A stretch of 64,000 bases of DNA from Psammoneis japonica (lineage: Eukaryota), in contig QPGO01000084.1 in NCBI GenBank assembly GCA_008632985.1, positions 186,001-250,000 on the forward strand, read 5' to 3'. How positions within the stretch are numbered: position 1 is the stretch's first letter; the number at the start of each line of letters is the position of its first letter. The notes under the pieces are model-generated. The model worked only from the letters and a program-made list of their open reading frames with translations. It was not told where the DNA came from and did no database searches. The translations under genes and the position numbers were made by a program. This document shows positions 1 to 64,000 of the stretch, piece by piece.

Positions 1-376
1 CTGTGAGAAGGAGAGCGCCTCTGTGCAATGCTCTGCTGCTGTTTTGTCTGCTGTCAACACATCTTTCTCTCCAGACAATGGCGCAGTTGTTGGCAATTTG
101 AACAATGACCCCATGTTTGGTTTTGATGATGATGATTCACCCCATCCTCCCCTTCCTGAAGCCCTTTTGAATCCAGGTCCATGACTCTCCTGTCAGCTCT
201 CCTGCCATTGGAGACATCTGTCCCCCCTTTTGTTCAACACTTGGGCCCCAATTTGTCTTGTTTTCTAACAATGCTGCACCTGCCCTTGGAAAGGACAGCC
301 CTGCAGATGTTCCTGATTTTGCCACAGCTCTGACTCTGGCTGTTGACGACGGGGTGCTTGGGATCCCCCTCTGACA

Positions 377-2700
377 ATGTCGCCCCCAGCAGATGACACT
401 TCTTCTCCATCTTTCTGTGATGGCTTGGCCGCAGATTCCTCATTTGATCCCAAAAAATCACTGGGAAAGATGCACAATCTTGTTTCTGATGAGGACTTTG
501 ATGACGTTCCTCTGGAATGCTTGCCCGGTGCCACACATGTGGTTCATCTGCTGCATCTTTGTCATTGGTCTGGTGCTGCAATTGACTTCCTTGACAAAGC
601 AATGAGAGCAGTTCATGAAGAGCAGCATGATGCCGGAAAGTGGTTGGATTTGACACAGCCTCATGCTGCAACTGCTGTGGCAATGAAGTGACTTTGGGCT
701 GTTCTCCAAGAACATCCCTCTCTCCCCATGCTGCAGCTGCAATGCTTGAGTGCAACAACCCACCACATCAGCAGAAGAGTGGCCCCAAATGTGGCCCCGC
801 CTTTTCCAGTTGCAACTTCATTGAGTCATTGCAGGATCTGTTTGCAGAGCTTGTTTTCTGTGATCTTTCAAAGTTGCAGGTGCAAATCCAGACAATGTTT
901 GGTCAGGACTTCTGGCACCCCCCCCTGTTGGTGGCAACACTTGGTTCCCAGATTGTCCTGGTGACAAGTGATTGGCAACTCAAAGTCAAGACATGGGAGG
1001 AGGCAAAAAATGGCTCCAACATTGTTCAAACATTTGGGGAGCTGCTGCAGCCAATTTTCATGTTTGCCCCATCAACTGTTCTGACAAGACTGGTGTCATC
1101 ACTTGTGGTCAATCCACAAAGGATGGAGCCCCTCATGCATTCACTTGCAATGGCCTGAGAGAAGGTGCTGCAGGATTGTTGTTGCTGGTGCCCTCTTGGG
1201 TTCATTTCAAATGTGGGCAAGCAAGACAAGAAGGGTGTGTTTGGGTGCCTTGTTGTTGCCAAAGTTTGCCACACTCCAGAGTTGCTTCATGGACTGCTTC
1301 ATTGTGACCAGGCCAGTCCACTTGTTGTTCCTGCAATCATTGAAGCTGAGCACCAGCATGTGAGAACCACAATGTGCCACAACTCCCTCTGTTGGGTGAC
1401 ATCCTGAATCAAGAAAAAAACTGTGGCAGAGTCATCAGCTGAGGCAAGATGGAGCAATTGTTGCACAATTGCCACATGCTCTCATGGCATGTGAAGCAAG
1501 TTTCTCAAAAGCACTGCATGATGCCCACACACAAAAAGGCAGAGAATGAGCTTTCTTTTCCCAAAATGCTGAGGCAAGTGTTTGCTGGTCAGCATGCTTT
1601 TGACAATGTGCACTTTCCCATGCCATTGACATGGGCAAAATGCCCCTGTGGTGCATTTGGCATGAATGTGTGACTGTCTGCAACACAATGCACAGTGTGA
1701 CAGAGGCAGGTGTTGTGATGGAGGCAACAGTCAGAGAAATGCCTGACAAACAGAAAGATGAGCATGACCAGTTTGCCTTGGAATTGCTCTGCACAGCTTG
1801 GCACTGTCATCCAGGAGGTCAGAGGCACAAACACTCACACCTGTGAGTGAACGGCAGTCTTTCTGCCCTCAGCCAGCTGGCTTGTGATGAGAAGATTGGC
1901 AAGCTGCATGAGCTGGCCATTGTTGGCCACACTCTGGCTGGCAGGAAACTGTTGGAGAAGAGGTGTGATCCTTCCTTCAACAGTGGTCAAAAAGAAAAAA
2001 AAAGCTGCTGACAGCTGTGCCTGCAAGGGAAAGAAGAAACAAGAAGAGCAAATGACTGAGTCCTTCATGACACTCACATCAGAGGGGCCCACTTCAGAAT
2101 CAGAGCCCCAGCCAGTCAACCCTGCATCCAAATCGTCAAACTGGATGACATGGAGTTTGAGGTTTGGCTCCTTGTTTGATTGCCTTGAGATTTTCTCCAC
2201 AAAACACTCCAGCTCGCCGACTGCACTTTGGTGCTCCAAGTTGTCAAGCACCAACGTAAGACACGTTCTCTTGTTGCAGCAATTGCAGTCATCCACCTCA
2301 CTTGCCTTGACAGACATGAATGTTTTGGGATCAAAGCACATGGCCATGTCGCTGTCTTCATTGAATGGGCCAGCGCAGTTTGAACTGCAACACTGGCACT
2401 GTCATCCAGGAGGTCAAAGGCACAAACACTCACACCTGTGAGTGAACGGCAGTCTTTCTGCCCTCAGCCAGCTGACTTGTGATGAGAAGATTGGCAAGCT
2501 GCATGTGCTGGCCATTGTTGGCTACACTCTGGCTTGCAGGAAACTGCTGGAGAAGAGGTGTGATCCTTCCTTTGACAGCGGTCAAAAAGAAAAAAAAAGC
2601 TGCTGACAGCTGTGCCTGCAAGGGAAAGAAGAAACAAGAAGAGCAAATGACTGAGTCCTTCATGACACTCACACAGGGGAGGTGGTGGCTAAAAAACATC
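377..2700 (+). mobile_element. Decayed Plavaka-like transposase remnant
   Basis: Frameshifted motifs CSDKTG (YSDKTG after TA restoration), MEPLMHSL (LEPxMYSL-like), WCPLGFI (WRPLGFI) and GxFGxxxxDxL appear in the order expected for Plavaka-type transposases. Recognised by eye; boundaries approximate. Confidence 0.45.
1799..2673 (+). repeat. 280-bp direct duplication (1799-2078 and 2394-2673)
   Basis: Near-identical copies. Differences include CA/TA, CA/TG and TG/CG pairs. Confidence 0.9.
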
Positions 2701-3963
2701 TGTTGATTGCAGAGTGGATGATCTGTTGGATTTGTTGCATTGCTTGCTTTTGCTCCACATGCTGTGCATCTGTGGGAAGGAACTTTGTGCAAAAGCTGGC
2801 AAGGTGGATTTCAAGTGCTGCACTGCCTTGCTCATGTTTAAAACAAAAGCTTGCCTTCAATCATGAGCAGCCAACACTTGCTCACTCAGATGGCCAAGCT
2901 CCATTCCTTGCTGCATCTCATCATTGTTTCTTTTTGGGAAAATTGTGAGTTTCCCTGCAATGGTTTTTGGTTGGAGCCATCTCAAGTTTTGGGCAAAGCT
3001 GCCAGCAAAAACTTGCCAGGTTGCTCTGGGTTCCAACAATTTCCTCAGCCAACAACCAGCTCTTGCTTGTTTGTGTGGCATGGCTGTTCTAGAAAATGCT
3101 TGTGGCTTGCTCGTTTCTCCCAAAGTTGGTCAGGCAGCTGTCTCATCATTGGAGGAAAAAATCAATGCACCCATTGCATTTGTTGTCAGTTGAGTGACCC
3201 ACAACTGCTGCTGGTGTTCAGGCAGCAACTTCCAAAGGACAGTGCCCAAAAACAGCACAGTTGCATGCAGCGCTGCTTGAATTTTCATTGTTTGGTCAAA
3301 CAAGTGCTGTCTCTGTCCATGCAGAGCCTTCGATTGTCAGGCGCAACTTCAAGGGACAGTCAAAGGCAAAACCGTTTTGACACACAAGCTGCTTGCAATT
3401 GCTGGTCATGCCAACACTTGGCTGCTGCTCTTCAGCAGAATCATCAGTGCAAGTCACAGAGGTCTGTGCACAGGGCACTTTTGCACCAAAATTCTCCTGC
3501 TGTGGGAGTCCTGAGTTGCAAGCCATTGCTGGCATTTGCCAGTTGCAGCCAGCAGCAAAGTGCAAGCTGCAGCAGACCATTCATGACATTGTTGACTCAC
3601 ACAGCACAAGTTGTTGGAAATTCTGCTCCGCGCATTTGTTGCAGTGCCACAAAATTCTTGAGACTGCAACAAGACAAGTTTTCTGCCAGTTGCATCTGTC
3701 AGTCAGATTGCAACATTTTTTGTGCTGCACAACAAACAGCTTGGTCAACTTGAGAACAAGTGCAAGTTTCAAAATTTGTGCAAGAACTGCCATGATTTTT
3801 TGTCTTTTCACAGCAGAGCATGCAAATGCACAAAGGCTGCTGTTGAGCTGCACTTGCTCTCCACACTGCAGAGAGCGGAGTGTGATGTGGGCAGCAGCAC
3901 AGCACAAAAAGCAGCATTTCCACAAGGGACAAACATGCAAGACATTGTGGAGCCATGCACTCA

Positions 3964-4100
3964 TTTGCAAAATTGCCAGCCAAATTCTTCAAGAGCTGCC
4001 TGGCTGCGGAGGTTTTCTTGGGAGCTGCTCTTTGCAAAATTGCCAGCCAAACTCTTCAAGAGCTTCCTGGCTGTGGAGGTTTTCTTGGGAGCTGCTCTTT
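3964..4100 (+). repeat. Tandem duplication, 2 x 67 bp
   Basis: tttgcaaaattgccagccaa...gggagctgctc repeated at 3964 and 4031. Confidence 0.85.
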
Positions 4101-6100
4101 CATTTTGCTGACAAGCTGCCATTGCTGGAGCTGACAATTTCTGAGCAGCATTTCAGCAACCAGCAAGTCTCGTCTCTCCTCTTGAAGAGCAGCTTGTTGC
4201 ACTTTTCACTGTGAGCACTGACTGGCCAGCAGAGTCCAAACACAGCTGGTGTTTGAGCTTCAGCTCTCTGCACTTCTGTGGGAGTTTCTGGTGGCAGCAA
4301 CAGATTGCTCATGTGATGGAGGCAACACTGATGCACCCCGTTGTTTCCAAGAAAAGGGGCTCTGGTTTTTGGAGACGAGGGGTGTGCGCACTTTTTGTTG
4401 CCCCACTTCATGAACACCAAGCCCAGCTTGTGCTCATCTGCACTGTGTTTTCTTCTTGAAGAGCTTGCAACAGCAAACAAGAGTGGGTTGAAGCTCAAAG
4501 TGCTCATCTGCATCCAACCACATTGCAGCACATGCTCTTTTCATCAGCTGGGTTGGTGTGTCACAAAAGCTGTTTTGAGACCGCGCTTCCAATCACATCA
4601 CAACACACAGGAGAGCCCTCTTGGTTGGTTGGGTTGTTGGTGGTGATCCATTGTTTTAGAGACAAAACAGTTGAAACAATGCAGCATTGGCATCGATGTC
4701 AAATTTCACATTTCCATGTCACATGGACTCGAACCAGCGTTTCATGGCTCTCTTTGTTTTTTCTCCCCTCTTTTTCTGCTCTTTTTTTTCGTGATGCAGA
4801 TGCAGGCCTACCGGTACAGTACACGGCACCTCTGACCTCTGCCGAAGTGGTGCTGAGAAGCAGGCTGTTGCCGTCGAAGGATCCATGCCCAGGCCTATCG
4901 CTTTTGCGCATGTCAAAATAGGAAAGACGAGCTAGTGAAAGAACTCGTATATTTCGGGCTCTTCGCTCACGGTGCAGGCGGCGACTGTATCCCGACTGTG
5001 CGTTTTGTTGACAGTTCGGAATTTGAAATGATGTTGCATCAGACATGCAGCAACAGTACGGACTTCTTGGCGACAATAACAGTGGAAGCGTCTTCACTAG
5101 ATGCACTCTACGCAAAGTCGTCCCCGAAGCAAGTATAAATCCAGAGCTCCAAATTTTGGACGAAGGGGAGATCATGCAAGCCGCTGGTGAGCAGAGCTAT
5201 GAAGAACTCATTGGGGATTCTCTATGACGGTGTCGCAAAAGTGAAGTAGATGAAGCATAGCGGTTCGTCAGCAACCTGATGTCGAGCCTTGAGAGCCGAG
5301 TAGAAGCTCAAAGTCGAGAGAAGAGGCAGAAGCTTATCGAAGCGCATTTGAAAATTAAAGCGTTGAAGATATGTTCCAGCAATCAAAACGCACTGTGGAC
5401 ATAAGGCTCGATACGCAAAGAATGTTACCATATTCGTCACAATTGCAGATTCAGAGACTGGAAAATCTGCAGCTAGCCCGAAAAGGGGCACAAGCAATTG
5501 TCGTATAACGTGCTGACTTGTAGTACGAGCGTCAACAACGGGGCGGGGGTCATCAAATCGATGTAAAGCCGGCAATGCCTCATGCACATCTAGCGAGGAC
5601 AATAGATAGACTGGGTTTCAAGGGGGGGGGGTCACCATTTACGACGTCAGCTGCAACAAATACTTGGAATCAGACCATCGTATGGAAATTGAATTTGTGT
5701 TGAGAAAAAGCAATTGTCATTTCTAATTAGAGGGGTTAGATTGGTATTCCCGTCACAAGTCTTTCGATGACGTGGGTAGCGAGCATCTTCCCGCTGGCCA
5801 AGCAAAGATCAAGCTCACTAGCAAACTTGCATACGAAACTTACGTCAAACAGAAGAAAATGGATGCTGGGAGAGATATCTCGAAAGTGGCGGATTGGTTT
5901 GATTATTTGTTCTGAAACGGAAGAAGATGACTCCGTGAAACATGTGCTCGGTAACATCAAGGCATCAGATGGAGCTGGGTTCTCTCTGCTGCATACTGCA
6001 GTGATGGGATGCAAGAATTGATGCACGCGCAGGATCGACCATATCAAGTCGCCGCTTGGTTCCATACTTGACGTCGGCCAAGGGTAGAGACCGAACTGTA

Positions 6101-6146
6101 ACATTGCGAGATACTGTACATTGCGAGATACTGTACATTGCGAGAT
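6101..6146 (+). repeat. 17-bp minisatellite, ~2.7 copies
   Basis: Unit acattgcgagatactgt. Confidence 0.9.
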
Positions 6147-6330
6147 GCTAAGCTGTCATGAAACACAGTCCCAAGAGTGTAATGGAATTGGGAGCCAAGG
6201 TGCGGGGTGTCCAGTTTTGAACCAAATAGGTGGCTAGCGGAGACAGCACATATAGAGTAGTGATATAAGAGTGATTGGTCTTCACCGACGAAAGATAATA
6301 AAAATTCTCTAACAGGCCATCTACAGTGAT

Positions 6331-7353
6331 TTAGGAGCTGTAGGAGTGGCGGTCCAAACAATCTTGAAGCTTCTTCCTCACCATGTTTGACTCTTGAATG
6401 TAGCGCTCTGTTTGGAAGATCTTCTTACATTTCTCGTGTTCCTTGTCTTTGACAGGAGTGGTGCGAGGGTTGACCAAAATGCCTGAGATGGGGAACACAC
6501 GAGCAGTGGCCTGACACACTCTGAACTGGAAGGAATAAGTCACATTGTCAGGGTTGGTGATTTGGGACGAGTGTTTCCAACCAAGGTTTGGCATCTCATC
6601 CCTTCCATCCAAGACAAACACTTGGCCAGTTTTCTGCTCAAATGCCACCTCTTTTACAACCTTGTCGGAGCCTTCCGGAACTCTTCCAAACACCAGCTCT
6701 TTGCTGTCTCCAAAGGTGACAATGGCCACTGGAGTGCCAGGAACTTGAGAGTTGTTTGGAGCAGGCATTCCAGTCTCCAAATCATACGCTACATCAGCAT
6801 GCCATCCCAGAGATTTCAGGACCTGGTTTTTTCTGCCGACCACAGTGTTGCAAGAGAAGTAAATTTTCACACTGACCAGATTGAAAGACATGCCTTGCAT
6901 TGCTGCCCGCCACTGCTCGTTTTTCTTCACTTCCAGGCTCAGCTTGTTGCAAATTTCAGTCATTGTGGGTGTCATGCAGAACAGAGGCTTGGTGTTTGGA
7001 TCCAGCCCCACAGATTGCTGCCCGCTGCCATTGGCGTAGCTTGTGCGAACCACAGAGTTGGGGTGCTCTTGGGTGCCGCCACCCACATTTGTGCCAAAGT
7101 AAATGTTGAATGCTGCTTTGGACATCAAAGCAGGCCTGGAGGGGTTGTTGATGGGAGCTTTTGGCGTGTCAACAATGCAATTTTCATTCACCTCCTCAAC
7201 CACTTTTTGCAACTTCTGTTTGTGCCACCTTTTCAGGCTCAATTCCATGGGGAGGAACTTTGAATGAAATTGTGACGTTGCACGGAGACTTTTCAGGAGG
7301 CTGCGGTTCTTGGCCTTTGCATCACCATCCCGCAAGAAAGGCTCGTTTCCCAT
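6331..7353 (-). CDS. AlkB-like 2OG-Fe(II) dioxygenase domain protein (~340 aa)
   Basis: Open frame from MGNEPF. Contains LGWHAD (HxD), PVAIVTFGDSKELVF, GQVFVLDG, WKHS (distal His) and YSFQFR, which matches the AlkB-type double-stranded beta-helix pattern. Confidence 0.65.
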   Translation of the reverse strand: MGNEPFLRDGDAKAKNRSLLKSLRATSQFHSKFLPMELSLKRWHKQKLQKVVEEVNENCIVDTPKAPINNPSRPALMSKAAFNIYFGTNVGGGTQEHPNSVVRTSYANGSGQQSVGLDPNTKPLFCMTPTMTEICNKLSLEVKKNEQWRAAMQGMSFNLVSVKIYFSCNTVVGRKNQVLKSLGWHADVAYDLETGMPAPNNSQVPGTPVAIVTFGDSKELVFGRVPEGSDKVVKEVAFEQKTGQVFVLDGRDEMPNLGWKHSSQITNPDNVTYSFQFRVCQATARVFPISGILVNPRTTPVKDKEHEKCKKIFQTERYIQESNMVRKKLQDCLDRHSYSS

Positions 7354-8361
7354 GGCGCCGTGACTTTTTTTGCGCAGAAATAAAAATATGAATGGCCTTC
7401 GAGCGAGTTGACGACGACTCCCTCGCTCGCGCGCCACGGGAATTGACAACTCATATGGTAATGTACGTGCTGCACCGGTACAGGATTTGTCATACCGGTG
7501 GGCACGGCAAACTTGCGTGCAGGCAGCAACTGTGACGGTGGTCCGTCTCCAAGTGGCCTCTTCTGATTGGCCCGCGCCGCCTGCTTCGTCATACGCAAAG
7601 CGCAAAACAACGCCGCCGTGCTGTGCGTCAGCGAAGTCGTAGCAATCATACCTACTTGTACATACGGAAGAACTACATGACTTGTCACACAGCTAATTTT
7701 TTCGTTTGTGTAGGATCTTCCATGTTTTATACGGCTGAGTAGAAGCGTACGAATTTTTTGTACCAGTGTCTTTTTTTGATGGATTGCTCGGGCCAGCTCC
7801 GCATCCAGGGTGCACAATGGCACAATGCGATGCATGGCAGAGCCACTGAGAAGCCATTCTCCATCAAGAGACATGATAGTGATGGATGCCCCCTATCCAC
7901 ATGGGCTGCGCTTTTGTGGACGTAGCATTGCATCCGTCTTGGTCGCCATCTGTTCCCATGGATTGGTGGACCAAATCTGAGGCACGAGTTCTCTTTGCAC
8001 TGCCAATTGCTCTGGGATTTTCTTTGCATTTCAAAGCCGTGTCATGTTCAATTTATGCAATTTTCCACCTTGAGCAGTGGGAATGCTGCGCATCAGCAAG
8101 AGACCAGCCAAGCTGGGTGTTCGATCTCAATGTGTTGACGATTAACACCTGCATGGATGAACACGCCAACCTGCGGAGTCGGCTTTATCAACGCAACAAA
8201 GACCATCAAGGAACAGTGTTCCTACGTATGCTTAGCGGTGGTATTTCGAACCTTTCGTCATGCCGTGTTGTTACATCATGCAATCCTTGAGTCCGGAATG
8301 GATGTTGGCATCGTGAATGCAAAGGAAATGCTTTATCGATGAATTAGATGACGATATGATG

Positions 8362-8400
8362 ATGCTATGCTATGCTATGCTATGCTATGCTATGCTATGC
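8362..8400 (+). repeat. (ATGCT)n microsatellite, ~7.8 units, inside the METH remnant
   Basis: Seen directly; expanded from the coding sequence ATG CTA TGC. Confidence 0.95.
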
Positions 8401-9469
8401 GAGAACTCGTATTCAACAAGACCGAGGATGCAACTGACGAGATGCTCAAGCGAACAGCGTACGAAAGAGCATGCATCAACGCCAGAAAGAAGGGCTCGCC
8501 TCCGCCCCGTCAGGAGCTGCGAAGAATCATGTCCCGAACCCCTATTTGAACTCCAATCTCACCCACGAGAACATTACTGCTATTCGCCAGAAATCAACTA
8601 CCGCAAGCAAAGATATCTGCATTGATTACTCGCAGCCTCGTGATTTATACCCTGAGTTATTTCCTCACTTTGTTCGAGGACTTGATTCAGCAAGAGAGTA
8701 CATTACGTCACTTTTTACAAGTCAAATCACGATGTGCGATGGTATCTTGAAGAGGGAGGATCAAAGTTGATTCGGGCTAACACCTTTTCTTCTACAACAA
8801 TCGCGATGACTGACTACAATATGGAGACATATGCTTACGAACTGAATAACTATGGTGCAAAGCTAGCTCGTGAAACTTGCGACGAGGTAAAAGCCAATGA
8901 TCCCACCAAGCCCCGTTTTGTTGTGGGTGCTATTTGACCAACGAACCGTATTGGTTGAATTTCTCCTTTCGGTAGAAGACCCGTCCGCCAGAAACGTAGC
9001 CTTTGACGAGTTGGTAGAGATGCACTTTGAGCAGGTTGTTGGGTTGGTCGACGGTGGGGCTGATATTCTAATGGTGGAAACCATTTTCGATACACTTAAC
9101 GCCAAGGCAGCATTGTTTGCAATTGGCGAGTTCTTGGACTTTTCGGGATTGGACATTCCCGAGTTTGTTTCTGGAACTCTTGTGGCCAGTCGGGCCGCAC
9201 CTTGTCTGGTCAAACTAGAGAAGCTTTCTACGTTTCGATCCGTCACGCGAAGCCCATGTGTGTGGGTCTTACCTGCGCTCTTGGTGCGCAACACATGACT
9301 TCGTTCGTTGAAGAAATTGACGAGGTTGTCGAATGCTTTCTCTGTGTGTACTCTAGCGCTGGTTCCCAACGCCATGGGTGGCTACGGAGAGACATGGCAG
9401 AGTACAACACGGTCTAAGTGCTAGCAAACGCAAGCTTACCGTGTCAACAAGAGAAACTCTTTCGTCACT

Positions 9470-9710
9470 GCCGAATTCTTAGCTTTTTGAAGCGAATTGA
9501 TCTGGAAACACTACAACGCTCGCCTGCGTTCAAAAAAGGTAAGCCCAAGTAGTTATGAACATCATCCACAACCAAATTCTCGATACCAGAAAGCCACATC
9601 TTAGGACGGCCAATGTCTGGAAGCCTTCTCGGCTTGTACTGCTCCGACATTTCGCGAATGGCCTTGATGCAGGGTAGAGTTGATCGGCAGCAACCACCAA
9701 CCATGAATCA
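9470..9710 (-). pseudogene. METH: Inverted METH segment (end of Hcy domain / start of pterin domain)
   Basis: Minus-strand MVGGCC...IKAI...LSGIE...FLNAGERC...SIRFKKL embedded in the plus-strand METH remnant. Confidence 0.85.
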
Positions 9711-10957
9711 ATTGCTGAAGTCTCTTGACTTTTGTTATCCATTTTAAGATGCGCGAGGACTACTATGCCGGTTTAGAGGACCGGTATTTCCTCACATTTG
9801 AACAGACCCAGGAGCAGAAATTCACAATTGTCTTTGACTCGTCGCCAGTTGCCCCTGCGCCCCCACAAGATGGGAATTACTGTACATGGATTGGGTAAGT
9901 CTAGAAACACGCGATCATTCTTGCTATTGTAATCCAGCATTCTTACAGCTCGGATCGTTTGTTCTCTACGATCAGAATCCTATTTTTTCGACTTGGGAGC
10001 TGCGTGCGGCCGGTACCCAAATCGTGGATATCCCAAGATTTTCAACGACGAGGCAGTCGGGGCTAAAGCCAAAAAACTGTTTGATGACGCCTAAGCCATA
10101 ATAATAAAAATAGTTAGAGACGGTAGCATGAATCTCATGGGTGTCGTTGGCTTGTTCCCATCCAATCTTAGCGAAGACGGATAGGATTTTATTGTGTACG
10201 TTCCGAAGAAGACCGAAACTCCAACAAGCTTATGAATAGCTTCTGCATGCTTCGCCGAGAACGAATCAGAGGATCCGGCCGTATGTTAGTCAAGCTGACT
10301 CCATCGCATCCAAAGGATACAATGATCACTTGGGTATGTTTGCCGTGTCTTGCTTTGGTAGTGAAGAACTAGCTAGTTGCAATGTACGAAGCCGAAAACG
10401 ACGATTATTCCAAAATCATGTGCCAAGCCCTGGCTGATCGTTTTGTCGAAGCTTTTGCGGAATACTTGCACCTACAGATGCGTGTCGATTTGTGGGGGTA
10501 TGCCAAGTTCAAACAGATCAACGAGGCGGACTTGTTGAAAATCAAATACGACAGGATTCGTCCTGCTCCAGGATACCCTTCCCAACCGGATCATACGGAG
10601 AAGACAACAATGGGGAACACGATTAAGGCCAAGGAGTTGGCGGTTATTGAATTGAGTGCATCTCTCAGTATGATGCCAGCAAGGTATGTATCGGCCTTAG
10701 TATTTGCCCACCCTGAATCTCAATACTTTGCGGTAGGACAGGTTTTGGCAAGGATCAAGTCGAAAGCTACTCAAAGAGGAAGGGTCTTGAGCTCGGCGTT
10801 ACCGAAAGATGGCTGTCTCCAGCATTGAACTACCAGGTACGAACGTGCTACAGTAGACTATGCAGAAAATAGACATTATGAACACATTCTTTGAACTCTT
10901 CATCTATTTGATACTGTCCATCGTGCTCGACTCAAGGAAACGCCAGAATACAAAGCC

Positions 10958-12546
10958 TTATTCTCCAAGGCTCTGTTTCTCCTGGTCACCTACATTGTCC
11001 ATAGTAGCTTGAATGTGCCGCAAAATATCCCCATTGGGCACCCCAACAAATTCTGCAATCAATGACTTTACCGTGTCTTTGTCCAGTGTGAAAAGGGCGC
11101 AGCTGTTGGACTTGTCGCAAACGGCCTTAAGAAACGTCTTCTCAAAGATATCGAGGAGGGCAAGCTTTTGATCAATCTCAGAACGGTGTTGCGTCAATGT
11201 GGCAGGCCCCGAGAAGCTTTTGAAATAGTCGCGGTCGCTTAGAGCCTAGTGCCCAAACAGCGAGCTCAAAATTGGTGCGGCGTATGGTTTCGGATGCGTG
11301 TGTAAAGATACCTGGATGGAAGTGCATCGCCTCCTCAATAAAGCTCGCGTCATTTCGGAGCTCCTCTGAAGCATGCCCAAAGCCAAACTCTTTCCACCAC
11401 GAGAAGCGGCAATGCTTTGCGAGAAGCATGAATTTGTCTCTGTCCGTTCTCCACTCTTCTGGGGGCTCGTCGCCCATCGGGAGGCCTGCCTCGAACCAAC
11501 CAGTTGAAAAGTCCTTCTCATTCAACATCTGCAATGGTAGGGCTTGAAGTAAATGATCCGCGTATGCGAAGTCGTGAGCAGAGAGTGAGCGGCTGAACGC
11601 TTTAAGCTGATCCACAACAAACTTTGAGTGCGTTGCAATAAAGTTAGGTGGCACACAGCCCAGTTTTCTAGGATCTTCGCGGACCATGTCTTTGACTGGT
11701 ATGTTGGCTGTCGGCACTTCGCCCAAGACAAAAGGATCGATTTTGCAAGCTTGCATTATGAAGTCAACATCGTCGATCAGTCTTGCAGGCACAAATTCAC
11801 CCGCAAACAGCTTATGGAGTGGGAATTGTGGGGATATTCAGCAACAAGTTTACGCCAGAATGCTTCATCTGTGCGCAGACCCCCATTGTTGCCGTGAAGA
11901 ATGTCCCAAGCCAGTGGGTGGCGACGACCCAAAAATTCTCCGCCCTCGAACAAAGCAACCTTGCGGCAAAATTCAAGGTTGTTTTGTAAATCTTCTGGGA
12001 CGTTTCCCCAACCAATGTCTTTACGTTGCAAACGACGCTCGATGTCGTCTTTAGTCAACAGCGGAGCATCCTGTTGAAGATTGCGGATCAGTCCACCCTT
12101 GACGAGAGCAAAGACAGACAATCTTCTGCTTTGACGGCATTCTTCCTTCGTCGGCTTGACCTTGTCCCAGTGGAGTAAACCGACTTTCAGAGCTGCCAAG
12201 GCGACCTCTCTATTATTCTCGAGCATTTCGGTTGGAATGTCCGACGGCAGGATGAAAGCTGGATCAAACGCATATTGGGCGTTTCTGGCCGATTCTTGGC
12301 CTTGTTTGCTCTGGAGAGCTTCAATCACACAGGTGGGATTGTGACGCAATTCTTCTGGGAAGTCCTTCCACAGTTTTTGGTCGCCGAGCAAAAACTTGTC
12401 AGAATCGTGAAGGAGCAATCGCATGGCGAGTTTGAGAGCTTTTGTTTGTTGATCAATGGTGTCCTTCTGAGACTGCAAATTGTGAGGTTTTGCATAAGGA
12501 CCGCCTCGTCGACTTTGCGCTTTTTGGAAGGTTGCTGCTGCTCCAT
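10958..12546 (-). pseudogene. DUF4116-type repeat protein, frameshifted
   Basis: Repeats PEELRHN, PTEMLENNREVALAAL, PEDLQNN and ASEELRND, plus a C-terminal LIAEFVGVP, are spread over 4 ORF pieces. Confidence 0.6.
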
Positions 12547-13249
12547 GATTGTGTTGCTGGGTGTGCAAAACACAGTGAGAGAGTGAGAGCTCAGCCGTAA
12601 GTTCAAACAGGACAGAGGAAACCAAAGCCTGAAACTTACCGCAAATCGAGCTACAAGAAATAGGCACGGTATTCAAGAGTGGGCAGTGGGCAGCAACAAC
12701 AACAAATGACAACGACGGTCTCTGCTGTGATGATTCTATGGACACCGGCACAATGAACATGGCATATGACGGCTGATTGCTGGTTGCTGGTTGCTCGTTG
12801 CTCGTTGATGCTATCTGCTCGCTATGCTCGTTGCTTTTAGAGCGAAGAAGTCTAATGACGCATGGACAGACCGTGTTGGAGGGAGCTTCTGAATTTTCGA
12901 ATTTTTTTGTACGAAAGCCTCCTCTACTGGAACTTCTCGGAGGCAGTGTTCGTTCGCCGTTCGCCGCGATCGCAGAACACATAGAACACGGTGCCACAAG
13001 AGAACAACACGCAGCGTTCCCCTCGCAGCTACGATACAATTGAAAATAAACAAACCAAGAAGTGGTCCCTTCTGTGGACTCGACTGACTGCTGTTGTCGG
13101 GACGTTGTCGGGACAAGCCTCGAGATTCTACAATTACGAGCACACCCGACACGATTGTGGCTCAACGTGCGTGCCAGTGCAAAAGAAGAACGGCAATCAT
13201 TCCATTTCTAATCGTTTTCAAATCACTTGTTACACGCATTCTACAATTG

Positions 13250-13440
13250 TCCCTTGGCACGAATGATCTCCTCATCATAAACAAGCGCTTCTTCTTGCCA
13301 ATGTGCCGACAGGGCGCAATCATGACCAAATCACCCAAGTTGGCCACCTCGTTTTCGTCGTGTGCCATGGATTTGCTCGTGTGTCGCTGAGGCTTTTGAA
13401 CTTTCGGAACGACCAATAAAAGCGCACTTTTTGTCAAAAG
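13250..13440 (-). pseudogene. Ribosomal protein uS17 (organellar type) fragment
   Basis: TSKSMAHDENEVANLGDLVMIAPC matches the uS17 AHDE...GDxV motif. No intact N-terminus. Confidence 0.55.
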
Positions 13441-15766
13441 GAGCTGATCACCCGTTGTTACGTGATAAGGATCCGGTCAGAGCACTCCCTAGTCTTCGCC
13501 GCACTGTCGAATCCACCCTGATGCTGAATTCTTTGTCAGTGGCTTCTTCCCCGAGGGACCGAGGATTACTATTTCTGCTCTTTTGTCGGTCATTTCCAAA
13601 GGTTGAGTGTTGCCGTTTTCTTTTCTTTACCGCTTGTTACCTCTCTCCATCTGAATTCTCACGAATCTCGTACTAGAACCATTTTAGCTTGAACGGTGCA
13701 TGTATGTAAAAGGCTAAAAAAAGGCGATCGAAAGTCATTTTGGTACCGGTATTAGGATTGCGCACATTAGCCACCGTCCGTTTGGCTCATATTAGTACTC
13801 CTTCGAGTTTGCACCGTCAGTGTCTTACAGTTGAATAGGCGACGACGAAGATTGTTTGACAGCTTTGATTCCGCTGCGGCGGCGATAATGACTCCTCGAG
13901 CTTCTTCGCCATTTAGCAGTCGCGCTATAGTGTGTGGAGTCAGTAGGTTTCCTTCAGGATGAGTTCAGGTCTCGTTCCCAAGAGTTGACGTGTAAAAAAT
14001 CGGAAAGCCAGTACGCAAGCTCCCTTGGGAAATATTGTATGGAGTCATCGTCCCAGTTCGAAGGGAAAGCTTGTCGCCAATAGAGGCGAAAGTTGCTACC
14101 GAAGAAAATATGTCGTTCGGTACAGCAGGCAAGCTTTCAGCTTCCATAAGGAAAAAGAAGATGTAGTAAACTTGGCTGTTCTTCGTAGAGTCACAGAGCC
14201 TTTGATTAACAACGCTTTTGATAGCGGCTGACGGCGACCTCAGAATAGCTGCAGTTCGCGTCGTCAAAAGTTCAGCATGGAGGTGAGTTCAAGATTTGCA
14301 GATGCGTAATGCAGTTTTTGCGTTGCTGTGACGATGAACAATATTTTGTGGACTACTTTTTGTCTCCGCAGAACAGTCAGCGATACGTCGCTCTGCATTG
14401 TCGAAATCACCCTTGGCTGTGCCAGAATCACTCTTTATCTCAATCATTACTTGTTGCTTTATTCAATACACTAATCGCCGAACCTTCGCTCTGCTCGATT
14501 ATTCGTCATAAGGGGTGTGGCATATCCAATCGATACCCGCGTCTGCAGACAATTTTTATCAGCAGGGACGTGACATACTTATAGAAGGGGGGTTCCTGTC
14601 TTCTATTTGTTTGGCTCCTTGGCGAAAAGACATAGACGCAATGATTGCAGCTGTGATGCATTTCGTTGGCGGCACGGTGTTTGAAGAAGTTGCGTGAGGC
14701 ACACGATGCGTCCACTTTCCAAGAGTATCTCTTGACGATTGCCTCTAGACAGGGTGTACACTACCGGTACAGAAGCTAACATGCTATTAGAACCAGAATA
14801 GATTATCTGCACTTGACCACACCTAAACTTCTCCTTTAATCCTATCAGCACACAAATCGTTTCCTCCCCGACAGCACTGACATGGAGAGTCGGACTTACA
14901 AATCTTCCTGTTTCCACTCTCTGCCCAAACATATCCGCATGAAGTAGCCCGAACTTCATGCCAAGGGATTTATCCCATCCAAATTGTGAGCGTCACCGCA
15001 TCAACAAGTATAGGAGAGCAACCACCATAGCGCCATTACGTCAAAGGGTGCGACTTTCATGCGTTTCAACGAAGAGTTATGAACTTGCTGAATTATACAG
15101 TAAAAGCAAGAGCGAAACCTAGGATGAATAGTCAAGGTGTGCGTTGGCATACAATATCACATCCAGCTGGCCGACCTTAACGATAAACAAGAGTGCGCAA
15201 CGGAAACAATGTGTGAGCGCCGTGTCTGCACTTTATGCGGCACAACAATGATGCCCGTATAGCAAACAACAGAACATGCATTACCCCATTTTAACAGTAC
15301 ATCGCCGCATATGAAAAGCAACAAAATGGGCTGCGACGCTTTGAAGACTCTGCCCGTTCTGTAGCGGATGGTTCAGACCCCGAATATAATGCATGGAAGA
15401 TTTTTAGTGGCCGAAAGCCGAAACGGCAAAGACAATGCCACGTAGTACCCCGTTCAGGTAGTTTTAGTCCATCTGGACCTTTGGTAGAGGAAAGGGGCAT
15501 GTTTGTTGTTCCACCACAGTGAATATATGGGTTCAAACTACGCCACGTTCCATCTCGAAAGATGTCTGCCCGACAGCATCACACGTGATATTTCCGGTTT
15601 CAGTGTCTTTTTGTCGAATAAACATGAGTAACTGTTATTACGCGTGGTCAAATCACGAGGCCAAGTCATCAGATCAACGACAATAGCATCCGCAGCACCC
15701 ATAAAGCTTGTATTGACAGCATGCTCGTAATGGGAGACGCCGTCAAAGTAACTGACGGGGGCTGCT

Positions 15767-15793
15767 GCAGCAGCAGCAGCAGCAGCAGCAGCA
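15767..15793 (+). repeat. (GCA/CAG)n microsatellite
   Basis: About 9 triplets seen directly. Confidence 0.9.
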
Positions 15794-17007
15794 CAAGCAG
15801 CTAACCCATGGCGATTGTGGAATCATACACAACACAGAAAGATCCCCAGATCTGGAGACTTGAATATTCTGTCGATTGGAAGCTGATCTCCACGTGATCG
15901 GGATGGTTCTGGAGCTCTTGCATACTCGAAACCAATGTATCAAGCGCACGAGTTCCTGGTAAGGTTATCATAGCTGGACAGAGAGCATGCCATGGAACAT
16001 GGAACTTATTCAACGAGCCACACGCAGGATGTAGGCTATCTGAGAAAATACAGACACAAACATCTCCGGCAAAATCCTCGCGATAGTAAAGCAAGGGTAT
16101 CAGGTGGTTTAGCCAAGAGAGAGATTCGGATCGTATGATACCGCAAGTGTTGAGCATTCGCTCATGGTGTGAAGTCTGAAATCAGCGATCGCAGATACTG
16201 ACTGTACTGTACAGTACACTGTACAGTAATCGATGATGTCTACGGTATATCATTCAATAGCCCCTTAAATATGAATGACTGTCTATGCGTGTCAACGGAA
16301 AGCACGACAAAGATTTATTGCCTCGTCACAAAGACTTTTGGCGAAGTAAGTCGTCAGGAGCAAAAGAGCAAACTAAAAAACGCCGCGGCCATGGCGCTGA
16401 AGATTGTAGCGGTGTTTCGAGTTTGGATTCGAGATGATTGCTTGGATCGAGCCCAGTGCCGTTTAAATTGTGTCAAAACCAACTTTGCACTTCGCGGACA
16501 CGATTGCCTGCACACGAAAATCTGAAAGATGCAATTTCCACGCACTTTTTTCGGCTCACAATCGCAGTTCCGGCAAAGAAAATAAAGCATCGCATCAACA
16601 ATGTCAACATGTTGTACACTTTAACCTTCTTGAGCGCATTGTTCCTCTTTGGTGCCCATGACCGAATCATGGACTCTGATCAGTTCAGCCCATTTGGCGC
16701 GGTTTGCTGGTTCCTCGTGTCTTTTTGAGGGAATTCAACGTCTGGTTCTTCGCGGTGGGATGTCTTATCTGTCTCTGTCAAGTCCTTTAGGAGCGAGCCT
16801 AGAAGCATCGTTACGACGAGGGTTGGACGGTGGATTCGACCTTTGAAGACAATGCGCCATTTCCGTTGTAAGTTCTCGATTGCTCTCGTGGTTTGTGCTG
16901 CCTGTTGCGACATCATTTGTTGCTAATGTCGCATTCCTCCTGTTCCTTTTCTTGCGTTCTGCTCTTCTCATGGCATTGATTGCGACAGCATTGCTTTTCT
17001 CGAGCCG

Positions 17008-17783
17008 GTGTCAGAAAAAGAAAATGTCAACCTTTGGCTTCCCAAGCCAAGCCCTCTGAAGCATCGGTTCAGCCCTGCTCACGGTGTTGGTTGCAATGGC
17101 AGCACCATTCGCGAGCCAGTTCCAATGTACAACCCCCCACCGACGGTCGAAATGGAATCAGAAAAAGAATCCATCAAAGCTTCGCCTCCCAAACCGAGCG
17201 CTCCAAAGTGCCAGTTCAGCTCTACTCACGGTGTTGGTTGCAACAGCAGCGACTCTCGCGAGCCGGTTCCAACATGTACAAGGACTCTCCACTGTCGTTC
17301 AAATCGAGGACAAACAAACTCGACAACATCAAAGTTTCCCCGATCGAAGTTCCACCCCACACGCCAATCCCTATGAAGTTCCGGTTCAGCCCTGTTAACG
17401 GTGCTGGCAGCAATGGTGGCGCCTTTCACGAGCCCGTTCCAATGAACAACTCCCCACCGTCGGTCGCATCGGAAGCAGAAAAAGACAAGGTGCCCCAGCC
17501 AAAGTTACAGTCGGCAGCATCTGCAGGAGACGTGGAGCCTTTTGAGGTGCCCAAGCCAAAGTTACATTCGGCAGTATCTGAAGTAGACACGGAGCCGTGT
17601 AATCCGAAGGAAGAAGAAGACACTGTGGAGGAAGCTTGTTTCGAGGCGAAGTTGTATTCGGTGGCATCTGAAGGAGACACGGAGCTTTTGAATCCAAAGT
17701 GTAAGGAAAACCCTGTCATGGAGACTTGTTCCGAGGTGCCCTGGCCAAAATTACATTCAGTGGGGGACAAGGTGACGTTCTAG
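17008..17783 (+). pseudogene. Low-complexity repeat protein with one frameshift
   Basis: Three FSxxxGxGxN...EPVP repeats and four KLxS-type repeats, with a frame change near 17273. Confidence 0.5.
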
Positions 17784-18189
17784 TATTTATTTGAACTGAT
17801 GAATTTGTTTAAAGTACACACGAGAGCTTTATAGTTCAAAGCAAACAGCTAAGTTGTAGCTACACTTGTATTCTCAAATAGCGTTGTTCTCTTGAAGTAT
17901 CGATTGGTGGGTTGCTTCTCTAGCTTCTGTCGCCCGGATTTCTTCTTCTGAGAGATTCTCTCTGTGTCTTGATGCGCAATAATGGTTCTGGCGGAGGCGG
18001 AGGTAATGGCTTCTCTATGCTATCTGTGCTGGTTTGTGCAGTCGGAGTTGAAGTAGTTTCCGACTTGGAAATGAATTGTGCAAAAGTACTTGGACGATTT
18101 AGTACTGAACAAAGACTAGCAGCAAGCAACAAGAAATGAGCACATGCGTCCGTTCAACAAAAGTATCGAATATACAAATAATGACACGT

Positions 18190-18745
18190 ACCCTTCGCCA
18201 AGCATATTGTCTGGAATGGGTCCAATCATTTCACCAAGTCGCCTCAGCTGATCGTGCTCATGAGCACCAGGTAGTATAGACAATCCAAAGAACAATTCTG
18301 CCGCCACGCGTCAAAAGTACCACATGTCAATAGCGGAATCGCACGGTATCCCTAGAGTAGAAGAAAAACCGGGCTGCGGTAAAACCGAGATTGAACATAG
18401 GTATGAGCCGTGTGTCCTCCAAAGCAAGCCAAACCGAAATCAATTAACTTGACATTGTTCAAACCAGATTCCTTCTCGGTCAGCGAGACATTCTCAGGCT
18501 TCAGATCACAATTAACAATCGATTGCTAACACAATTCCTTCGCGCCGTCCTTTGCTTGCACGAGCAGCTACCGAACCTTTGTCAACGGTAACCCTCGGCA
18601 CTGCTGCTGTTTCAAAACCTCGTAATAATTCATCACCAACAGTTCAAACACCAAGCAAAGACGATTCTGATGCGTACTGCATGACTGCAGGTGCACCATC
18701 TTGCGCTCATTTGCTTCACCACTTTCAGGGCCACAAAGACTACCA
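18190..18745 (-). pseudogene. YAK1/DYRK-family protein kinase remnant
   Basis: VALKVVK, CDLKPEN, VKLIDFG, TYVQSRFYRSP, SAIDMW and AELFFGLSILPG, with stops and frameshifts. Confidence 0.8.
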
Positions 18746-21700
18746 AGAGAAACAGAGAGTGAGTTGAGCTACGAAATTGCAAGTAGTACGGCCCTTCAAA
18801 GTCAAAAACATACCGTTCCACCGCCGTGACAAGTCCCTTGCTCATGTTGTCAGCATCGTTTTTGTGCATCAACGAGTAATCCGGAGCCACACACTAATTT
18901 ATGACTACTAAACCAGAAACGACAATGAATTCCACGGCAACATTTCAAATTCTACAGTATCAACATTTTCAATTCCAAACTCCAATTACATACCGTTTGT
19001 CCCGCATTGAAAGTTTTGCCACAAATAATGTGTTCCGCGACAAATCTCAAGTCGGGCGACGGTTCATCCACGTAGGTTGTTTTCCAACCAGTCCAGAATG
19101 ACGGGCGTAAGCGTCTTGGTGGTAGCCAAGACTACAACCTGAAAGAGAGAGAGAAAGAAGTAGTTAGCAAGAATAATACGCTATAATTCCGCCACTTTCA
19201 CACATATCATACATCATGCTTACCCATCCAACACGTTCCGATCGGGTAAACAAAATGGTTCCCCATTCCTATTCCAAGAGTGCCACATCTCTGTTTCTTC
19301 CACGCCGCCTTGAACAACAATTTAAAAAAACAAGAGTAGGGAAAATAGGAAGTGTCAGAAAAACAAGCTCTTACACGAGACATACATAATACATACAAAT
19401 AAGTCTCTACTTATACACACACCTTGCAAGACTCCCGGATCAAAATAATGTGTCAGCATATAATTTTTGCAGGAGCGGCAAGAGCGTCCGACCGTACTGC
19501 GTCAGCGCCGCGGCACTCCACAGCTGGGCATCCATTAAAGTATCCCACCCATTGCTGGTACCACGAACGTGCACCATAGCATAGCCGAGATCGTCTTCAA
19601 GAAAGGTAATTAGTTTGTGCGTGACGGCCTATTCAGCTCCTTACAAGACTTCATCACGAAACTCATCCACTTCGATCGACCGCCTCGGGGTCATCTCCAA
19701 ACCAAACGAATTGAGCCAAAGTTGCGTAATGTCGGGATCGACGTAAGCGAGCGCAACCAGAAAGGTATCATCCGCAAGCGCCGTTTGATAAAGAGACGGG
19801 CACTGTCTCTTTGCTTTCACTGGAACTCACTCCAATGGCAGCCAAAAAAATGACCGTCCTCGACGTTGCCGATTGCAAGTCTTCATCCAAAATATTTATG
19901 GTCCCCAATTCCATCAACACGGCCACAACAAGGCGTGCAGTCATTTCACTTCTCGAATCTGGAAACGGATTTTACCCTCTCTTGTTGCACCATGTGCGCC
20001 GCGCTGCTTTGTAAAACGTTGAACCTACTCATCGTCAATTTCAAATTTTCTTGGAAGCAAATTCAAGAATTTCAAAATCACATGTGGACGAGAGACATGC
20101 CACGTGGAAGCAAAAAACTTTCTTCTGTATTTCGCACCCAAACAAACCGCCAAGCGAACTCACAAGGATACTGACGTGCAACGAAAAAAAGATCTGGGAT
20201 CGGTCCGGCCGCACTCACCGCCCGCGCTCACTCGTCACATTGCATTACCCCACTGTTCTTCCTACTTCTAATTTGTTCACGTTCAATCCTTTCCCCGGCG
20301 TGATCCGCTGTGCAAAGATGAATTTGAACAAGGTGCGGAAGGTCCGAACCTGACCGAGATTATCAGGTGCTTTGATGAGCCAGACCACAGTGCAGACACA
20401 TGTGAGTCGAGTGGAAGACCGACGGTAGCTTCATACTTGATACATTCAATGCTCTGGCGCACGACGACCAGCTTGACTTGATTTTATGCTTATTTCCAGC
20501 TGTCTTACAGTCTTAAGGTCGCCACCATTGAATCACTCATCGAGTTTCTTGAGTAAAATTTCGACATGTGTTTTACAATGCTTCACGGGCGCTTGAGGCA
20601 CAACGAAATTTGGTTCAGCAGCCACAACAACAGGACGCTATTGGGGATCGACACAAGATGTAAATGGAAATTGCCGATACATTTACGAAGCGTTGGCCAT
20701 TCGAATCGACATGCTTGGAGAAACGTCGCATCCATAGGTTGTACACGCACGATAGCTCCATGACATGGTGCAATCGTCCCTCCGTAAGTTGAAACGACGG
20801 CTTTCCAAGGCACAAAAGAGCAGGCGGGCTTTGCAGACTAATGCTGCTCAGTCAATCTAGTAGGTGACGAGGTACAGTAATGTCGTAGGTTGTTGGACGT
20901 TGGACGATCAGCAGCGCGTCGCAATGCGGATGCAAGACGGACTCCTCATCCGGGGACCGCGACTGGGACCGTTATACCGCGGTTTCTCTACTTTCTTTTG
21001 TCTATACTCTCTATAAGCCAGAGAGAGCTAGTTGTATTGTAGTCATCTACGGCAGCGCTCGAGAAAAAAGTAATGAAAGGCATAGTGCAGTATCATAGTT
21101 GCCAACATGGTTTGCAAGATCACGCTTGCAGGAGGGAAAACGGGTTTATGAGCGCCATTCCATGCTTGCCACTAGTCTAGGGCCCTACGTGCAAATGAAG
21201 TGAGTTGAGAGCCTAAAGCATGCTCGATGCTGGAAAACGCATCACCGAGACTACTACTTGTTTTTGACCCGTAACTAATATCATATCTTTACATGGTTCT
21301 CCCTCTAGAAAGACTTGTCCCAGTAGTCGCCTCTGGTGCTCTCCACGATTGACACTCCTACTTCCCAGTTCGGGTTTGAGAAAGAACTTATCAGGCGTCA
21401 CAAAATGGACGAGCTTTATTTCAAAGTCATTCCGTACCGTATTGCTTGACTTGCTCCAGAGCTCGCTGAATGGCGCTAGGGATACAGCTGTTTCTTTTTT
21501 TCCAAAAGACTTCTCCGCCAACCAATGTTATCAAAATGGGCGGTCGTGAGAGACCTCTCTGGTCCGCCTCAATAATCTTGATGAGGCCGAAAAGCACCGT
21601 TGCTTGACAGGCTGCATCTAACACGACAAGAGCCATCGTTGCCCACTGAGTGGCTCGGTTCTCAAAAGATTCAATGTCGGTGACTGCCGTATCTTCTTGA

Positions 21701-22365
21701 ACACCAATTCGCACTAGGGCTTGATCGACTCGTCTGCAAGAGCAGTGTCTTCGCCCGTCAGAGCTTGATTCTTCACGGGGCTCAATCATTCTTGGCTCGA
21801 TTCAATGTACGGTACTGTAACCATTCTTGACCATGCAGGAACATGGAAACTGGAAACTCCAAGAGAATTGTGCTTGTGGAGTTGTCACCTTGACTGATAG
21901 TATGATAAGAGCGCGCTTTTCGCTTCCGATGATGATACTTGATTCGCATGACCAACGCAACGGGCTTGGATTCGAGAGCGCGAAGTAGAAATCTACGAAA
22001 GTTTTGTACTCTAGCGAATCGGAAATCGGCTTTTTTCTCGCGCAATCTTGGGAATACTCGTGTGAAGCGGCACTTTTTACGGTACACAAAAACCAAGACA
22101 AAAACGGCGCATGCATCACGATGGCGTGTGAGACGTACTCCTAGTGCTATACCACTCCGTAACTATAAAGATTTGGCTCATAATATGCTGTGAACTTGTT
22201 CTATACACTATGAAGCAATTTAGCATTACATATTTCTACGCCTTGCCCATGCCGATAACAGGAAGTCATAATCTAACATTGTCTCCTTCAACGTGGTGCA
22301 TGACTGGTGTATCTCTTCCTTGTACCTGTTCATACAACTCTGCTCTCAATTCAAACAATACGTAC

Positions 22366-23960
22366 CTGTCGATTGACTAGCATCACGTCTCCGTTTCGTA
22401 ATTGCCGTCCAACCGGGCGGTCCACCAGCCTTGCTTTCCGACAAGATGATTCGTGCAGCAACGGCTTGACGCTTGAAGGCATCCATTCAACCCATCTCGA
22501 CTCGTCGTCTATTCGGAAATTCCACCCACGACGCACCGGGATATATCTCCTAGCCCCGTTCCACCAGTTTACGCATTTCATCACTATTTCGTCCCGTCAC
22601 GGGCGTTAGATAGGTCAAGGTGTTTGCAGAATGCAAGGGTATTCCAATCTCATTGGTACCCACGTACGGGTCGGGAGAAATGACAGATCGACAAGCAAAG
22701 CAAACGCGCTCGCCCATCATGTGTTTGCAAGAAATACCCTCCTCTTTCTCTAGAACTTGTCGAATCCCCGACGGAGCGTTCCCCGCCACACCGGCGGCAC
22801 TGGGATCCTTGCTGCTGTCTATGTGGCGATTGACAATGGTCTGCAATTCAATCCACGTTGTAATGGTCATGTTTTGTGCTTTTGTATCTTGTTCTCTCTC
22901 TCTGTCATTGGCAAGCAACATTTTATTGAGACAATGACTTTGGGCGTGTTCCACCGCCATGATGCCAATAGCACCATGGGTGGACGAAACCGAGAGTGTG
23001 GAACGGGAATGGCACGTAAAAGTAAAAGGTACGTCTTGTATCCTTCCGTATCACCACCAAAGAGATAGTGACAAAGCTGCGATTCAAGCAACCATGTGCG
23101 CTTGACTTGTGCTTCCACCTCGACGAGCGCGTGCATGAATTTATCATTCTGCGTGGTAGTGTCGTCGTTATCCTCATCTTGTTGTTGCAGTGCGGCATCG
23201 CCATCGACTTCCATATCGTCGTCGTGATTGTCTCGAGTATCATCCGACTCATAATTTACCTCAGCACTTCGAATTATAATACCCTCGGCGGCTTGATGCG
23301 TGCATTGGCCTCCACCAGCGGTGCTTGAAAAAACTTGTTGGAGGCATCCTGACGAATGGGTGCAGAAAAGGCACCACAGGATTCACACTTTGCGTTCTTT
23401 CCGACACGAACTCAAGACGTGCTTGGCGGTTGTTTTTGTATTAGAAGAAGAAGTATCTTTTATTTGTCTCGCAAGAATTGATTGACTGTGGCGGCCATGT
23501 GCAATTCGGATACCGGTTTCATGGATTCCCGTCTACACGTTGACTTCGTGCGGCATGCAAGGCTTGCGTTAGTTCCGATTCTAATTCTTGTGCTTCCTTT
23601 ATTTGTCCTTGTCCCAATAATACGACTTGTGTCTTGGTTGTCTCCACTTGTGGTTGCGACCAACGAAAGACGATGACAGTTGAAACACTTGCACCTCAGT
23701 AATTCCCGCAGCGGATGATAGGTCGGAACGCACAACTCGACATGACCGGCGTGTCCGAGACAGTCATGAAAGGTGCAACCGCACGTGACACAGGGTGGGA
23801 AACGCGTGTCGGTGGGTCCCATACGAGCATCGTACAATCCGAAGGGAAGAGGCGTTCTCAGTTCTCATGGCATCCAGCATCCAGCGATTGAGGAGACGTG
23901 ACTTCGCATACAGTACCGAACGAGTCCGGACATCAGCGTCTGTGTAAAAGCTGTACCATA
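22366..23960 (-). pseudogene. RPA1: RNA polymerase I largest subunit, N-terminal fragment
   Basis: YDARMGP, CVTC...CLGHAGHVEL, IPVPHSRFRP, GIRQVLEKEEG...MMGERV...RSVISPDP, NEIGIP and GDVMLVNRQ. Frameshifted, and truncated at a GTACGT donor. Confidence 0.85.
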
Positions 23961-24434
23961 TGTATATGAATAACGATAAGACGATTTGTTTTGGGATAGG
24001 TGGGTGAGTGATTGGTAATTTTAAAGTATGTTTGAGAGAATACGAATTGACTATAAAGCATACGGTACATTCTTTCCGTCGCTTTCAACTTCATAAAAAA
24101 ACTCACTCAAATTCAACACTCTGGACCGCTGTCGTCGAACAATGCGGATCTGCTTGAATCCGTCAGCAGTAGTAGTGAGCGATATCAGCAACCAGCAACA
24201 CACAACGATCGGTACAGGTATTCATAGCACCATCGCGGCAGTTCTGTTTGTTGGGAGTTGGGACGATGCGTGAGATCGCTCGAGCGATGCGGGGCGTGCA
24301 TGAATGGGTGATGAGCTCATCATCTGTCATTCTTGCGTGTATCATAGACGACGTAGGGCCCTACAGTGTAGTACGACACTCCGGAGCTCTCTACTCTACC
24401 GGTATCCCATGTACTGTCCTACATAGAGAGAGTA

Positions 24435-27201
24435 CTTCCTCCGGTAAGCGATAATTGTCCACGACGAAATACCGTCTTATTTTTTGGGCCGTACATCATG
24501 GTCCTGCTTCTACGCAAATTGGCTCGGAGGGAGTTCATCCACGACCCACGACCCGACATCATCAAAACACATGGAACCGCTGCCGACGATGAGACATGTC
24601 GCTCGTGCCGTCAACTACAACTTCGTATAACGACACACCTACACCATGGACCCTCCTGCACTGCATCCAAGTGTCCAATCAATTGGTGCAGGTGGCGCTG
24701 GAACACCGCACGGGACGACCCGACAGTGAAGGCGGAATCGGCTTCGTCACGGAATTCAACGCTGCCAATGGCCGAGCGCATGTGCGGTATACAATCAACA
24801 ACAGTCTTAGTTTTGATATTGTTCCAGGGAGACTCACCCCGGCGTCATTGGCTGTAAGTGCTCGTCGGAGATCACCGAATGAAACTCGACGGCCATCGAT
24901 ATTGACGATAGAACACAACGAACAAGCTCGACTCCGCGGCGTCAATGGTGGAAACGCGAGAGCGACGGAAACACAACAAAGACCTAAAGGTATTGCTGGT
25001 GCTCTTCTAAAAGCGAAAGATTGGTTGATGAGCGGTGGTAGGAGGAAGCATCCAGTGGTGGAGCACCTTAGACAAGGTCGATCGAAGGAGAAAGGGTGGA
25101 TGCGCCAGGCGGAGGCTACAATTGCCGGTCGTCCGGTCCCAAAACCGAAATCTCATTTGTTGACACCGGAGAGAAGGCTACTGTGCGATATTCAAAACGT
25201 TACAAATGCATTGACTCCATCTAAGATCCATACAGGGGCGAATCCGCTAGCTGATCATGCGCATGCTTGGGGTGTAACGAAAAAGACGATTGGCAGGACA
25301 CACAAACGCGTTCTTGAGCAAAACAACAACGTATCGAGGAAGAAGCGGCATGACACTGGTGTGGCAGTATTCAATTCCGATGAAAAGCGGGAGCAGGTGT
25401 TTACTCCATATGAATACTTCAAGCGGCATCAAAGAATCTCGAATCCCGGGGAACGGTTTGACGATGACGAGTTGAAACAATCGTTCGCGTCGCTTACTGC
25501 AGAGAACCGTGTACCGTTTGTCCAAGGAGCCGAAACATTGAAACAACAAAGTGTATTCTTGATGGGCGAGGTTGGGAGAATCTTGAGGAAAACCAATGGA
25601 CGGATAACCTGGAGAAAGCTTTCCTCGTTGGTCGCGGGAGGAAACACGAATGTGAAACCCGTGACTCATGTGACGTTGATGCATTTTGTTATGTCGCTAC
25701 CGGATTCATCATACACCAGTACTCGGATCCTTCCTATGCTCACTGCTACTTGTGTTCTGCAACGCAAGAATTGGTCAATTGCATGGCATATCTTTTGGCG
25801 CGGGGCCAAGATGGTGGCGTCACTGGTGCAAGTTCTGATTGTGCATATGGACGAAAAGTGGTTCTACTCGTTGGTGGTTCGTCATTTCAACAAAAACGTT
25901 CCATTCCTTGGCTGTGTACCGGAGGCTCATGCTGTACACCACAAAAATCACATTGATAAGGTCTTGGGACTTGTGACAGTAGCGTTTGCTCCTATCGAAA
26001 ACGATTTTCAGAGAGGGGGCCGCGCGTACAAGGTCGATTGTGCTCGTGCCGGTGGAAAGGTAAAGGCGAAGAAGGATTCGTATCGCCGTGTATATAGAGC
26101 TGACGGAACATTCCATTATCCAAAGCTCCCGGAGAACTTGTTGCGTCGCAAAGGCGAGGAGTACTTTCAGAATTGGGAGGTTACTGGATCGAATTCGGGG
26201 ACGGAACGAAGTCCGAAGTTCTCTCTGTGGGATTACATGCGCAACATTCTGTTGGGAAAGTTGGAAGCAGTTGCTCAGAGGGTAGAAAACGATACGGGAA
26301 AACGAGTACATCTTCGGTACCAGTGGGATAACGCAACACCGCATATTGATTCGGTTCTCGTGGCCGGCATTGGTCGTGAATTTTCTCAACGCGGTTGGGA
26401 GCTTGTACCGCAACCGCCAAACTCCCCACTCACCAACGTTGAGGATGCGCATTTCTTTCCAGCAATGGCTAAGAGGGTCACTGAAGACCAAGGCCTTGAA
26501 AATGGCGGTCGACATTTGCAGGGGGAGCAACTGTGGGCATCCGTTCGTCGCGTTTATGATCGCCATCCCGAGGGAACAATCGCCCGGTCGTTTGTGCACC
26601 ACAGTCAAGTGGTGAACGCCATTTTTCAGTGTGAGGGGAGGGATGATTTTGTAAGGATTCGCGATCGCTTCACTGTGGAATTCGGAATTTTTTCAGTATG
26701 TTTACGACTCAGAAGAGACGCAAAATCCCACCGGAGTGGAGGTGATTGAGCACCTTGATCCAGTGGAACAGAATCTGCGGTACCCGACGCCGGATGTCAT
26801 TGGGGATGGTTACAATGAGAACGAGCTTTCAATGTTGGTGAATAATATGGACTACTCATGTGAGGATGCTGAAGTGTATCTCATGGCGGAGCTAGAACAG
26901 AATCAGGAGCTATTCGATGCCGAGGCGCACCTTGAGTAGCGCTGTTTTGGAAGGTGCTAACTCTAGAGAATTGATAGCATGCACTTAGAATCGGTACTAG
27001 AGTATCTATATTATCCTACTAGTGTATCAAATTGGTATTTTATACCGTAGTCGGGCCAAAAGAAGCGATTCAATAGCTCAGTCTCTAGTAGAGAGAAAGT
27101 TTTAGCGGTCGCACGAAAGGTGGCGCGTGAACAAAAAATATGTAGAAGCAGTACCACAATGTACGGCCCAAAAAGAATAACACGGTATTTCGTCGTGGAA
27201 G
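24435..27201 (+). mobile_element. Tc1/Mariner-superfamily DNA transposon (plant-mariner-like)
   Basis: TA flanks at 24433-34 and 27202-03. Left end is CTTCCTCCG, and imperfect inverted repeats lie at 24458-24513 and 27142-27201. Contains a transposase ORF. Confidence 0.85.
24596..26939 (+). CDS. Mariner-like transposase, C-terminus frameshifted
   Basis: VHMDEKWFY, QWDNATPH and QPPNSPLTNVED, with 38 residues between the second and third Asp. The 717-aa ORF ends at 26749 and the C-terminal tail continues in other frames. Confidence 0.85.
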
Positions 27202-29283
27202 TAGATTGAAGATCCAAGATCCAACAAGATCCCACGCATGCTTCCGCCATGATGCCGCGATGAGAAATTGAAACGACGGTGCAATGATCATCTGGAAATA
27301 TCCGTGTGTCGACATGGCTGGTGCAGTGACTGGTATTTTAATAGAGGAAGTACCATAGCTCCAGCTCAAACCGGGAAAAAGGACTGTAAAGAAAAGCAGC
27401 AAGGCCAGTCGCAATGAGTGTGGAACGATGAGGAGAAAACGATTCGTGGCGTGCTACAAATCTCTAGTTTGAGTTCAGAGAGCTCGCCCCTTCTCTTACA
27501 TTCCGTTCCAGCCAGCCTTCTCTCGCATCTGCTGCACCTACATGATCCGGCAAAATTGCCTTGAGGGTGAGAAAAGGATGTCTCTGTGGCGAGAAAAGCG
27601 AAGAACTCGTGTAGGTTCTTTGTTTTCAACTTTTGTCGACTTTGGCATTATGATTCAGGCCAACAATGCTATGCCCGTAGCACTTTTGACGCGCTATGGA
27701 GTTTTGTACCGGTATAGACCCACACTTTGCGGCAGTTTTGACAAACTCACTGCGCTTCCGAGCCTCAGCACTCAGCACATGCGCAGTAACTACCGGTAAT
27801 ACGATTGATGTTTCGGTCTTCTTGAGACTGGCCAAGATTCTTACTTTCGGGGCCGATCGCGTCAAGTTTCAAGGAAACCAGAGAACATTCTGTCGGAAAT
27901 GGAAACGACACAATTCCAGACGAGTCGTTTACATTCAACATGTACTTTGGGCTCCGCATCTGCGAGCCGTGTCATGTTTTCGCGAGAAGCAATGACTTCT
28001 CGTAGCTAGTGGGGCTTTCCTACCTTTTCCGTTTCACGAGGCACAGTTTCTCTTGCGTTCTTGTTCGGCTTGACAGTAGCTCGGACAGAAGAGTTGAGAA
28101 TTCTAATTGGTGGGCGACGATTGATTCTTTTGTCCTTGGTGTTGCTGTCGATAACCTCGTGGGAGCGTTTGCTGGCCTTTCAATAGACAATGCTCTTGTT
28201 GTATCCGCTTTGTCATGTTTTACTAAAAGCGATCAAACCGAGAACGGAGCAGGTCAAGCTGAGGGCGAGACAAACTGAAAGAACGTTCCCGACGCCTCGG
28301 TCTAATGTGCTGTGATTCTGGAAGCTCGACGCGAAGGATTCAAAGCGATCTATGCTCACCGTGACACTCGCTCGAAACTACCTTGCGACTAATTATCTGA
28401 AGGCAATGCCGTGAATTCAGGTATCTACTCTATTTCACATAGCTTTAGGGAGAAACTACACACGGCGGAGGCATGCACACACTGACCAACCAAGGCCGTT
28501 TCCATCTCTTTGGCCTGCTGAAAGCTCCACCATCCTTGGCGGTACCACTTCTGATCTAATGTGGTCCCCACCAAGAACACTACAAGCCCGGTCCCACAGC
28601 CCTGCTTGGATATATGCATTCCCTTCAACGGCATTGTTGCTCATTGTACGTTTGTATCGTTTTTGAGGTAAGTAACGTTTCGCGGTAAGCCTCAAGATCA
28701 TGACTGTATCGAAGACGAACATTAGATCAAGAAACCAAAATGCCTTCGGCATCTGAGAAGCAAAGTTGTAAGCTCTGAATCTCTGATACCCCAAGCATTT
28801 CGCTCTTCGGCGTTTCCAGCAACTTGTTTTGACGACGTTCTGATTCTCCTCACCGGACAATTCGTTTTTTTTTTCAGAAGGCAACCGTACTTCACAACCA
28901 CTTCAGTTCTCTGATTTCCGCTATACAATGAACTCTGCAATGTCAGTACGTGCTCACGAATCTCTAAGTGGTCTCTGAGCACTGGCAGAGTGTAACTGCA
29001 AAGGGACATAAATAATCTAGCCGGAAGCTCGCTCTTGTACAGCTGGCTATATGGTCCAAAAGCCTACACAAGGAGATGCAGCAGCCTTTTTGAAGCACTG
29101 GCAGTCTAATTGACGAATCAACGAACGGACAAGAAAGATGAAGCTTGGCTTGGTTTGCGGCTGAGTATTCCAGGAGGGGATGTTTTGCGTCTTTCGCAAT
29201 GCCGTTCACACGACGATCAAATATGGTTCAAAACAAGATGAGGAAGAATAACTCTAAGTTCTAATCCTAAAAAACAAAATAAA

Positions 29284-32089
29284 CTACTTCGACGACGTCT
29301 TCTTTCTCGGTATCCGTTGAAATAATGGTGGTTCGGAGCCAACATCTGAGCGGGGTCGCTTTAGCTCACGGGTGGGTGTCCCCGTCACAGCTTTCAATTT
29401 CTTCAATGACTCCTTGAGGATGTCTTCACAAGCCTCTGAAATCTCTTCAACAGGGCATGACTGGAGTGCAAAACCCAACTTTGCTTGATCTTGGCATGCT
29501 CGCGACTGGAAACGAGACATGTCCAAAGCACCGTCGAACTCTTCTGCGATGGCGGCCATTGTTCTGTACGCTCCTAATTGAGTCCTTGCAGAACACAAAA
29601 TAGTTCATTCCACGGAAGAAGGTATTGTACCGGTTTTGTGGGCCTTTTTTGCCGTCCAAAGCATAAGCGAGCGTTCTCATGAAGTTCTCCATGAATCGAA
29701 TCGTGAGATGAGTCTCTTTTTCGTCGCCGGTTCCAAGCTGCATCCGAAATGCCTCTTGAAGTGTTCGACCCATTCGATACATTTCAATCCCGTTGCACTT
29801 CTTGTTGTGATGCCCGTAGGCATACTTCCACAGCTTCTTGCTGGCGACAGAGTGATGGCAGATCGCGTTGTAGTCAAGCATCCACAAAGGCAGAATCCAA
29901 GACCTGCCATCATCCCAATGTGGAATGGACTCCTTCATCGCTCATCGCTCGTCCTGCGGGAAGCAGGTCCTTCGATTCTTTATTAAGAAGCGAATTAAAC
30001 GTGGTGACAACGCTGTAACCAGTCTGTGTTGGTTTTTTTGGCTGTTCCCGCCACACCTTGAAACAAAAATTAAGCTCCCCCCTGCATCGCTCTTCCCAGT
30101 CCTTCATTTGCGGCAGTTGCATCGGACACTCGTCTCTGTCCTTCGGGAATGTAGCGGGTGCTTCAATTTCTAAGTTGTCGTGTGTCATTTTCATCATTGT
30201 GCACAGCAATGAGCCAGCCGAGAAATGATCCTTGAGAGCGTCCGTCACTTGAACATTTTTTGAGGTTAAAAGAATTGTTGCCGCAGCCCCAAAGCAGCGC
30301 GCTTGGCGCGGAAACATCTCACAGGAAGTTTGAACTGAGACTGCCTGTAAAGACACGAGAACAGATTAAATGCCACAGTTGCGTGAGAACAATTTCTGAA
30401 GAAGACAATCTGACAACTGCTGATTCTTACCTGTGGCAGTGACAAGTTAAACTTCATAACCAAGAGCAAGGTGAAATGCCAAAATGCTTGACAGTGAGAC
30501 GTTGGTTCCATGTTGCACTCAGCTTTCAATGCGCCCAATCCCTCAATTCCATCAAAAGATTCAGACTTTTGCTCCACCATGGATGGGACCAAACGTTTCT
30601 TCCAGCTGTCCGAGAGTTCGTACGTTTTTACTGCCTCATTCACAAGGGGGGTCATGGTGTCCAAACACAGAAGAGAGTTGTCAACGGAAGCACATGTGCA
30701 GCCAACTGAGCCGCATCGCTTCTGCCCCCCATCAGTGACGCAAGAAGCAGACACCACTTCTGTGAGACCCTCTCTTGATGAATTCTTGTCATCACTGTGG
30801 CAGGCGCACAGCTTCCGGTAAAAGTTGCGGAGGAGCCGGATGGCCTCGGTTTTGTGGTTTTTCTTGCTCAGCTGCTGCGCAAATTCTTGGTGTCGTTCTG
30901 GGAATTCTTCGTCAGTCCAGATTTCCTGACACCATTTGGGGGCAACCCGACACACGATTTCTGTCACAAGTGCAAAAAATGACTCTGCGGCTTCAGCGCC
31001 CTTCCTTGTGTTGGGTCGAGATGCACCATCGGGACGTTTTTTTTCTCGCTGCATTTTGACAGTGTCCGTGTCTACATCCTCCTTGACACTGGCCTCGTTG
31101 CACGCATTGATCAATGTGTCCACCTTGTCCCAGTCAATTGAATGGATGGGATGATCTGGTGCAAAAGAATTTTGAATCCAAAGGAAACAATTAGAATGAT
31201 CACTTTGAATGTCATAGAGAGAGAACGCAACGCCAGATTTGTCATTCTTGAGAGCTTGGGCCAGATCCTTCAGAGTGACTTGACAGTGCGGCAAGTTTGC
31301 TGGTCTTGCCACATGCACTTGCAATGTTGCTTGGCATGTTGTGTGCATGCGCTCCACATGCTCCGCCCTTTGTTTTGGGGACAGTTCCCCCATGTTGTCA
31401 AGGACTTTGTTGCCATTGTTCTTGCGGCAGGAGTCGTCAGCCTCTTTGAAAATGAAAACGACATTGCACATTGATTCCTTGAGGAGATCTGGAGAATCCA
31501 ATGTGTCGTTGGCAAGTTCCTTCTTTGACACGCTGTTTGTGCAGTCACCCGTCATTGTTTTTGTTCTGTCATCACCCACCCCTGTGAACACAGGTGTTTT
31601 GCGCGAATCCATCTTGTGTTTCACCTTTGTGTGCGAGGCGGCAAGATTGGCTCTCAGCGCCGCCACTTCGACACCACACTGTGCCGCGGCATGAACACTC
31701 ACATGCTCTGCTCGGTTGGAGCTTCTTGCATTGCCACCATGGATGCGCTGGCTCTGATGAGAATTGCGTTGGCTGTCGCCCCGGTCAGCAGATGACACAG
31801 GGCTTCTGCGAGAAGAACTGGGACAGTCGGGCACAGAGACGGTGCCGCAGGGCCAGTTGCTTTCACCTTCATTGCCGTCCAAATGACCACACTGTTGCTG
31901 TTGGCTGTCGGCTGATGATGCTTCAAACTTCAAAGCGTCTGCGCCATGGTTGGCCCAAGTGTGGCTGTGCGCGAGGGCGCAGGGGTCGGTTGGTTCCTGC
32001 CGGATGCTCGTGGTGTGGTGCCGACCGGCACTCACTCGTGCAGCCTCCTTCTGCCCCTCATGTCTCCCACACCCTCTTGAAATCTTCAC
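29284..32089 (-). pseudogene. Large unknown protein, frameshifted, with an HxDxxN motif
   Basis: Consecutive minus-strand ORFs (30266-32089, 29910-30356, 29447-29938, 29284-29598) read as one protein-like sequence. Contains CHSDDKNS and RCGSVGCTC (RYGSVGYTR restored). Confidence 0.45.
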
Positions 32090-35007
32090 TCAGTTAAAAA
32101 CATGAATTTGTTGTTGGTGTGGAATGGAGTGGCTTTCAAAGCTGTGGTGTCACACGCCGCTGATGAGGGCGGGATTGAGAGCATCACTTTCTTGGAACTT
32201 TGTGCTCCTCTCTCACAATGAGAGGAGAACATTGGCGAGCAACACCGACATGCAACAGAGGTCAGTTTCCTTGTTGTTCCCGCTCAAACCTGCCCTCTGC
32301 CAGAGGAGACAACCCCGACAGCACTCACTGACCTTGTCCGAGTTCCAAAAAACAGATTCTCTCAAAAGCAATGCTGGTGATTTTGGCCAAACATCCGTTT
32401 GCACTTGTTTGTCGCAGCCCTGCTTCCAGCTGTGGTGTGTGCCCACTTTCAAGGTTCAGAGGCATTTGTCAGCCTCAAAGCAACAGAGGGGCACACCACA
32501 CTGCAGTGCTCTGGCTGTCTCCCATGTGATGCAAAACTGGCATGCACATGAGTGTTGTGGGCTGGAGCTTGCTGCAGACAGCCTTGACTTTGGAAGCTTT
32601 GAGAACCTTCTGGTGAATGAATCTTGAATCTTGCCCTGTGAGTGGCATCTCTGCAGTTGATGATTGGCCAGAAAATGTCAAAGAGCTGCATGTTCATCAA
32701 TTGACCCAATGGCAATGAAGAGTTGACAGTTTGCTGCTGCTGCAGAGTTGCTGTCTCAAAAAGATTTCTTTGGGTGCCGTGCCATCATCAATTTGACAGC
32801 TCTGGCTGAGAGCTGGTGGCAGCAGAGGGTGACAGAGTGCCAAAGGGCAGTTACGGGCAATGATGCAGCCAACTCTCCAAGCACCAGGGCTGTAATGACA
32901 CAAGCACTTGTGGAAGAGAATGAGAGGCAGAGATCTCAGAGAGATCTGCTCACATGTCTGAGATGTCTGGCCATCATCCACAAACAGTCTGTCCATTGTG
33001 CAATTGGTGGACAGACACCCTCCACCCTCCCCTGATCTGGAAGGAATGGCAGTGTCACAGATCTGAAATTGATGATGGCTGAGCCAAAAATCTAAAGACA
33101 AAGTCACTTGACACAACCAACAGAGCCACGGCTGCATTGCAGAGGGAGCAAAGCAGCTCATGGGCAACCTTTGCAATGCAGCATGACCTGTCCAATGGAT
33201 GAACATGCTTGCCATTGTGCAAAACAATGGAATTTCCAGAAACAGAAAACATTGGGGCCTTGAGTGAACTGGCACTGTTGTTGGCAACACTGGGGGTCCA
33301 TCACCAAACACAGCAGATGGCACACTGTCAAGCCCCACATCAGACACAGTGGAGTTGTCTGGAAAACATCATGGCTCTTGTTCAGAACTCATTTTGCTCT
33401 TGTCAAGAATCCTGTGTTCTTAACAAGTGCTCATCAATTGTGCACAAATCGATTTTAACAATCATTTCAACATGCCAAGTGGGATTTAACACTTGATGAA
33501 AATGACTCTAATTCTTTGTTCAATCTTGACAAGATTGCAACCACAATGATTTTAAAATCATTCAGCTCGCGCTCACAATTTTAATGCGACCTTCCAAGTG
33601 GGAAACAATTGTCAATGAAACTTCTTAACCAGGGTGCAATTGTGACTGCTTTGCAATGTTGTTCATTTCTGACAACTGCAACATTCATTCGTTGCATTAA
33701 GATGCTTGCACATTGGCTGTGTGTTTCTTGCAATGTGATTGTGCCAGCTGTGTTTTGTCATTTCTGCAGTGAACACATTTTTGCTTCCTGTTTCCTGCTC
33801 TTCCCTCCTTGGCTTTTTTCTGTCTCCTGCCTGTTCTCCCATGCCGCAGTGATGGCATGATGCTTCGCTCATTTTGCTGACCCTTGCACCCGCTCTTGCT
33901 CGCCATGCACAAAATCCCACAGTTCGTTCCGTGTCGTGACCTTGTCTCTTTTGCTCGTCATGCCAGATTGCCAAAGCTTTGCCTGCAAAGAAGAGAAAAG
34001 AGCTTGCAGCAGTTCAGAGCACCGCACATGTTTCATTTTTGAGCGGGCTTGTCTTGACAAAAACAGCGCTTCTGCTCACCTTTGCACGCAGCCATGTCTC
34101 TTCCATGTTTCGTGCCAGTTTGCCAAAGCATTGCCTGTTGCAAAGAAGAGAAAAGAGCACGCACCACATGAGAGCATTGCATTTGCATTGTTTCGAATGT
34201 GCTTTGCTCACCTTTGTGTGGCCCCTGCAGGGCTGTCTTCCCTTCCATCTCCCTTTGCATGTCATCAACATCGTGTCTGAGTTGAAAGATTGGCCAAAGC
34301 ATCAGTTGTTTGCATTGTTGCCCAAAAGGGCCACATTGTTGACACAAGACAAGCCTTTGCTCCCCAACCAAGGTTGTTGTTGGCTCTCCTGGGGCACAAT
34401 GGAGTCACCCAAGGGGCCAGCAAAAGACATCTGGGCACTGGCGCTGTCTGCAGAAAGCTCCCTTGCCTTTGCAGGTGGGGTGGTGGCTCCATCACCAAAG
34501 CAAGCTGATCAAATCAGAAAGAAAAGGGGCTGCACTGGCCCAAGACAAAAGGCTTTTCCTTCCCAACCACCATTGTGGCTGTCTCCTCCTTGACCCAACA
34601 GAGTCTCTTGTGCCCGTCCTCAGACAACTGAGTGCTTGCACTGTCACACAGATGGATCCCTTGTCTTTCTTGCAGGTTGAGCAAGCGATTTCCATGCCAC
34701 AGCTCGACCGACGCCGAGGCACACCCAACGGTGAGGATGCATCCATGTGAATGATTGGTTTCCGCAGGAACCTGTCAGTTAAAGGACGACAATGTAAAGA
34801 GACGATTTGCGCCGCTTTTGTGACATGCAATCTAATTTTTGTCATTTTGTTTTCCATCACATCCCGCGGAACGTCTGAAGACATCTCCAATCACGACTCA
34901 ACATCATCATGGATGCACAAGACAACATTTCTGTTGCTTCAAGTGCTGCGCCTTCGGAGCGCTGAAACTCGGACGACGCATTTTCACAGGGTGAAGAGGT
35001 TGACTTT

Positions 35008-37110
35008 GTGCTGACACAGAATGCATCGGATGCAGCCAATGCATTGTCTCAATTGTTTGGGGGGGGGGTGGCTCAAGAAAATGCTTCCGTGGAGATGGAG
35101 CCGCAAGCCCACCTTGCTGTCGGTGTCAACCGACAGCCACACATGGCAAGCCCCACCGAGGCTGCAATGTTCAATCCTGGCGCAGCAGCAAATTCGGGCA
35201 CAACCACTGTTCCAACGACCTTGCCAACAGCCAGCAGTCAGACTCTTGCCCTTGCCAAAGCTGTCATTGCCAAGGACAAGAGCGTCCTCAATGTTTCGGG
35301 TGAGGATCGCAAATTGATGGAAGCCACTGCAGGCCAAGAAACGACTCACCAACAAAAATCCTGCAACCTCGAGATGCGCTTTTTCAACACCATTCGAGAG
35401 AAAGGCGGAAACAAGATGCAGTGCCTTCTGGAGCAAGTGCCGACGGAAATGAGCGATGGTCTCCTCGTGGATTTTCGATTCTACAATGAGGTTGGCGGAG
35501 AGAAGAGTGAGCCAAAACGCCTTGTGCTGATGAAATGTTGCGACTTGGCATTCTTCTCTTGGAAAACCCATCCACCGGAGAAGCCCTTGAACCATCCACT
35601 TTTGGGCAACACATGGGGACGCTTTTTGGAAAACATTCTTCCATCGCAAAGGCACAAAGCATGAGCCAGTCGGGTGGGGCCAGTTGGTTGCGCACGTTTG
35701 GGTTCAATGCAGCCGTGCAACCAGCCACACCCTGCAGGAAGAGCTGTTGGTGGCGCACGAGCAGAAGCAACAAAGCACAGAACACAGCGTGGGTCAAAAC
35801 ATTGTAAAATGACGCAACAACAAGCAGCGAGAAGAAACCCAACTTGACCCATGAATGCAGCGCATGCATGTTGTCCAACCACTTCAAGAGTGTCTTGCAT
35901 TCCCAGCTTGCAGATGAGGGGACGGCATTTGCATTTCTTGCCCCATGGTGTTGTTGTGCGTCATCGTGTTGTTTGCGCGAAGAACACGGGATCTGTTTGT
36001 CCGACAGTGACTCTGTTTTGCTGACAGCAGATGTTTTGCTGTGTTCAATCTGCAGACATTTTGAGAAGCGCTTCGGGGAAACTCTGTTGGGACCGTCAAA
36101 TAGAAATTTTTTTCAAACAGATTCCACAGTTCTTTCGGGGTGTTCTGTCGCACTTTTGAATTGGTGTGCACACACATTGGAGGCACAAGCAAATTAAATG
36201 ACATGCAATGGCCTCAGAGACCAAAACAAATTTGTGTTCCATGTGGACCGTGTAGATTGTGTGCCGGCGTAAAATCCACCGCCTGTCAACTCCTCAGTGG
36301 CAATTCTGCATGTGTTCTGCTTGCACCTCACACACGCACACATGCCCACACCAGTCCAATGACCACACACACACGCGCGAGATGACTTCAAGAAAGGCTT
36401 CAACGGGAAAGGAGAGTTTGCCGATGACTGCAAGAAGAGGTGGAAGGAATTGCAAGAAAGTGATCCTGCCTTTGGAGTTGGGAAGAATGCCACAAAATTT
36501 GATTGAGAGGGCAACAAAAAGCTTCGGGCAAAAGTTGCGGAAGGCAGACTCAAGCCCTGCGAGGATCCCTCTCACTGTCAAGAGATGCTTGCGGTTTGGT
36601 TTGCTCGTGGCTTCCTTTTTCGTGGAGTGGCAGAGGTCTCCAAAGCTGTGTGGGACCAGTTCCATCGAGACATTGTTGGCGATGATCAATCCGAGTTCTT
36701 TGGCATGCAGCAACTCAACTGTGAGATTGATGTCGACAAAACACACCAGCCGTCATTGTCAAATCTGAAAGGACACACCGAGAAAGAGGGGCTCATTGAA
36801 TGTGCTGAGAACCCCCATGACCCGGTTTGCATTGTCAAGATTTTTGATCAGTTGCGGAAGTGGTCTCATCCTGATCAAGTTTGCATTTTCTGCGGCCCGT
36901 TGAGCAAGGTGCAGAAGCGAGAATGGGATCTCAAAAACCTGCCCTGCAAGTTCAACCCAAACAAGCCGTTGGGAAAGACTGCCATCGGCACGAGTGTGAA
37001 GCATGTTGCGCAGTTGTGTGAACTCAAGGACTGGAAACAGTGTGCCAACCATGGCAATTGCGCATGCGGTGTTTCGCTCATGATGGTTGCAAAGGTGTCC
37101 AAAAATGTCG
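35008..37110 (+). mobile_element. Crypton-like tyrosine recombinase remnant
   Basis: GFLFRGVAEV (first catalytic Arg), DKTH, DPVCIVK, PLGKTAIG and CANHGNCACGVS (YxNHGxRAYG restored; HxxR). Probably interrupted at ~35660-36380 and truncated at the 3' end. Confidence 0.55.
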
Positions 37111-37206
37111 CGTGGGTCACAGTTGATGCTTTGCAAAAGGAAGGAAAAACACAAAATCGTGTGGAAATGAATTCAATGTCACACGAGAGAGTGATTGGAG
37201 CTAATG

Positions 37207-37317
37207 ACTTTTCGGGAACTGAATTGAAATGCCATCTGATTGACGGCATTGGCCTTCACTGCATGTGAATCAAAATGCCGTCAATCAGATGGCATTTCAA
37301 TTGATTTCCCGAGAAGT
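37207..37317. repeat. Long hairpin
   Basis: Perfect 29-bp arms at 37222-37250 and 37274-37302, imperfect outer arms, and inner ttcac/gtgaa pairing. Confidence 0.9.
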
Positions 37318-37708
37318 TGACATTCGTACACGGACGGATGGACAGACTGATGATAACTATTTTTGGTACTCTCCTACACAATTTCTACGTGATGACTCTC
37401 AGGACCCGAATGATTATTCCTGTTGAAATTCAAATATTCGGTTCCCACCCGTGCACCAAGTTCCCACGTACCGACTTCTACGGTACACAACCGCCAAAAT
37501 CGTCGCGGTCATAATGACTCGATTTTCTATACACAGTCTACACAGCGCTACGAACAACAATGTCAGTCCGACAACTGACAGGTTCCAAATAATGTTATTT
37601 CCTGACTATTTTATATAAAGCATTTCTTTTTGAAAATGTCCATAATATTGTATCGTTTTATTCATTATATATATTATGTTGTAACCATGCCACTACAAGT
37701 TTGTACCA

Positions 37709-38030
37709 TACTACGAATTGCTGAACAATTGCGCGATACACGTGCCCGAAGGGTGATTGTTGCTTCGGGCACGAAATTCGAGCTTCGCGCACGTAGAGAC
37801 CGTAGAAAATATACCAGCATTCGAGAATGTCCGATTTGTGTAGATCACGTAGCACAGTACCACAGAGGTCATTGATGAAATTACTTCAACGACTCATGCG
37901 ACTACAATCAGATTTTCAATACCATATACTATGTAGAATGGACATCTGCGCGAAGGAAGAATGTTGCTTCGGGCAACGATATTCGACCTTCGGGCACGTG
38001 TATCGCGCAATTGTTTTGCAATTTGTAGTA
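37709..38030. repeat. Inverted repeat / MITE-like structure
   Basis: Perfect 29-bp arms at 37724-37752 and 37987-38015 with imperfect extension. Internal direct repeat tgttgcttcgggca. Confidence 0.8.
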
Positions 38031-38536
38031 GCACACGTAGAGCAGATCGCTTCACCGAGCTCGATTTGAACGAAATCCCGTTCAACTGGATCGACGGTCA
38101 TTCAATGACACTCGCGGCGGGGACACGGGAGGGGGATAGACGTAATTTTGAATGCAACAGTAATTTTATTACGATCTGTATAAACATATGCTTTTAGCTG
38201 ATTTTCACGTTGTGCAGCCACAATGGCATGCGAACGAATCGTTCCCGCTGTGCTGCTTCGTCGTTGCCAGTTCCATTAGAACACACAGCGCCGCATAGAT
38301 AAAGCTTGAACGGAAGCGTGGTCGTATCAGTCCGCAGCTCTATTGAGAGTTCTGAATGCCAGGCGAAGAGGCGAACCCAAACCTTTTTGATTTGTTCGTT
38401 GGGTACCGGCAGGTTGATTGATCGATTGATTGGTACGTTTGCGAAGTGCTTGTCCCCGTATTGTAGTGTCTTGTATGCTTGCTTTATCTTCTTGTTCTTT
38501 CTAACCATGCTCTTATTCTCTAGTCGTAGACACAGA

Positions 38537-41500
38537 ATGAAGGATCCTACTTCACACGCATCGTCAGGGAGGACAGGAGCACTTTCTGTAGGCGTCTCTA
38601 TGATCGATGATGATATGGCTAGCGAGAACATCGCGGCAATCGCAGCACGTACTAACAAGCTAGAAGCAATAACCACAAGACGAATCGCTGAACCGCTCCA
38701 GTCACAAGAAAATCGGGAAGTGCAAACCACACCCAGCGCTTCTCGCCGCGCAACGAGACCAGCTCCAAGGCCTCGACTGAATTTGTTTGGTAGGCGGGTC
38801 GATTTCCCGACACTCGAGGCGGCAAAGGCTGGATGGTCAAAGGCAATGTCTAGAGTATCGAAAATATCAAACATCTGCTATCGGACACAAGACAGAGTAG
38901 TACAAGAAGGAAGAACTGCTGGTCTTGATGACACTGCTTGTGAAGCAGCGCAAGGGCTTGTACGACTCGCCGCAATCAATACCGAGACCGGTCAGCCACC
39001 AAGAGACAAGTCCCATACCCCAGATGTTCAACGACCGGCTACAGACACTACTATCCTCCAAGCTACAGGCTCTAAGCGAACTCACGAAGCCAGTATCCAT
39101 CAGGGAGTGAAGCTAGCGGATACGAGCAATGCAATCGTCCAAAGCACAGGCTCGGAGCGACGAAATGCAGCCCGCTTCTATCAAGGAGCTCAGCAAGCGA
39201 CTACGAACAGTGCCACCGTCCGAGCCACCGGCTCCGAGCGAAATGAATCACACCCTGCTTTGGAGGCGAATGGCAAATCCACTGCCGATGCCGTCGATGA
39301 AACAGCACTAGTTGATAATCCCAGCGAACACGTGCTGGGCATGACTCCTGCTCGTCATCGCCGCTCCTCTAGAACACGCACGTCAGAGCAAGGTGACTAT
39401 TCATCCCGTGTGGCTTCTGGCTCTTTGCAAGATCCCAACCAAGGAGCAACGTCAGTTGAAGACGATGGAACAGCGCAAAGGCTTGTACGACTCGCCGCAA
39501 TCAATACCGAGACCGGTCAGCCACCAAGAGACAAGTCCCGTACCCCAGATGTTCAACGAGCGGCTACAGACACTTCTATCCTCCAAGCTACAGGCTCTAA
39601 GCGAACTCACGAAGCCAGTATCCATCAGGGAGTGAAGCTAGCGGATACGAGCAATGCAATCGTCCAAAGCACAGGCTCGGAGCGACGAAATGCAGCCCGC
39701 TTCTATCAAGGAGCTCAGCAAGCGACTACGAACAGTGCCACCGTCCGAGCCACCGGCTCCGAGCGAAATGAATCACACCCTGCTTTGGAGGCGAATGGCA
39801 AATCCACTGCCGATGCCGTCGATGAAACAGCACTAGTTGATAATCCCAGCGAACACGTGCTGGGCATGACCCCTGCTCGTCATCGCCGCTCCTCTAGAAC
39901 ACGCACGTCAGAGCAAGGTGACTATTCATCCCGTGTGGCTTCTGGCTCTTTGCAAGATCCCAACCAAGGAGCAACGTCAGTTGAAGACGATGGAACAGCG
40001 CAAAGGCTTGTACGACTCGCCGCAATCAATACCGAGACCGGTCAGCCACCAAGAGACAAGTCCCGTACCCCAGATGTTCAACAAGCGGCTACAGACACTT
40101 CTATCCTCCAAGCTACAGGCTCTAAGCGAACTCACGAAGCCAGTATCCATCAAGGAGTGAAGCTAGCGGATACGAGCAATGCAATCGTCCAAAGCACAGG
40201 CTCGGAGCGACGAAATGCAGCCCGCTTTTATCAAGGAGCTCAGCAAGTGACTACGAACAGTGCCACCGTCCGAGCCACCGGCTCCGAGCGAAATGAATCA
40301 CGCCCTGCTTTGGAGGCGAATGGCAAATCCAATGCCGATGCCGTCGATGAAACATCACTAGTTGATAATCCCAACGAACACGTGCTGGGCATGACTCCTG
40401 CTCGTCATCGCCGCTCCTCTAGAACACGCACGTCAGAGCAAGGTGACCATTCATCCCGTGTGGCTTCTGGCTCTTTGCAAGATCCCAACCAAGGAGCAAC
40501 GTCAGTTGAAGACGATGGAACAACGAAAGTGCCGAATGGAATCACTCTGCAATGCAACGGCAAATGTCAAGTGAGATTTCCGCACGACAGCAGGATCTGC
40601 TATATTGGTACATTTGACTCACTCGCCGTTGTTGCTCAGAACACGGGCCGTACGAAGATGAAAGAGTTTCATGATTCCAAGGGGAATGAAAAGCCGCTAA
40701 CTTCAGCCGATCACAAGCATGGCGTGAAATTTGTCAAGGAAGCTTGCTGTACAGCAGTCCAACAGCACCTACAAGATCACCCAGAAGAACTCGATAAGGT
40801 ATCGAAACGGTCACGGACAAGAGCGCAAGAAGGCAAAGACAGGTACGCTTCGGATTCGAACGAAGATCATATTGGGAAGAAGCGCACTTGGAAAATGGAA
40901 TCAAAAACAGATACAGAGAATCTCAGACGCAGCTCGCGCGCCAAAAAAGCACGAACAGTTTCGGACTTCCCAACCAAGCAGCGCGATACTTCATCACGCA
41001 CCTTATCAATAGGGAAACGTGCGTCCTCGGCTAGTTCGGAGGGTCTTCCTTCAGACGTATCACATTTGCGTGCTGGAGCAGAGCAATTGAGCACTCACTA
41101 TCTAGGTGGCTTCACCATTGGCCTTTCTGCGCCTTCAAAAGGGGAGCCGTACGCTGAAGAAAGCGCATGGCGTTTGCATAATCCAACGGTGCCTCCTGAC
41201 CAGAGCAAATTCGGCAAGTTGCCGCTGCAATCGCTCCCACCACCTCCAAGCCTACCACAGTTTCCACACACTGGCCTTTGTGAATGGACGTGGGATGAAG
41301 AATCTCGAGTTCTCCTTGGCAATTTCAGAAAGAATAAAAGCAGTAAGGTGGAAGTCAGTAAGGAGGATGAAGAGTTCCTGTTGCGCATGATGGAACGCAA
41401 CGATATTTCAGTTATTAGCGAAGGACTGGCCGATGATCTCGATGGTGCGATCTGGACCCCGCAGTATATCGCAGACGTAGCGGGGGACAAGTATTACCAC

Positions 41501-43466
41501 AAGTTTCGCAGATTCGAGCGAATGAAGGGCTGCATTTCCTTGCAGTACGATGAAGTGGACGAGTGTGTTTCTATGAAAATTTCAGATTTCGTTCGTTATT
41601 TGGATGCACGTCAGACAGCCCTGAGCAACCAACATGTCGATATGATTTCTTCCGGCACGCGCTTTTCGTTTGTTGACGACGAAGGCAAGGAGATTGTTAT
41701 TGACGTGATTGACACCGTTTTGTACATGATTGATCTCGATATTATCAAGCTGCTGCCATCTATTCACGAAAACTTTGTTGACAGCTTCAAGCTGCCTGGC
41801 ATTTTGCCGGGTGGAAAGCATTGCTTGCTGAACGCGGTAAGTCCATCAGTTTCAGAAGTTGTTTCCTAGTGTCCCAATGACTTCTTACGTGTCGTGCATA
41901 TGGATTGTGCCCAGGTCAACCAAAATGGACGCCCCTTCATGGGACCGAACCTATACGTCACCCCTCCAGCTTCCTTTACCCATTTCCATCAAGATGGCCA
42001 TGGTACTGTTGATAGTGGGCACCAATGCCTCGCGGGCTACAACGAAGTCGCAATGTTGCGACGACTACCAGAAAGTCACAAAAAGTACGCTCTGTACCTT
42101 CTGAACGGCTCGGGAAAGAACGGCACAAGCCAGTATGACGCTTTATATGGTTTTCCTCACGGGGATGGAGTGGTACGTGCACATGTCGATTGGCTTCACC
42201 GTATGTGTCTTGACGTTTCAACTGTATCGCTAAATCTAATTTCAAATGGGCTGTAATGGAAGGGAGCCAAACCAGTTTGGCCAGAACGCGACTCTATAGA
42301 TAAGCGCAAAGAAATGGGGTAAGCAGCTACCGGTATTCATAGTACGTCATTCTCCTGCTCGTCGCATCTCTCACATTCTGTTATCATTGCTCTGGCAAAG
42401 GTATTGTCCTTCGGTTTTCATTCTGAAACCAGGTCAGCTTGTCCATATCAACAAGGGCAGGCTACATGCCTTTAGGAAGATGGCGCCGGTCCAGCTCCCT
42501 GAGAACGACTGCCACGCGACACTCCGTGGTGAGATTCTTTGTGAACTAGATGGTTCAAACAAGGAAGACATTTGCGTCTCTGTTGCCTGGGATTGGATGT
42601 ATCGAGGTTTTTCAAGTGAAGGCATCAATCGGGAAGTCGTGTCAATGCTCGAATGTGCAGCTCTTAATCGCAAGAATCTGTCCAAAGAAACGCTTGCTAT
42701 TCCAGAGCATTCCATCATACAGACGGCACGGAATGCCGCCGCCGAGCCAGACAGGTCAGGGCCAGTGCCGAAGAGCTCTTGGATACAGCCCCGCGGAAAC
42801 CCAAATGGTTCAGAAACGCGTGTGTTCCCTTCCAGTGAGACTGTGATGAAGGGAATCCTTCCTTCTCTTCGATACGTGGTGGAGAAGCATACCGAGGCCA
42901 AGAGCAATGCGGAGAAGAATCAAGCGAATCACACCTCTACGAAGGCCAGTGTTACAATTGATAACAAGCCAAACTCATGGGAGAACCCAAACTCCTTTCC
43001 GATTGATCCATATGGGAACACTGACTTCTTTTGCCGTTTGTGCCAGAAGGAGTTGTCGAATGTTTACATGCATTGCGATGGGTGCGAGATCCTCGTAAAC
43101 AAGGATTACAATATTTGCGTTGACTGTCACAAGGAGAAAAAGTATGAGAAATTCGAGCAGATGCATCCGCTGGATAACGTGAGGAACAGCAGCATCAATC
43201 ACACAGGTGATTTTTCAGAAGACAGGAAAAAGCGACGCTGCCCCTGCAAGAACGCCCCCCTTTGCGTCAGATGCAGGCACTGTTCAGGGTGCTCTTGCGG
43301 GTGTCACAAGTGTTTCACGTTGCACTACAGACACGCAACTATCGAGGAAGAAACGGAGTTGCTCCAGAGGGTGGAAGCTAGAGTAGGCGAGAATCCTGCT
43401 CAGCAGGAAACCATGGATAGACTCAGATGGATTGGGTCATTGAATGGCGGTTGGTCAGCCCTCTAG
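38537..43466 (+). CDS. JmjC-domain protein with N-terminal tandem repeats and C-terminal Cys-rich zinc fingers; 4 exons
   Basis: Predicted introns 41837-41914, 42173-42262 and 42319-42400 (GT..AG, frame preserving). Contains FTHFHQDGHG (HxD), LKPGQLVHINKGRLHAFRK and CRLC...HCDGC...CVDC. Start codon uncertain. Confidence 0.8.
38946..40522 (+). repeat. Coding tandem array, 3 x 525 bp (175 aa)
   Basis: Units start at 38946, 39471 and 39996; nearly identical and in frame. Confidence 0.95.
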
Positions 43467-43701
43467 ACTCTCCGGGTCCGATGGACGAGCCCGAAGACAG
43501 TGCTGACCCCTCCAGTGTCCTCGAAATGGAGGGCATGTACGCTGGTACCGGACTGGAAAAGACACAAAGCTGAGGCGCACTCCAAGAGACACGGCGCATG
43601 TCAGTGACGAGAGAAAACTACCCATACGATGTTGCAGGTGTCCCGCCTTTCTATGGTGCAGCAATCTTCTCCCAAATAAGTAGGAGTAGTCTCTATTTTA
43701 T

Positions 43702-43989
43702 GCAATGTTTTATTCTATTTTGCCGCATGGAGTTGACGAGTTTTTCCTCCAATCTTGTGATTGCTATATTGCTAAAATAACGCTGCTCCAAAAAGCAATG
43801 TCCTACAGCTGTCTTTTGTGAGACGCCTAACAGCAGTGCGGTAGCCCAACCCGTGGGAGTCTTGTGCAGGAGCAATGAGGCTTCGACACACTAAAGAATG
43901 TTCTCCATAAGGCGGTCCACTGCTCGAGTCTGTAGTAGAGTGCAAAAGTGCAGCAGTTAGAATGGCAACATTGTGCACAAATCAAAACA
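43702..43989 (+). repeat. 288-bp dispersed duplication, copy 1
   Basis: Matches 57357-57644 with 2 differences by eye. Confidence 0.95.
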
Positions 43990-44033
43990 CGCACAAAAAC
44001 AATATTTCAAACACGTCTACACCCCACCAATCG

Positions 44034-44300
44034 TTAATTGTTCGTCTTGAGAAATTCCATGTCGGTCCACTTGACACCCGAATAGGATTTTTGCAATAAC
44101 ACCATGCGCTGCTCCGTTTCACGCAATTGCTTCTTGGCAAAGGCTTGCGCTTCGGCATTCGAATGATAGCGCTTGTAGTATAATGCCGATACCCATCCAA
44201 CTCTCGATTGATCGTGGGCATTGCCTCCGGCACCAAACTTGTCGCACTTGTAGTATGATACCCGCAAGCAAGAGTTGGCACCGTGGTCCAATCACCAGAA
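44034..44300 (-). pseudogene. Ariadne RBR E3 ligase fragment
   Basis: DHGAN...YYKCDKF, YYKRYHSNAEAQAFAKKQL and KWTDMEFLK. Confidence 0.75.
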
Positions 44301-45997
44301 CAGATCCAACTAGGTCTAACTTCGTGTCGACATATCTAATCGAAGTCAGTACGAGGTGGTGAGTTAAAATGGCGCTCCTCACGTTCCGTACAGAAGCTCC
44401 AAGCTTACCTACCTTCTCCAGGACTGTCTGAGTGGTGACGGAAACGCGTTAATGTTTGTAAATTTGAGTCCAACAACAGCGAGTGGCAATGAAAGTCTCT
44501 GTTTCTTGCGATTCATTGAGCTTGGAAAGGCGATCAAGCACATTGAATACTCCAAGTTGAGAAAGAATTAGTTCCGTTTGGAGAGAGGTAGGGGGGTTAT
44601 AAGGGAAACCGTTATTCTAAGAGCACGTACCGGTAATATGCAACACAGTTTTTTGTATCGTTTTCTTTGAAGTTCCGGCCTATCTCGTTTTTGATTTGTT
44701 TCTCTACAGAGAATGCGCCAGAACTTACGATCGAAGGTGATGATTCATAATGGAAATTGGATACCGTGGAATGCTATAGTACACTCGAGCCCAATCAGTG
44801 ACGCGACCGATGACGACCGAGCTACCACGCCACAGGACGCTAATGAGCCACAACTCGACAACCAACGCATGTGGAGAGGGGAGGTGCTTTGATGCAGTGG
44901 CAATGAAGGCATCTACGCACCCAGCGCCACCGTATGTGCTTGACTTGTGAAGAACGCCACTCTGTAGATTCGAGCCGACGTCCACTCTGATGGTTCTTCT
45001 TCCGCATCTCTTCTCGTCGTTGCTTTCGCTACTGTAGACAAAAAATACTGACGTCTTGATTCAGTACATGCTCACAAGGTTGCTGAGTAAAGTGCCTTTC
45101 GGGGGAAAGGCTGGGACTTGTGTCAGCTGAAAACAACGCGTCGTTGAATGCCCGCAAATGCTTGACAAGTTGAAGCTCCCTGTCGTCAATTGCATAGCTA
45201 GTGCGGCAGTACTGTCTGATGGTGCAGCACTCTCAGATGATGAATGGATACTCTCACCTGCATTGGTTCCCCAGATTCGAGCCCCCCCCCCCAATAAGCA
45301 TACGAATACAAATGACACCATTCGAGTCGCATTGTCCAGAAGCGTCAAATTTCCCATCCACGGTTCCAATAAGCCAATATCAACACGTACATCCGTTCCC
45401 AAATACTCATGACTTTGTATTCCGGTTCGTGATATCGTTTTGCATTAATAATAATGACATGGATTCTGAGCGCATAAAGGAATCGAGTACAAGAGACGGA
45501 AACTCAGCATCATTCAAAGGTCTTCCCAGCTTGCCACCCTTCTCAATCACAAACAAGACATCCTTGCGCAATTAGACCAACAGTTGCCTCAAAAGCAATT
45601 GACTATGTTTCATAGCCAGCCTTGAACTCTGCTAACTCATTAGCAGCAGCAATGGGTGCAGGGACAATGCGTAGCCGCGTTCTTGGCCAAGAGCTTGAAG
45701 CTGTCCGGCTCACACGTCCAATCATTTGACTTCAGACAGGATCAGCAAATCATCACGAGCGCCCAATCTGCCTCGTCGACGCCTGTCGTAGTACTTTGCA
45801 ATTGGCAATGATATATTTCACACCTGGCTTCTTGTAGCACATGTTCCCGTTGTAATGCAGACATTTCGGGACTGCCACATCAAGAAAAGTGGAAGCGTCG
45901 TCCTTCAACACCGTTCCAGTCGAGTCCGCGAACCACGTACTGAAGAATTGGTCGTGTGGAATGACACGGCACCGCTTACATTTTATTTAGGGAAAGG

Positions 45998-46231
45998 AGT
46001 CACGACTCAACGTCATTCTGGTCGCATCTCACGACTACAACCCAGACTCAGATTTTCTCTTCGAAATAATTAGCTCATCACAAAATCGATTCAAACAGAA
46101 GCAACGACATTCGTCATAATTTCTAGACAACGACTTTCAACAAGCGTCTGTTTACCTCTGTCGCTATTCATATTGCTACCAACCTCCGAGGTCTCATCCA
46201 TCCTACTCAGCTGCAGGACTGCATCTCGACT
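45998..46231 (+). repeat. 5' LTR
   Basis: AGTC...GACT; aligns without gaps to 53006-53239. Confidence 0.95.
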
Positions 46232-46393
46232 GGTCACAGAGACCAATTTGCACGTTGACGAGAGCTCCTGACCGAGTCATCGTCACGGACGCTTTCGGTT
46301 TTTGATTTTGAAGCAAACCCGGGAAATAGCTGAGTCTCTCTCGCTTCTCTCGTCTTCACTCTAACAAGAACCTCCCATGCTGCACTCTCTGTC

Positions 46394-49300
46394 ATGGCTG
46401 CCATCGATCCAGCTGTTCTGGCGAAGGCGTTTGCCGATGCAATGGCAGCCAACGCCGCGGCGACCGCTCCTCCAGCTCCAACCAAGCCGTCACGTGGTGG
46501 AATTCACCCAACCCACGGGGTTTACATTGGTGGTTCCAAACTCAACAACAACTGCGAACAATCCAACGACAGAACCTGCCGACTCGCCTCTCAGCGCCGT
46601 CATCCCAAGGCTCTCGACTCGACAGAACGATCTCTCCGCGATCAACAAGCTTCCGCAATGACTTCCAAGTTCAACAGTCGACTTGAGATTTCGGACGGTC
46701 CCATCAACGAGCTTGACAAGGACCATTTCGTCAAGACCGTTCGAGATCTGGCAGAAGCCCACGGTCAGCAGACGTTCTGCCATGCAAAGGACAGCGACGA
46801 CAAGGTTCAACACATCTTCGACCATCTTCACGAGTTTGCTGTGACCGATCTCGTGAACGAGTGCACGGTTGGGAAAGCAGCTGCCGATGATGCCAAGCAC
46901 CACGAGATCGAGCTCGACGACATCGGGCTCTCTCAACTTCTCGTTCACTCAAGAATCACTGATGCTTTTCGCGAGAAAATCGAGACCAAGTTCAACCATC
47001 TTTCGGACTGCCAAGACTACCCTGGATCTGTTCCATTCATGATGGCTCTCGACACTTGCAATGCCAGCGCTCTAACGGACATTGAGACGGCCAAGAAGCA
47101 GCTAGAAGACCTCAGTTTGGCCAACCATCCCGGCGAGGATTGCACGGACTTTGCTGCCGAAGCTCTTCGCATCGCGAAAATTGTGCAGACCGACTGCGCG
47201 CTTCCGGCAAACACAAGCTCCAAGCTGCTCCACAAGATCTCCTCCACGTCCTCTGAGTGCTTCAATCGCCGAGTCTACAACAAGCTCGACGACGTCAAGG
47301 CCATGGAACGCAAGCACCGCCTCAAGAATCCTGCTGACATCGTGTCCGACAGCGATTGCAAAATGCTCGGACCGGTCGGCATCATTGCGTGGATTCAAGA
47401 GCAACACAACGAACTCGTGAAGGATGGGGAATGGCCTGCATTAGCAGCCAAGCTACCCGAGAGTAATCTTTCGACTACGGATGACCCTGGGAAGACGAAG
47501 CACTGTCATGGTTGCGGTCTCGAGGGGTGCACCAAGAAGACGTGTCCGAAGTGCAACGCCAAACCGCCGCGCGACGACACTCCTCCCAATCCGCCGCCTG
47601 CAGACGACCCTTCCAAGAAGAAGAGGCGACCCATCGCTGTCTGGCGCACTAAATTTGACGGAGAAACGAAGAAGGATAAGAGTGGCAAGGAATGGAAGTG
47701 GTGTGCCACGTGCAAGGCGAAGGGTGCCGACAAACCTGGAATCCACCAGAAGCACTCTACCGCGGAACATGCCGACGACCGCAGGCAACCTCCCAAGGAG
47801 ACCCCAGCCGGGAATTTGTCTTCCGTTGCTGACCCGGATAGTGGCGTGCCCATGGGTCCGCCCGCTCAGACTGCCAAGGCACCAGAGGGAGACGAATCCG
47901 ACCCCAACGAGCCAGTTTTCACAGGAATGTGGTGCGCGGCTACGGATCCCGTCACCGACCCGGATTTCTGTTCCGCCCCAGTCACTGCTGCAATTGTTGT
48001 TACTCCGGCTTCTTCGGCCGAGAAGGAGAGCGATGCAGTCGTTAGTGCTGAGGTGGTTTGCATCGAAACGAGCCCACCTGTGCTCACCTCAGTCGTGGAT
48101 CCAGTCGTGTCTCCCACAGTGGTTGAGACTGTCACTCCCGAAGACGCCGATGACTTCTACGAACACTCCGACGCTTTCTCTACCTTTGAAAACGAACCAC
48201 CGGCCATTGAGTTGTTTCCGGCCTCGAAGCTGTGCTCCATCAAGCATCCAGATGAGTTCTTTGACGCTCCCGCACATTTGACGGATGTGCTGTCAGACGA
48301 CACCAAGTTAGATCTCATCCTTGAACACGACGTACACTTTGAAGACGCATGCTGCGACTTGCCTCCGTGTGTTGCGTGTCGTGGCTTCGATTTCTACGAT
48401 CCAGAGGTCCTGGATGCGGATGATTGTCACGAGGACGTCGAAGACGAGCCCACTTCGCGTCGCTCACTCTTGGGTCGAGTCAAGCTGTTCATGTTCTGGC
48501 TCGCCGCCATGTTTTGGGAAACGGCACTGCATCTTTGCTTTGCTCCGATCCCATGCATCCCTCGAGCTCTACGCCGCCAGCGCAAACTCCCAACTTTGCA
48601 CGGGTTTCCAGCCTCCTGGATGGTCCCATCCGTTGCAGTGATGGTGTGGTCAGCAGTTCACGCCGGTCAACAGCCCGAGCATCCATTCTCGAACGCACCA
48701 AGTCGTTTTTCGACCGCTGGCTCTCAAGTCCACCACATTGTGGAAGAGCTAGATGACCGGATAGTGTTAGATTCGGGGTCACTGTTCGAACATCACAGGA
48801 TCAAAGGCACGCAAGTGCTCGCCGAGTTTGTCGCGCGCCATCCGTCACACGCACTGAGCACTCGTCTCAAGGCCTGCTGGGAGAGCCCAGAAGCAGCTGA
48901 ACGGTCTGATGCGACAGACGAATCAGCCTTCTTTGATGCCTGTGAGGAACTGGAACCTCTCGACGACCAGAAGCATTTCTTTGACGCTCTTGAGGACTTC
49001 AGCCCGGATTTCTTCCGGTTTGACGAGCTCTGTCTGCCGCATCACATCGTGGACACCACCCATTTTCAAGATCCTGTGGAACCATTGGAGGAAGCAGGTG
49101 TTAGACCAGTCGTCCACAACACCTCCACCATCCAACTGCTCACCGGACAATCACAAGCCGACCTCCTTGCATCCGATCCGCAGGCTCTCATCGGTCTGTC
49201 AGACGAGGCTCTCACGGTCGTCATGGACACTGGTGCAACATTAGCCATTGCCCCCGATGAAGATGATTTTACGGGGCCCATGACTGTTCCCAAGAAACCC

Positions 49301-52300
49301 TTGCAGATCAATGGGATTGCCAACGGTCTCACCATCCAGGGCACCGGTCCGGTTGCGTGGGTGTTCACAACGCCGAGTGGGGCTGCCATCCAACTGAACA
49401 CCATGGCATGCTGCGTCCCTGGAGCCCGTCAGCGCCTGCCATCGCCTCAACGCCTCTTCAACGAAGAGAAGGGGGTGCGTGGGAAGCATGAGGGCAATGA
49501 AACCACTTTCCGTTTACATGTTGACGGGACAGGCAAGTTGGTCGTGCCACATCATCCATCAAGCCACTTGCCTGTTGCATCGATGACCAAGGGCGTGTCT
49601 GCCGCTCCTCAAGTGAGCCTTCAGATCCTTAACGAGGAGAATCAAAACCTCACGGCAGGCCAAAAGCTTCTTCTCGAAATGCACACCCGTTTTGGCCATT
49701 TGAACTTTGGTCGCGTCCAAGCACTTCTCCGCGCAGCTCCGTTCCTTTTGAACCGTTTCAAGTCCGCAGCGAAGTGTGACCACCCAAGATGCGAGGCATG
49801 CAAACATGCTAAAGGTCACAGACGCTCTCTTGGATCTGCTCACAAGTCGACAGTCCCTGAACGCGACGGGGCCCTTCGAGCTGACCATCTTCGACCGGGT
49901 CAGGCTGTCAGCGTTGATCATTTTGAGTCGCACCTTTTAGGCCACACCTTCGACTCTTGTGGCAAAGCCACGTCCAAGCAATTCAAGGGCGGTTGCATCT
50001 TTGTCGACCACGCCTCTGGCTGTGTCCAGGTCGAGCACCAACTGGGTTTCTCCGCTGTTGAGACGATGCGCGCGAAGCAAGCGTTTGGGAAACATGCTTT
50101 GGACCACGGGGTCATCGTCCAAGAATTTCTTGCCGATGGTGGCGCTTTCAAGGCCAACGCTTTTGTACAACACACGCGAGATCATGAAAAATGTCTCCGT
50201 TTTTGTGGAACCAACGCCCATCATCAGAACAGCGTCGCAGAGCGGGGCATCCGCAGCATCTCCAACATGGCGAGAGCGATGTTGCTTCATGCATCAATGC
50301 ACTGGAAGGGGGGAATTGACAGCTCCCCATGGCCCATGGCAGTTTCCCATGCCACGCATGTCTACAATGTCACCCCAAATTCCAAAGGATGTTGCCCAGC
50401 GGACATTTTCACCGGTTCGACAGTGCCAAGACATCGGTTGCGCGACATTCACACATGGGGATGTCCAGCGCACGCACTTGACCCGACCCTCGCTTCCGGG
50501 AAGAAGCTCCCGCGTTGGGAGCCTCGCACTCGTCGCGCTTTGTTCATGGGACTCAGTGCCATCCATTCCAGTGAGGTTCCTTTGGTCCTCAATCTTCAAA
50601 CTGGAAGTGTTGCACCTCAGTGTCATGTGGTCTTTGACGATCTCTTCACTGCCGTGCCATCAATCGAGAGGGAGACGGATCCACCTGATCACTGGGAACA
50701 CTTGTGCCTCAACCAATCGACATGCATCCCTCTGGAGAAGGATCAGGCAGTTCATTCACACGATGAGTGGCTCACCCCTCCAGAGCGTCAACGCAAAGAA
50801 CGAGAACTGGCCAGAGCAACACGCATTCGCGGGCATTTTGAGCCCACTCCATCGATTGCTGTGCCGGATTCACCCACTTCTCGCGACGACGTTGCCGATC
50901 GAGTCGCACCTGCGACTCAGCAGCCAACGCCACCAGTCCCACCTGCGACTCAAGCTCCTACAGACTCTACGGACTCTGCGCCAATTCAGCCACCTGAACC
51001 TCAAGACAGTGATGGACTTCCGCCACCCGAAGCGCCGACGGAACCAACAGCTCCTCCCCCAGTCGAGACACCTCCTGTGACGAATCCAGAGGGAGCGCCA
51101 GGGCTGCGACGGTCTTCACGGTCAACCAAGGGACAGTTCAACTCTGCCAAGTTTGTAGATGAGGTCCACTTCAGCTCCGTCGAGGAAATGCCGCTGCCGA
51201 TCGGACACGAGGCTCAACTGGCGCATCTGGCGACTCTCGAGACGGATTTGGACAGTGGTGCCATCAATGTCGGCGATCCACGAGCCCACGCAGCTAGCAA
51301 GAAAACCAAGGACCCTGACATGCCTTCGTTGCACAATGCTCTGAAAGGTCCGGACGCCGACGAATGGATCAAGGCGATGAAAATTGAAGTCAACGCACTC
51401 ATGCATCGTCGAGCCTGGAAAGCAGTCGAGCGTCAGCCGCACATGAATGCACTTCCAGGCACATGGGCACTAAAGCTCAAGAGACTCCCAGATGGAACCC
51501 CTCTCAAGCACAAGGCCCGATGCTGCGTCCGCGGTGATTTGCAGAAAGAAGGAGTCGACCACTTCGAAACCTGCGCGCCGGTTGTGCAACGGTCCAGCAT
51601 CCGCCTCATGCTCACTGCGGTGTTAAAGGAGGGATGGACCACACGACAGGTGGACTGCACCACAGCCTTTTGCCAAGCTGATGTCGCCGAGGAAGTTCAC
51701 ACAACACCGCCGAAGGGATTTGCGCCAAGGTCGGGACTCAATGTGGTTCTCAAACTTTTGAAAGGACCACACGGCCTAAAACAGTCTCCCAAGGGCTTCT
51801 ACGAGAAGTTACGAGCTGGTTTAACCGAGCGCGGATGGGTGCCTTCAGCCACAGATCCCTGTTTGTATTTCAAAGAGGGAATGATGTGTGTGGTGCACGT
51901 CGACGACACCGTTTTTGCTGGAGCTTCAGCTGAAGCTCTAGAAGCCGAAACTCGCAAGTTAGGAGTCTCCGACGACGAACATCGCCACGCATTTGAACTT
52001 AGAGACGAAGGAGAAGTCGGCAACTTTCTCGGCATCAAGATCGAAAAGCTCTCCGAGGGTTGATTTCTGCTCACTCAACCCGGTCTAATTGACAAGGTCC
52101 TACGCACCGCACAGATGCAGGATTGCAATGGAGCATCTGCTCCAGCTCTGCCTGCGGCTGTTGGTGCCGACACGGACGGCCCACCTTTTGATGAACCCTG
52201 CGATTGTCGCTCAGTTGTTGGAATGTTGATGTGCTTGGCAGCGAACAGCCGGCCAGACATTGCACATGCCACACATCAAGCAGCTCGATTCTCGTGTGCA

Positions 52301-52984
52301 CCCCGAGCGTCCCACGCTGCTGCAGTGAAGCGGATGCTCCGATGCCTCAAAGCAACTGCTGCTGAAGGTCTCATTCTCAAGCCTGCGCAAGATCATCGAG
52401 TTGATTGTTGCGTCGATTCTGACTTCGCGGGGTCATTTGGTGTGGAAGATGGTCAAGACCCAGTTTCTGTCAAGTCCAGGACTGGATGCCTTGTCTGCTG
52501 CGCCGGCTGCCCGCTTGTCTGGGTGTCCAAGCTGCAGACTCTTGTGGCATTGTCGACTGTGGAAGCGGAATGTGTCGCACTTTCTCAAGCCATGCGCGAT
52601 CTCATCCCCATTCGTGAAGTTCTCAAGGAGCTCAACCACCACGCACTCGGAAAGTCTGACCGCCAAAACCCAATCACGACTCACTCCAAGGCTTTTGAGC
52701 TCGCAACCCAAGGCACCGATGACTCGCCTGTAGAGCAGAATGTCCTGCCTGCGTCCGTTGTGTGCGAAGATGACTCCGCGTGCCTCAAGTTTGCACGCAT
52801 GCCCAAGTTGTCTCCGCGAACCAAACACATCGGCATCCCGCACCACTGGTTTAGGACTAAAGTCGAGCAATTGGAGATCGACATCCAACCCATCAGCACT
52901 CTAGAGCAACTGGCCGATCAGTTCACGAAGGGACTGCGGACCGATGCGTTCCGCACGGCTGGAAAGGCTCTCATGGGCTGGCAA
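46394..52984 (+). pseudogene. Copia gag-pol polyprotein, hypermutated, one nonsense codon
   Basis: Zn knuckles, VMDTGA protease, HTRFGH..CEAC, integrase D-D-E region, RT and RNase H all lie in a single frame. TGA at 52061-63. The probable natural stop after LMGW now reads CAA (52982-84). Confidence 0.92.
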
Positions 52985-53005
52985 GCTCTCTCGGTTGAGA
53001 GGGAG

Positions 53006-53239
53006 AGTCACGACTCAACGTCATTCTGGTCGCATCTCACGACTGCAACCCAGACTCAGATTTTCTCTTCGAAATGATTGGCTCATCACAAAATCGATTC
53101 AAACAGAAGCAACGACATTCGTCACAATTTCTGGACAACGACTTTCAACAAGCATCTGTTTGCCTCTGTCGCCATTCACATTGCTGCCAACCTCCGAGGT
53201 CTTGTCCATCCTGCTCAGCTGTGGGACTGCATCTCGACT
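53006..53239 (+). repeat. 3' LTR
   Basis: Follows the PPT; contains no TA dinucleotide. Confidence 0.95.
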
Positions 53240-53649
53240 AAAGGCGCTTGGATTGCAAAAGGTGGCAAGGCATCCTAGATCCACAACACACACAGTCCCC
53301 GCTTCTCCCAGCGCCCGTCTCTCGATGCACGGTCCAAACCATGTTTCATCGACAACGCTCCAAACGCCCGCGAGACAACGAAAGACTTGTCAAGCCTTGG
53401 ATCAAAAGACGGTGATTTGTTTCGGAGACTGACTGTGTCGACGAGGAGTTGCTGTTGCTGCCAGAAGAGTCGGCAGTCGACTGAAAGAAACGAATGACAG
53501 AGATCTTACCACACAACATGCATTGGTTAGGGAAACAACATCCAAAAAATAGACTAATCCCCATCTCGCTTTAAATCATCAGACCTTGTGACAATCCACT
53601 TGAGCAAAAAACACCACATCAATTCGAGGAAGGCTTCTTTTTCTTTTTT

Positions 53650-53780
53650 CACTTCTTCTTGGAACACTGTTGGATCCAATGACCAGACATTCCGCACAAA
53701 TCACAGACATGGCCGTCCGGTGGAGTAGATACCTTGCGTTTGCTGTTGCTTGCGGTCGCTTCTGCTTCGCTCATGCTCTC
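53650..53780 (-). pseudogene. CCHC zinc-knuckle gene fragment
   Basis: PPDGHVCDLCGMSGHWIQQC. Confidence 0.55.
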
Positions 53781-54764
53781 ATGGTGTCGCCATCGAGTCT
53801 CGAGTCTCGAGTTGCGGTGATGAGCACGTGTGCTGTAGAGTTGCGAGGTCTGAGGTCTTCTGAAAAAACCGTTGGACCTCGCGAAAGAACCGTTGGACCT
53901 CGCTGAAAAGGCATGCAGACCTCGCGCGGATCGCTCATTCGTTCGTATCCATACCCTGGCGCCCAGCGCACACCAGACACCATGACGAGCACCATCGGAC
54001 GCAACGCGTCCTCTCAGGATGGCACAGCATCGGTCTCCACTACTTGTCCATTTCAAGGAGATATGACTCACAATGTGATGAATCATCAGTGGTTAAAAAT
54101 GGGCTGGTGGAGATCGTAAGCTAAGAAAAAACAAGACCGAAACTGCGAGGTATCTTTTTTGTCGTGATTTGTAATCCTGCGTCAACATTGAACATTGGTC
54201 GTACAAGTATTGGTGCCGTATGATCATCTTTGTCAATACTAGTTCGAAAGATGATGGATATCTTGTTGGTTAATGCCGTGGAGGTGGTCCGGAGCGTGAA
54301 GGCAAAAAAATCAGTAAGAGGCGCTACCATCGCTTATCATCGCATCATCTGGAGTAGAGAGCCCTATCTTACCGTGAACATTGAACACTCGAGTTCCTAC
54401 TACTACTTTCTACTACTACTGTGTTTATTCACGGCGGCGCAAGTGGGGACTTGTTCGCAAGGAGTGTTGACACGGTGCTTTCCAACAAGTCGCTGATAGA
54501 CGTCCTTGGAAGATTTTTCCGTGGACACAGCAGGTAGAGGTTTGCGCGGTTGCAAAACACGTGGAAGACTTCTTGATCGGAATATTGGTTCTACACTGAT
54601 CAGAGCGCCCGAGACTACATCGTGAAGCATCCGAAGCGATTTCTTGATGCTTTCGATGCTTTGGTTCCAGGAGCATACAAGGTATGCACGCTCGTTTGTA
54701 CCGCTTCTTCCCCCAAAAATCCCTCGTCGAACATGCTGATGCACGTACGGTTCTCTCAATTATG

Positions 54765-54890
54765 CAGGCTGACTTTTTCCGATATCTAGTAGGAGTGCTC
54801 CGAAGAGATGGAGTAATTGTCTACGCCGACGTTGACGTGAAACTGGATGCAAATCTTGATACATTCATTACACCGGATTTACTTTATGGA
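54765..54890 (+). pseudogene. GT32/OCH1-like glycosyltransferase DXD fragment
   Basis: ADFFRYLV...VYADVD. Confidence 0.55.
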
Positions 54891-54985
54891 ATATATTGAT
54901 GATACAAGCAGTGGTGTTTGTGGAGATTGTTCTGTTGTGTGCTGTATTACCGAATTGGAATATGGGAGACCGCTTTTGACGGTAT

Positions 54986-55205
54986 AATTATGCAGAACTC
55001 ATTTTTGTTTCGTGATTCTGGAGAGTCGTCGGTTTGTTGGGCTAATTTACTCTACTTTCAGTGAGTACACTTTGGAACTTGTCCCACGAGGCATTGAATT
55101 ATGCAGAACTCATTTTTGCTTTGTGATTCCGGAGAGTCGTCGGTTATTTGGCCTAATTTACTCTACTTTCAGTAAGTACATTTTGGAACTTGTCCCACGA
55201 GGCAT
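54986..55205 (+). repeat. Tandem duplication, 2 x 111 bp, overlapping the 3' end of the helicase-like ORF
   Basis: Units start at 54986 and 55097. Confidence 0.9.
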
Positions 55206-57356
55206 CTAACCGGTACATTGGCATTCCTCTTTTGTCAGTGTTCCACGACATCTCAATCTTCTGTCTTTGCGCTCCTGTGTTCTTTGTGGAGGCATCTAGT
55301 CGGCAGCGGTATCGAAGAACTTTAGAAACAATCAGCTGAAGCAGTAAAAGTTCAGCATCTTGTGTTCCGGATGACCTGGTGTTGTGCGCTCGTGGCCATA
55401 TTGTCTCGGCATTCTCTTTCAGGAGAGTAAGTATTTCATTCGAAGAAGCTCGCTTGCCATTAAAGGCACCCGCTAGTGTCATTGTAAGGGCCGTCTTACT
55501 AAACCATATTTCATTCTCCCCTGCATGTTTATCCTTGCAGCATACCCAGCATTTGTCACAGTTGGTAGCTCTATCTTGAAAGTCGTGGTCGGGAGTGACT
55601 GGACGTGGACGGCTCGTGTGGTCTTCATCTGGACGTGACGGCACCGGTGACATGATCCCTGCGTAAGGAGCTTGTTGCGCATTATCGGGTGAGCGGAATC
55701 GTCTTTGAAACTGATCATTGATACAGACGGTTGAGAATAACAAGATTTCCATCAACTCGAAGAAGCGCCGTCGCGCTGTTCTTCGCTGCTCACGATCTTC
55801 CTCCCTTTCAATTTGTTTCAGAACCTTTTCAAGCAGAGACACGCTTAACAACACGTGGCATTCTGGTCCCCGTTCACCAAAATCAACCGAACCAAGCCTT
55901 CCGGTTCTTCCAAGCATTTGAACGAAGTCGTAAATGTTGGACGGCGGTCCATCCATGATGACATCGCCACAATGCTTCGAGTCGATCCCAGCGTTACCCG
56001 CTTTTGTGCACACTTTCATCTCTAGAAAGATCTCACGCATGTAATCTTTCAATCCTTCCGCCTTAGTTTCCGTATGGTGAGACAGCTCAGTCCAAACCCA
56101 CAAGGACTTCTTCTTTGCGTGTGGATTCCATGTGCTCACAAGTCTACTATGCTCCGTTTCCAATTCGGTTCCCACGCGATCAATCAGCGACCGCCACCAG
56201 TCAACGGTCAGACTTTGCACTTCGGTCATTGCCCTGTTGCGGCTTCCTCTTGCGATTCGTTCTTGGACGAGGTTTTGTCTGAGAAACAAGCACTGGTTCA
56301 ATGCCTTTACGCGATCGTAGTAATCACTACTGGACAAATCCATTCCCGGCATCTTGGGAGTTTCTTGATTACTATCACGGGTAAGAGGTGGGTGCGTCAT
56401 GAGCGTTGGCGATGTGTGCAGCTCCCATCCGTCGACTGGGAGCGTAAGTGATATGGTCTCACCTGCTTTTACCTGTATCTTTTCACTTGAATTTGAAAGA
56501 GGCACTTCGCAATCTACCTGAGCCTTCAATGCGTATGCAATTTGATAGCAGTCATCAGTCACCGGAGAGCTTGTAACGACGTCGAAACGGTATGTGTCTT
56601 GATTCGCTCCGAGACTAAGGTACGCCATAGTGTCACCTGCTTTCCATTGGGGCAATCTCCATCTCACGTGTGCTGTCATTGTAGCATGAACAGGAATCGA
56701 GGACCGCCCGCCTCGCTGGAATAGCAGAGTTTGGAAGAATTGAAAATTGTCAAAGATCAAGCTATTGTGAGCATCCTTGCTAAGGGCATCACGCTGCAAG
56801 CTGCGGAGCTTCTCATAATTCTCTTTCATCCATTTCCGGGCTTTTGACTTGTCAACCATCAGTCCAATGTACCGCCCCATTGCGTCTGCTCCATTTCCAC
56901 GAGCCATGGCTCCGAGTCGCATTACAAGGGCAAGGTGTCGAAGATTGTGAGGGTTCCTGGTGCGCAATATTAACAAGCAGGTGAGGAGCCGGCGAGTGTA
57001 CTTCATCTCCTTATATTTGGCTCGATACATGGCGTTCGGTGCGTTCTCAATGCTGGTGAATGCCCACAGCAAAGGGCAATTCTCCTTAAGCTCTTGGACC
57101 ATTTCGTTCACGGAAATTAGCGGTTCTTCCATGTCATCCCAGCCGTTCTTGAACACATTCGTGATTCTTTTTTCTATCTCGTTGTCAAGCTTCTTACACC
57201 ATGCGATGCCTTTGCTTTTGATTTCGTCTTCGACGAACATAGGCACGTCATCGGGTTGGATCGTGGGGCTTTCGCCGTCCAAAGCCAATTTGGGGATGTC
57301 GGCGGGCGAAAAGCGTTGCTTTATGTCTTGGGCGGCCCAAGCAAGCTTTGCCATAC
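55153..57356 (-). mobile_element. Academ-like ORF: DUF6589-like transposase part fused to a RecQ helicase C-terminal half; 5' truncated
   Basis: LIFDNFQ...QRGGRSS...HAT and HTETKAEG, followed by TKAGNAGID, PSNIYDFVQMLGRTGR and CDKCWVC. No Walker A or DExH seen. Confidence 0.55.
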
Positions 57357-57644
57357 GCAATGTTTTATTCTATTTTGCCGCATGGAGTTGACAAGTTTTT
57401 CCTCCAATCTTGTGATTGCTATATTGCTAAAATAACGCTGCTCCAAAAAGCAATGTCCTACAGCTGTCTTTTGTGAGACGCCTAACAGCAGTGCGGTAGC
57501 CCAACCCGTGGGAGTCTTGTGCAGGAGCAATGAGGCTTCGACACACTAAAGAATGTTCTCCATAAGGCGGTCCACTGCTCGAGTCTGTAATAGAGTGCAA
57601 AAGTGCAGCAGTTAGAATGGCAACATTGTGCACAAATCAAAACA
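57357..57644 (+). repeat. 288-bp dispersed duplication, copy 2
   Basis: Matches 43702-43989. Confidence 0.95.
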
Positions 57645-58090
57645 TATCGAATTGTCGCATTGGACAAAAGGGAACTAAAGCGTTGGCCAGTAGCGTGCAA
57701 GAAAACTCATCCATTGTTACTCTTCGTCTCGATGGCAACAACATTGGAGACGGTGGTGCAAGAGCCCTCGGACAAATGCTTTCGCAAAACGACACAATCG
57801 TGCATGTGCGTGTGTCGCGTGCCTCTTTTGGAGATGAGGGGGAGGCGGCCCTAGTAGATGGCGCGAAGGAAAATAGGAAGGTTGATCCTTCCCGTTTATG
57901 GCCCGGCATTGGCAAGGAGCTGGTTTCTGAGATTGAAAGGGACCGTGAGCTATTGCTGCGCATTTTGATGTTGTTGCGTCATGATTCAGTTCCCGATGGT
58001 ATTTGGGCCAAGGTGTTGGCACGGGTTAGCCACAACCCCAACCTTCTTTACCGTTTGGTCAAGGCCAAACCAGATATTCTCAAGAAATGA
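57617..58090 (+). CDS. RNI-like leucine-rich repeat protein (probably 5'-truncated)
   Basis: CRIGQKGTKALA, LRLDGNNIGDGGARALG and FGDEGEAALV, plus C-terminal IWAKVL...LLYRLV. Confidence 0.65.
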   Translation: MATLCTNQNISNCRIGQKGTKALASSVQENSSIVTLRLDGNNIGDGGARALGQMLSQNDTIVHVRVSRASFGDEGEAALVDGAKENRKVDPSRLWPGIGKELVSEIERDRELLLRILMLLRHDSVPDGIWAKVLARVSHNPNLLYRLVKAKPDILKK

Positions 58091-58779
58091 ATGTTATTCT
58101 GTTTACGTGTAGTGGAAGCATCGCATTGGTTGCGAGTTCGAGGAACATGGGATGTATGAGACACGTCCATCGATGTCAATTGGTGTTTATTATTCGTAAA
58201 TTAGCCGCAACAATCTAGTATCTTTCTGTTTCCCCAAAGCCCATTCTTCTTACGGCGTAGGAATAACCCAATGTAGTCTCTTGTAGCAATCAATGCACCA
58301 TTCTTCCGGACGAACCAGTCTCTCCTTTAGCTAGTTATAAAGAGTTTCTACAAATATCAGGCAGCCACACATATTTGTGAAGTACGTCCTGGCTACGGCC
58401 ACAATAATTGGTGTTCTACTGTCCATTAAGGTGTCTGCTAAAGAGCAGTTTAATGAGAGCAAGTACCGGTATTCCCCTTGTCTCTACATCAGTACCGTAC
58501 GGCCCCAGTGGTGACTCGCTTCTAGTAATCGAAACAACACAATATCGTACTACTAGTGTAACTCGTTCTTCTTGCAAAGTGAACAGTTCCATTATTGAAT
58601 ATTCTTAGTACGGTACAATTACACACATATTTTAAACTCACGTGTGTCTTATGTAGTGGCCTTTTTCTTACTCCAACGAAATGATTTGCGCTTGCTTGAT
58701 TTAGTGAAAAGTCATCCGCCAAACTGTCATTCATGTCAGTGCAGATATTTCAGAATGATCGTCATCGTCGTTGGCATCT

Positions 58780-61700
58780 GCCACTGAAGCATCACTGCGG
58801 CGAACTTTAACGGATGACGCCGGGACAGATTTATTGCTCTTTACGGAACGGGGAATACGCCTGGAGGAGGAAACGGGAGGACTTGCCAAAAGCGGAGGAC
58901 GAGAACGATGGGGGGTTGCCGCACTTGTTATTGGCTGCTTGTCATGGTGTTTGATTCGGGATGCCGGTAGAATCAGATCCGAAAGACCACCGATACTTCC
59001 TGCTGTCTCACTATTGGCTCGACCATGACGAGTCCTGCTGGCGCCTGAAGCGATTGAGCAGAAGCCACAACATGTCCACCACTTTTGGAACGCTCATAAG
59101 CCATGGGACGCGTTCCAGAGAGGGGCCGTTGCGTGGCACGCCGGGAAATCGCAGGAGTAGGTTGAGCACTCGAGGCACGATGAGTATTCGAAGTAATACG
59201 ATGTGCTCCCATCAATTCATTGGCAGCGGCCTGCTCGGCGCGGACAATGTCAGACATGGTAATGTCTTCCTGTGTCTGGACAGTGTTGTTCCAGATTCGT
59301 TCCAAAAAGTCATCTTCGGTTTCCATCGCTCTCTGTCGTTTCTTCTCTTCCTGGCGAGCAAACTCACGATCCACTTCGGCCTTGACCCAACGGAGGAAAC
59401 GGAGAATGATCAGACCGGCCTTCTGCTCTCGCGATGCCTTCTCACCCCTCCACCACGTCTGAATGGTTCTCGCAGCACGCTAAGATTGAAGCTCGTCGGA
59501 CGAGCCCTCGGCGTAAACTCTGTACAAACGCTCCTTCCATAACTGCTTGCTGCAGTCTCTCCACCATTTTGAATGACTGTTACAGCAATGCCGGATCGCA
59601 TCTCTTGTGACGAACCGATGTCAACCTTTTTTCGGAGACGCCAACCCTTCTGAATCAGATATTCAGCGTAGTCTTCCAGGATTTCTTCTTCGATTTGCTT
59701 CCGCGAACTATAACCGCGGTACACTCTTTGAATATCCAAGGCGGCCTCGTTGACAAGCATATCAAAAATCATAGGCTCTACCTTCCTTCTTGCGAGGAAG
59801 CCTCTTACAATCCGCTGGCTAAAGACGATATCGTGCATCGTAAACACGTAGTCCGTATAAGCAATGAAACCTCTCCAGGCGCTCTGTATGATGACTGCAG
59901 ACCGGAAGAAAGAGTAGTAGCTGCGACAAGTATAGCCTCGCCACGCGGCTTGCACGCGGCACGCATAATCATTTTGGAGCTTTGTTTGACGCGCTTTCTC
60001 TTGCTTGCGTTGATGCTTCTTCTTTCGTCTTCTTTCTCGCGTTCCAGCTCGCGATTCACCTCGGCTTGAATTGTTTGGAAGAAAAGTTGATCGTCCTGGC
60101 TGCGTCATCTTCTCTCTGCGCTGTTTAGTTCCAACCAACACTTCTGAATGGTTCTGGCGGCAGAGCTAGATTGACGCTCTTCCGATGAACCCGCGTCGTA
60201 AATGCTGTCCAAACGCGCTTCCATCAACTGCACTCTGAAATCTCTCCACCACCTTGAATGACCTTTGCAGCAACGACGGATATCATCTCTTCTGATGACC
60301 CTGTGTCAAGCATTCTGTGAAGACGCCACGCCTTTTGAATCAGATAGGCAGCGTAGTCTCCAAATAGTGAAGTTCAATTTGCGCCCGTGCACTACAACCG
60401 CGGTAGACTCGTTGAATATTCAAGCAGCCTGCACAGTCAGCACGTAGTTCGCATTGGCAATGTAACCTCTCCAGGCGCTTTGTATGGTGGCCGCAGACTT
60501 GAAGTAAGTATATTTTTTCTTCTTCTTCTGTCGTCTTTCGTTCTCACGTTCCAGCTCGCGTCTAATTTCGGCTTGGATTGCTACGAAGAAGCGTTGAATG
60601 CACAGGGCAGCAGCATCTTCTCTGCGCCGCTGCTATGCGCAAGCCACGACTTTTGAATGGTTCTTGCGGCAAAGCGAGACAGACGCTCTTCATCTGAACC
60701 TTCGGCATAAACACGGCACAAACGCGCGTCCAACAATTGCATTCTGGTGTGCCTCCACCATCTTTGAATGACGGTTGTAGCAATGCGGGATCGTATCTCT
60801 TCTGACGAACCGGTGAAAAGAAGTTTGCGTAGTCGTGCGTCATTGCGAGCACAGCCACGGTAAACTCGTTGAATATCCAAGGCAGCCTCGTTCACACGAA
60901 CATCGGAAGCCATGGATTCAGTTTTCTTTCTTGAAAGATACCCGCGTACAATCCGCTGACAAACGATAGCAGTTCGCACTTTGTAACGTAGTCCTTGTAG
61001 GCAATAAAACATCTCCAGGCCCTTTGCACGGCGATAGCAGACTTTTCCTGCTCGCGATTCCTTTCGGCTTGGATTGCTAAGAAGAACCCCTGAAGTGCCC
61101 TGGCAGCATTGTCCTCTCGGCCTCGCTGACGGTGTGCTACCCAGGACCTTTGAATTGTGGTAGAAGCTCTTCGCGACTCCGCTTCCTCGATGGCTCCCTT
61201 TTGAAAGGACTGCTCTACACTTCGTTTCTTCATTTCCTGCCTCGCCAAATAGCGCGTGCAACTAGAATCAACTTGTTTGCGGCATTGACGGCCCTGACTC
61301 GCCAGGAATACATCCTCCAAAACTTCTGAAGTCTGCAAGCTGCTTGTTGGGATTTGGCTTCATTGAAAGCCCCATAACGAAGGTGCGTTCGACAAGCTCC
61401 GTCTTGGTTCGATTAATGGCAATGCACCGACGAGCATGAGCTTGGATTGCATGGCGGCTTCAGCCTTCGACTTTAAGTCGTTCCTTGCATTATAGCCACG
61501 AGCAACCTTTTGCATCATGACAATGTCACATAACGTGAAAACATAGTCGGAATGCGACACGAATCCTCTCCAGGTGCTTTGGATAACAACTGTAGAACGG
61601 TTTCGACGACGCTAGTACTCTCTCCAGGTCCGCTGAACCCTCTTTACAGATATAGTCTTTTTTGTCTCCTCTTCTAGGCGACGAACTTCGTTATCTACCT

Positions 61701-63240
61701 CTTCCCTAACTTTCCTGAAAAAGCGCTGTACTACAACCGCCTCATAGTCCCGATTCCTGCCCTTCTCAGCCTGGGCTCGCCACCAATCTGAATTTCAGTA
61801 GCAGCTTGTCTCGAGGCAATCTCGTGTGCACTACCCATGGACAAGGTCAAATCAAGCAACTTGTCTCTCCGGACATTAATAGCTAGGGATCGACGAATGG
61901 CTGCTTGGATCTTTGTTGCCGCTTCACGTTGCGCTCTTCTCGTCATGCATTGACGCCAGCATCTTTGAATTGTAGAAGCTCCGTTTTCAACGGTGCGCTG
62001 ATGATCTCTGTGGTGGACTCTCCACGCCGATTGGATTTTTGTAGCAGCGTCGATCTGCTCACTGCCAGAAGCGACGCCAAAAGTTTCCATCGTTTTAATT
62101 GATTTCAGCCTGTTGGCCTCCTTCGACGCAAGGTAAGAACGACATTGGGTTTGGGCAATTATGATGTCTGACAAGTCCCTCTTCATTGCTTAGAAGCCAG
62201 AAAACTCCGTACCCTAGCTTGAATACGAAAATAGCGTAGTCAAGAATCTTGAGGAAGTTCGAAAAGTGCCAGAACTGTCACCAGGTCTTCTGGATGAGAA
62301 CTGCGCTTCGCTTTTTCATCTTCAGCGTTCCTTTGAGCTGACCAGCGTCGAACAACGCTTTGAACAATCAAACATCTGCCAGATAGTGCAAGTAATTCAT
62401 ACAATCGTCGTAAGATCTCCATTGGGACTGAATAACGACAGCGGCTCGAACCCTACGGGCATAATCTTCCGATTCTTTGACAGCTTTTCTCGAAAAATAT
62501 TCCTTGCGTGCAGCCCATCGACGAACCACGCTTTGCACGATGATGACGTCAAGCCGATCGAAGTTGTAATTCATCGCCGCGCTTCGGCCCCTCCACATTC
62601 GCTGGATCGCTAGAGCACTGCGTTGTACCTTTTCGAGGTGTTGACGAACCAAATATCCTCGAATGATTGATTGCACCTGGATGATGAAAGCTAGACGGTA
62701 CGTGGCATCCTCAATGGCGAGCTTCATACGAATGAAACTCTGGACCAAGGTCACCTAGTAGATATCATCGTAAACAGAAATTGTCGCAAGGTACCCCTAA
62801 CGATACGTTGGATCTGCGTAGCGCAGAAATGTCTATCGTCGATAATATTCCGAATAAGCCAACCTCTGAGAGCAGCCTGGGCCGTGACTGCGGCGTCGAG
62901 TGTGGTAAGGTAATCGATCTCAGCATGTTTTTGTCGTGCAAAGGTTTGTATCTTGAGAGCGCTAATGTAGAAACGATAGTTCCTGTATGCTATCCAACGA
63001 CGGACGCAGGCCTGCAGTTTCATTGCACTTCGATTTGTTCCAAGCCGGGATTTAACAATCCAACGACGCGCGTACGCCTGTATCACAATCAATCCAAACA
63101 TTCGATTCAGGGCCTCTCGTTCTGCTACGCACCGACGGATCATTGCTTGGATGGGTGTAACCGCTGTTGCGAGCAACCTCATACCCGCGAGCTGAAGAGG
63201 ATCCATATCCGCTGGATCGGTCTGCGCGTCATGCAATTCA
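58780..63240 (-). pseudogene. Multi-IQ-motif (ASPM-like) protein, many frameshifts
   Basis: Dozens of IQxxxRG motifs in successive minus-strand ORFs. Internal repeated unit anchored on AALxIQRVYRG near 59730, 60410 and 60875. Confidence 0.8.
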
Positions 63241-64000
63241 TTAGGATAACAGCAAACTCATGAGACAAAGTCAGAAAGAACAATGATGGGGTTCTTACGG
63301 ACGACCTTACCATCACTGGCGTTGAAACACCGGCAGCAATGTAACAAGCAAAAACGTATAATTCGTGCAACTTGCGTCCACCCGATGTGCAGTAGCTATC
63401 CCCCTTGACCCCACGGCCACGACACATCCAGGTACTTTTTGAAATCCTGCGCGCTCAAAGCACACCAGTCTTTCTTGACAATGCGAATTCGATGCTCAAT
63501 GCCCAATACATTGCCCGTCTATGACGCACCTCCTGACAACTGATTGCTAGAGGGCCCTACTGACTCCAGTCTTGGAACATGTTCGCAGTCTCGTTTGCGG
63601 TCACAATCACCTTGACAACGACCGAGCCGAGCATCGGTTTCAAAGATATTGATTGCAATAAGTGCTATCTCCTTTATCTCCGTGTTGGTTTGTGTAGCAG
63701 GGGAATATCTGACGGTGATAGAGAGGGCTCTAGAGTTGAAGAATGCGAGGTTGAAACAGTTGCGCTTGTTGGGTTAGTTCCATTGGCGGCGCCAGAGCCA
63801 GTGTCGATAGATAAAAGCAATAGTCCTTGTTCTTCTTCCCAGAGCCAAGCAACCTGGAACTGTACAAAGAAACGACATGAGACGAATGTTATAATACAAA
63901 GCATTCGTTGAGCAAAGAAACTGTACACGTTCCACGAATCCGCCTCGTTTGAAACAGCGTAACCCGGGCTCACAGTGTCGGTTGCTATCGCAATCGCCTG

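Follow-up and report, generated by a model that had tools for sequence, protein, structure and literature searches.

The first 4808 nt of the window (the whole 64,000-nt stretch of Psammoneis japonica DNA analyzed here) have lost nearly all of their TA dinucleotides and most of their CG by conversion to TG and CA, and very likely represent old, silenced, probably repeat-derived diatom DNA shaped by two mutational processes, both of which act on integrated DNA. We propose that the first process was fast and regionally confined, changing TpA to TpG or CpA (A:T to G:C transitions) on both strands equally, and that it came close to saturation and halted at the domain edge over no more than a few tens of bases; the second would convert CpG to TpG or CpA in those domains, and much more slowly. 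The features discussed are collected in Table 1.

Table 1. Features of the window, with coordinates in the window's own numbering
Feature	Position	Strand	Basis or remarks
TA-erased and CG-decayed domain, probably repeat-derived	1..4808	.	TA and CG counts, YR partition; open at the window's left end
Direct duplication	1799..2673	+	280-nt copies 1799-2078 and 2394-2673; sequence comparison
67-nt tandem duplication	3964..4097	+	3 differences, one of them CG vs TG
Sharp right edge of the domain	4766..4812	.	TA and CG change points; 2558-nt contig spans the edge
Intact AlkB-fold dioxygenase gene (predicted), outside the domain	6334..7356	-	TA-poor and CG-poor core, same signature as the domain
Second TA-erased tract, intermediate mosaic CpG loss	30458..37326	.	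TA change points 30458 and 37327
Young copia retrotransposon	45998..53239	+	LTRs 45998-46231 and 53006-53239; 5-bp target-site duplication AAAGG; polypurine tract
TA-erased, CG-retaining tract, offset from copia	46205..54040	.	Change points 46205 (support 46172-46368) and 54041 (support 53918-54117)

Composition, edge and origin of the domain

Positions 1 to 4816 contained 9 TA where base composition predicts 318.9 (o/e 0.03) and 40 CG where it predicts 282.8 (o/e 0.14), together with 526 CA (o/e 1.84) and 562 TG (o/e 1.79); the ratios in the rest of the window were 0.49 for TA, 0.93 for CG, 1.25 for CA, and 1.23 for TG. An earlier note on this DNA had described CG as scarce and TG and CA as abundant, as these values bear out, and had correctly counted about 7 TA and placed the return to normal composition at 4809: seven TA precede that position (266, 2257, 2523, 2690, 2839, 3090, and 4657) and the next occur at 4809, 4815, and 4820. 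As reference we used 40,933 nt of the window's own host DNA (0.0408 TA and 0.0586 CG per nt), at whose rates 1-4808 would contain 196 TA and 282 CG; it contains 7 and 39 (Poisson P about 1e-73 each). Pyrimidine-purine (YR) steps made up 0.236 of the dinucleotides in the domain and 0.244-0.249 of those in host DNA, yet they were partitioned into 0.6% TA, 3.4% CG, and 95.9% TG plus CA in the former versus 16.5-19%, 21-25%, and 58-60% in the latter. Because the YR total was conserved while it had collapsed onto TG and CA, we concluded that TA and CG had been converted, not avoided; both are palindromic YR steps that converge on TG and CA, and G+C therefore stays near 48.5%. The 562 TG and 526 CA were randomly interspersed (546 runs vs 544.4 expected; z=0.1), and the two strands were equally affected. 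Three single-contig differences at full depth between reads and window were found in 1-8100, TG/CG at 320, CA/CG at 3173, and TA/CA at 6258, all of them at YR steps. A search for an unmutated relative of 1-4808 found none, and we infer its former TA content from composition and from two sites of one duplicate pair.

These results also bear on the view that the composition is intrinsic or selected, because the DNA came from a lineage, foreign or transposon, in which TA and CG are avoided, or was under codon or structural selection. TA is under-represented beyond the domain too, at the ratio of 0.49 given above; however, the ratio of 0.03 within it, a longest TA-free run of 1991 nt compared with a host maximum of 222 nt, the unchanged YR total, the lack of a recognizable reading frame in 1-4808 when read-through frames were compared with Pfam, and the contrast between ten TA in the 5' LTR and none in the 3' LTR of one copia element make this explanation highly improbable.

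The maximum-likelihood change point for TA fell at 4809 (2-log-unit support 4766-4809), where the rate rose 42-fold, from 0.0011 to 0.047 per nt. The change point for CG, at 4694 (support 4564-4812), overlapped the TA edge statistically, and the flank from 4809 to 6330 had a host-like YR partition (19.2% TA, 21.1% CG). The left edge falls outside the window, which makes 4.8 kb a minimum length for the domain. An assembly chimera, a contaminant or a base-calling artefact could be suspected, since the window begins within the domain and no platform is recorded for the sequencing run behind the contigs; that run may also have been the one from which the assembly was built, so that contig support is not independent of the assembly. 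Against this, a 2558-nt Logan contig with a depth of 74.7 spanned 2644-5201, edge included, with one differing letter; contig depth was comparable on both sides of the edge (54.6-74.7 overall; 59-76 in the domain and 54.6-57.2 in the flank); eight contigs with 0-1 differing letters each tiled 1-9000 except for gaps at 2015-2048, 2448-2643, and 8213-8622; and three more erased tracts lay in the same window, all flanked by ordinary diatom genes. We regard an artefact as extremely improbable.

Among 44 contigs placed over 1-9000, 22 had a similarity of only 90-95%, and some parts of the domain had raised summed depth, which points toward diverged paralogues; together with the two internal duplications, these observations suggest that the domain is probably repeat-derived. 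The more specific claim of the earlier note, that it is DNA-transposon sequence, found no support. None of 41 ORFs or of six read-through frames of the domain matched a Pfam family at the cut-off or above (10 of the 37 ORFs in one search had unrelated weak matches, E 0.045-0.34), a phmmer (HMMER) search with frame 631-1407 gave 0 matches among 1.84 billion proteins, and no inverted repeat of at least 25 nt was present in 1-8000, the domain's left end lying outside the window. The 280-nt copies differed at 9 positions, comprising a CA/TG site (2 positions), a CA/TA site, a TG/CG site, 3 other transitions, and 2 transversions, so that TpA-type changes accounted for 2 of 8 differing sites (3 of 9 positions). 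Since nearly all TG and CA are common to both copies, it appears that erasure mostly predated the duplication and then continued.

Timing and extent of TpA loss at a copia element

The young copia element, whose ORF at 46334-52063 (1909 aa) matched RVT_2 in Pfam (E 3.4e-29), allowed the changes to be placed relative to integration. Its LTRs differed at 13 sites in 235 nt, of which 12 were ancestral TpA, 1 was CpG, and 0 were of any other kind. Ten of these sites had TA in the 5' LTR, matched in the 3' LTR by TG (7) or CA (3); two had CA in the 5' and TG in the 3' LTR, a combination that requires an ancestral TA; and one had CG in the 5' and CA in the 3' LTR. Thus 10 TA remained in the 5' LTR and 0 in the 3' LTR, which corresponds to loss of 2 of 12 and 12 of 12 TpA, respectively (P 7e-5; a single element), and the 3' LTR that lost all 12 TpA lost only 1 of 13 CpG (Fisher P 2.7e-6). 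Because the two LTRs were identical at insertion and now differ at 12 TpA sites, the TpA changes post-date integration.

The erased tract did not coincide with the element. It spared the 5' LTR and extended about 0.8 kb beyond the 3' LTR and target-site duplication, so that the right flank (53240-54040) contained 11 TA where 32.7 were expected (P 1e-5), whereas the left flank contained 32 where 32.6 were expected. CG was retained throughout the tract at an o/e of 0.93-1.02. The earlier note had held the process to be independent of reverse transcription, and this was upheld on other grounds than the transposon assignment, namely the 12 TpA differences between the LTRs and the TA-poor 0.8 kb of non-element flank.

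These same results weigh on another conceivable source of TA-poor copies, ADAR-like A-to-I editing of an element's transcripts that were then reverse-transcribed and inserted again. For copia, editing fixed by retrotransposition is contradicted by the LTR differences and by the affected non-element DNA past the target-site duplication, and the equal effect on both strands, with TG and CA interspersed, also argues against it. ADAR prefers a 3'-G neighbor; in contrast, the surviving contexts here pointed to a 3'-T preference. Among the 103 TA surviving in three tracts, a 3' T adjoined the adenine in 0-7% per tract (5% pooled), compared with 27% in host DNA and 21-24% for all YR steps of the tracts (chi2 79.8, P 3e-17), adenines followed by T being the most completely removed. 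One affected tract is indeed a retrotransposon, and ADAR usually prefers U upstream of the edited A, according to the available text of a preprint on Bigelowiella natans (10.64898/2026.01.13.699255). On balance we consider RNA editing very unlikely.

Order of loss and proposed mechanism

When the window was divided into 128 bins, 34 had a TA o/e below 0.2 and were grouped in four tracts; CG-poor bins made up 13 of these 34 and 0 of the 94 others (P 4e-9). Across the tracts TA accounted for 0.6-5.8% of YR steps, with CG ranging from 29.9% down to 1.6%. The second tract, for which no Pfam family and no usable Atlas match was found, had 1.4-2.5% TA among its YR steps, and its CG share was 16.5% in 30458-32500, 1.6% in 32501-33500, and 14.8% in 33501-37326. 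The losses in the 3' LTR and the confinement of CG-poor bins to TA-poor ones show qualitatively that TA is lost first and CG later. Differences outside YR steps, 0 in 235 nt between the copia LTRs and 5 in 280 nt between the domain's duplicates, served as age proxies and agreed with this order. The suggestion in the earlier note that the domain is a late stage of the TpA process seen in copia, with CpG decay added, fits a YR number that is conserved and collapsed onto TG and CA. Its proposed two-clock age scale stood as to the order of TpA before CpG but not as to calibration, because the TpA clock saturates before any other LTR difference arises and CpG decay depends on methylation state; CpG loss could track methylation level instead of age.

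The CG deficit with TG and CA excess in the domain is the pattern expected from CpG decay driven by 5-methylcytosine. We propose that 5-methylcytosine deamination is most likely the second process, since diatom transposons carry CG methylation; they are described as major targets of DNMT5a-maintained CG methylation in the available part of one report (PMC9998398). For the first process, the most likely chemistry would be that adenine in 5'-TA-3' DNA is deaminated to hypoxanthine, and an adenine deaminase is a plausible, if uncertain, candidate for the enzyme. The targeting signal may be silent chromatin or a transcription unit.

Thymine-side chemistry would leave much the same record. T-to-C changes under the same regional targeting would arise with no adenine deaminase involved if the T of TpA were modified or oxidized (a 5-hydroxymethyluracil-type base is one example of the product) or if mismatch repair were biased, and as TpA is palindromic, T-to-C on one strand is indistinguishable from A-to-G on the other; the equal numbers of TG and CA fit as well. 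An intact gene with a nucleic-acid dioxygenase fold also lies 1.5 kb from the edge, although its fold is that of AlkB and nothing ties the gene to the process. We nevertheless think this chemistry unlikely, as the sole experimental precedent favors adenosine deamination, put forward in its available text as a hypothesis (10.64898/2026.01.13.699255).

The gene itself had a TA o/e of 0.15 and a CG o/e of 0.35, and Tyr codons accounted for 7 of its 10 TA, whereas in three host ORFs they accounted for 48 of 264 (P 7e-4). Homologues of its protein were 31-39% identical. A Pfam search with the protein returned 0 families; its structural model (mean pLDDT 88.2) gave 212 Foldseek matches with E up to 0.001, the top one being human ABH2 (3h8r_A, E 8e-10, TMt 0.66). 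The HxD...H...R residues and three invariant Tyr were retained, with H186, D188, H262, and R279 invariant among 12 aligned sequences. The protein is thus predicted to have the double-stranded beta-helix, HxD...H triad, and 2OG-binding Arg of the AlkB family.

Returning to adenine deamination, a bolder reading is that diatoms and chlorarachniophytes share a DNA-level adenine-editing defence that erases invader TpA, targeted in a positional, polar manner and not by homology, and acting co-transcriptionally and AID-like but on adenine, with a T-A-T preference, and with the CpG state dating the silencing. The co-transcriptional part would follow from the erased tract running from the end of the 5' LTR through the body and 3' LTR to about 0.8 kb into the host DNA downstream, as would a transcription unit with read-through, at one datable element. 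We hold this reading to be rather unlikely as a whole.

If the proposed account is true, a DNA mutator that is specific to TpA and makes A:T-to-G:C changes is at work in a second major algal lineage, whether the host uses it or suffers from it, and here it goes on to saturation; genetically tractable diatoms would then offer a system for finding the enzyme, possibly a natural DNA adenine deaminase. TA-free islands of variable CG content would then be mutated transposon graveyards, not DNA of odd composition, and composition alone would mark silenced DNA and its rough relative age, with TA lost first and CG later. Recoding of Tyr to Cys or His and loss of TAA and TAG stops would also yield long spurious ORFs, which annotators should expect in erased tracts.

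Comparison with known systems

[quoted passage not shown] Like the diatom process, RIP is a regional hypermutation by transitions at the DNA level, one that disables transposons and can spread into flanks. Its direction is opposite, since RIP creates TpA and the diatom process destroys it. The TpA excess and CpA and TpG deficit that RIP leaves were not found here (TA o/e 0.03, CA and TG o/e about 1.8), and homology targeting does not fit a single element whose identical LTRs were treated differently and whose non-element flank was affected.

The decay of CpG in CG-methylated transposons shares with the domain a CG depletion with matching TG and CA excess, confined to transposon-like tracts, but CpG decay alone cannot remove TA. 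APOBEC and ADAR footprints in retroelements (PMC4866542) are likewise strand-specific transitions of the deaminase type recorded in transposon copies; they arise at reverse transcription or in RNA and are common to, or biased toward, one strand. The diatom changes, in contrast, occurred after integration, on both strands, and into non-element DNA.

The closest precedent comes from Bigelowiella natans, where viral DNA integrated in the genome is hypermutated at TpA (Mettrop et al., 2026 preprint, bioRxiv 10.64898/2026.01.13.699255), and the comparison that follows rests on the available text of that preprint. A fast, locally targeted TA-specific process has so far been described once, in that unrelated alga, a chlorarachniophyte (Rhizaria), whereas the host here is a diatom (Stramenopiles). 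De novo mutations in B. natans mutation-accumulation lines were found only at TpA, giving TpG or CpA; integrated NCLDV and virophage DNA was affected; and TpA-poor coding sequences were enriched for reverse transcriptase and DDE domains (10.64898/2026.01.13.699255). Changes almost confined to TpA in the LTR pair, TpA depletion with gain of CpA and TpG, and regional restriction were likewise found in the diatom window, for the domain as a whole from its composition. Common to both systems, then, are A:T to G:C changes that fall almost exclusively on TpA and yield TpG or CpA depending on the strand; confinement to regions beside DNA mutating at normal rates; and TpA depletion with CpA and TpG enrichment as the long-term footprint. 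The rate was measured de novo in the B. natans lines, whereas the diatom case is known from its sequence footprint. Depletion in B. natans was partial (Rho TpA 0.45 in the NCLDV region); in the diatom it was almost complete (o/e 0.03), and the edge could be placed to within less than 50 nt. The words CpG, LTR, and diatom have 0 occurrences each in the available text of the preprint, and, set against that text, LTR polarity, the run-on into the flank, and the 3'-T context are features of the diatom only.

Conversion of TA and CG in the left-end domain

Over positions 1 to 4816 there were 9 TA where base composition predicts 318.9 (observed/expected ratio, o/e, 0.03) and 40 CG where it predicts 282.8 (o/e 0.14); CA (526, o/e 1.84) and TG (562, o/e 1.79) were abundant, and the other 59 kb of the window had o/e values of 0.49 for TA and 0.93 for CG. 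Seven TA precede position 4809, and the subsequent ones lie at 4809, 4815, and 4820. The earlier note's description of the first 4.8 kb, about seven TA and little CG with TG and CA in excess and normal composition from 4809, was thus confirmed. With host DNA of the same window as reference (40,933 nt; 0.0408 TA and 0.0586 CG per nt), the domain (1-4808) contained 7 TA vs 196 expected and 39 CG vs 282 expected (P ~1e-73 for each), and its longest run without TA was 1991 nt, as against 222 nt in host DNA. In two-rate change-point fits the edge fell at 4809 for TA (support 4766-4809), where the rate rises from 0.0011 to 0.047 per nt, and at 4694 for CG (support 4564-4812). A CG edge lying 100-200 nt inside the TA edge was considered and dropped, as the support intervals overlap and the edges are statistically inseparable. 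The window starts within the domain, which is therefore 4.8 kb long or longer.

As transitions leave purine/pyrimidine identity unchanged, we counted pyrimidine-purine (YR) steps in the domain, its flank, and host DNA (see table). In the domain, otherwise ordinary sequence, TA and CG were converted, not avoided, both self-complementary YR steps having collapsed onto TG/CA. Its G+C content was 0.485, a steady value as would be expected if the gains from TA loss and the losses from CG loss cancel. TG and CA occurred at equal frequency and in random order (546 runs vs 544.4 expected), and the runs test revealed no strand-coordinated blocks of TG vs CA in the domain (z=0.1), showing that both strands were hit without long strand-coordinated blocks.

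Contigs from one public run (Logan) tile 1-9000 except for three gaps, each differing from the window by 0-1 letters, and the edge is bridged by one 2558-nt contig covering 2644-5201 at depth 74.7; contig depth ranged over 59-76 for the domain, compared with 54.6-57.2 for the flank. These contigs exclude a mis-join at 4809, but the assembly may have been built from this very run, so the support is not independent. Half of the contigs placed on 1-9000 (22 of 44) were only 90-95% alike, and summed contig depth reached 100-143 in parts of the domain vs 60-90 in its other bins (55-85 over 4801-8100). The 90-95% contigs and the raised depth point to the domain being a member of a low-copy repeat family with diverged paralogues. 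Where a single contig carried full depth, three differences from the window were found in 1-8100, each at a YR step; they are compatible with alleles or with recent action of the TA- and CG-loss processes.

Features of the window (TA, CG, and TG+CA as % of YR steps; YR as fraction of dinucleotides)
Feature	Position (strand)	TA	CG	TG+CA	Remarks
Domain	1-4808	0.6	3.4	95.9	YR 0.236
Flank	4809-6330	19.2	21.1	59.7	YR 0.247
Host DNA, three stretches		16.5-16.9	23.5-24.8	58.3-59.9	YR 0.244-0.249
Direct duplicate in domain	1799-2078, 2394-2673				280 nt
Read/window difference	320				window TG, reads CG
Read/window difference	3173				window CA, reads CG
Read/window difference	6258				window TA, reads CA
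AlkB-fold 2OG-Fe(II) dioxygenase gene	6334-7356 (-)				intact; ORF to 7692; 1.5 kb from domain edge
DUF4116 repeat-gene family ORFs and one unassigned ORF	11181-13207 (-), 16980-17780 (+)				TA o/e 0.29-0.33 (intermediate)
Ordinary host genes between tracts	8000-10900 (+), 22553-23864 (-), 55156-57369 (-), 58955-63260 (-)
Methionine-synthase fragment	10373-10825				72-84% identity to best matches
Second TA-erased tract, left part	30458-32500	1.4	16.5
Second tract, 1-kb piece	32501-33500	2.5	1.6
Second tract, right part	33501-37326	1.6	14.8
Near-palindrome	37207-37317				111 nt; 53-nt arms 87% complementary; directly adjoins tract edge 37327
Inverted-end element	37709-38030				322 bp; 44-nt ends 93% complementary
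Copia element	45998-53239				RVT_2 match, E 3.4e-29; 1909-aa open frame; 235-nt LTRs; 5-bp target-site duplication AAAGG; polypurine tract
Copia interior		3.5	29.9
Copia right flank	53240-54040	5.8	28.3

Direction and extent of TA loss in the copia element

The two LTRs of one element are identical at insertion. In the copia element 13 sites, with 15 positions, have since come to differ: 10 have TA in the 5' LTR vs TG (7) or CA (3) in the 3' LTR, 2 have CA vs TG, which are most simply explained as an ancestral TA that would have been hit once in each LTR, and 1 has CG vs CA; there were no differences of any other kind. The 3' LTR had lost 12 of 12 TpA and 1 of 13 CpG (P 2.7e-6); the 5' LTR had lost 2 of 12 TpA and none of 13 CpG. 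Since LTRs identical at insertion now differ, the DNA was already integrated when these changes occurred, and the proposal that the process is independent of reverse transcription holds. Judged by these losses, TpA disappears far more quickly than CpG, and both rates exceed the background. The effect on coding is visible in the encoded polyprotein, which had 0.4% Tyr, 2.8% Cys, and 5.0% His; long host ORFs had 1.3-2.2% Tyr.

The erased tract was offset from the element, with change points at 46205 (support 46172-46368) and 54041 (support 53918-54117). TpA was kept at 10 of 12 sites in the 5' LTR vs 0 of 12 in the 3' LTR (P 7e-5). The right flank, which is non-element DNA past the AAAGG duplication, had 11 TA vs 32.7 expected (P 1e-5) with normal CG, and the left flank was untouched (32 TA vs 32.6 expected). 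Recognition by homology should treat both LTRs alike, yet the 5' LTR was spared; we therefore rejected, for this single element, purely homology-based (RIP-like) targeting, under which identical LTRs would not be hit unequally. Targeting by position rather than homology fits the pattern of this one copia element, and on one reading the erased tract would correspond to the element's transcription unit plus read-through.

Order of TA and CG loss, and neighboring genes

In the four TA-poor tracts of the window TA was uniformly low and CG widely variable. When the whole window was divided into 500-nt bins, TA o/e was below 0.2 in 34 of 128, and CG o/e below 0.4 occurred in 13 of these 34 vs 0 of the 94 others (P 4e-9). 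That every CG-poor bin is TA-poor, together with the 12/12 vs 1/13 losses in the 3' LTR, supports the suggestion that TpA erosion precedes CpG decay. Non-YR differences, an independent proxy for age, numbered 0 in 235 nt between the copia LTRs and 5 in 280 nt between the copies of the domain's internal duplicate, and agree with the order of the tracts by CG loss. The two copies differ at 9 positions: one CA/TG site (2 positions), one CA/TA site, one TG/CG site, 3 other transitions, and 2 transversions. Because nearly all TG/CA are common to both, most of the erasure probably predated the duplication, after which the few TpA left would have been hit. The two-clock age scale envisaged earlier stood as an order, TA and then CG, and not as a clock, being uncalibrated, with TpA saturating almost at once; CpG decay may be of limited use as a clock because its rate depends on methylation. 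Transposons are described as the main reported targets of CG methylation in diatoms (PMC9998398).

The 1-kb piece of very low CG in the second tract lies within sequence at 15-16% and would reflect a mosaic, produced either by nested insertions that differ in age or by uneven methylation. Just outside this tract, the inverted-end element lies in unmutated TA-rich DNA (41 TA in bin 37501-38000, o/e 0.94).

The AlkB-fold gene matched no Pfam family. Its predicted structure (mean pLDDT 88.2) had human ABH2 bound to dsDNA as best fold match (E 8e-10), and H186, D188, H262, R279, and three invariant Tyr were kept among 12 sequences. The gene core was poor in TA (o/e 0.15) and CG (o/e 0.35); 7 of its 10 TA were in Tyr codons and Tyr content was normal (2.1%), so that it looks as if avoidable TA had been erased and tyrosines held by selection. 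The DUF4116-family and unassigned ORFs had raised Cys/His and low Tyr, and may represent multi-copy genes that were partly hit. The ordinary host genes comprise exons of methionine synthase, Rpb1 domains of RNA polymerase, a helicase C-terminal-domain protein, and IQ-motif repeat proteins. Among the 120 methionine-synthase matches listed, the named entries, including Corethron, Skeletonema, Phaeodactylum, and Mediolabrus, were all diatom (lineage checked for two).

Origin of the domain, sequence context, and related systems

With TAA and TAG gone, TGA is the sole stop left, and long ORFs in the domain are therefore not evidence of genes. Of 41 domain ORFs (4 + 37), none reached the cut-off of any Pfam family, 10 of the 37 giving weak, unrelated matches (E 0.045-0.34); the six frames read through stops, each stop written as X, matched no family at E up to 0.1. 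Frame 631-1407, which has one internal TGA and is the longest that is nearly open, was the one searched with phmmer against 1.84 billion representatives, and it gave no hits. A BLAST of 1-4816 against the whole window in purine/pyrimidine code raised only two internal duplications above shuffle level, the best other match (61.9 bits) falling inside the shuffle maxima of 58-67.9. The RY-codon coding score, an uninformative measure, reached 10.3 bits in the domain vs 19.9 for the real AlkB-like ORF. No inverted repeat of 25 nt or more was found in 1-8000, a stretch that includes the right end of the domain, and Atlas gave no usable match for the 607-aa ORF at 30269-32089. The label "DNA transposon" given to the domain is thus unsupported by the Pfam, phmmer, and inverted-repeat searches; a transposon, a virus, and another repeat are all candidates. 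A tDNA boundary, considered for a tRNA-like T-arm near 4730, was dropped, as no tRNA or Rfam family was found anywhere in the window.

We examined the contexts of the 103 TA surviving in tracts 1-4808, 30458-37326, and 46232-54040. The adenine was followed by T in 0% of survivor adenine contexts in the domain, 4% at 30.5-37.3 kb, and 7% in copia plus flank (5% pooled), against a 3'-T share of adenine contexts of 27% in host DNA and 21-24% for all YR steps of the same tracts (chi2 79.8, P 3e-17); a preceding A or subsequent T was almost never present. As 3' T is nearly absent among survivors, 5'-TAT-3' was removed most completely, which suggests that the mutator would prefer a 3' T. ADAR prefers a 3' G; here, in contrast, it is 3'-T contexts that were removed most completely. 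We propose that the process may deaminate adenine within TpA steps of DNA and be targeted to a domain that is silenced or transcribed. From the earlier interpretation, the process itself, its independence of reverse transcription, and the TA/CG order were upheld; the transposon label was not, and the clock is uncalibrated.

Full-text literature searches yielded no description of TpA erasure in diatoms and only one related report, a preprint on Bigelowiella natans (Mettrop et al., bioRxiv 10.64898/2026.01.13.699255). According to the preprint text available, de novo mutations there occur only at TpA, giving TpG or CpA, and sit in integrated giant-virus and virophage DNA at ~1000x the background rate; the process is active in only some lines, and an ADAT2-like adenosine deaminase is proposed. 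CpG, LTRs, and diatoms do not appear in that text. The process in our window is of the same kind as that in B. natans but in another lineage, a diatom, where it has been carried to saturation and overlaid by CpG decay.

Follow-up and report, generated by a model that had tools for sequence, protein, structure and literature searches.

The window (the whole 64,000-nucleotide stretch of Psammoneis japonica DNA that was analysed) contains an LTR retrotransposon, whose features are collected in Table 1 with those of the surrounding host DNA. Two LTRs, offset by 7008 nucleotides and bounded by a target-site duplication (TSD), enclose a gag-pol frame that is free of frameshifts. The RVT_2 reverse transcriptase, the LTR pair, and the 5-bp TSD make the element a Ty1/Copia LTR retrotransposon; it is CoDi-like, its placement in the CoDi group being putative. 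Matches of host genes indicate a diatom: the taxon was read from a methionine synthase exon, and a helicase-like host frame had no homologues. Named relatives come from Fragilaria crotonensis. The relatives carry the Pfam domains PF13976, PF07727, and PF22936, and the window copy passes for RVT_2 only. Nearly all other copies have C at 52061 (a depth of 2994 of 3056 in public contigs), so the sole in-frame stop arose from CGA at a CpG. Read depth in public runs is 3000-8000 across the element against ~250 in the flanks, which points to many family copies. Beyond these runs, a metagenome scan yielded nothing closer than relatives of 31-36% identity, a scan of viral contigs found no close copy, and the protein search returned no copy above 63% identity.

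Table 1. Features of the retrotransposon and of TpA-poor DNA in the window (positions counted from its first letter)
Feature	Position	Strand	Remarks
Older domain	1..4500		TpA rho 0-0.09, CpG 0-0.28, TG/CA rho 1.6-2.1
Small TpA- and CpG-poor patch	6400..7380		
607-aa frame within older domain	30266..32089	-	Unknown-function family; Tyr 0.66%, Cys 4.6%, His 4.3%
Older TpA-poor, CpG-reduced domain	30500..37200		Sharp right edge, graded left edge
TSD AAAGG, left copy	45993..45997		5 bp; empty-site contig joins 45992 to 53240, 5 letters in common
5' LTR	45998..46231	+	234 bp; 10 TpA kept, rho 0.55
Copia-type gag-pol frame	46394..53077	+	2227 codons; RVT_2 E 3.4e-29; Tyr strongly depleted
Sole in-frame stop, TGA	52061..52063	+	C at 52061 in nearly all other copies
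Polypurine-tract candidate, purine run	52997..53005	+	Adjoins 3' LTR; putative function
3' LTR	53006..53239	+	234 bp; no TpA
TSD AAAGG, right copy	53240..53244		First letters of host 3' flank
Host 3' flank with TpA loss	53240..54000		11 TpA (rho 0.24)

The two LTRs align without indels and differ by 15 nucleotides, every one a transition, grouped at 13 dinucleotide sites. Each of the ten TpA of the 5' LTR is replaced in the 3' LTR, by TG at seven sites and by CA at three. Two further sites (46195-6 and 46214-5) are CA in one LTR and TG in the other, and one (46145-6) is CG against CA. TA or putative TA sites are involved in 14 of the 15 differences. With 20 of the 234 bases belonging to TpA, at least 10 of 15 differences would land on them with a hypergeometric probability of 4e-9. 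CpG is counted 13 times in one LTR and 12 times in the other, with 12 common to both. The 5' LTR itself appears to have been hit within its last ~40 bp only, at the CA sites 46195 and 46214. A sequence-only reading had reported these counts (13 sites, ten TA lost, 12 of 13 CpG shared, transitions only), and every one was correct on recheck; the difference between the LTRs is confirmed for the window copy, to which the public runs offer no letter-for-letter match.

Because two LTRs alone cannot tell the direction of change, outgroups are needed, and the first is the protein. Tyrosine makes up 8 of the 2227 residues (0.36%), against 3.09 +/- 0.32% in 60 relatives and a minimum of 1.94% among the 120 relatives listed; cysteine and histidine together gain the same total as tyrosine loses. 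At 29 columns where tyrosine is conserved in the 60 relatives, the element has cysteine at 12, histidine at 10, and tyrosine at one. The same test on each relative gives 0-1 changes to cysteine and 0-3 to histidine. Conserved cysteine is kept at 17 of 18 columns and conserved histidine at 23 of 26, with no change to tyrosine. Among the 109 substitutions at conserved columns, 24 can be read as TA>TG, 17 as TA>CA, and five as CpG decay. The balance of 24 to 17 implies that both strands are acted on, which upholds the double-stranded action proposed earlier. Tyrosine never becomes arginine at a conserved column, so TA>CG is absent. Selection for avoidance of UpA/TpA, for instance to escape a nuclease, deserves practically no credence as the cause: RNA viruses and mRNAs commonly avoid UpA, but here conserved and catalytic residues are destroyed (the YVDD-type motif reads HVDD, where relatives have Y-x-D-D), and the changes are also present in the non-coding LTR and the host flank, both of which contradict it.

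The second outgroup is an allele that lacks the insertion. A 654-nt contig of public run X2 spans the empty site with a single AAAGG, and differs from the window at no position over 45792-45992 and at 17 over 53240-53692. Against the empty-type haplotype, the 5' flank differs once over 498 nt and the 3' flank 17 times over 453 nt. For 11 of the 17 the letters are listed: seven are CA or TG in the window against TA, two are TG or CA against CG, and two are transversions. The two transversions indicate that part of the flank divergence is ordinary haplotype difference. TpA is counted 31 times (rho 0.58) in a 5' flank equal in size to the 3' flank of Table 1. At 53291 and 53293, TA and CA alleles both occur in the reads, at depths of 109 and 66, and run X1 has empty-type letters only over 53294-53650. 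Other copies of the family serve as a third outgroup: inspection by eye of three sites, 46153-4 and 46165-6 inside the LTR and 46237-8 shortly beyond the 5' LTR, shows TA, TG, and CA among the window LTRs and the contigs of other copies. Conserved tyrosine columns, empty-site allele, and other copies agree on the polarity that the sequence-only reading had put forward, and support the interpretation of the changes as TA to TG/CA, with the direction of fungal RIP rejected.

The mutations in host DNA of the flank place the process after integration; the earlier claim to this effect is borne out by a 3' flank that is changed against an empty allele with TA. It is consequently very improbable that RNA or cDNA was first edited in the manner of ADAR or APOBEC and that retrotransposition then fixed the changes. 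Such editing could draw on the preference of ADAR for a 5' U and on the edited retroelement copies known in animals, but it is contradicted by the flank and by the near equality of the strands, and editing of the RNA genome would give identical LTRs. APOBEC3 and ADAR in animals resemble the present case as deaminase-type hypermutation against retroelements, and ADAR shares with TadA/ADAT enzymes a liking for U/T 5' of the edited A. They differ in that they act on a single strand, of cDNA or RNA, ahead of integration; here neither a one-strand bias nor confinement to the element was found (24 vs 17; flank mutated).

The sparing of the 5' LTR could have another origin, if hypermutation was real and gene conversion or recombination then supplied the 5' LTR from an unmutated copy, leaving no boundary inside it. 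The many family copies would provide donors, and ectopic conversion between LTRs is generally common. Yet unique host DNA is equally asymmetric in differences (1 in 498 nt vs 17 in 453 nt) and in TpA (31 vs 11), and both CA-versus-TG sites belong to the final 40 bp of the LTR, as fits a boundary there; we regard conversion as rather unlikely.

The public runs, Logan contigs of a coded sample, contain 0.49 of the sampled words of the stretch. They differ from the window at 412 variable places, most often with T or A where the window has C or G (C>T 99, G>A 90). Forty of these places are listed, and at 26 of the 29 listed interior ones the window letter is in no contig; independent reads back it, at single-copy depth, at 49240, 52061, and 53291/53293 only. 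The T and A letters of the contigs, together with a word share of 0.49 and a window copy that is not recovered letter for letter, would suit an assembly artefact in which a long-read base-caller miscalls modified TpA in silenced DNA as G or C. Several observations make such an artefact improbable. First, mixed-strand miscalls should yield some TA>CG, and none occurs at the 12 LTR sites or the 29 tyrosine columns. Second, a frame of 2227 codons without a frameshift argues for an accurate consensus. Third, compared with the runs, the window copy carries transversions and non-TpA transitions of its own, which imply that it represents a different copy or strain state. Fourth, reads carry both alleles at 53291 and 53293, and the older domains described below show CpG loss and many TGA stops as well. 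Finally, the same process was seen as real in Illumina mutation-accumulation lines of another alga, as reported in the preprint discussed below.

Four TpA-poor domains occur in the 64 kb. They are local, and one of them is the Copia element; host genes and host duplications have a TpA rho of 0.45-0.85. In the element as a whole CpG rho is 0.93 and TpA rho 0.17, in keeping with the earlier claim that TpA loss outpaces CpG decay. The older domains have TpA rho 0-0.1, CpG rho 0-0.7, TG/CA rho 1.5-2.1, and many TGA stops, and the most decayed have no TpA and ~49% G+C. In the larger interior domain, TpA is absent from 36271 to 37201 at the right edge, and the left edge is gradual, at about 29400-30600. 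Its 607-aa frame has 38 relatives (best E 3e-44) and no match in an Atlas search or a PDB profile search; of four relatives compared with PHROGs, one had a single marginal match (E 7.7e-4) over 33 residues. None of 185 tblastn hits of Copia proteins fell outside the element, and a Pfam comparison of 118 window frames gave no match to a mobile element within the older domains.

The TpA that remain tell of sequence context. A precedes TpA in 5 of 112 half-sites of the 56 TpA retained in the element and in 2 of 66 in the older domains, against 901 of 3270 in host DNA (chi-square p 8e-10 for element vs host). The depletion points to ATA/TAT as the preferred target, the one most readily hit. Duplicated host DNA keeps its TpA, 33 in a 1058-bp tandem duplication (98.4% identical) and 15 in a 291-bp dispersed repeat (99% identical); host duplication alone is no trigger.

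RIP of ascomycete fungi likewise makes dinucleotide-specific transitions, inactivates mobile DNA, and can leak into flanks. It differs in turning CpA into TpA, in lowering G+C, and in being triggered by duplication, and its enzymes are cytosine methyltransferase-like; polarity here is the opposite, and duplicated host DNA is untouched. A RIP-like polarity would take the 3' LTR as ancestral and derive the TpA of the 5' LTR by C-to-T change at CpA/TpG. Its appeal is that two sequences give no direction and that fungal RIP makes TpA in just this way. It is contradicted by the tyrosine columns, where conserved tyrosine becomes cysteine or histidine and never the reverse, by the TA of the empty allele, by decayed domains that have lost all TpA at ~49% G+C, and by the host duplications, and we hold it to be extremely improbable. 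The decay of 5-methylcytosine at CpG also turns a palindromic pyrimidine-purine step into TG/CA and accompanies TpA loss in the older domains, but it accounts for one of 13 LTR sites and five of 109 conserved-column substitutions, and CpG in the young element is intact.

The nearest known system is that of the chlorarachniophyte Bigelowiella natans. It is in this one alga that A:T-to-G:C hypermutation directed at TpA was described for the first time, in 2026 (Mettrop et al., bioRxiv 10.64898/2026.01.13.699255). According to the main text of that preprint, two viral inserts, a giant virus and a virophage, were followed in Illumina mutation-accumulation lines; of their 231 single-nucleotide mutations, 230 were A>G or T>C, and these are stated to lie all on TpA. 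TpA-depleted coding sequences were enriched in reverse-transcriptase and DDE domains. The two cases share nearly exclusive A>G/T>C change on TpA to give TpG/CpA, domains of foreign DNA, and a long-term trace of TpA loss with CpA+TpG gain.

Measured in the same terms, all 15 LTR differences are transitions, and TA>TG/CA makes up 41 of 109 column substitutions against five at CpG. TpA is the target at ten of ten sites of the 5' LTR, in 22 of 29 tyrosine codons, and in seven of 11 listed flank differences. The affected DNA lies in local domains, one of the four identified as mobile, and positions 1-4000 and 31001-37000 show the long-term trace. The young Copia element shows the TpA part of that trace (0.08-0.29) but falls short in TG/CA (1.11-1.41), a value that is the mean of two ratios here and may follow another formula in the preprint.

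The differences lie in lineage, target, and kind of evidence. B. natans is a rhizarian and the present host a diatom, a stramenopile; the targets are viral inserts there, in the text of the preprint, and here an LTR retrotransposon, with LTR pair and empty allele as internal clocks; rates come from experiment there and from sequence here. The present case extends the kind known from B. natans to a further lineage and to a target class not reported for it before. The sequence-only reading had held that no such system was described in diatoms. Literature searches indeed found no diatom report, and neither hypermutation nor dinucleotides nor deamination came up in a term search of the available text of PMC2806351 and 10.1101/2025.10.24.684338, but the signature itself had already been described in B. 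natans. Relative to the main text of the preprint, in which a term search found no mention of trinucleotides, of flanking DNA, or of diatoms, several features seem to be new: the preference for ATA, the spread into host DNA beyond the 3' LTR, a 5' LTR that is spared, and the loss of CpG alongside TpA. The supplementary mutation tables of the preprint may hold context data relevant to the first of these.

We consider it likely that a Copia element inserted recently in this diatom and that most of its TpA were then converted locally, at the DNA level and after integration, to TpG/CpA, presumably by a deaminase. The retrotransposon would have entered the chromosome recently enough for the allele without it to persist. 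The hypermutated domain would begin within the 5' LTR, ~40 bp from its end, span the interior and the 3' LTR, and tail off 0.4-0.8 kb into the host 3' flank, sparing the 5' flank and most of the 5' LTR. Each event would be an A:T to G:C transition on either of the two strands of the TA palindrome; since the target is lost with the first hit, CG never arises. The older domains, putative mobile-DNA relics, may represent the end state, with TpA gone, CpG scarce, and TG/CA in large excess. The most likely chemistry would be that an ADAT/TadA-like enzyme, or another of the deaminase fold, deaminates adenine in a T-A context to inosine; chromatin or small RNA may direct this enzyme to silenced mobile DNA.

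A more speculative extension, which we think possible and on balance doubtful, equates the hypermutated domain with the transcription unit of the element and invokes a co-transcriptional or RNA-guided adenine deaminase, common to diatoms and chlorarachniophytes and old within SAR. The domain would start at the putative transcription start in the 5' LTR, immediately downstream of the TATA-like letters 46164-46175, and pass through the 3' LTR into read-through flank. TpA of the 5' LTR are hit at none of nine sites upstream and at two of three in the last 45 bp (p ~0.045, by hand). The 30500-37200 domain has its graded edge downstream of its minus-strand frame and its other edge sharp, an arrangement that slightly favours this extension; against it stands the giant-virus insert of B. 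natans, reported in the preprint to be transcriptionally silent (10.64898/2026.01.13.699255).

A second case of TpA-directed hypermutation, from a group both distant and ecologically dominant, suggests that this kind of genome defence is widespread. It enables a comparative search for the enzyme among genes common to both lineages and absent where transposons retain TpA, and diatoms are genetically engineerable, so that candidates are testable. The LTR pair and the empty allele form a natural clock, in which the process far outruns CpG decay. Because 14 of 15 LTR differences are of the TpA type, dating by LTR divergence would overestimate age ~15-fold in such genomes. Hypermutated copies lose their TAA and TAG stops and therefore keep long open frames, which gene callers will mistake for intact genes.

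The LTRs of the element, a Copia LTR retrotransposon at 45998-53239 in the window, are bordered on both sides by the 5-bp duplication AAAGG, and the 3' LTR is adjoined by a purine run. Between them lies a single reading frame (46394-53077) that encodes an RVT_2 (Copia-type) reverse transcriptase (E 3.4e-29) and has one in-frame TGA, at 52061, where almost every other copy reads CGA (depth 2994/3056). A protein search with this frame gave 292 matches among 7998 candidates; among the 120 listed, best identity is 57-63% and the named matches are from the diatom Fragilaria crotonensis. The two LTRs are free of indels and differ at 15 bases grouped in 13 dinucleotide sites, all transitions. None of the 10 TpA of the 5' LTR is kept in the 3' LTR, which reads TG at seven of these sites and CA at three and has no TpA at all; two sites are CA versus TG, and one is CG versus CA. 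CpG is nearly intact (13 in the 5' LTR, 12 in the 3' LTR, 12 common to both). In a hypergeometric test, 10 or more of the 15 differences would land on the 20 TpA bases by chance with a probability of 4e-9. Our recount reproduced every LTR count on which a sequence-only reading had proposed TpA to TpG/CpA hypermutation.

Features of the window
Feature	Position	Strand	Remarks
5' LTR	45998-46231		234 bp, direct repeat copy
3' LTR	53006-53239		234 bp, direct repeat copy
Older domain	1-4500
Older domain	30500-37200		sharp right edge, graded left edge
Older patch	6400-7380
Tandem duplication repeats	38946-40003 and 39471-40528		525-bp period; in 1188-aa open frame 38303-41869 (+)
B12-dependent methionine synthase	8891-10825	+	intron-split host gene
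RNA polymerase largest-subunit gene (Rpb1 domains 1 and 2)	22553-23864	-	intron-split host gene
Open-frame run with IQ calmodulin-binding motifs	59413-63260	-	diverged ~290-bp repeats, 70-77% identity

The host is a diatom or very nearly related to one, and is not Bigelowiella: all named best matches of the methionine synthase exon at 10373-10825 are diatoms (Skeletonema 80% identity, Phaeodactylum 78%, Mediolabrus 78%, a 'Stauro...' record 78%, Corethron 72%).

The direction of change was read from protein outgroups. The element has 8 Tyr in 2227 residues (0.36%) versus 3.09 +/- 0.32% in its first 60 relatives, the lowest value among the 120 relatives listed being 1.94%; Cys (3.10% versus 1.82%) and His (4.76% versus 3.33%) are raised, and the total of the three residues is the same as in the relatives. 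In an FFT-NS-2 alignment of the element with the 60 relatives (660 columns conserved at >=80%), the 29 conserved-Tyr columns hold Cys 12 times, His 10, Phe 3, Tyr once and other residues 3 times, whereas the same test gave 0-1 changes of Tyr to Cys and 0-3 of Tyr to His per relative. At the catalytic Y-x-D-D motif the element has HVDD. Of 18 conserved-Cys columns the element retains Cys in 17, and of 26 conserved-His columns it retains His in 23; neither residue became Tyr at any of them. The 109 codon-level substitutions at conserved columns comprise 24 TA>TG, 17 TA>CA, 5 CpG decays, 14 other transitions, 24 transversions and 25 of more than one step; TA-to-CG outcomes are absent there. Together, the Tyr columns and the codons fix the direction as TA to TG/CA. 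The polarity first proposed is thus borne out by 41 of the 109 substitutions, by TA in the empty allele, and by the TA, TG and CA of other copies; the similar numbers of TA>TG and TA>CA reveal no strand bias, as expected of the proposed action on both strands.

Three public sequencing runs of one sample, X1 and X2 among them, matched the stretch and were compared with it as Logan contigs. A 654-nt X2 contig, in which 45992 is joined straight to 53240 with 5 letters in common, represents the site before insertion, with a single AAAGG. The common left-flank contig of X1 ends at 45997, which is where it should end if that run contains both the insertion and the empty allele. The empty-type haplotype differs from the window once in 45500-45997 and 17 times in 53240-53692. 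Among the 11 of these 17 that are listed, on which the type counts rest, seven are CA/TG in the window and TA in the empty allele (53291, 53293, 53462, 53512, 53514, 53588, 53592), two are TG/CA versus CG and two are transversions. The 3' flank at 53240-54000 has 11 TpA (dinucleotide ratio, rho, 0.24) and a 5' flank of the same length 31 (rho 0.58); on the 3' side the density is normal again by about 54200. Because host DNA could not be edited before integration, the changed 3' flank places the process on chromosomal DNA after insertion, as had been claimed. Within this TpA-thinned flank, a frame at 53652-54092 (-) has a weak zinc-knuckle match (zf-CCHC_2, E 9.5e-6, under the Pfam cut-off) and may be left over from a different element. 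The public runs also contain a second, far more divergent empty form at 45509-45992 and 53276-53409 (per 200-310 nt, 19-25 differences and 10-13 gaps; depth 40-55); with the near-identical form, it implies that the sample has three or more haplotypes or homeologues of the region.

Read depth of 3000-8000 over the element, versus about 250 in the flanks, shows that the family has many copies. Comparison of 2968 contigs gave 412 variable places (329 transitions), of which 40 are listed. Compared by eye, the window LTRs and other copies show TA, TG and CA at 46153-4 and 46165-6, inside the LTR, and at 46237-8, just 3' of the 5' LTR, a mixture expected if an ancestral TA was hit more than once independently. 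The runs show the empty allele, the family diversity and real TA/CA polymorphism, but do not confirm the window's copy letter for letter. In the filtered set of contigs compared, with X1 containing 0.49 of the stretch's sampled words, 26 of the 29 listed interior places lack the window letter, and X1 has only empty-type letters over 53294-53650; among the places listed, window letters occur at single-copy depth at 49240 (40/2294), 52061 (62/3056) and 53291/53293 (66/175), and at no others. An assembly artefact behind the window's TG/CA letters is nevertheless improbable, given the lack of CG outcomes, a frame of 2227 codons without a frameshift, private transversions in this copy, and the likewise lost CpG of the older domains.

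Relative to the element, the affected domain is offset in the 3' direction: none of nine TpA is hit in the upstream part of the 5' LTR, two of three putative ancestral TpA are CA in its last 45 bp, and from 46232 onward TpA is sparse (rho 0.17 in the interior). CpG rho in this interior is 0.93, so TpA loss outpaces CpG decay, as had been argued. Retained TpA in 46232-53239 is patchy (gaps of 495, 596 and 630 bp, mean spacing 123 bp), and action may proceed in processive tracts. With both strands considered, a 5' A occurs at 5/112 half-sites of the 56 TpA retained in the element and at 2/66 in the older domains, versus 901/3270 in host DNA (p 8e-10 for element versus host), which makes ATA/TAT the preferred target.

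The older domains and patch have TpA rho of 0-0.1, reduced CpG rho of 0-0.7 and TG/CA rho of 1.5-2.1, at about 49% G+C; TGA is abundant, and TAA/TAG are nearly absent. No Pfam or Copia similarity was found in them by searching window frames against Pfam and Copia proteins against the window. A 607-aa frame at 30266-32089 (-) belongs to an uncharacterised family (38 relatives, best E 3e-44) without a Pfam match; its Tyr content is 0.66% versus 1.7-5.4%, its Cys and His are high, and its residues at five conserved-Tyr columns are His (2), Cys, Tyr and Phe (1 each). Certain His/Asp/Asn and Cys residues do not vary across the family, and the consensus of its alignment shows an H-x-D-x-x-N block; the protein could be the enzyme of a mobile element not yet described.

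Duplicated host DNA keeps its TpA, so the process is not set off by duplication alone. The 1058-bp tandem duplication within a host frame (98.4% identical) retains 33 TpA, and its 17 differences include transitions and transversions with no TpA bias; the surrounding 1188-aa frame has a weak AGAO-like N2 match. A 291-bp dispersed repeat (43699-43989 / 57354-57644, 99% identical), which could be a solo LTR or small non-autonomous element, retains 15 TpA, a normal content. In contrast, RIP is triggered by duplication.

We demonstrate here a post-integration, TpA-specific, strand-symmetric process, confined to domains, in which every hit removes its own target. Modification of thymine followed by mispairing may be the chemistry; because TA is palindromic, sequence is compatible with this route and with adenine deamination alike, and we agree with the sequence-only reading on this point. 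In the route we favor, adenine would be deaminated to inosine in a T-A context, which resembles U33-A34, the substrate of ADAT/TadA enzymes. Domains would be targeted via chromatin or small RNA.

The same signature has been described in Bigelowiella natans, where, according to bioRxiv 10.64898/2026.01.13.699255, 231 of 302 nuclear single-nucleotide mutations in mutation-accumulation lines lie in integrated giant-virus and virophage regions; 230 of the 231 are A>G or T>C, all on TpA. Reverse-transcriptase and DDE domains are enriched among TpA-depleted coding sequences, and an ADAT2-like adenine deaminase is the authors' hypothesis. A term search of that text gave nothing on diatoms, on spread into flanks or on trinucleotide context. 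The earlier statement that no such system is known in diatoms holds in that our literature search found no diatom report (two diatom transposon papers, PMC2806351 and 10.1101/2025.10.24.684338, do not mention the signature), but the signature itself was already described in B. natans. The finding therefore extends a very recently described kind of hypermutation to a lineage and a target class that are both new for it, and adds direction shown by an empty allele, ATA preference, an asymmetric domain and independence from duplication.

What the first reader, a model, noticed from the sequence alone, without database searches (positions are those of the whole stretch)
46394..52984. Polarity proof in protein space: Tyr->Cys/His sweep through gag-pol, including catalytic YVDD
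Seen: about 8 Tyr in 1889 aa and none in the last 320 aa. Conserved copia motifs read KHKARCCVRG, VDHFETCAP, QVDC, EEVH, KGPHGLKQ, VHVDD, DCRSVVGMLMCL, PDIAHA, LRCLK, DCCVDSD, RTGC, EAECVALS and IPHHWFR. These correspond to TAY->TGY/CAY plus CTA->CCA (L->P), and the likely TAA stop after LMGW is now CAA. Established: these positions are Tyr in copia RT/RNase H. Inference: TA is ancestral and both strands are hit. The process inactivates elements by missense changes and removes rather than creates stop codons, so dead elements look intact to ORF-based annotation.
Basis: partly seen in the sequence, partly recalled or inferred. Interest (0 to 1): 0.88.

Follow-up and report, generated by a model that had tools for sequence, protein, structure and literature searches.

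The report
Jumping gene killed by TA-erasing mutations
A recently inserted diatom-type jumping gene has had almost every TA step in its DNA turned into CA or TG after it landed, which wiped out its tyrosines without creating stop codons and points to an undescribed DNA-mutating defence resembling the fungal RIP system run backwards.

Summary
Window 45998-53239 is a complete Ty1/copia retrotransposon of the diatom (CoDi-like) type, with 234-bp LTRs, a 5-bp target duplication (AAAGG) and one in-frame TGA. TA is at 0.17 of expectation, against about 0.6 in ordinary parts of the window; CG is normal.

Tyr is 8 of 2197 residues, against 1.8-4.6% in 240 homologs. Across 585 columns conserved in 39 homologs, Tyr is kept in 1 of 25 (11 Cys, 9 His). 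Every other residue type is kept in 56-96%.

New here: the change happened in the chromosome after insertion.
- The 5' LTR keeps 10 TA and the 3' LTR keeps none.
- 14 of the 15 differing LTR columns lie at TA versus TG/CA steps.
- TA loss runs about 0.5-0.8 kb into the downstream flank. There, 8 of 12 visible differences from insertion-free contigs are window CA/TG against TA.

The purged zone resembles a transcription unit. Two other blocks of the window are purged in the same way.

My ten literature searches found no report of this. The enzyme is unknown. The evidence rests on one copy, and an assembly artefact is not fully excluded.

The parts
45993..45997 (+). Target-site duplication AAAGG, left copy
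   Evidence: The insertion-free joint 45992->53240 has 5 letters that fit either side.
45998..46231 (+). 5' LTR (234 bp, termini AGTC...GACT). It keeps 10 TA. Only the last ~40 bp shows hits: CA at 46195-96 and at 46214-15, where the 3' LTR has TG.
46394..52060 (+). gag-pol reading frame, first part (1889 codons from the Met). It holds a Cys/His knuckle-like motif at 47504-47545, the protease DTG at 49220-49243, an integrase HHCC-type zinc-finger motif at 49682-49813, and RVT_2 at 51413-52048 with HVDD in place of YVDD at 51896-51907.
   Evidence: The knuckle and zinc-finger labels are my reading of the motifs, not a family match.
52061..52063 (+). The single in-frame stop, TGA, at a column where homologs have T, E or R
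52064..52981 (+). gag-pol frame, second part (end of RT plus RNase H, up to LMGW). It has 0 Tyr.
52982..52984 (+). CAA at the place where 32 of 39 homologs end. It is consistent with a former TAA. The frame then runs on to a TGA at 53075-53077, which is TAA in the 5' LTR.
52997..53005 (+). Polypurine tract (GAGAGGGAG) abutting the 3' LTR
   Evidence: sequence only; function inferred
53006..53239 (+). 3' LTR, with 0 TA. 219 of 234 positions are identical to the 5' LTR. The 15 differing columns are 10 TA(5') vs TG/CA(3'), two CA(5') vs TG(3') pairs (4 columns), and one CG(5') vs CA(3').
53240..53244 (+). Target-site duplication AAAGG, right copy
53245..53950 (+). Downstream flank that is partly TA-purged: 12 TA in 53201-54000, against 7-15 per 200 bp beyond 54000. 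Of 12 visible differences from insertion-free contigs, 8 are window CA/TG vs TA.

Best explanation
What is shown
- A CoDi-like Ty1/copia retrotransposon inserted at AAAGG. It was then inactivated where it sits by a mutational process specific to one dinucleotide.
- TpA steps were changed to CpA or TpG. These are T:A->C:G transitions, one hit per site, on either strand.
- The change is close to saturation across a domain that starts about 35-40 bp before the end of the 5' LTR. It covers the whole interior and the whole 3' LTR, then fades over about 0.5-0.8 kb of downstream flank.
- The consequences follow directly: Tyr codons (TAY) become Cys or His, TAA/TAG disappear in all frames, no new stops arise, and G+C rises from about 48% to 55%.
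- Surviving TA steps are mostly of the Y-TA-R type. Steps with A before or T after (ATA/TAT) are almost gone.

What is inferred
- The domain matches the element's transcription unit: the U3 of the 5' LTR is spared, and the same sequence in the 3' LTR is fully hit. So targeting is probably co-transcriptional or guided by the nascent RNA, not by DNA homology.
- The chemistry is probably enzymatic deamination of adenine in a 5'-TA context, or a mutagenic modification of the thymine.
- The process serves as a defence against transposons. It works like fungal RIP with the base change reversed.
For: Polarity
- Tyr is kept in 1 of 25 conserved Tyr columns, with 20 of the 24 losses going to Cys or His. 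Other residues are kept in 491 of 560 columns.
- All 13 motifs carry Tyr in the homolog majority.
- None of 240 homologs is Tyr-poor.

Specificity
- 34 of 68 single-step replacements are TA-type.
- TA O/E is 0.17 while CG O/E is 0.93.
- The TGA count is unchanged.

After integration
- The LTRs must have been identical when the element inserted (established retrotransposon biology). They now carry 10 and 0 TA, and 14 of the 15 differing columns lie at TA/TG/CA steps.
- The target-site duplication is intact.
- Public contigs join 45992 to 53240 without the element.
- In the right flank, 8 of 12 visible differences are window CA/TG against TA.
- One contig matches the left flank with 1 difference in 701 bp. 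A contig on the right flank has 17 in 453 bp (table 8).

One hit per site
- No conserved Tyr codon reads CGY (0 of 25), and no LTR site reads CG opposite TA (0 of 12).

Family-wide
- The family is high-copy in run X1, with summed depth of 3200-7900 against 210-430 in the flanks.
- Variant places are 471 transitions of 593, in four near-equal classes: C>T 128, A>G 126, G>A 111, T>C 106. This fits copies that took CA or TG at the same sites.

Generality
- Two further blocks (1-4750 and about 30300-37250) have almost no TA.
- They show the same survivor bias. Counts for RTAY / mixed / YTAR are 3/27/26 in the copia (expected 17.7/29.6/8.7, P = 7e-11), 1/12/14 in block 2 (P = 3e-7) and 0/2/5 in block 1.
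Against: - One copy in one window. No genome was held, and no same-family copy could be fetched, so nothing genome-wide was tested.
- Only 40 of 598 variant places from the reads were visible. Of the 28 inside the element, only 6 are window CA/TG against TA. A further 4 are window CA/TG against CG, 2 are window CG against TG, and 16 are other changes.
- At 8 of the 12 visible flank sites, no contig carrying the window's letter was seen in X1. The window's state there is therefore not independently confirmed.
- The insertion-free contigs could be paralogues and not alleles.
- X2, from the same sample, has the flanks but no depth on the element. I have no explanation for this.
- 58 of 93 mismatches at conserved columns are not TA-type.
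- None of 240 public homologs shows the pattern.
- The sparing of the 5' LTR is a single instance. Gene conversion from an intact copy would also produce it.
- Flanking bases do not significantly predict the choice of CA or TG (P = 0.25).
- Clustering of same-strand events is weak (one-sided P = 0.04-0.05).
- No enzyme, RNA or chromatin data are available.
Confidence: 0.72

Rival explanations
1. Base-calling or polishing artefact. The DNA of silenced transposons carries modified bases at TA (and at CG in the older blocks). A long-read base caller misread them, so the true sequence still has TA and the element is intact.
For: The pattern is limited to domains, nearly complete and confined to palindromic dinucleotides, as a modification map would be. 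At 8 of 12 visible flank sites, and at the best-supported sites inside the element, no X1 contig shows the window's letter. Only 0.49 of the element's sampled words are in X1. That systematic nanopore errors occur at methylated motifs is recalled, not from a call.
Against: Strand-mixed miscalls at a symmetric site should also give CG and leave TA. Here 0 of 25 conserved Tyr codons read CGY and 0 of 12 LTR sites read CG. At 4 flank sites (53291, 53293, 53651, 53711) X1 contigs do carry the window's letter beside the other one. X1 contigs themselves show both CA and TG states at the same places, for example 49596-97 and 47913-14, with matched transition classes of 128/126 and 111/106. The sequencing technology of X1 is not on record.
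Confidence: 0.08
2. RNA-level A-to-I hyperediting of the retrotransposon transcript (ADAR- or ADAT-like), fixed by reverse transcription before integration.
For: The change is A->G with a 5' T, the neighbour such deaminases prefer (recalled). Events show weak same-strand clustering (12 runs against 17.5 expected).
Against: Editing before reverse transcription gives identical LTRs, but here they carry 10 and 0 TA. It cannot change flanking host DNA. It gives A->G on the sense strand only, whereas 14 of 34 events are T->C on the sense strand.
Confidence: 0.06
3. Ordinary decay or GC-biased gene conversion among many copies, with no dedicated process.
For: G+C is 55% in the element against 48% around it. 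The family is high-copy. By my reading of the list, 9 AT->GC changes lie outside TA against 4 GC->AT changes outside CpG.
Against: All 14 AT<->GC differing columns between the LTRs lie at TA-type steps, and none lies at AA, AT, AC and the like. 34 TA-context changes stand against 9 AT->GC changes in all other contexts. AT observed/expected is unchanged, at 0.90 against 0.91. The element is young: its target-site duplication is intact, an insertion-free site exists, and the LTRs differ at only one non-TA column.
Confidence: 0.06
4. Reverse polarity. This would be classical RIP-like C->T at CpA/TpG in the other copies and in the 5' LTR, with this copy being the unmutated, natively TA-poor form. 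A variant of the same idea is selection against TA in the element's RNA.
For: The LTR pair and the flank comparison alone do not fix the direction.
Against: 39 homologs from different diatoms have Tyr at 24 conserved columns where this copy does not, including the catalytic YVDD (39 of 39). The family stop is read through. The non-coding flank is affected too.
Confidence: 0.02

Closest known systems
Repeat-induced point mutation (RIP) of ascomycete fungi
   Same: It works alike. Mobile or repeated DNA is hit in the chromosome by transitions tied to one dinucleotide, on both strands, close to saturation, with some spread into neighbouring DNA, and the reading frames are destroyed. General RIP properties are recalled; the abstracts of PMC7882544 and PMC3318451 were seen in search listings.
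   Different: The chemistry is the mirror image. RIP turns CpA/TpG into TpA, makes DNA AT-rich and creates stops. Here TpA becomes CpA/TpG, DNA becomes GC-richer and stops vanish. RIP acts on both members of a duplication, whereas here one LTR is spared and its twin is fully hit. A 291-bp repeat at 99% identity nearby keeps its TA. RIP is described as fungus-specific; this element is of the diatom type.
A-to-I hyperediting by ADAR/ADAT-type deaminases and its fossils in viruses and retroelements
   Same: The change is A->G with a T/U before the edited base. It is dense and clustered, and it inactivates selfish elements. The context preference is recalled. Abstracts on ADAR and retroelements were seen in listings.
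   Different: Those act on RNA, on one strand and before integration. Here both strands, one LTR only and the host flank are changed. The listed abstracts describe ADARs as metazoan enzymes. TA followed by G is the most resistant context here, whereas ADAR is recalled to favour a 3' G.
CpG methylation-driven decay of transposons (CG->TG/CA)
   Same: A palindromic pyrimidine-purine step is converted to CA/TG within silenced elements. The two older blocks of this window show it together with TA loss.
   Different: The target is CG. In the copia element CG is intact (O/E 0.93) while TA is nearly gone, so the TA process is separate and much faster.
APOBEC3-type G->A hypermutation of retroviruses and retrotransposons
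   Same: A host mutator with a dinucleotide context that kills retroelements (recalled).
   Different: It deaminates cytosine on cDNA before integration, has strand-specific G->A polarity and creates stops. None of that is seen here.
CoDi (Copia-like elements of diatoms; Maumus et al. 2009, PMC2806351)
   Same: The element's own family type: Ty1/copia domain order, best homologs in diatoms (Fragilaria crotonensis, Cyclotella, MMETSP), and the ...LMGW C-terminus.
   Different: The nearest homolog is only 58% identical. Term searches inside PMC2806351 and PMC8147415 found no mention of transitions as mutations, of dinucleotide bias or of RIP. I did not place the element in a numbered CoDi group.

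Membership tests
Ty1/copia LTR retrotransposon (diatom CoDi-like) | Direct LTRs flanked by a 5-bp target-site duplication | tested here: met
   LTRs at 45998-46231 and 53006-53239, with 219 of 234 positions identical. AAAGG lies on both sides.
Ty1/copia LTR retrotransposon (diatom CoDi-like) | Copia-type reverse transcriptase (Pfam RVT_2), with integrase upstream of RT | tested here: met
   RVT_2 scores E = 3e-29 at residues 1694-1905. The weak gag_pre-integrs (1116-1160) and SH3_retrovirus (1369-1436) matches lie upstream but are below Pfam's cut-offs. The protease DTG is at residue 966.
Ty1/copia LTR retrotransposon (diatom CoDi-like) | Closest relatives are diatom copia polyproteins | tested here: met
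   178 hits, the best at 58% identity. Named sources are Fragilaria crotonensis, Cyclotella meneghiniana and MMETSP.
Ty1/copia LTR retrotransposon (diatom CoDi-like) | Functional catalytic motifs (YxDD) and an open gag-pol frame | tested here: not met
   HVDD replaces YVDD, 24 of 25 conserved Tyr are lost, and there is one in-frame TGA. This is a dead copy.
RIP (fungal repeat-induced point mutation) | C->T at CpA, giving an excess of TpA and loss of CpA/TpG | tested here: not met
   The opposite is seen: TA O/E is 0.17 and CA and TG are 1.29. Polarity is fixed by Tyr->Cys/His.
RIP (fungal repeat-induced point mutation) | Both copies of a duplicated sequence are mutated | tested here: not met
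   The 5' LTR keeps 10 TA and the 3' LTR keeps 0.
RIP (fungal repeat-induced point mutation) | Dependence on RID/DIM-2-type cytosine methyltransferases and a premeiotic stage | not testable with these tools
   No genome is held.
RNA hyperediting fossil (ADAR/ADAT type) | A->G on the transcribed strand only, fixed before integration, so identical LTRs and an untouched flank | tested here: not met
   14 of 34 events are T->C on the sense strand. The LTRs differ, and the flank is changed.
CpG methylation decay | Depletion of CG with a gain of TG/CA | tested here: not met
   CG O/E is 0.93 in the element. The feature is met in the blocks at 1-4750 and 32500-34500.

The most novel reading that the evidence does not exclude
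This diatom lineage has a dedicated DNA mutator of a kind not described before. It would be an enzyme that converts T:A to C:G specifically at TpA (an adenine deaminase acting on DNA, or a thymine modifier) and is brought to transposons through their own transcription. It erases TA across the transcribed domain within a short evolutionary time. This would be a transposon defence that is the chemical inverse of RIP. It leaves long open frames in dead elements, so ORF-based annotation would count them as intact.
Probability: 0.4. Interest if true: 0.92.

Novelty: new variant of a known kind. Interest (0 to 1): 0.82.

Why it matters
The known transposon-directed mutators (RIP, APOBEC, CpG decay) all deaminate cytosine, and known A->G mutators act on RNA. 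A chromosomal process specific to TpA that turns A:T into G:C would be a new mutational chemistry in genome defence, and a natural counterpart of engineered adenine base editors.

It would also explain GC-rich, TA-free islands in such genomes. It would distort transposon dating from LTR divergence: here 14 of the 15 differing LTR columns come from this process or from the ambiguous CA/TG pairs. It would also mislead annotation. Dead elements keep long frames (1909 codons here), and spurious ORFs appear in all six frames.

The sparing of the 5' U3 against complete conversion of the identical 3' U3 gives a direct, testable handle on how the target is chosen.

Tried and rejected
- Whole genome: none is held for this window, so no genome-wide census and no search for candidate enzymes was possible.
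- Earlier scan notes: nothing was held for this genome, for this sequence or for the pattern.
- Same-family copies inside the window: none by blastn or tblastn.
- Same-family copies in JGI metagenomes: only 6 loci at 31-36% identity.
- Same-family protein fragments: a second protein search with the RNase H part gave at most 63% identity.
- Sequencing runs: no RNA holder was listed. X3 held nothing, and X2 had no cover on the element interior.
- Local CA-versus-TG skew in 200-bp bins is not over-dispersed in the element (P = 0.12).
- Flanking bases do not significantly predict whether a site became CA or TG.
- The two other purged blocks gave no Pfam family and no Atlas hit, so their nature is unknown.
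- Flank ORFs gave only Helicase_C, LRR and zinc-knuckle matches.
- Three long ORFs in ordinary parts of the window gave no Pfam family. I did not pursue a host-gene identification of the organism.
- Literature: ten searches and term look-ups inside PMC9258296, PMC2806351 and PMC8147415 found no description of TpA->CpA/TpG hypermutation of transposons. Subscription journals are not covered. No supplements were read.
- Considered and rejected: RNA editing that restores Tyr in transcripts. The non-coding LTR and the flank are changed in the same way.
Full report
WHAT IS THERE

The region holds one complete LTR retrotransposon at 45998-53239 on the + strand.
- The two LTRs are 234 bp each (45998-46231 and 53006-53239), with termini AGTC...GACT.
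- They are flanked by the 5-bp duplication AAAGG (45993-45997 and 53240-53244).
- A polypurine tract abuts the 3' LTR.
- One frame runs from 46334 to 53077. It has a Met at 46394, a single internal TGA at 52061-52063, and a final TGA at 53075-53077 inside the 3' LTR.
- Pfam finds RVT_2 (E = 3e-29) downstream of weak integrase-associated matches. That is the copia domain order.
- A protease DTG and an HHCC-type motif lie upstream.
- The best of 178 homologs are 52-58% identical over the full integrase-RT query; P0003 reaches 65% over half of it. Where a source names them, they come from diatoms: Fragilaria crotonensis, Cyclotella meneghiniana and an MMETSP transcript.
- I therefore call it a diatom CoDi-like Ty1/copia element. 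The organism itself is not named to me.

CHECK OF THE OBSERVATION

Composition
- Tyr is 8 of 2197 residues, with none in the last 307.
- The 39 full-length homologs have a median of 3.17% Tyr. The lowest value among all 240 homologs is 1.84%.
- The missing ~62 Tyr are balanced by about 28 extra Cys and 32 extra His.

Conserved columns
- I aligned the frame (X at the stop) with the 39 homologs of at least 1900 residues among the 72 best hits.
- 585 columns are at least 80% conserved. Tyr survives in 1 of 25 of them; the others now read 11 Cys, 9 His, 2 Phe, 1 Thr and 1 Trp.
- Every other residue type survives in 56-96% of its columns, 491 of 560 overall (Fisher P = 9e-20).

Motifs and the stop
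YVDD is present in 39 of 39 homologs.
- 32 of the 39 homologs end at ...(M/L)GW. Here CAA follows the W.

Replacements at conserved columns (93 in all)
- 35 need only TA->CA or TA->TG (34 in one step).
- 3 need only CG->TG/CA.
- 13 are other single transitions.
- 18 are single transversions.
- 24 need several steps.
The non-TA changes are what I would expect for a family whose nearest known relative is 58% identical.

DNA level
- TA is at 0.17 of expectation in the element. It is about 0.5-0.75 in ordinary kilobases of the window.
- CG is unchanged at 0.93. AT is unchanged at 0.90, against 0.91 in the rest of the window.

POLARITY AND TIMING

The protein outgroups fix the direction: TA is the older state.

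The LTRs add timing. The two LTRs of a retrotransposon are copies of one template when it inserts (established biology).
- They now differ in 15 of 234 columns.
- Ten are TA in the 5' LTR against TG (7) or CA (3) in the 3' LTR.
- Four columns form two CA-versus-TG pairs.
- One is CG against CA.
- The 5' LTR has 10 TA and the 3' LTR has none.
So the change took place in the chromosome after insertion.

Public reads give the same answer for the host flank.
- Contigs of runs X1 and X2 join 45992 directly to 53240, with 5 ambiguous letters. That is an insertion-free version of the site.
- Of the 12 visible differences between the window and such contigs in 53291-53711, 8 are window CA/TG against TA. 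Two are window CA/TG against CG, and 2 are transversions.
- One X1 contig matches the left flank (45118-45818) with 1 difference in 701 bp. An X2 contig on the right flank (53240-53692) has 17 in 453 bp (table 8).
- TA density in the window returns to normal only near 54000.

SHAPE OF THE DOMAIN

TA is normal up to 46178-46205. The first hits are the CA at 46195-96 and at 46214-15, inside the last 40 bp of the 5' LTR. From there to 53239 only 56 TA remain in 7008 bp, or 8.0 per kb against 40.3 in background.

The upstream ~200 bp of the LTR sequence is therefore untouched at the 5' end of the element and fully converted at its 3' end. A mechanism that recognises sequence or homology would treat the two alike.

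The domain looks like the element's transcript: it starts late in the 5' LTR, runs through the 3' LTR and reads on into the flank. A TA-rich stretch (CTATTCATATT, 46164-46174) lies about 20-30 bp upstream of the first hits, where a TATA box would sit. This is my reading and was not tested.

Block 2 of the window (about 30300-37250) has a sharp edge on the right and a gradual one on the left. Its longest ORF is on the minus strand at the left end. That would be the same arrangement if the block is transcribed leftward, but this is only suggestive.

SIGNATURE

- Both strands are hit: 20 TA->TG and 14 TA->CA among the protein-inferred events.
- Each site is hit once. No conserved Tyr codon reads CGY, and no LTR site reads CG. 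This is expected if the first hit destroys the target.
- Survivors are not random. Across all three purged blocks, sites with a purine before and a pyrimidine after the TA are nearly absent, above all ATA/TAT. Y-TA-R sites are enriched: copia 3/27/26 against 17.7/29.6/8.7 expected from background, block 2 1/12/14, block 1 0/2/5.
- The ancestral composition of the elements is unknown, so the exact ranking is provisional. Sites such as CTAC were converted in the LTR and at Tyr codons.
- Flanks do not significantly predict the choice of CA or TG.
- Runs of same-direction events are only weakly in excess: 12 runs against 17.5 expected, one-sided P = 0.04.
- TAA and TAG are depleted three- to four-fold in all six frames, while TGA is unchanged. 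This explains the many overlapping ORFs seen.

SPEED

The element is young on every measure that TA is not part of.
- Its target-site duplication is intact.
- An insertion-free version of the site exists.
- Only one LTR column differs outside the TA-type steps.
- CG is not depleted.
Yet about four-fifths of its TA steps are gone, and 24 of 25 conserved Tyr. The older blocks have lost both TA and CG. The TA process is therefore much faster than CpG decay, which argues for an active process and against slow drift.

FAMILY CONTEXT

In run X1 the element's bins sum to a depth of 3200-7900, against 210-430 in the flanks. 3108 contig pieces were laid, at likeness from under 90% to over 99%.

Variant places are 471 transitions of 593. 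The classes are paired: C>T 128 with A>G 126, and G>A 111 with T>C 106. This is what is expected if other copies took the other outcome (TG instead of CA, or the reverse) at the same ancestral TA sites. The visible examples 47913-14 and 49596-97 show this. I could see only 40 of the 598 places, so this reading is not verified site by site.

MECHANISM

Shown:
- T:A->C:G at TpA, after integration;
- limited to a domain;
- on both strands;
- one hit per site;
- with a flank-dependent efficiency.

Inferred:
- targeting through transcription of the element;
- enzymatic adenine deamination in a 5'-TA context, or a mutagenic thymine modification;
- a defensive role.

Nothing here identifies the enzyme.

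CAVEATS

An artefact from modified bases in a long-read assembly would give a similar map.
- Against it: the absence of CG outcomes, the presence of the window's letters beside the alternative at four flank sites in X1, and CA and TG states within X1 itself.
- Still open: the technology of X1 is not on record, and at 8 flank sites the window's state was not seen.

Other caveats:
- The insertion-free contigs might be paralogues.
- X2 has the flanks but no trace of the element, which I cannot explain.
- The sparing of the 5' LTR is one case, and gene conversion could mimic it.
- None of 240 public homologs is Tyr-poor. The process is therefore not general among sampled diatom copia ORFs, or such copies escape the gene calls and word-based searches.

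COMPARISON AND NOVELTY

The process works like RIP but fails RIP's defining features: the base change is reversed and only one LTR is hit. It also fails the features of RNA hyperediting fossils, CpG decay and APOBEC hypermutation (see the membership table).

Ten full-text searches and three in-paper look-ups found no description of it. The library lacks most subscription journals.

I rate it a new variant of a known kind: transposon-directed point hypermutation. There is a real chance that the chemistry is categorically new.

Noticed in passing
window 1-4750: This block has almost no TA (7 in 4.7 kb) and almost no CG (O/E 0.02-0.42). CA+TG reaches 1.6-2.0 times expectation. Its right edge is sharp, near 4750, and the block runs off the window's left end. 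Its long ORFs match no Pfam family. It looks like an older relic that went through both TA loss and CpG loss.
   Followed up: partly
window 30300-37250: A second TA-purged block of about 7 kb, with 27 TA left. CG loss is patchy and almost complete in 32500-33500. The left edge is gradual and the right edge is sharp, at about 37250. A very TA-rich, 36% G+C stretch follows directly at 37501-37750. The 607-codon ORF at 30266-32089 (-) has no Pfam or Atlas match.
   Followed up: partly
window 43699-43989 and 57354-57644: A 291-bp direct repeat, 99% identical (2 differences), lies 13.7 kb apart and brackets the copia element. Both copies keep a normal number of TA, so a short duplication alone does not draw the process.
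   Followed up: partly
window 38941-40290: Three tandem copies of a 525-bp unit, matched over 300 nt at 97-98% identity, in a region of normal TA content.
   Followed up: no
window 53649-54092 (-) and 55153-57369 (-): The downstream flank holds a minus-strand ORF ending in a CCHC zinc knuckle (zf-CCHC_2, E = 9e-6, just under Pfam's cut-off). It also holds a 738-codon ORF with only the end of a Helicase_C domain. The flank may itself be old mobile DNA, which bears on whether the insertion-free contigs are alleles or paralogues.
   Followed up: partly
protein P0002 against window 52982-53020: One homolog, 57% identical, also reads through the usual stop after LMGW. It continues with SLPTVERESWN, close to this copy's QALSVERESHD. 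The polypurine-tract region that follows the stop is therefore conserved between distant family members.
   Followed up: no
runs X1 and X2 laid on window 45000-54500: X2 comes from the same coded sample as X1. It covers both flanks and the insertion-free joint at depth 70-180 but has zero depth over the element interior, although the family is high-copy in X1.
   Followed up: no
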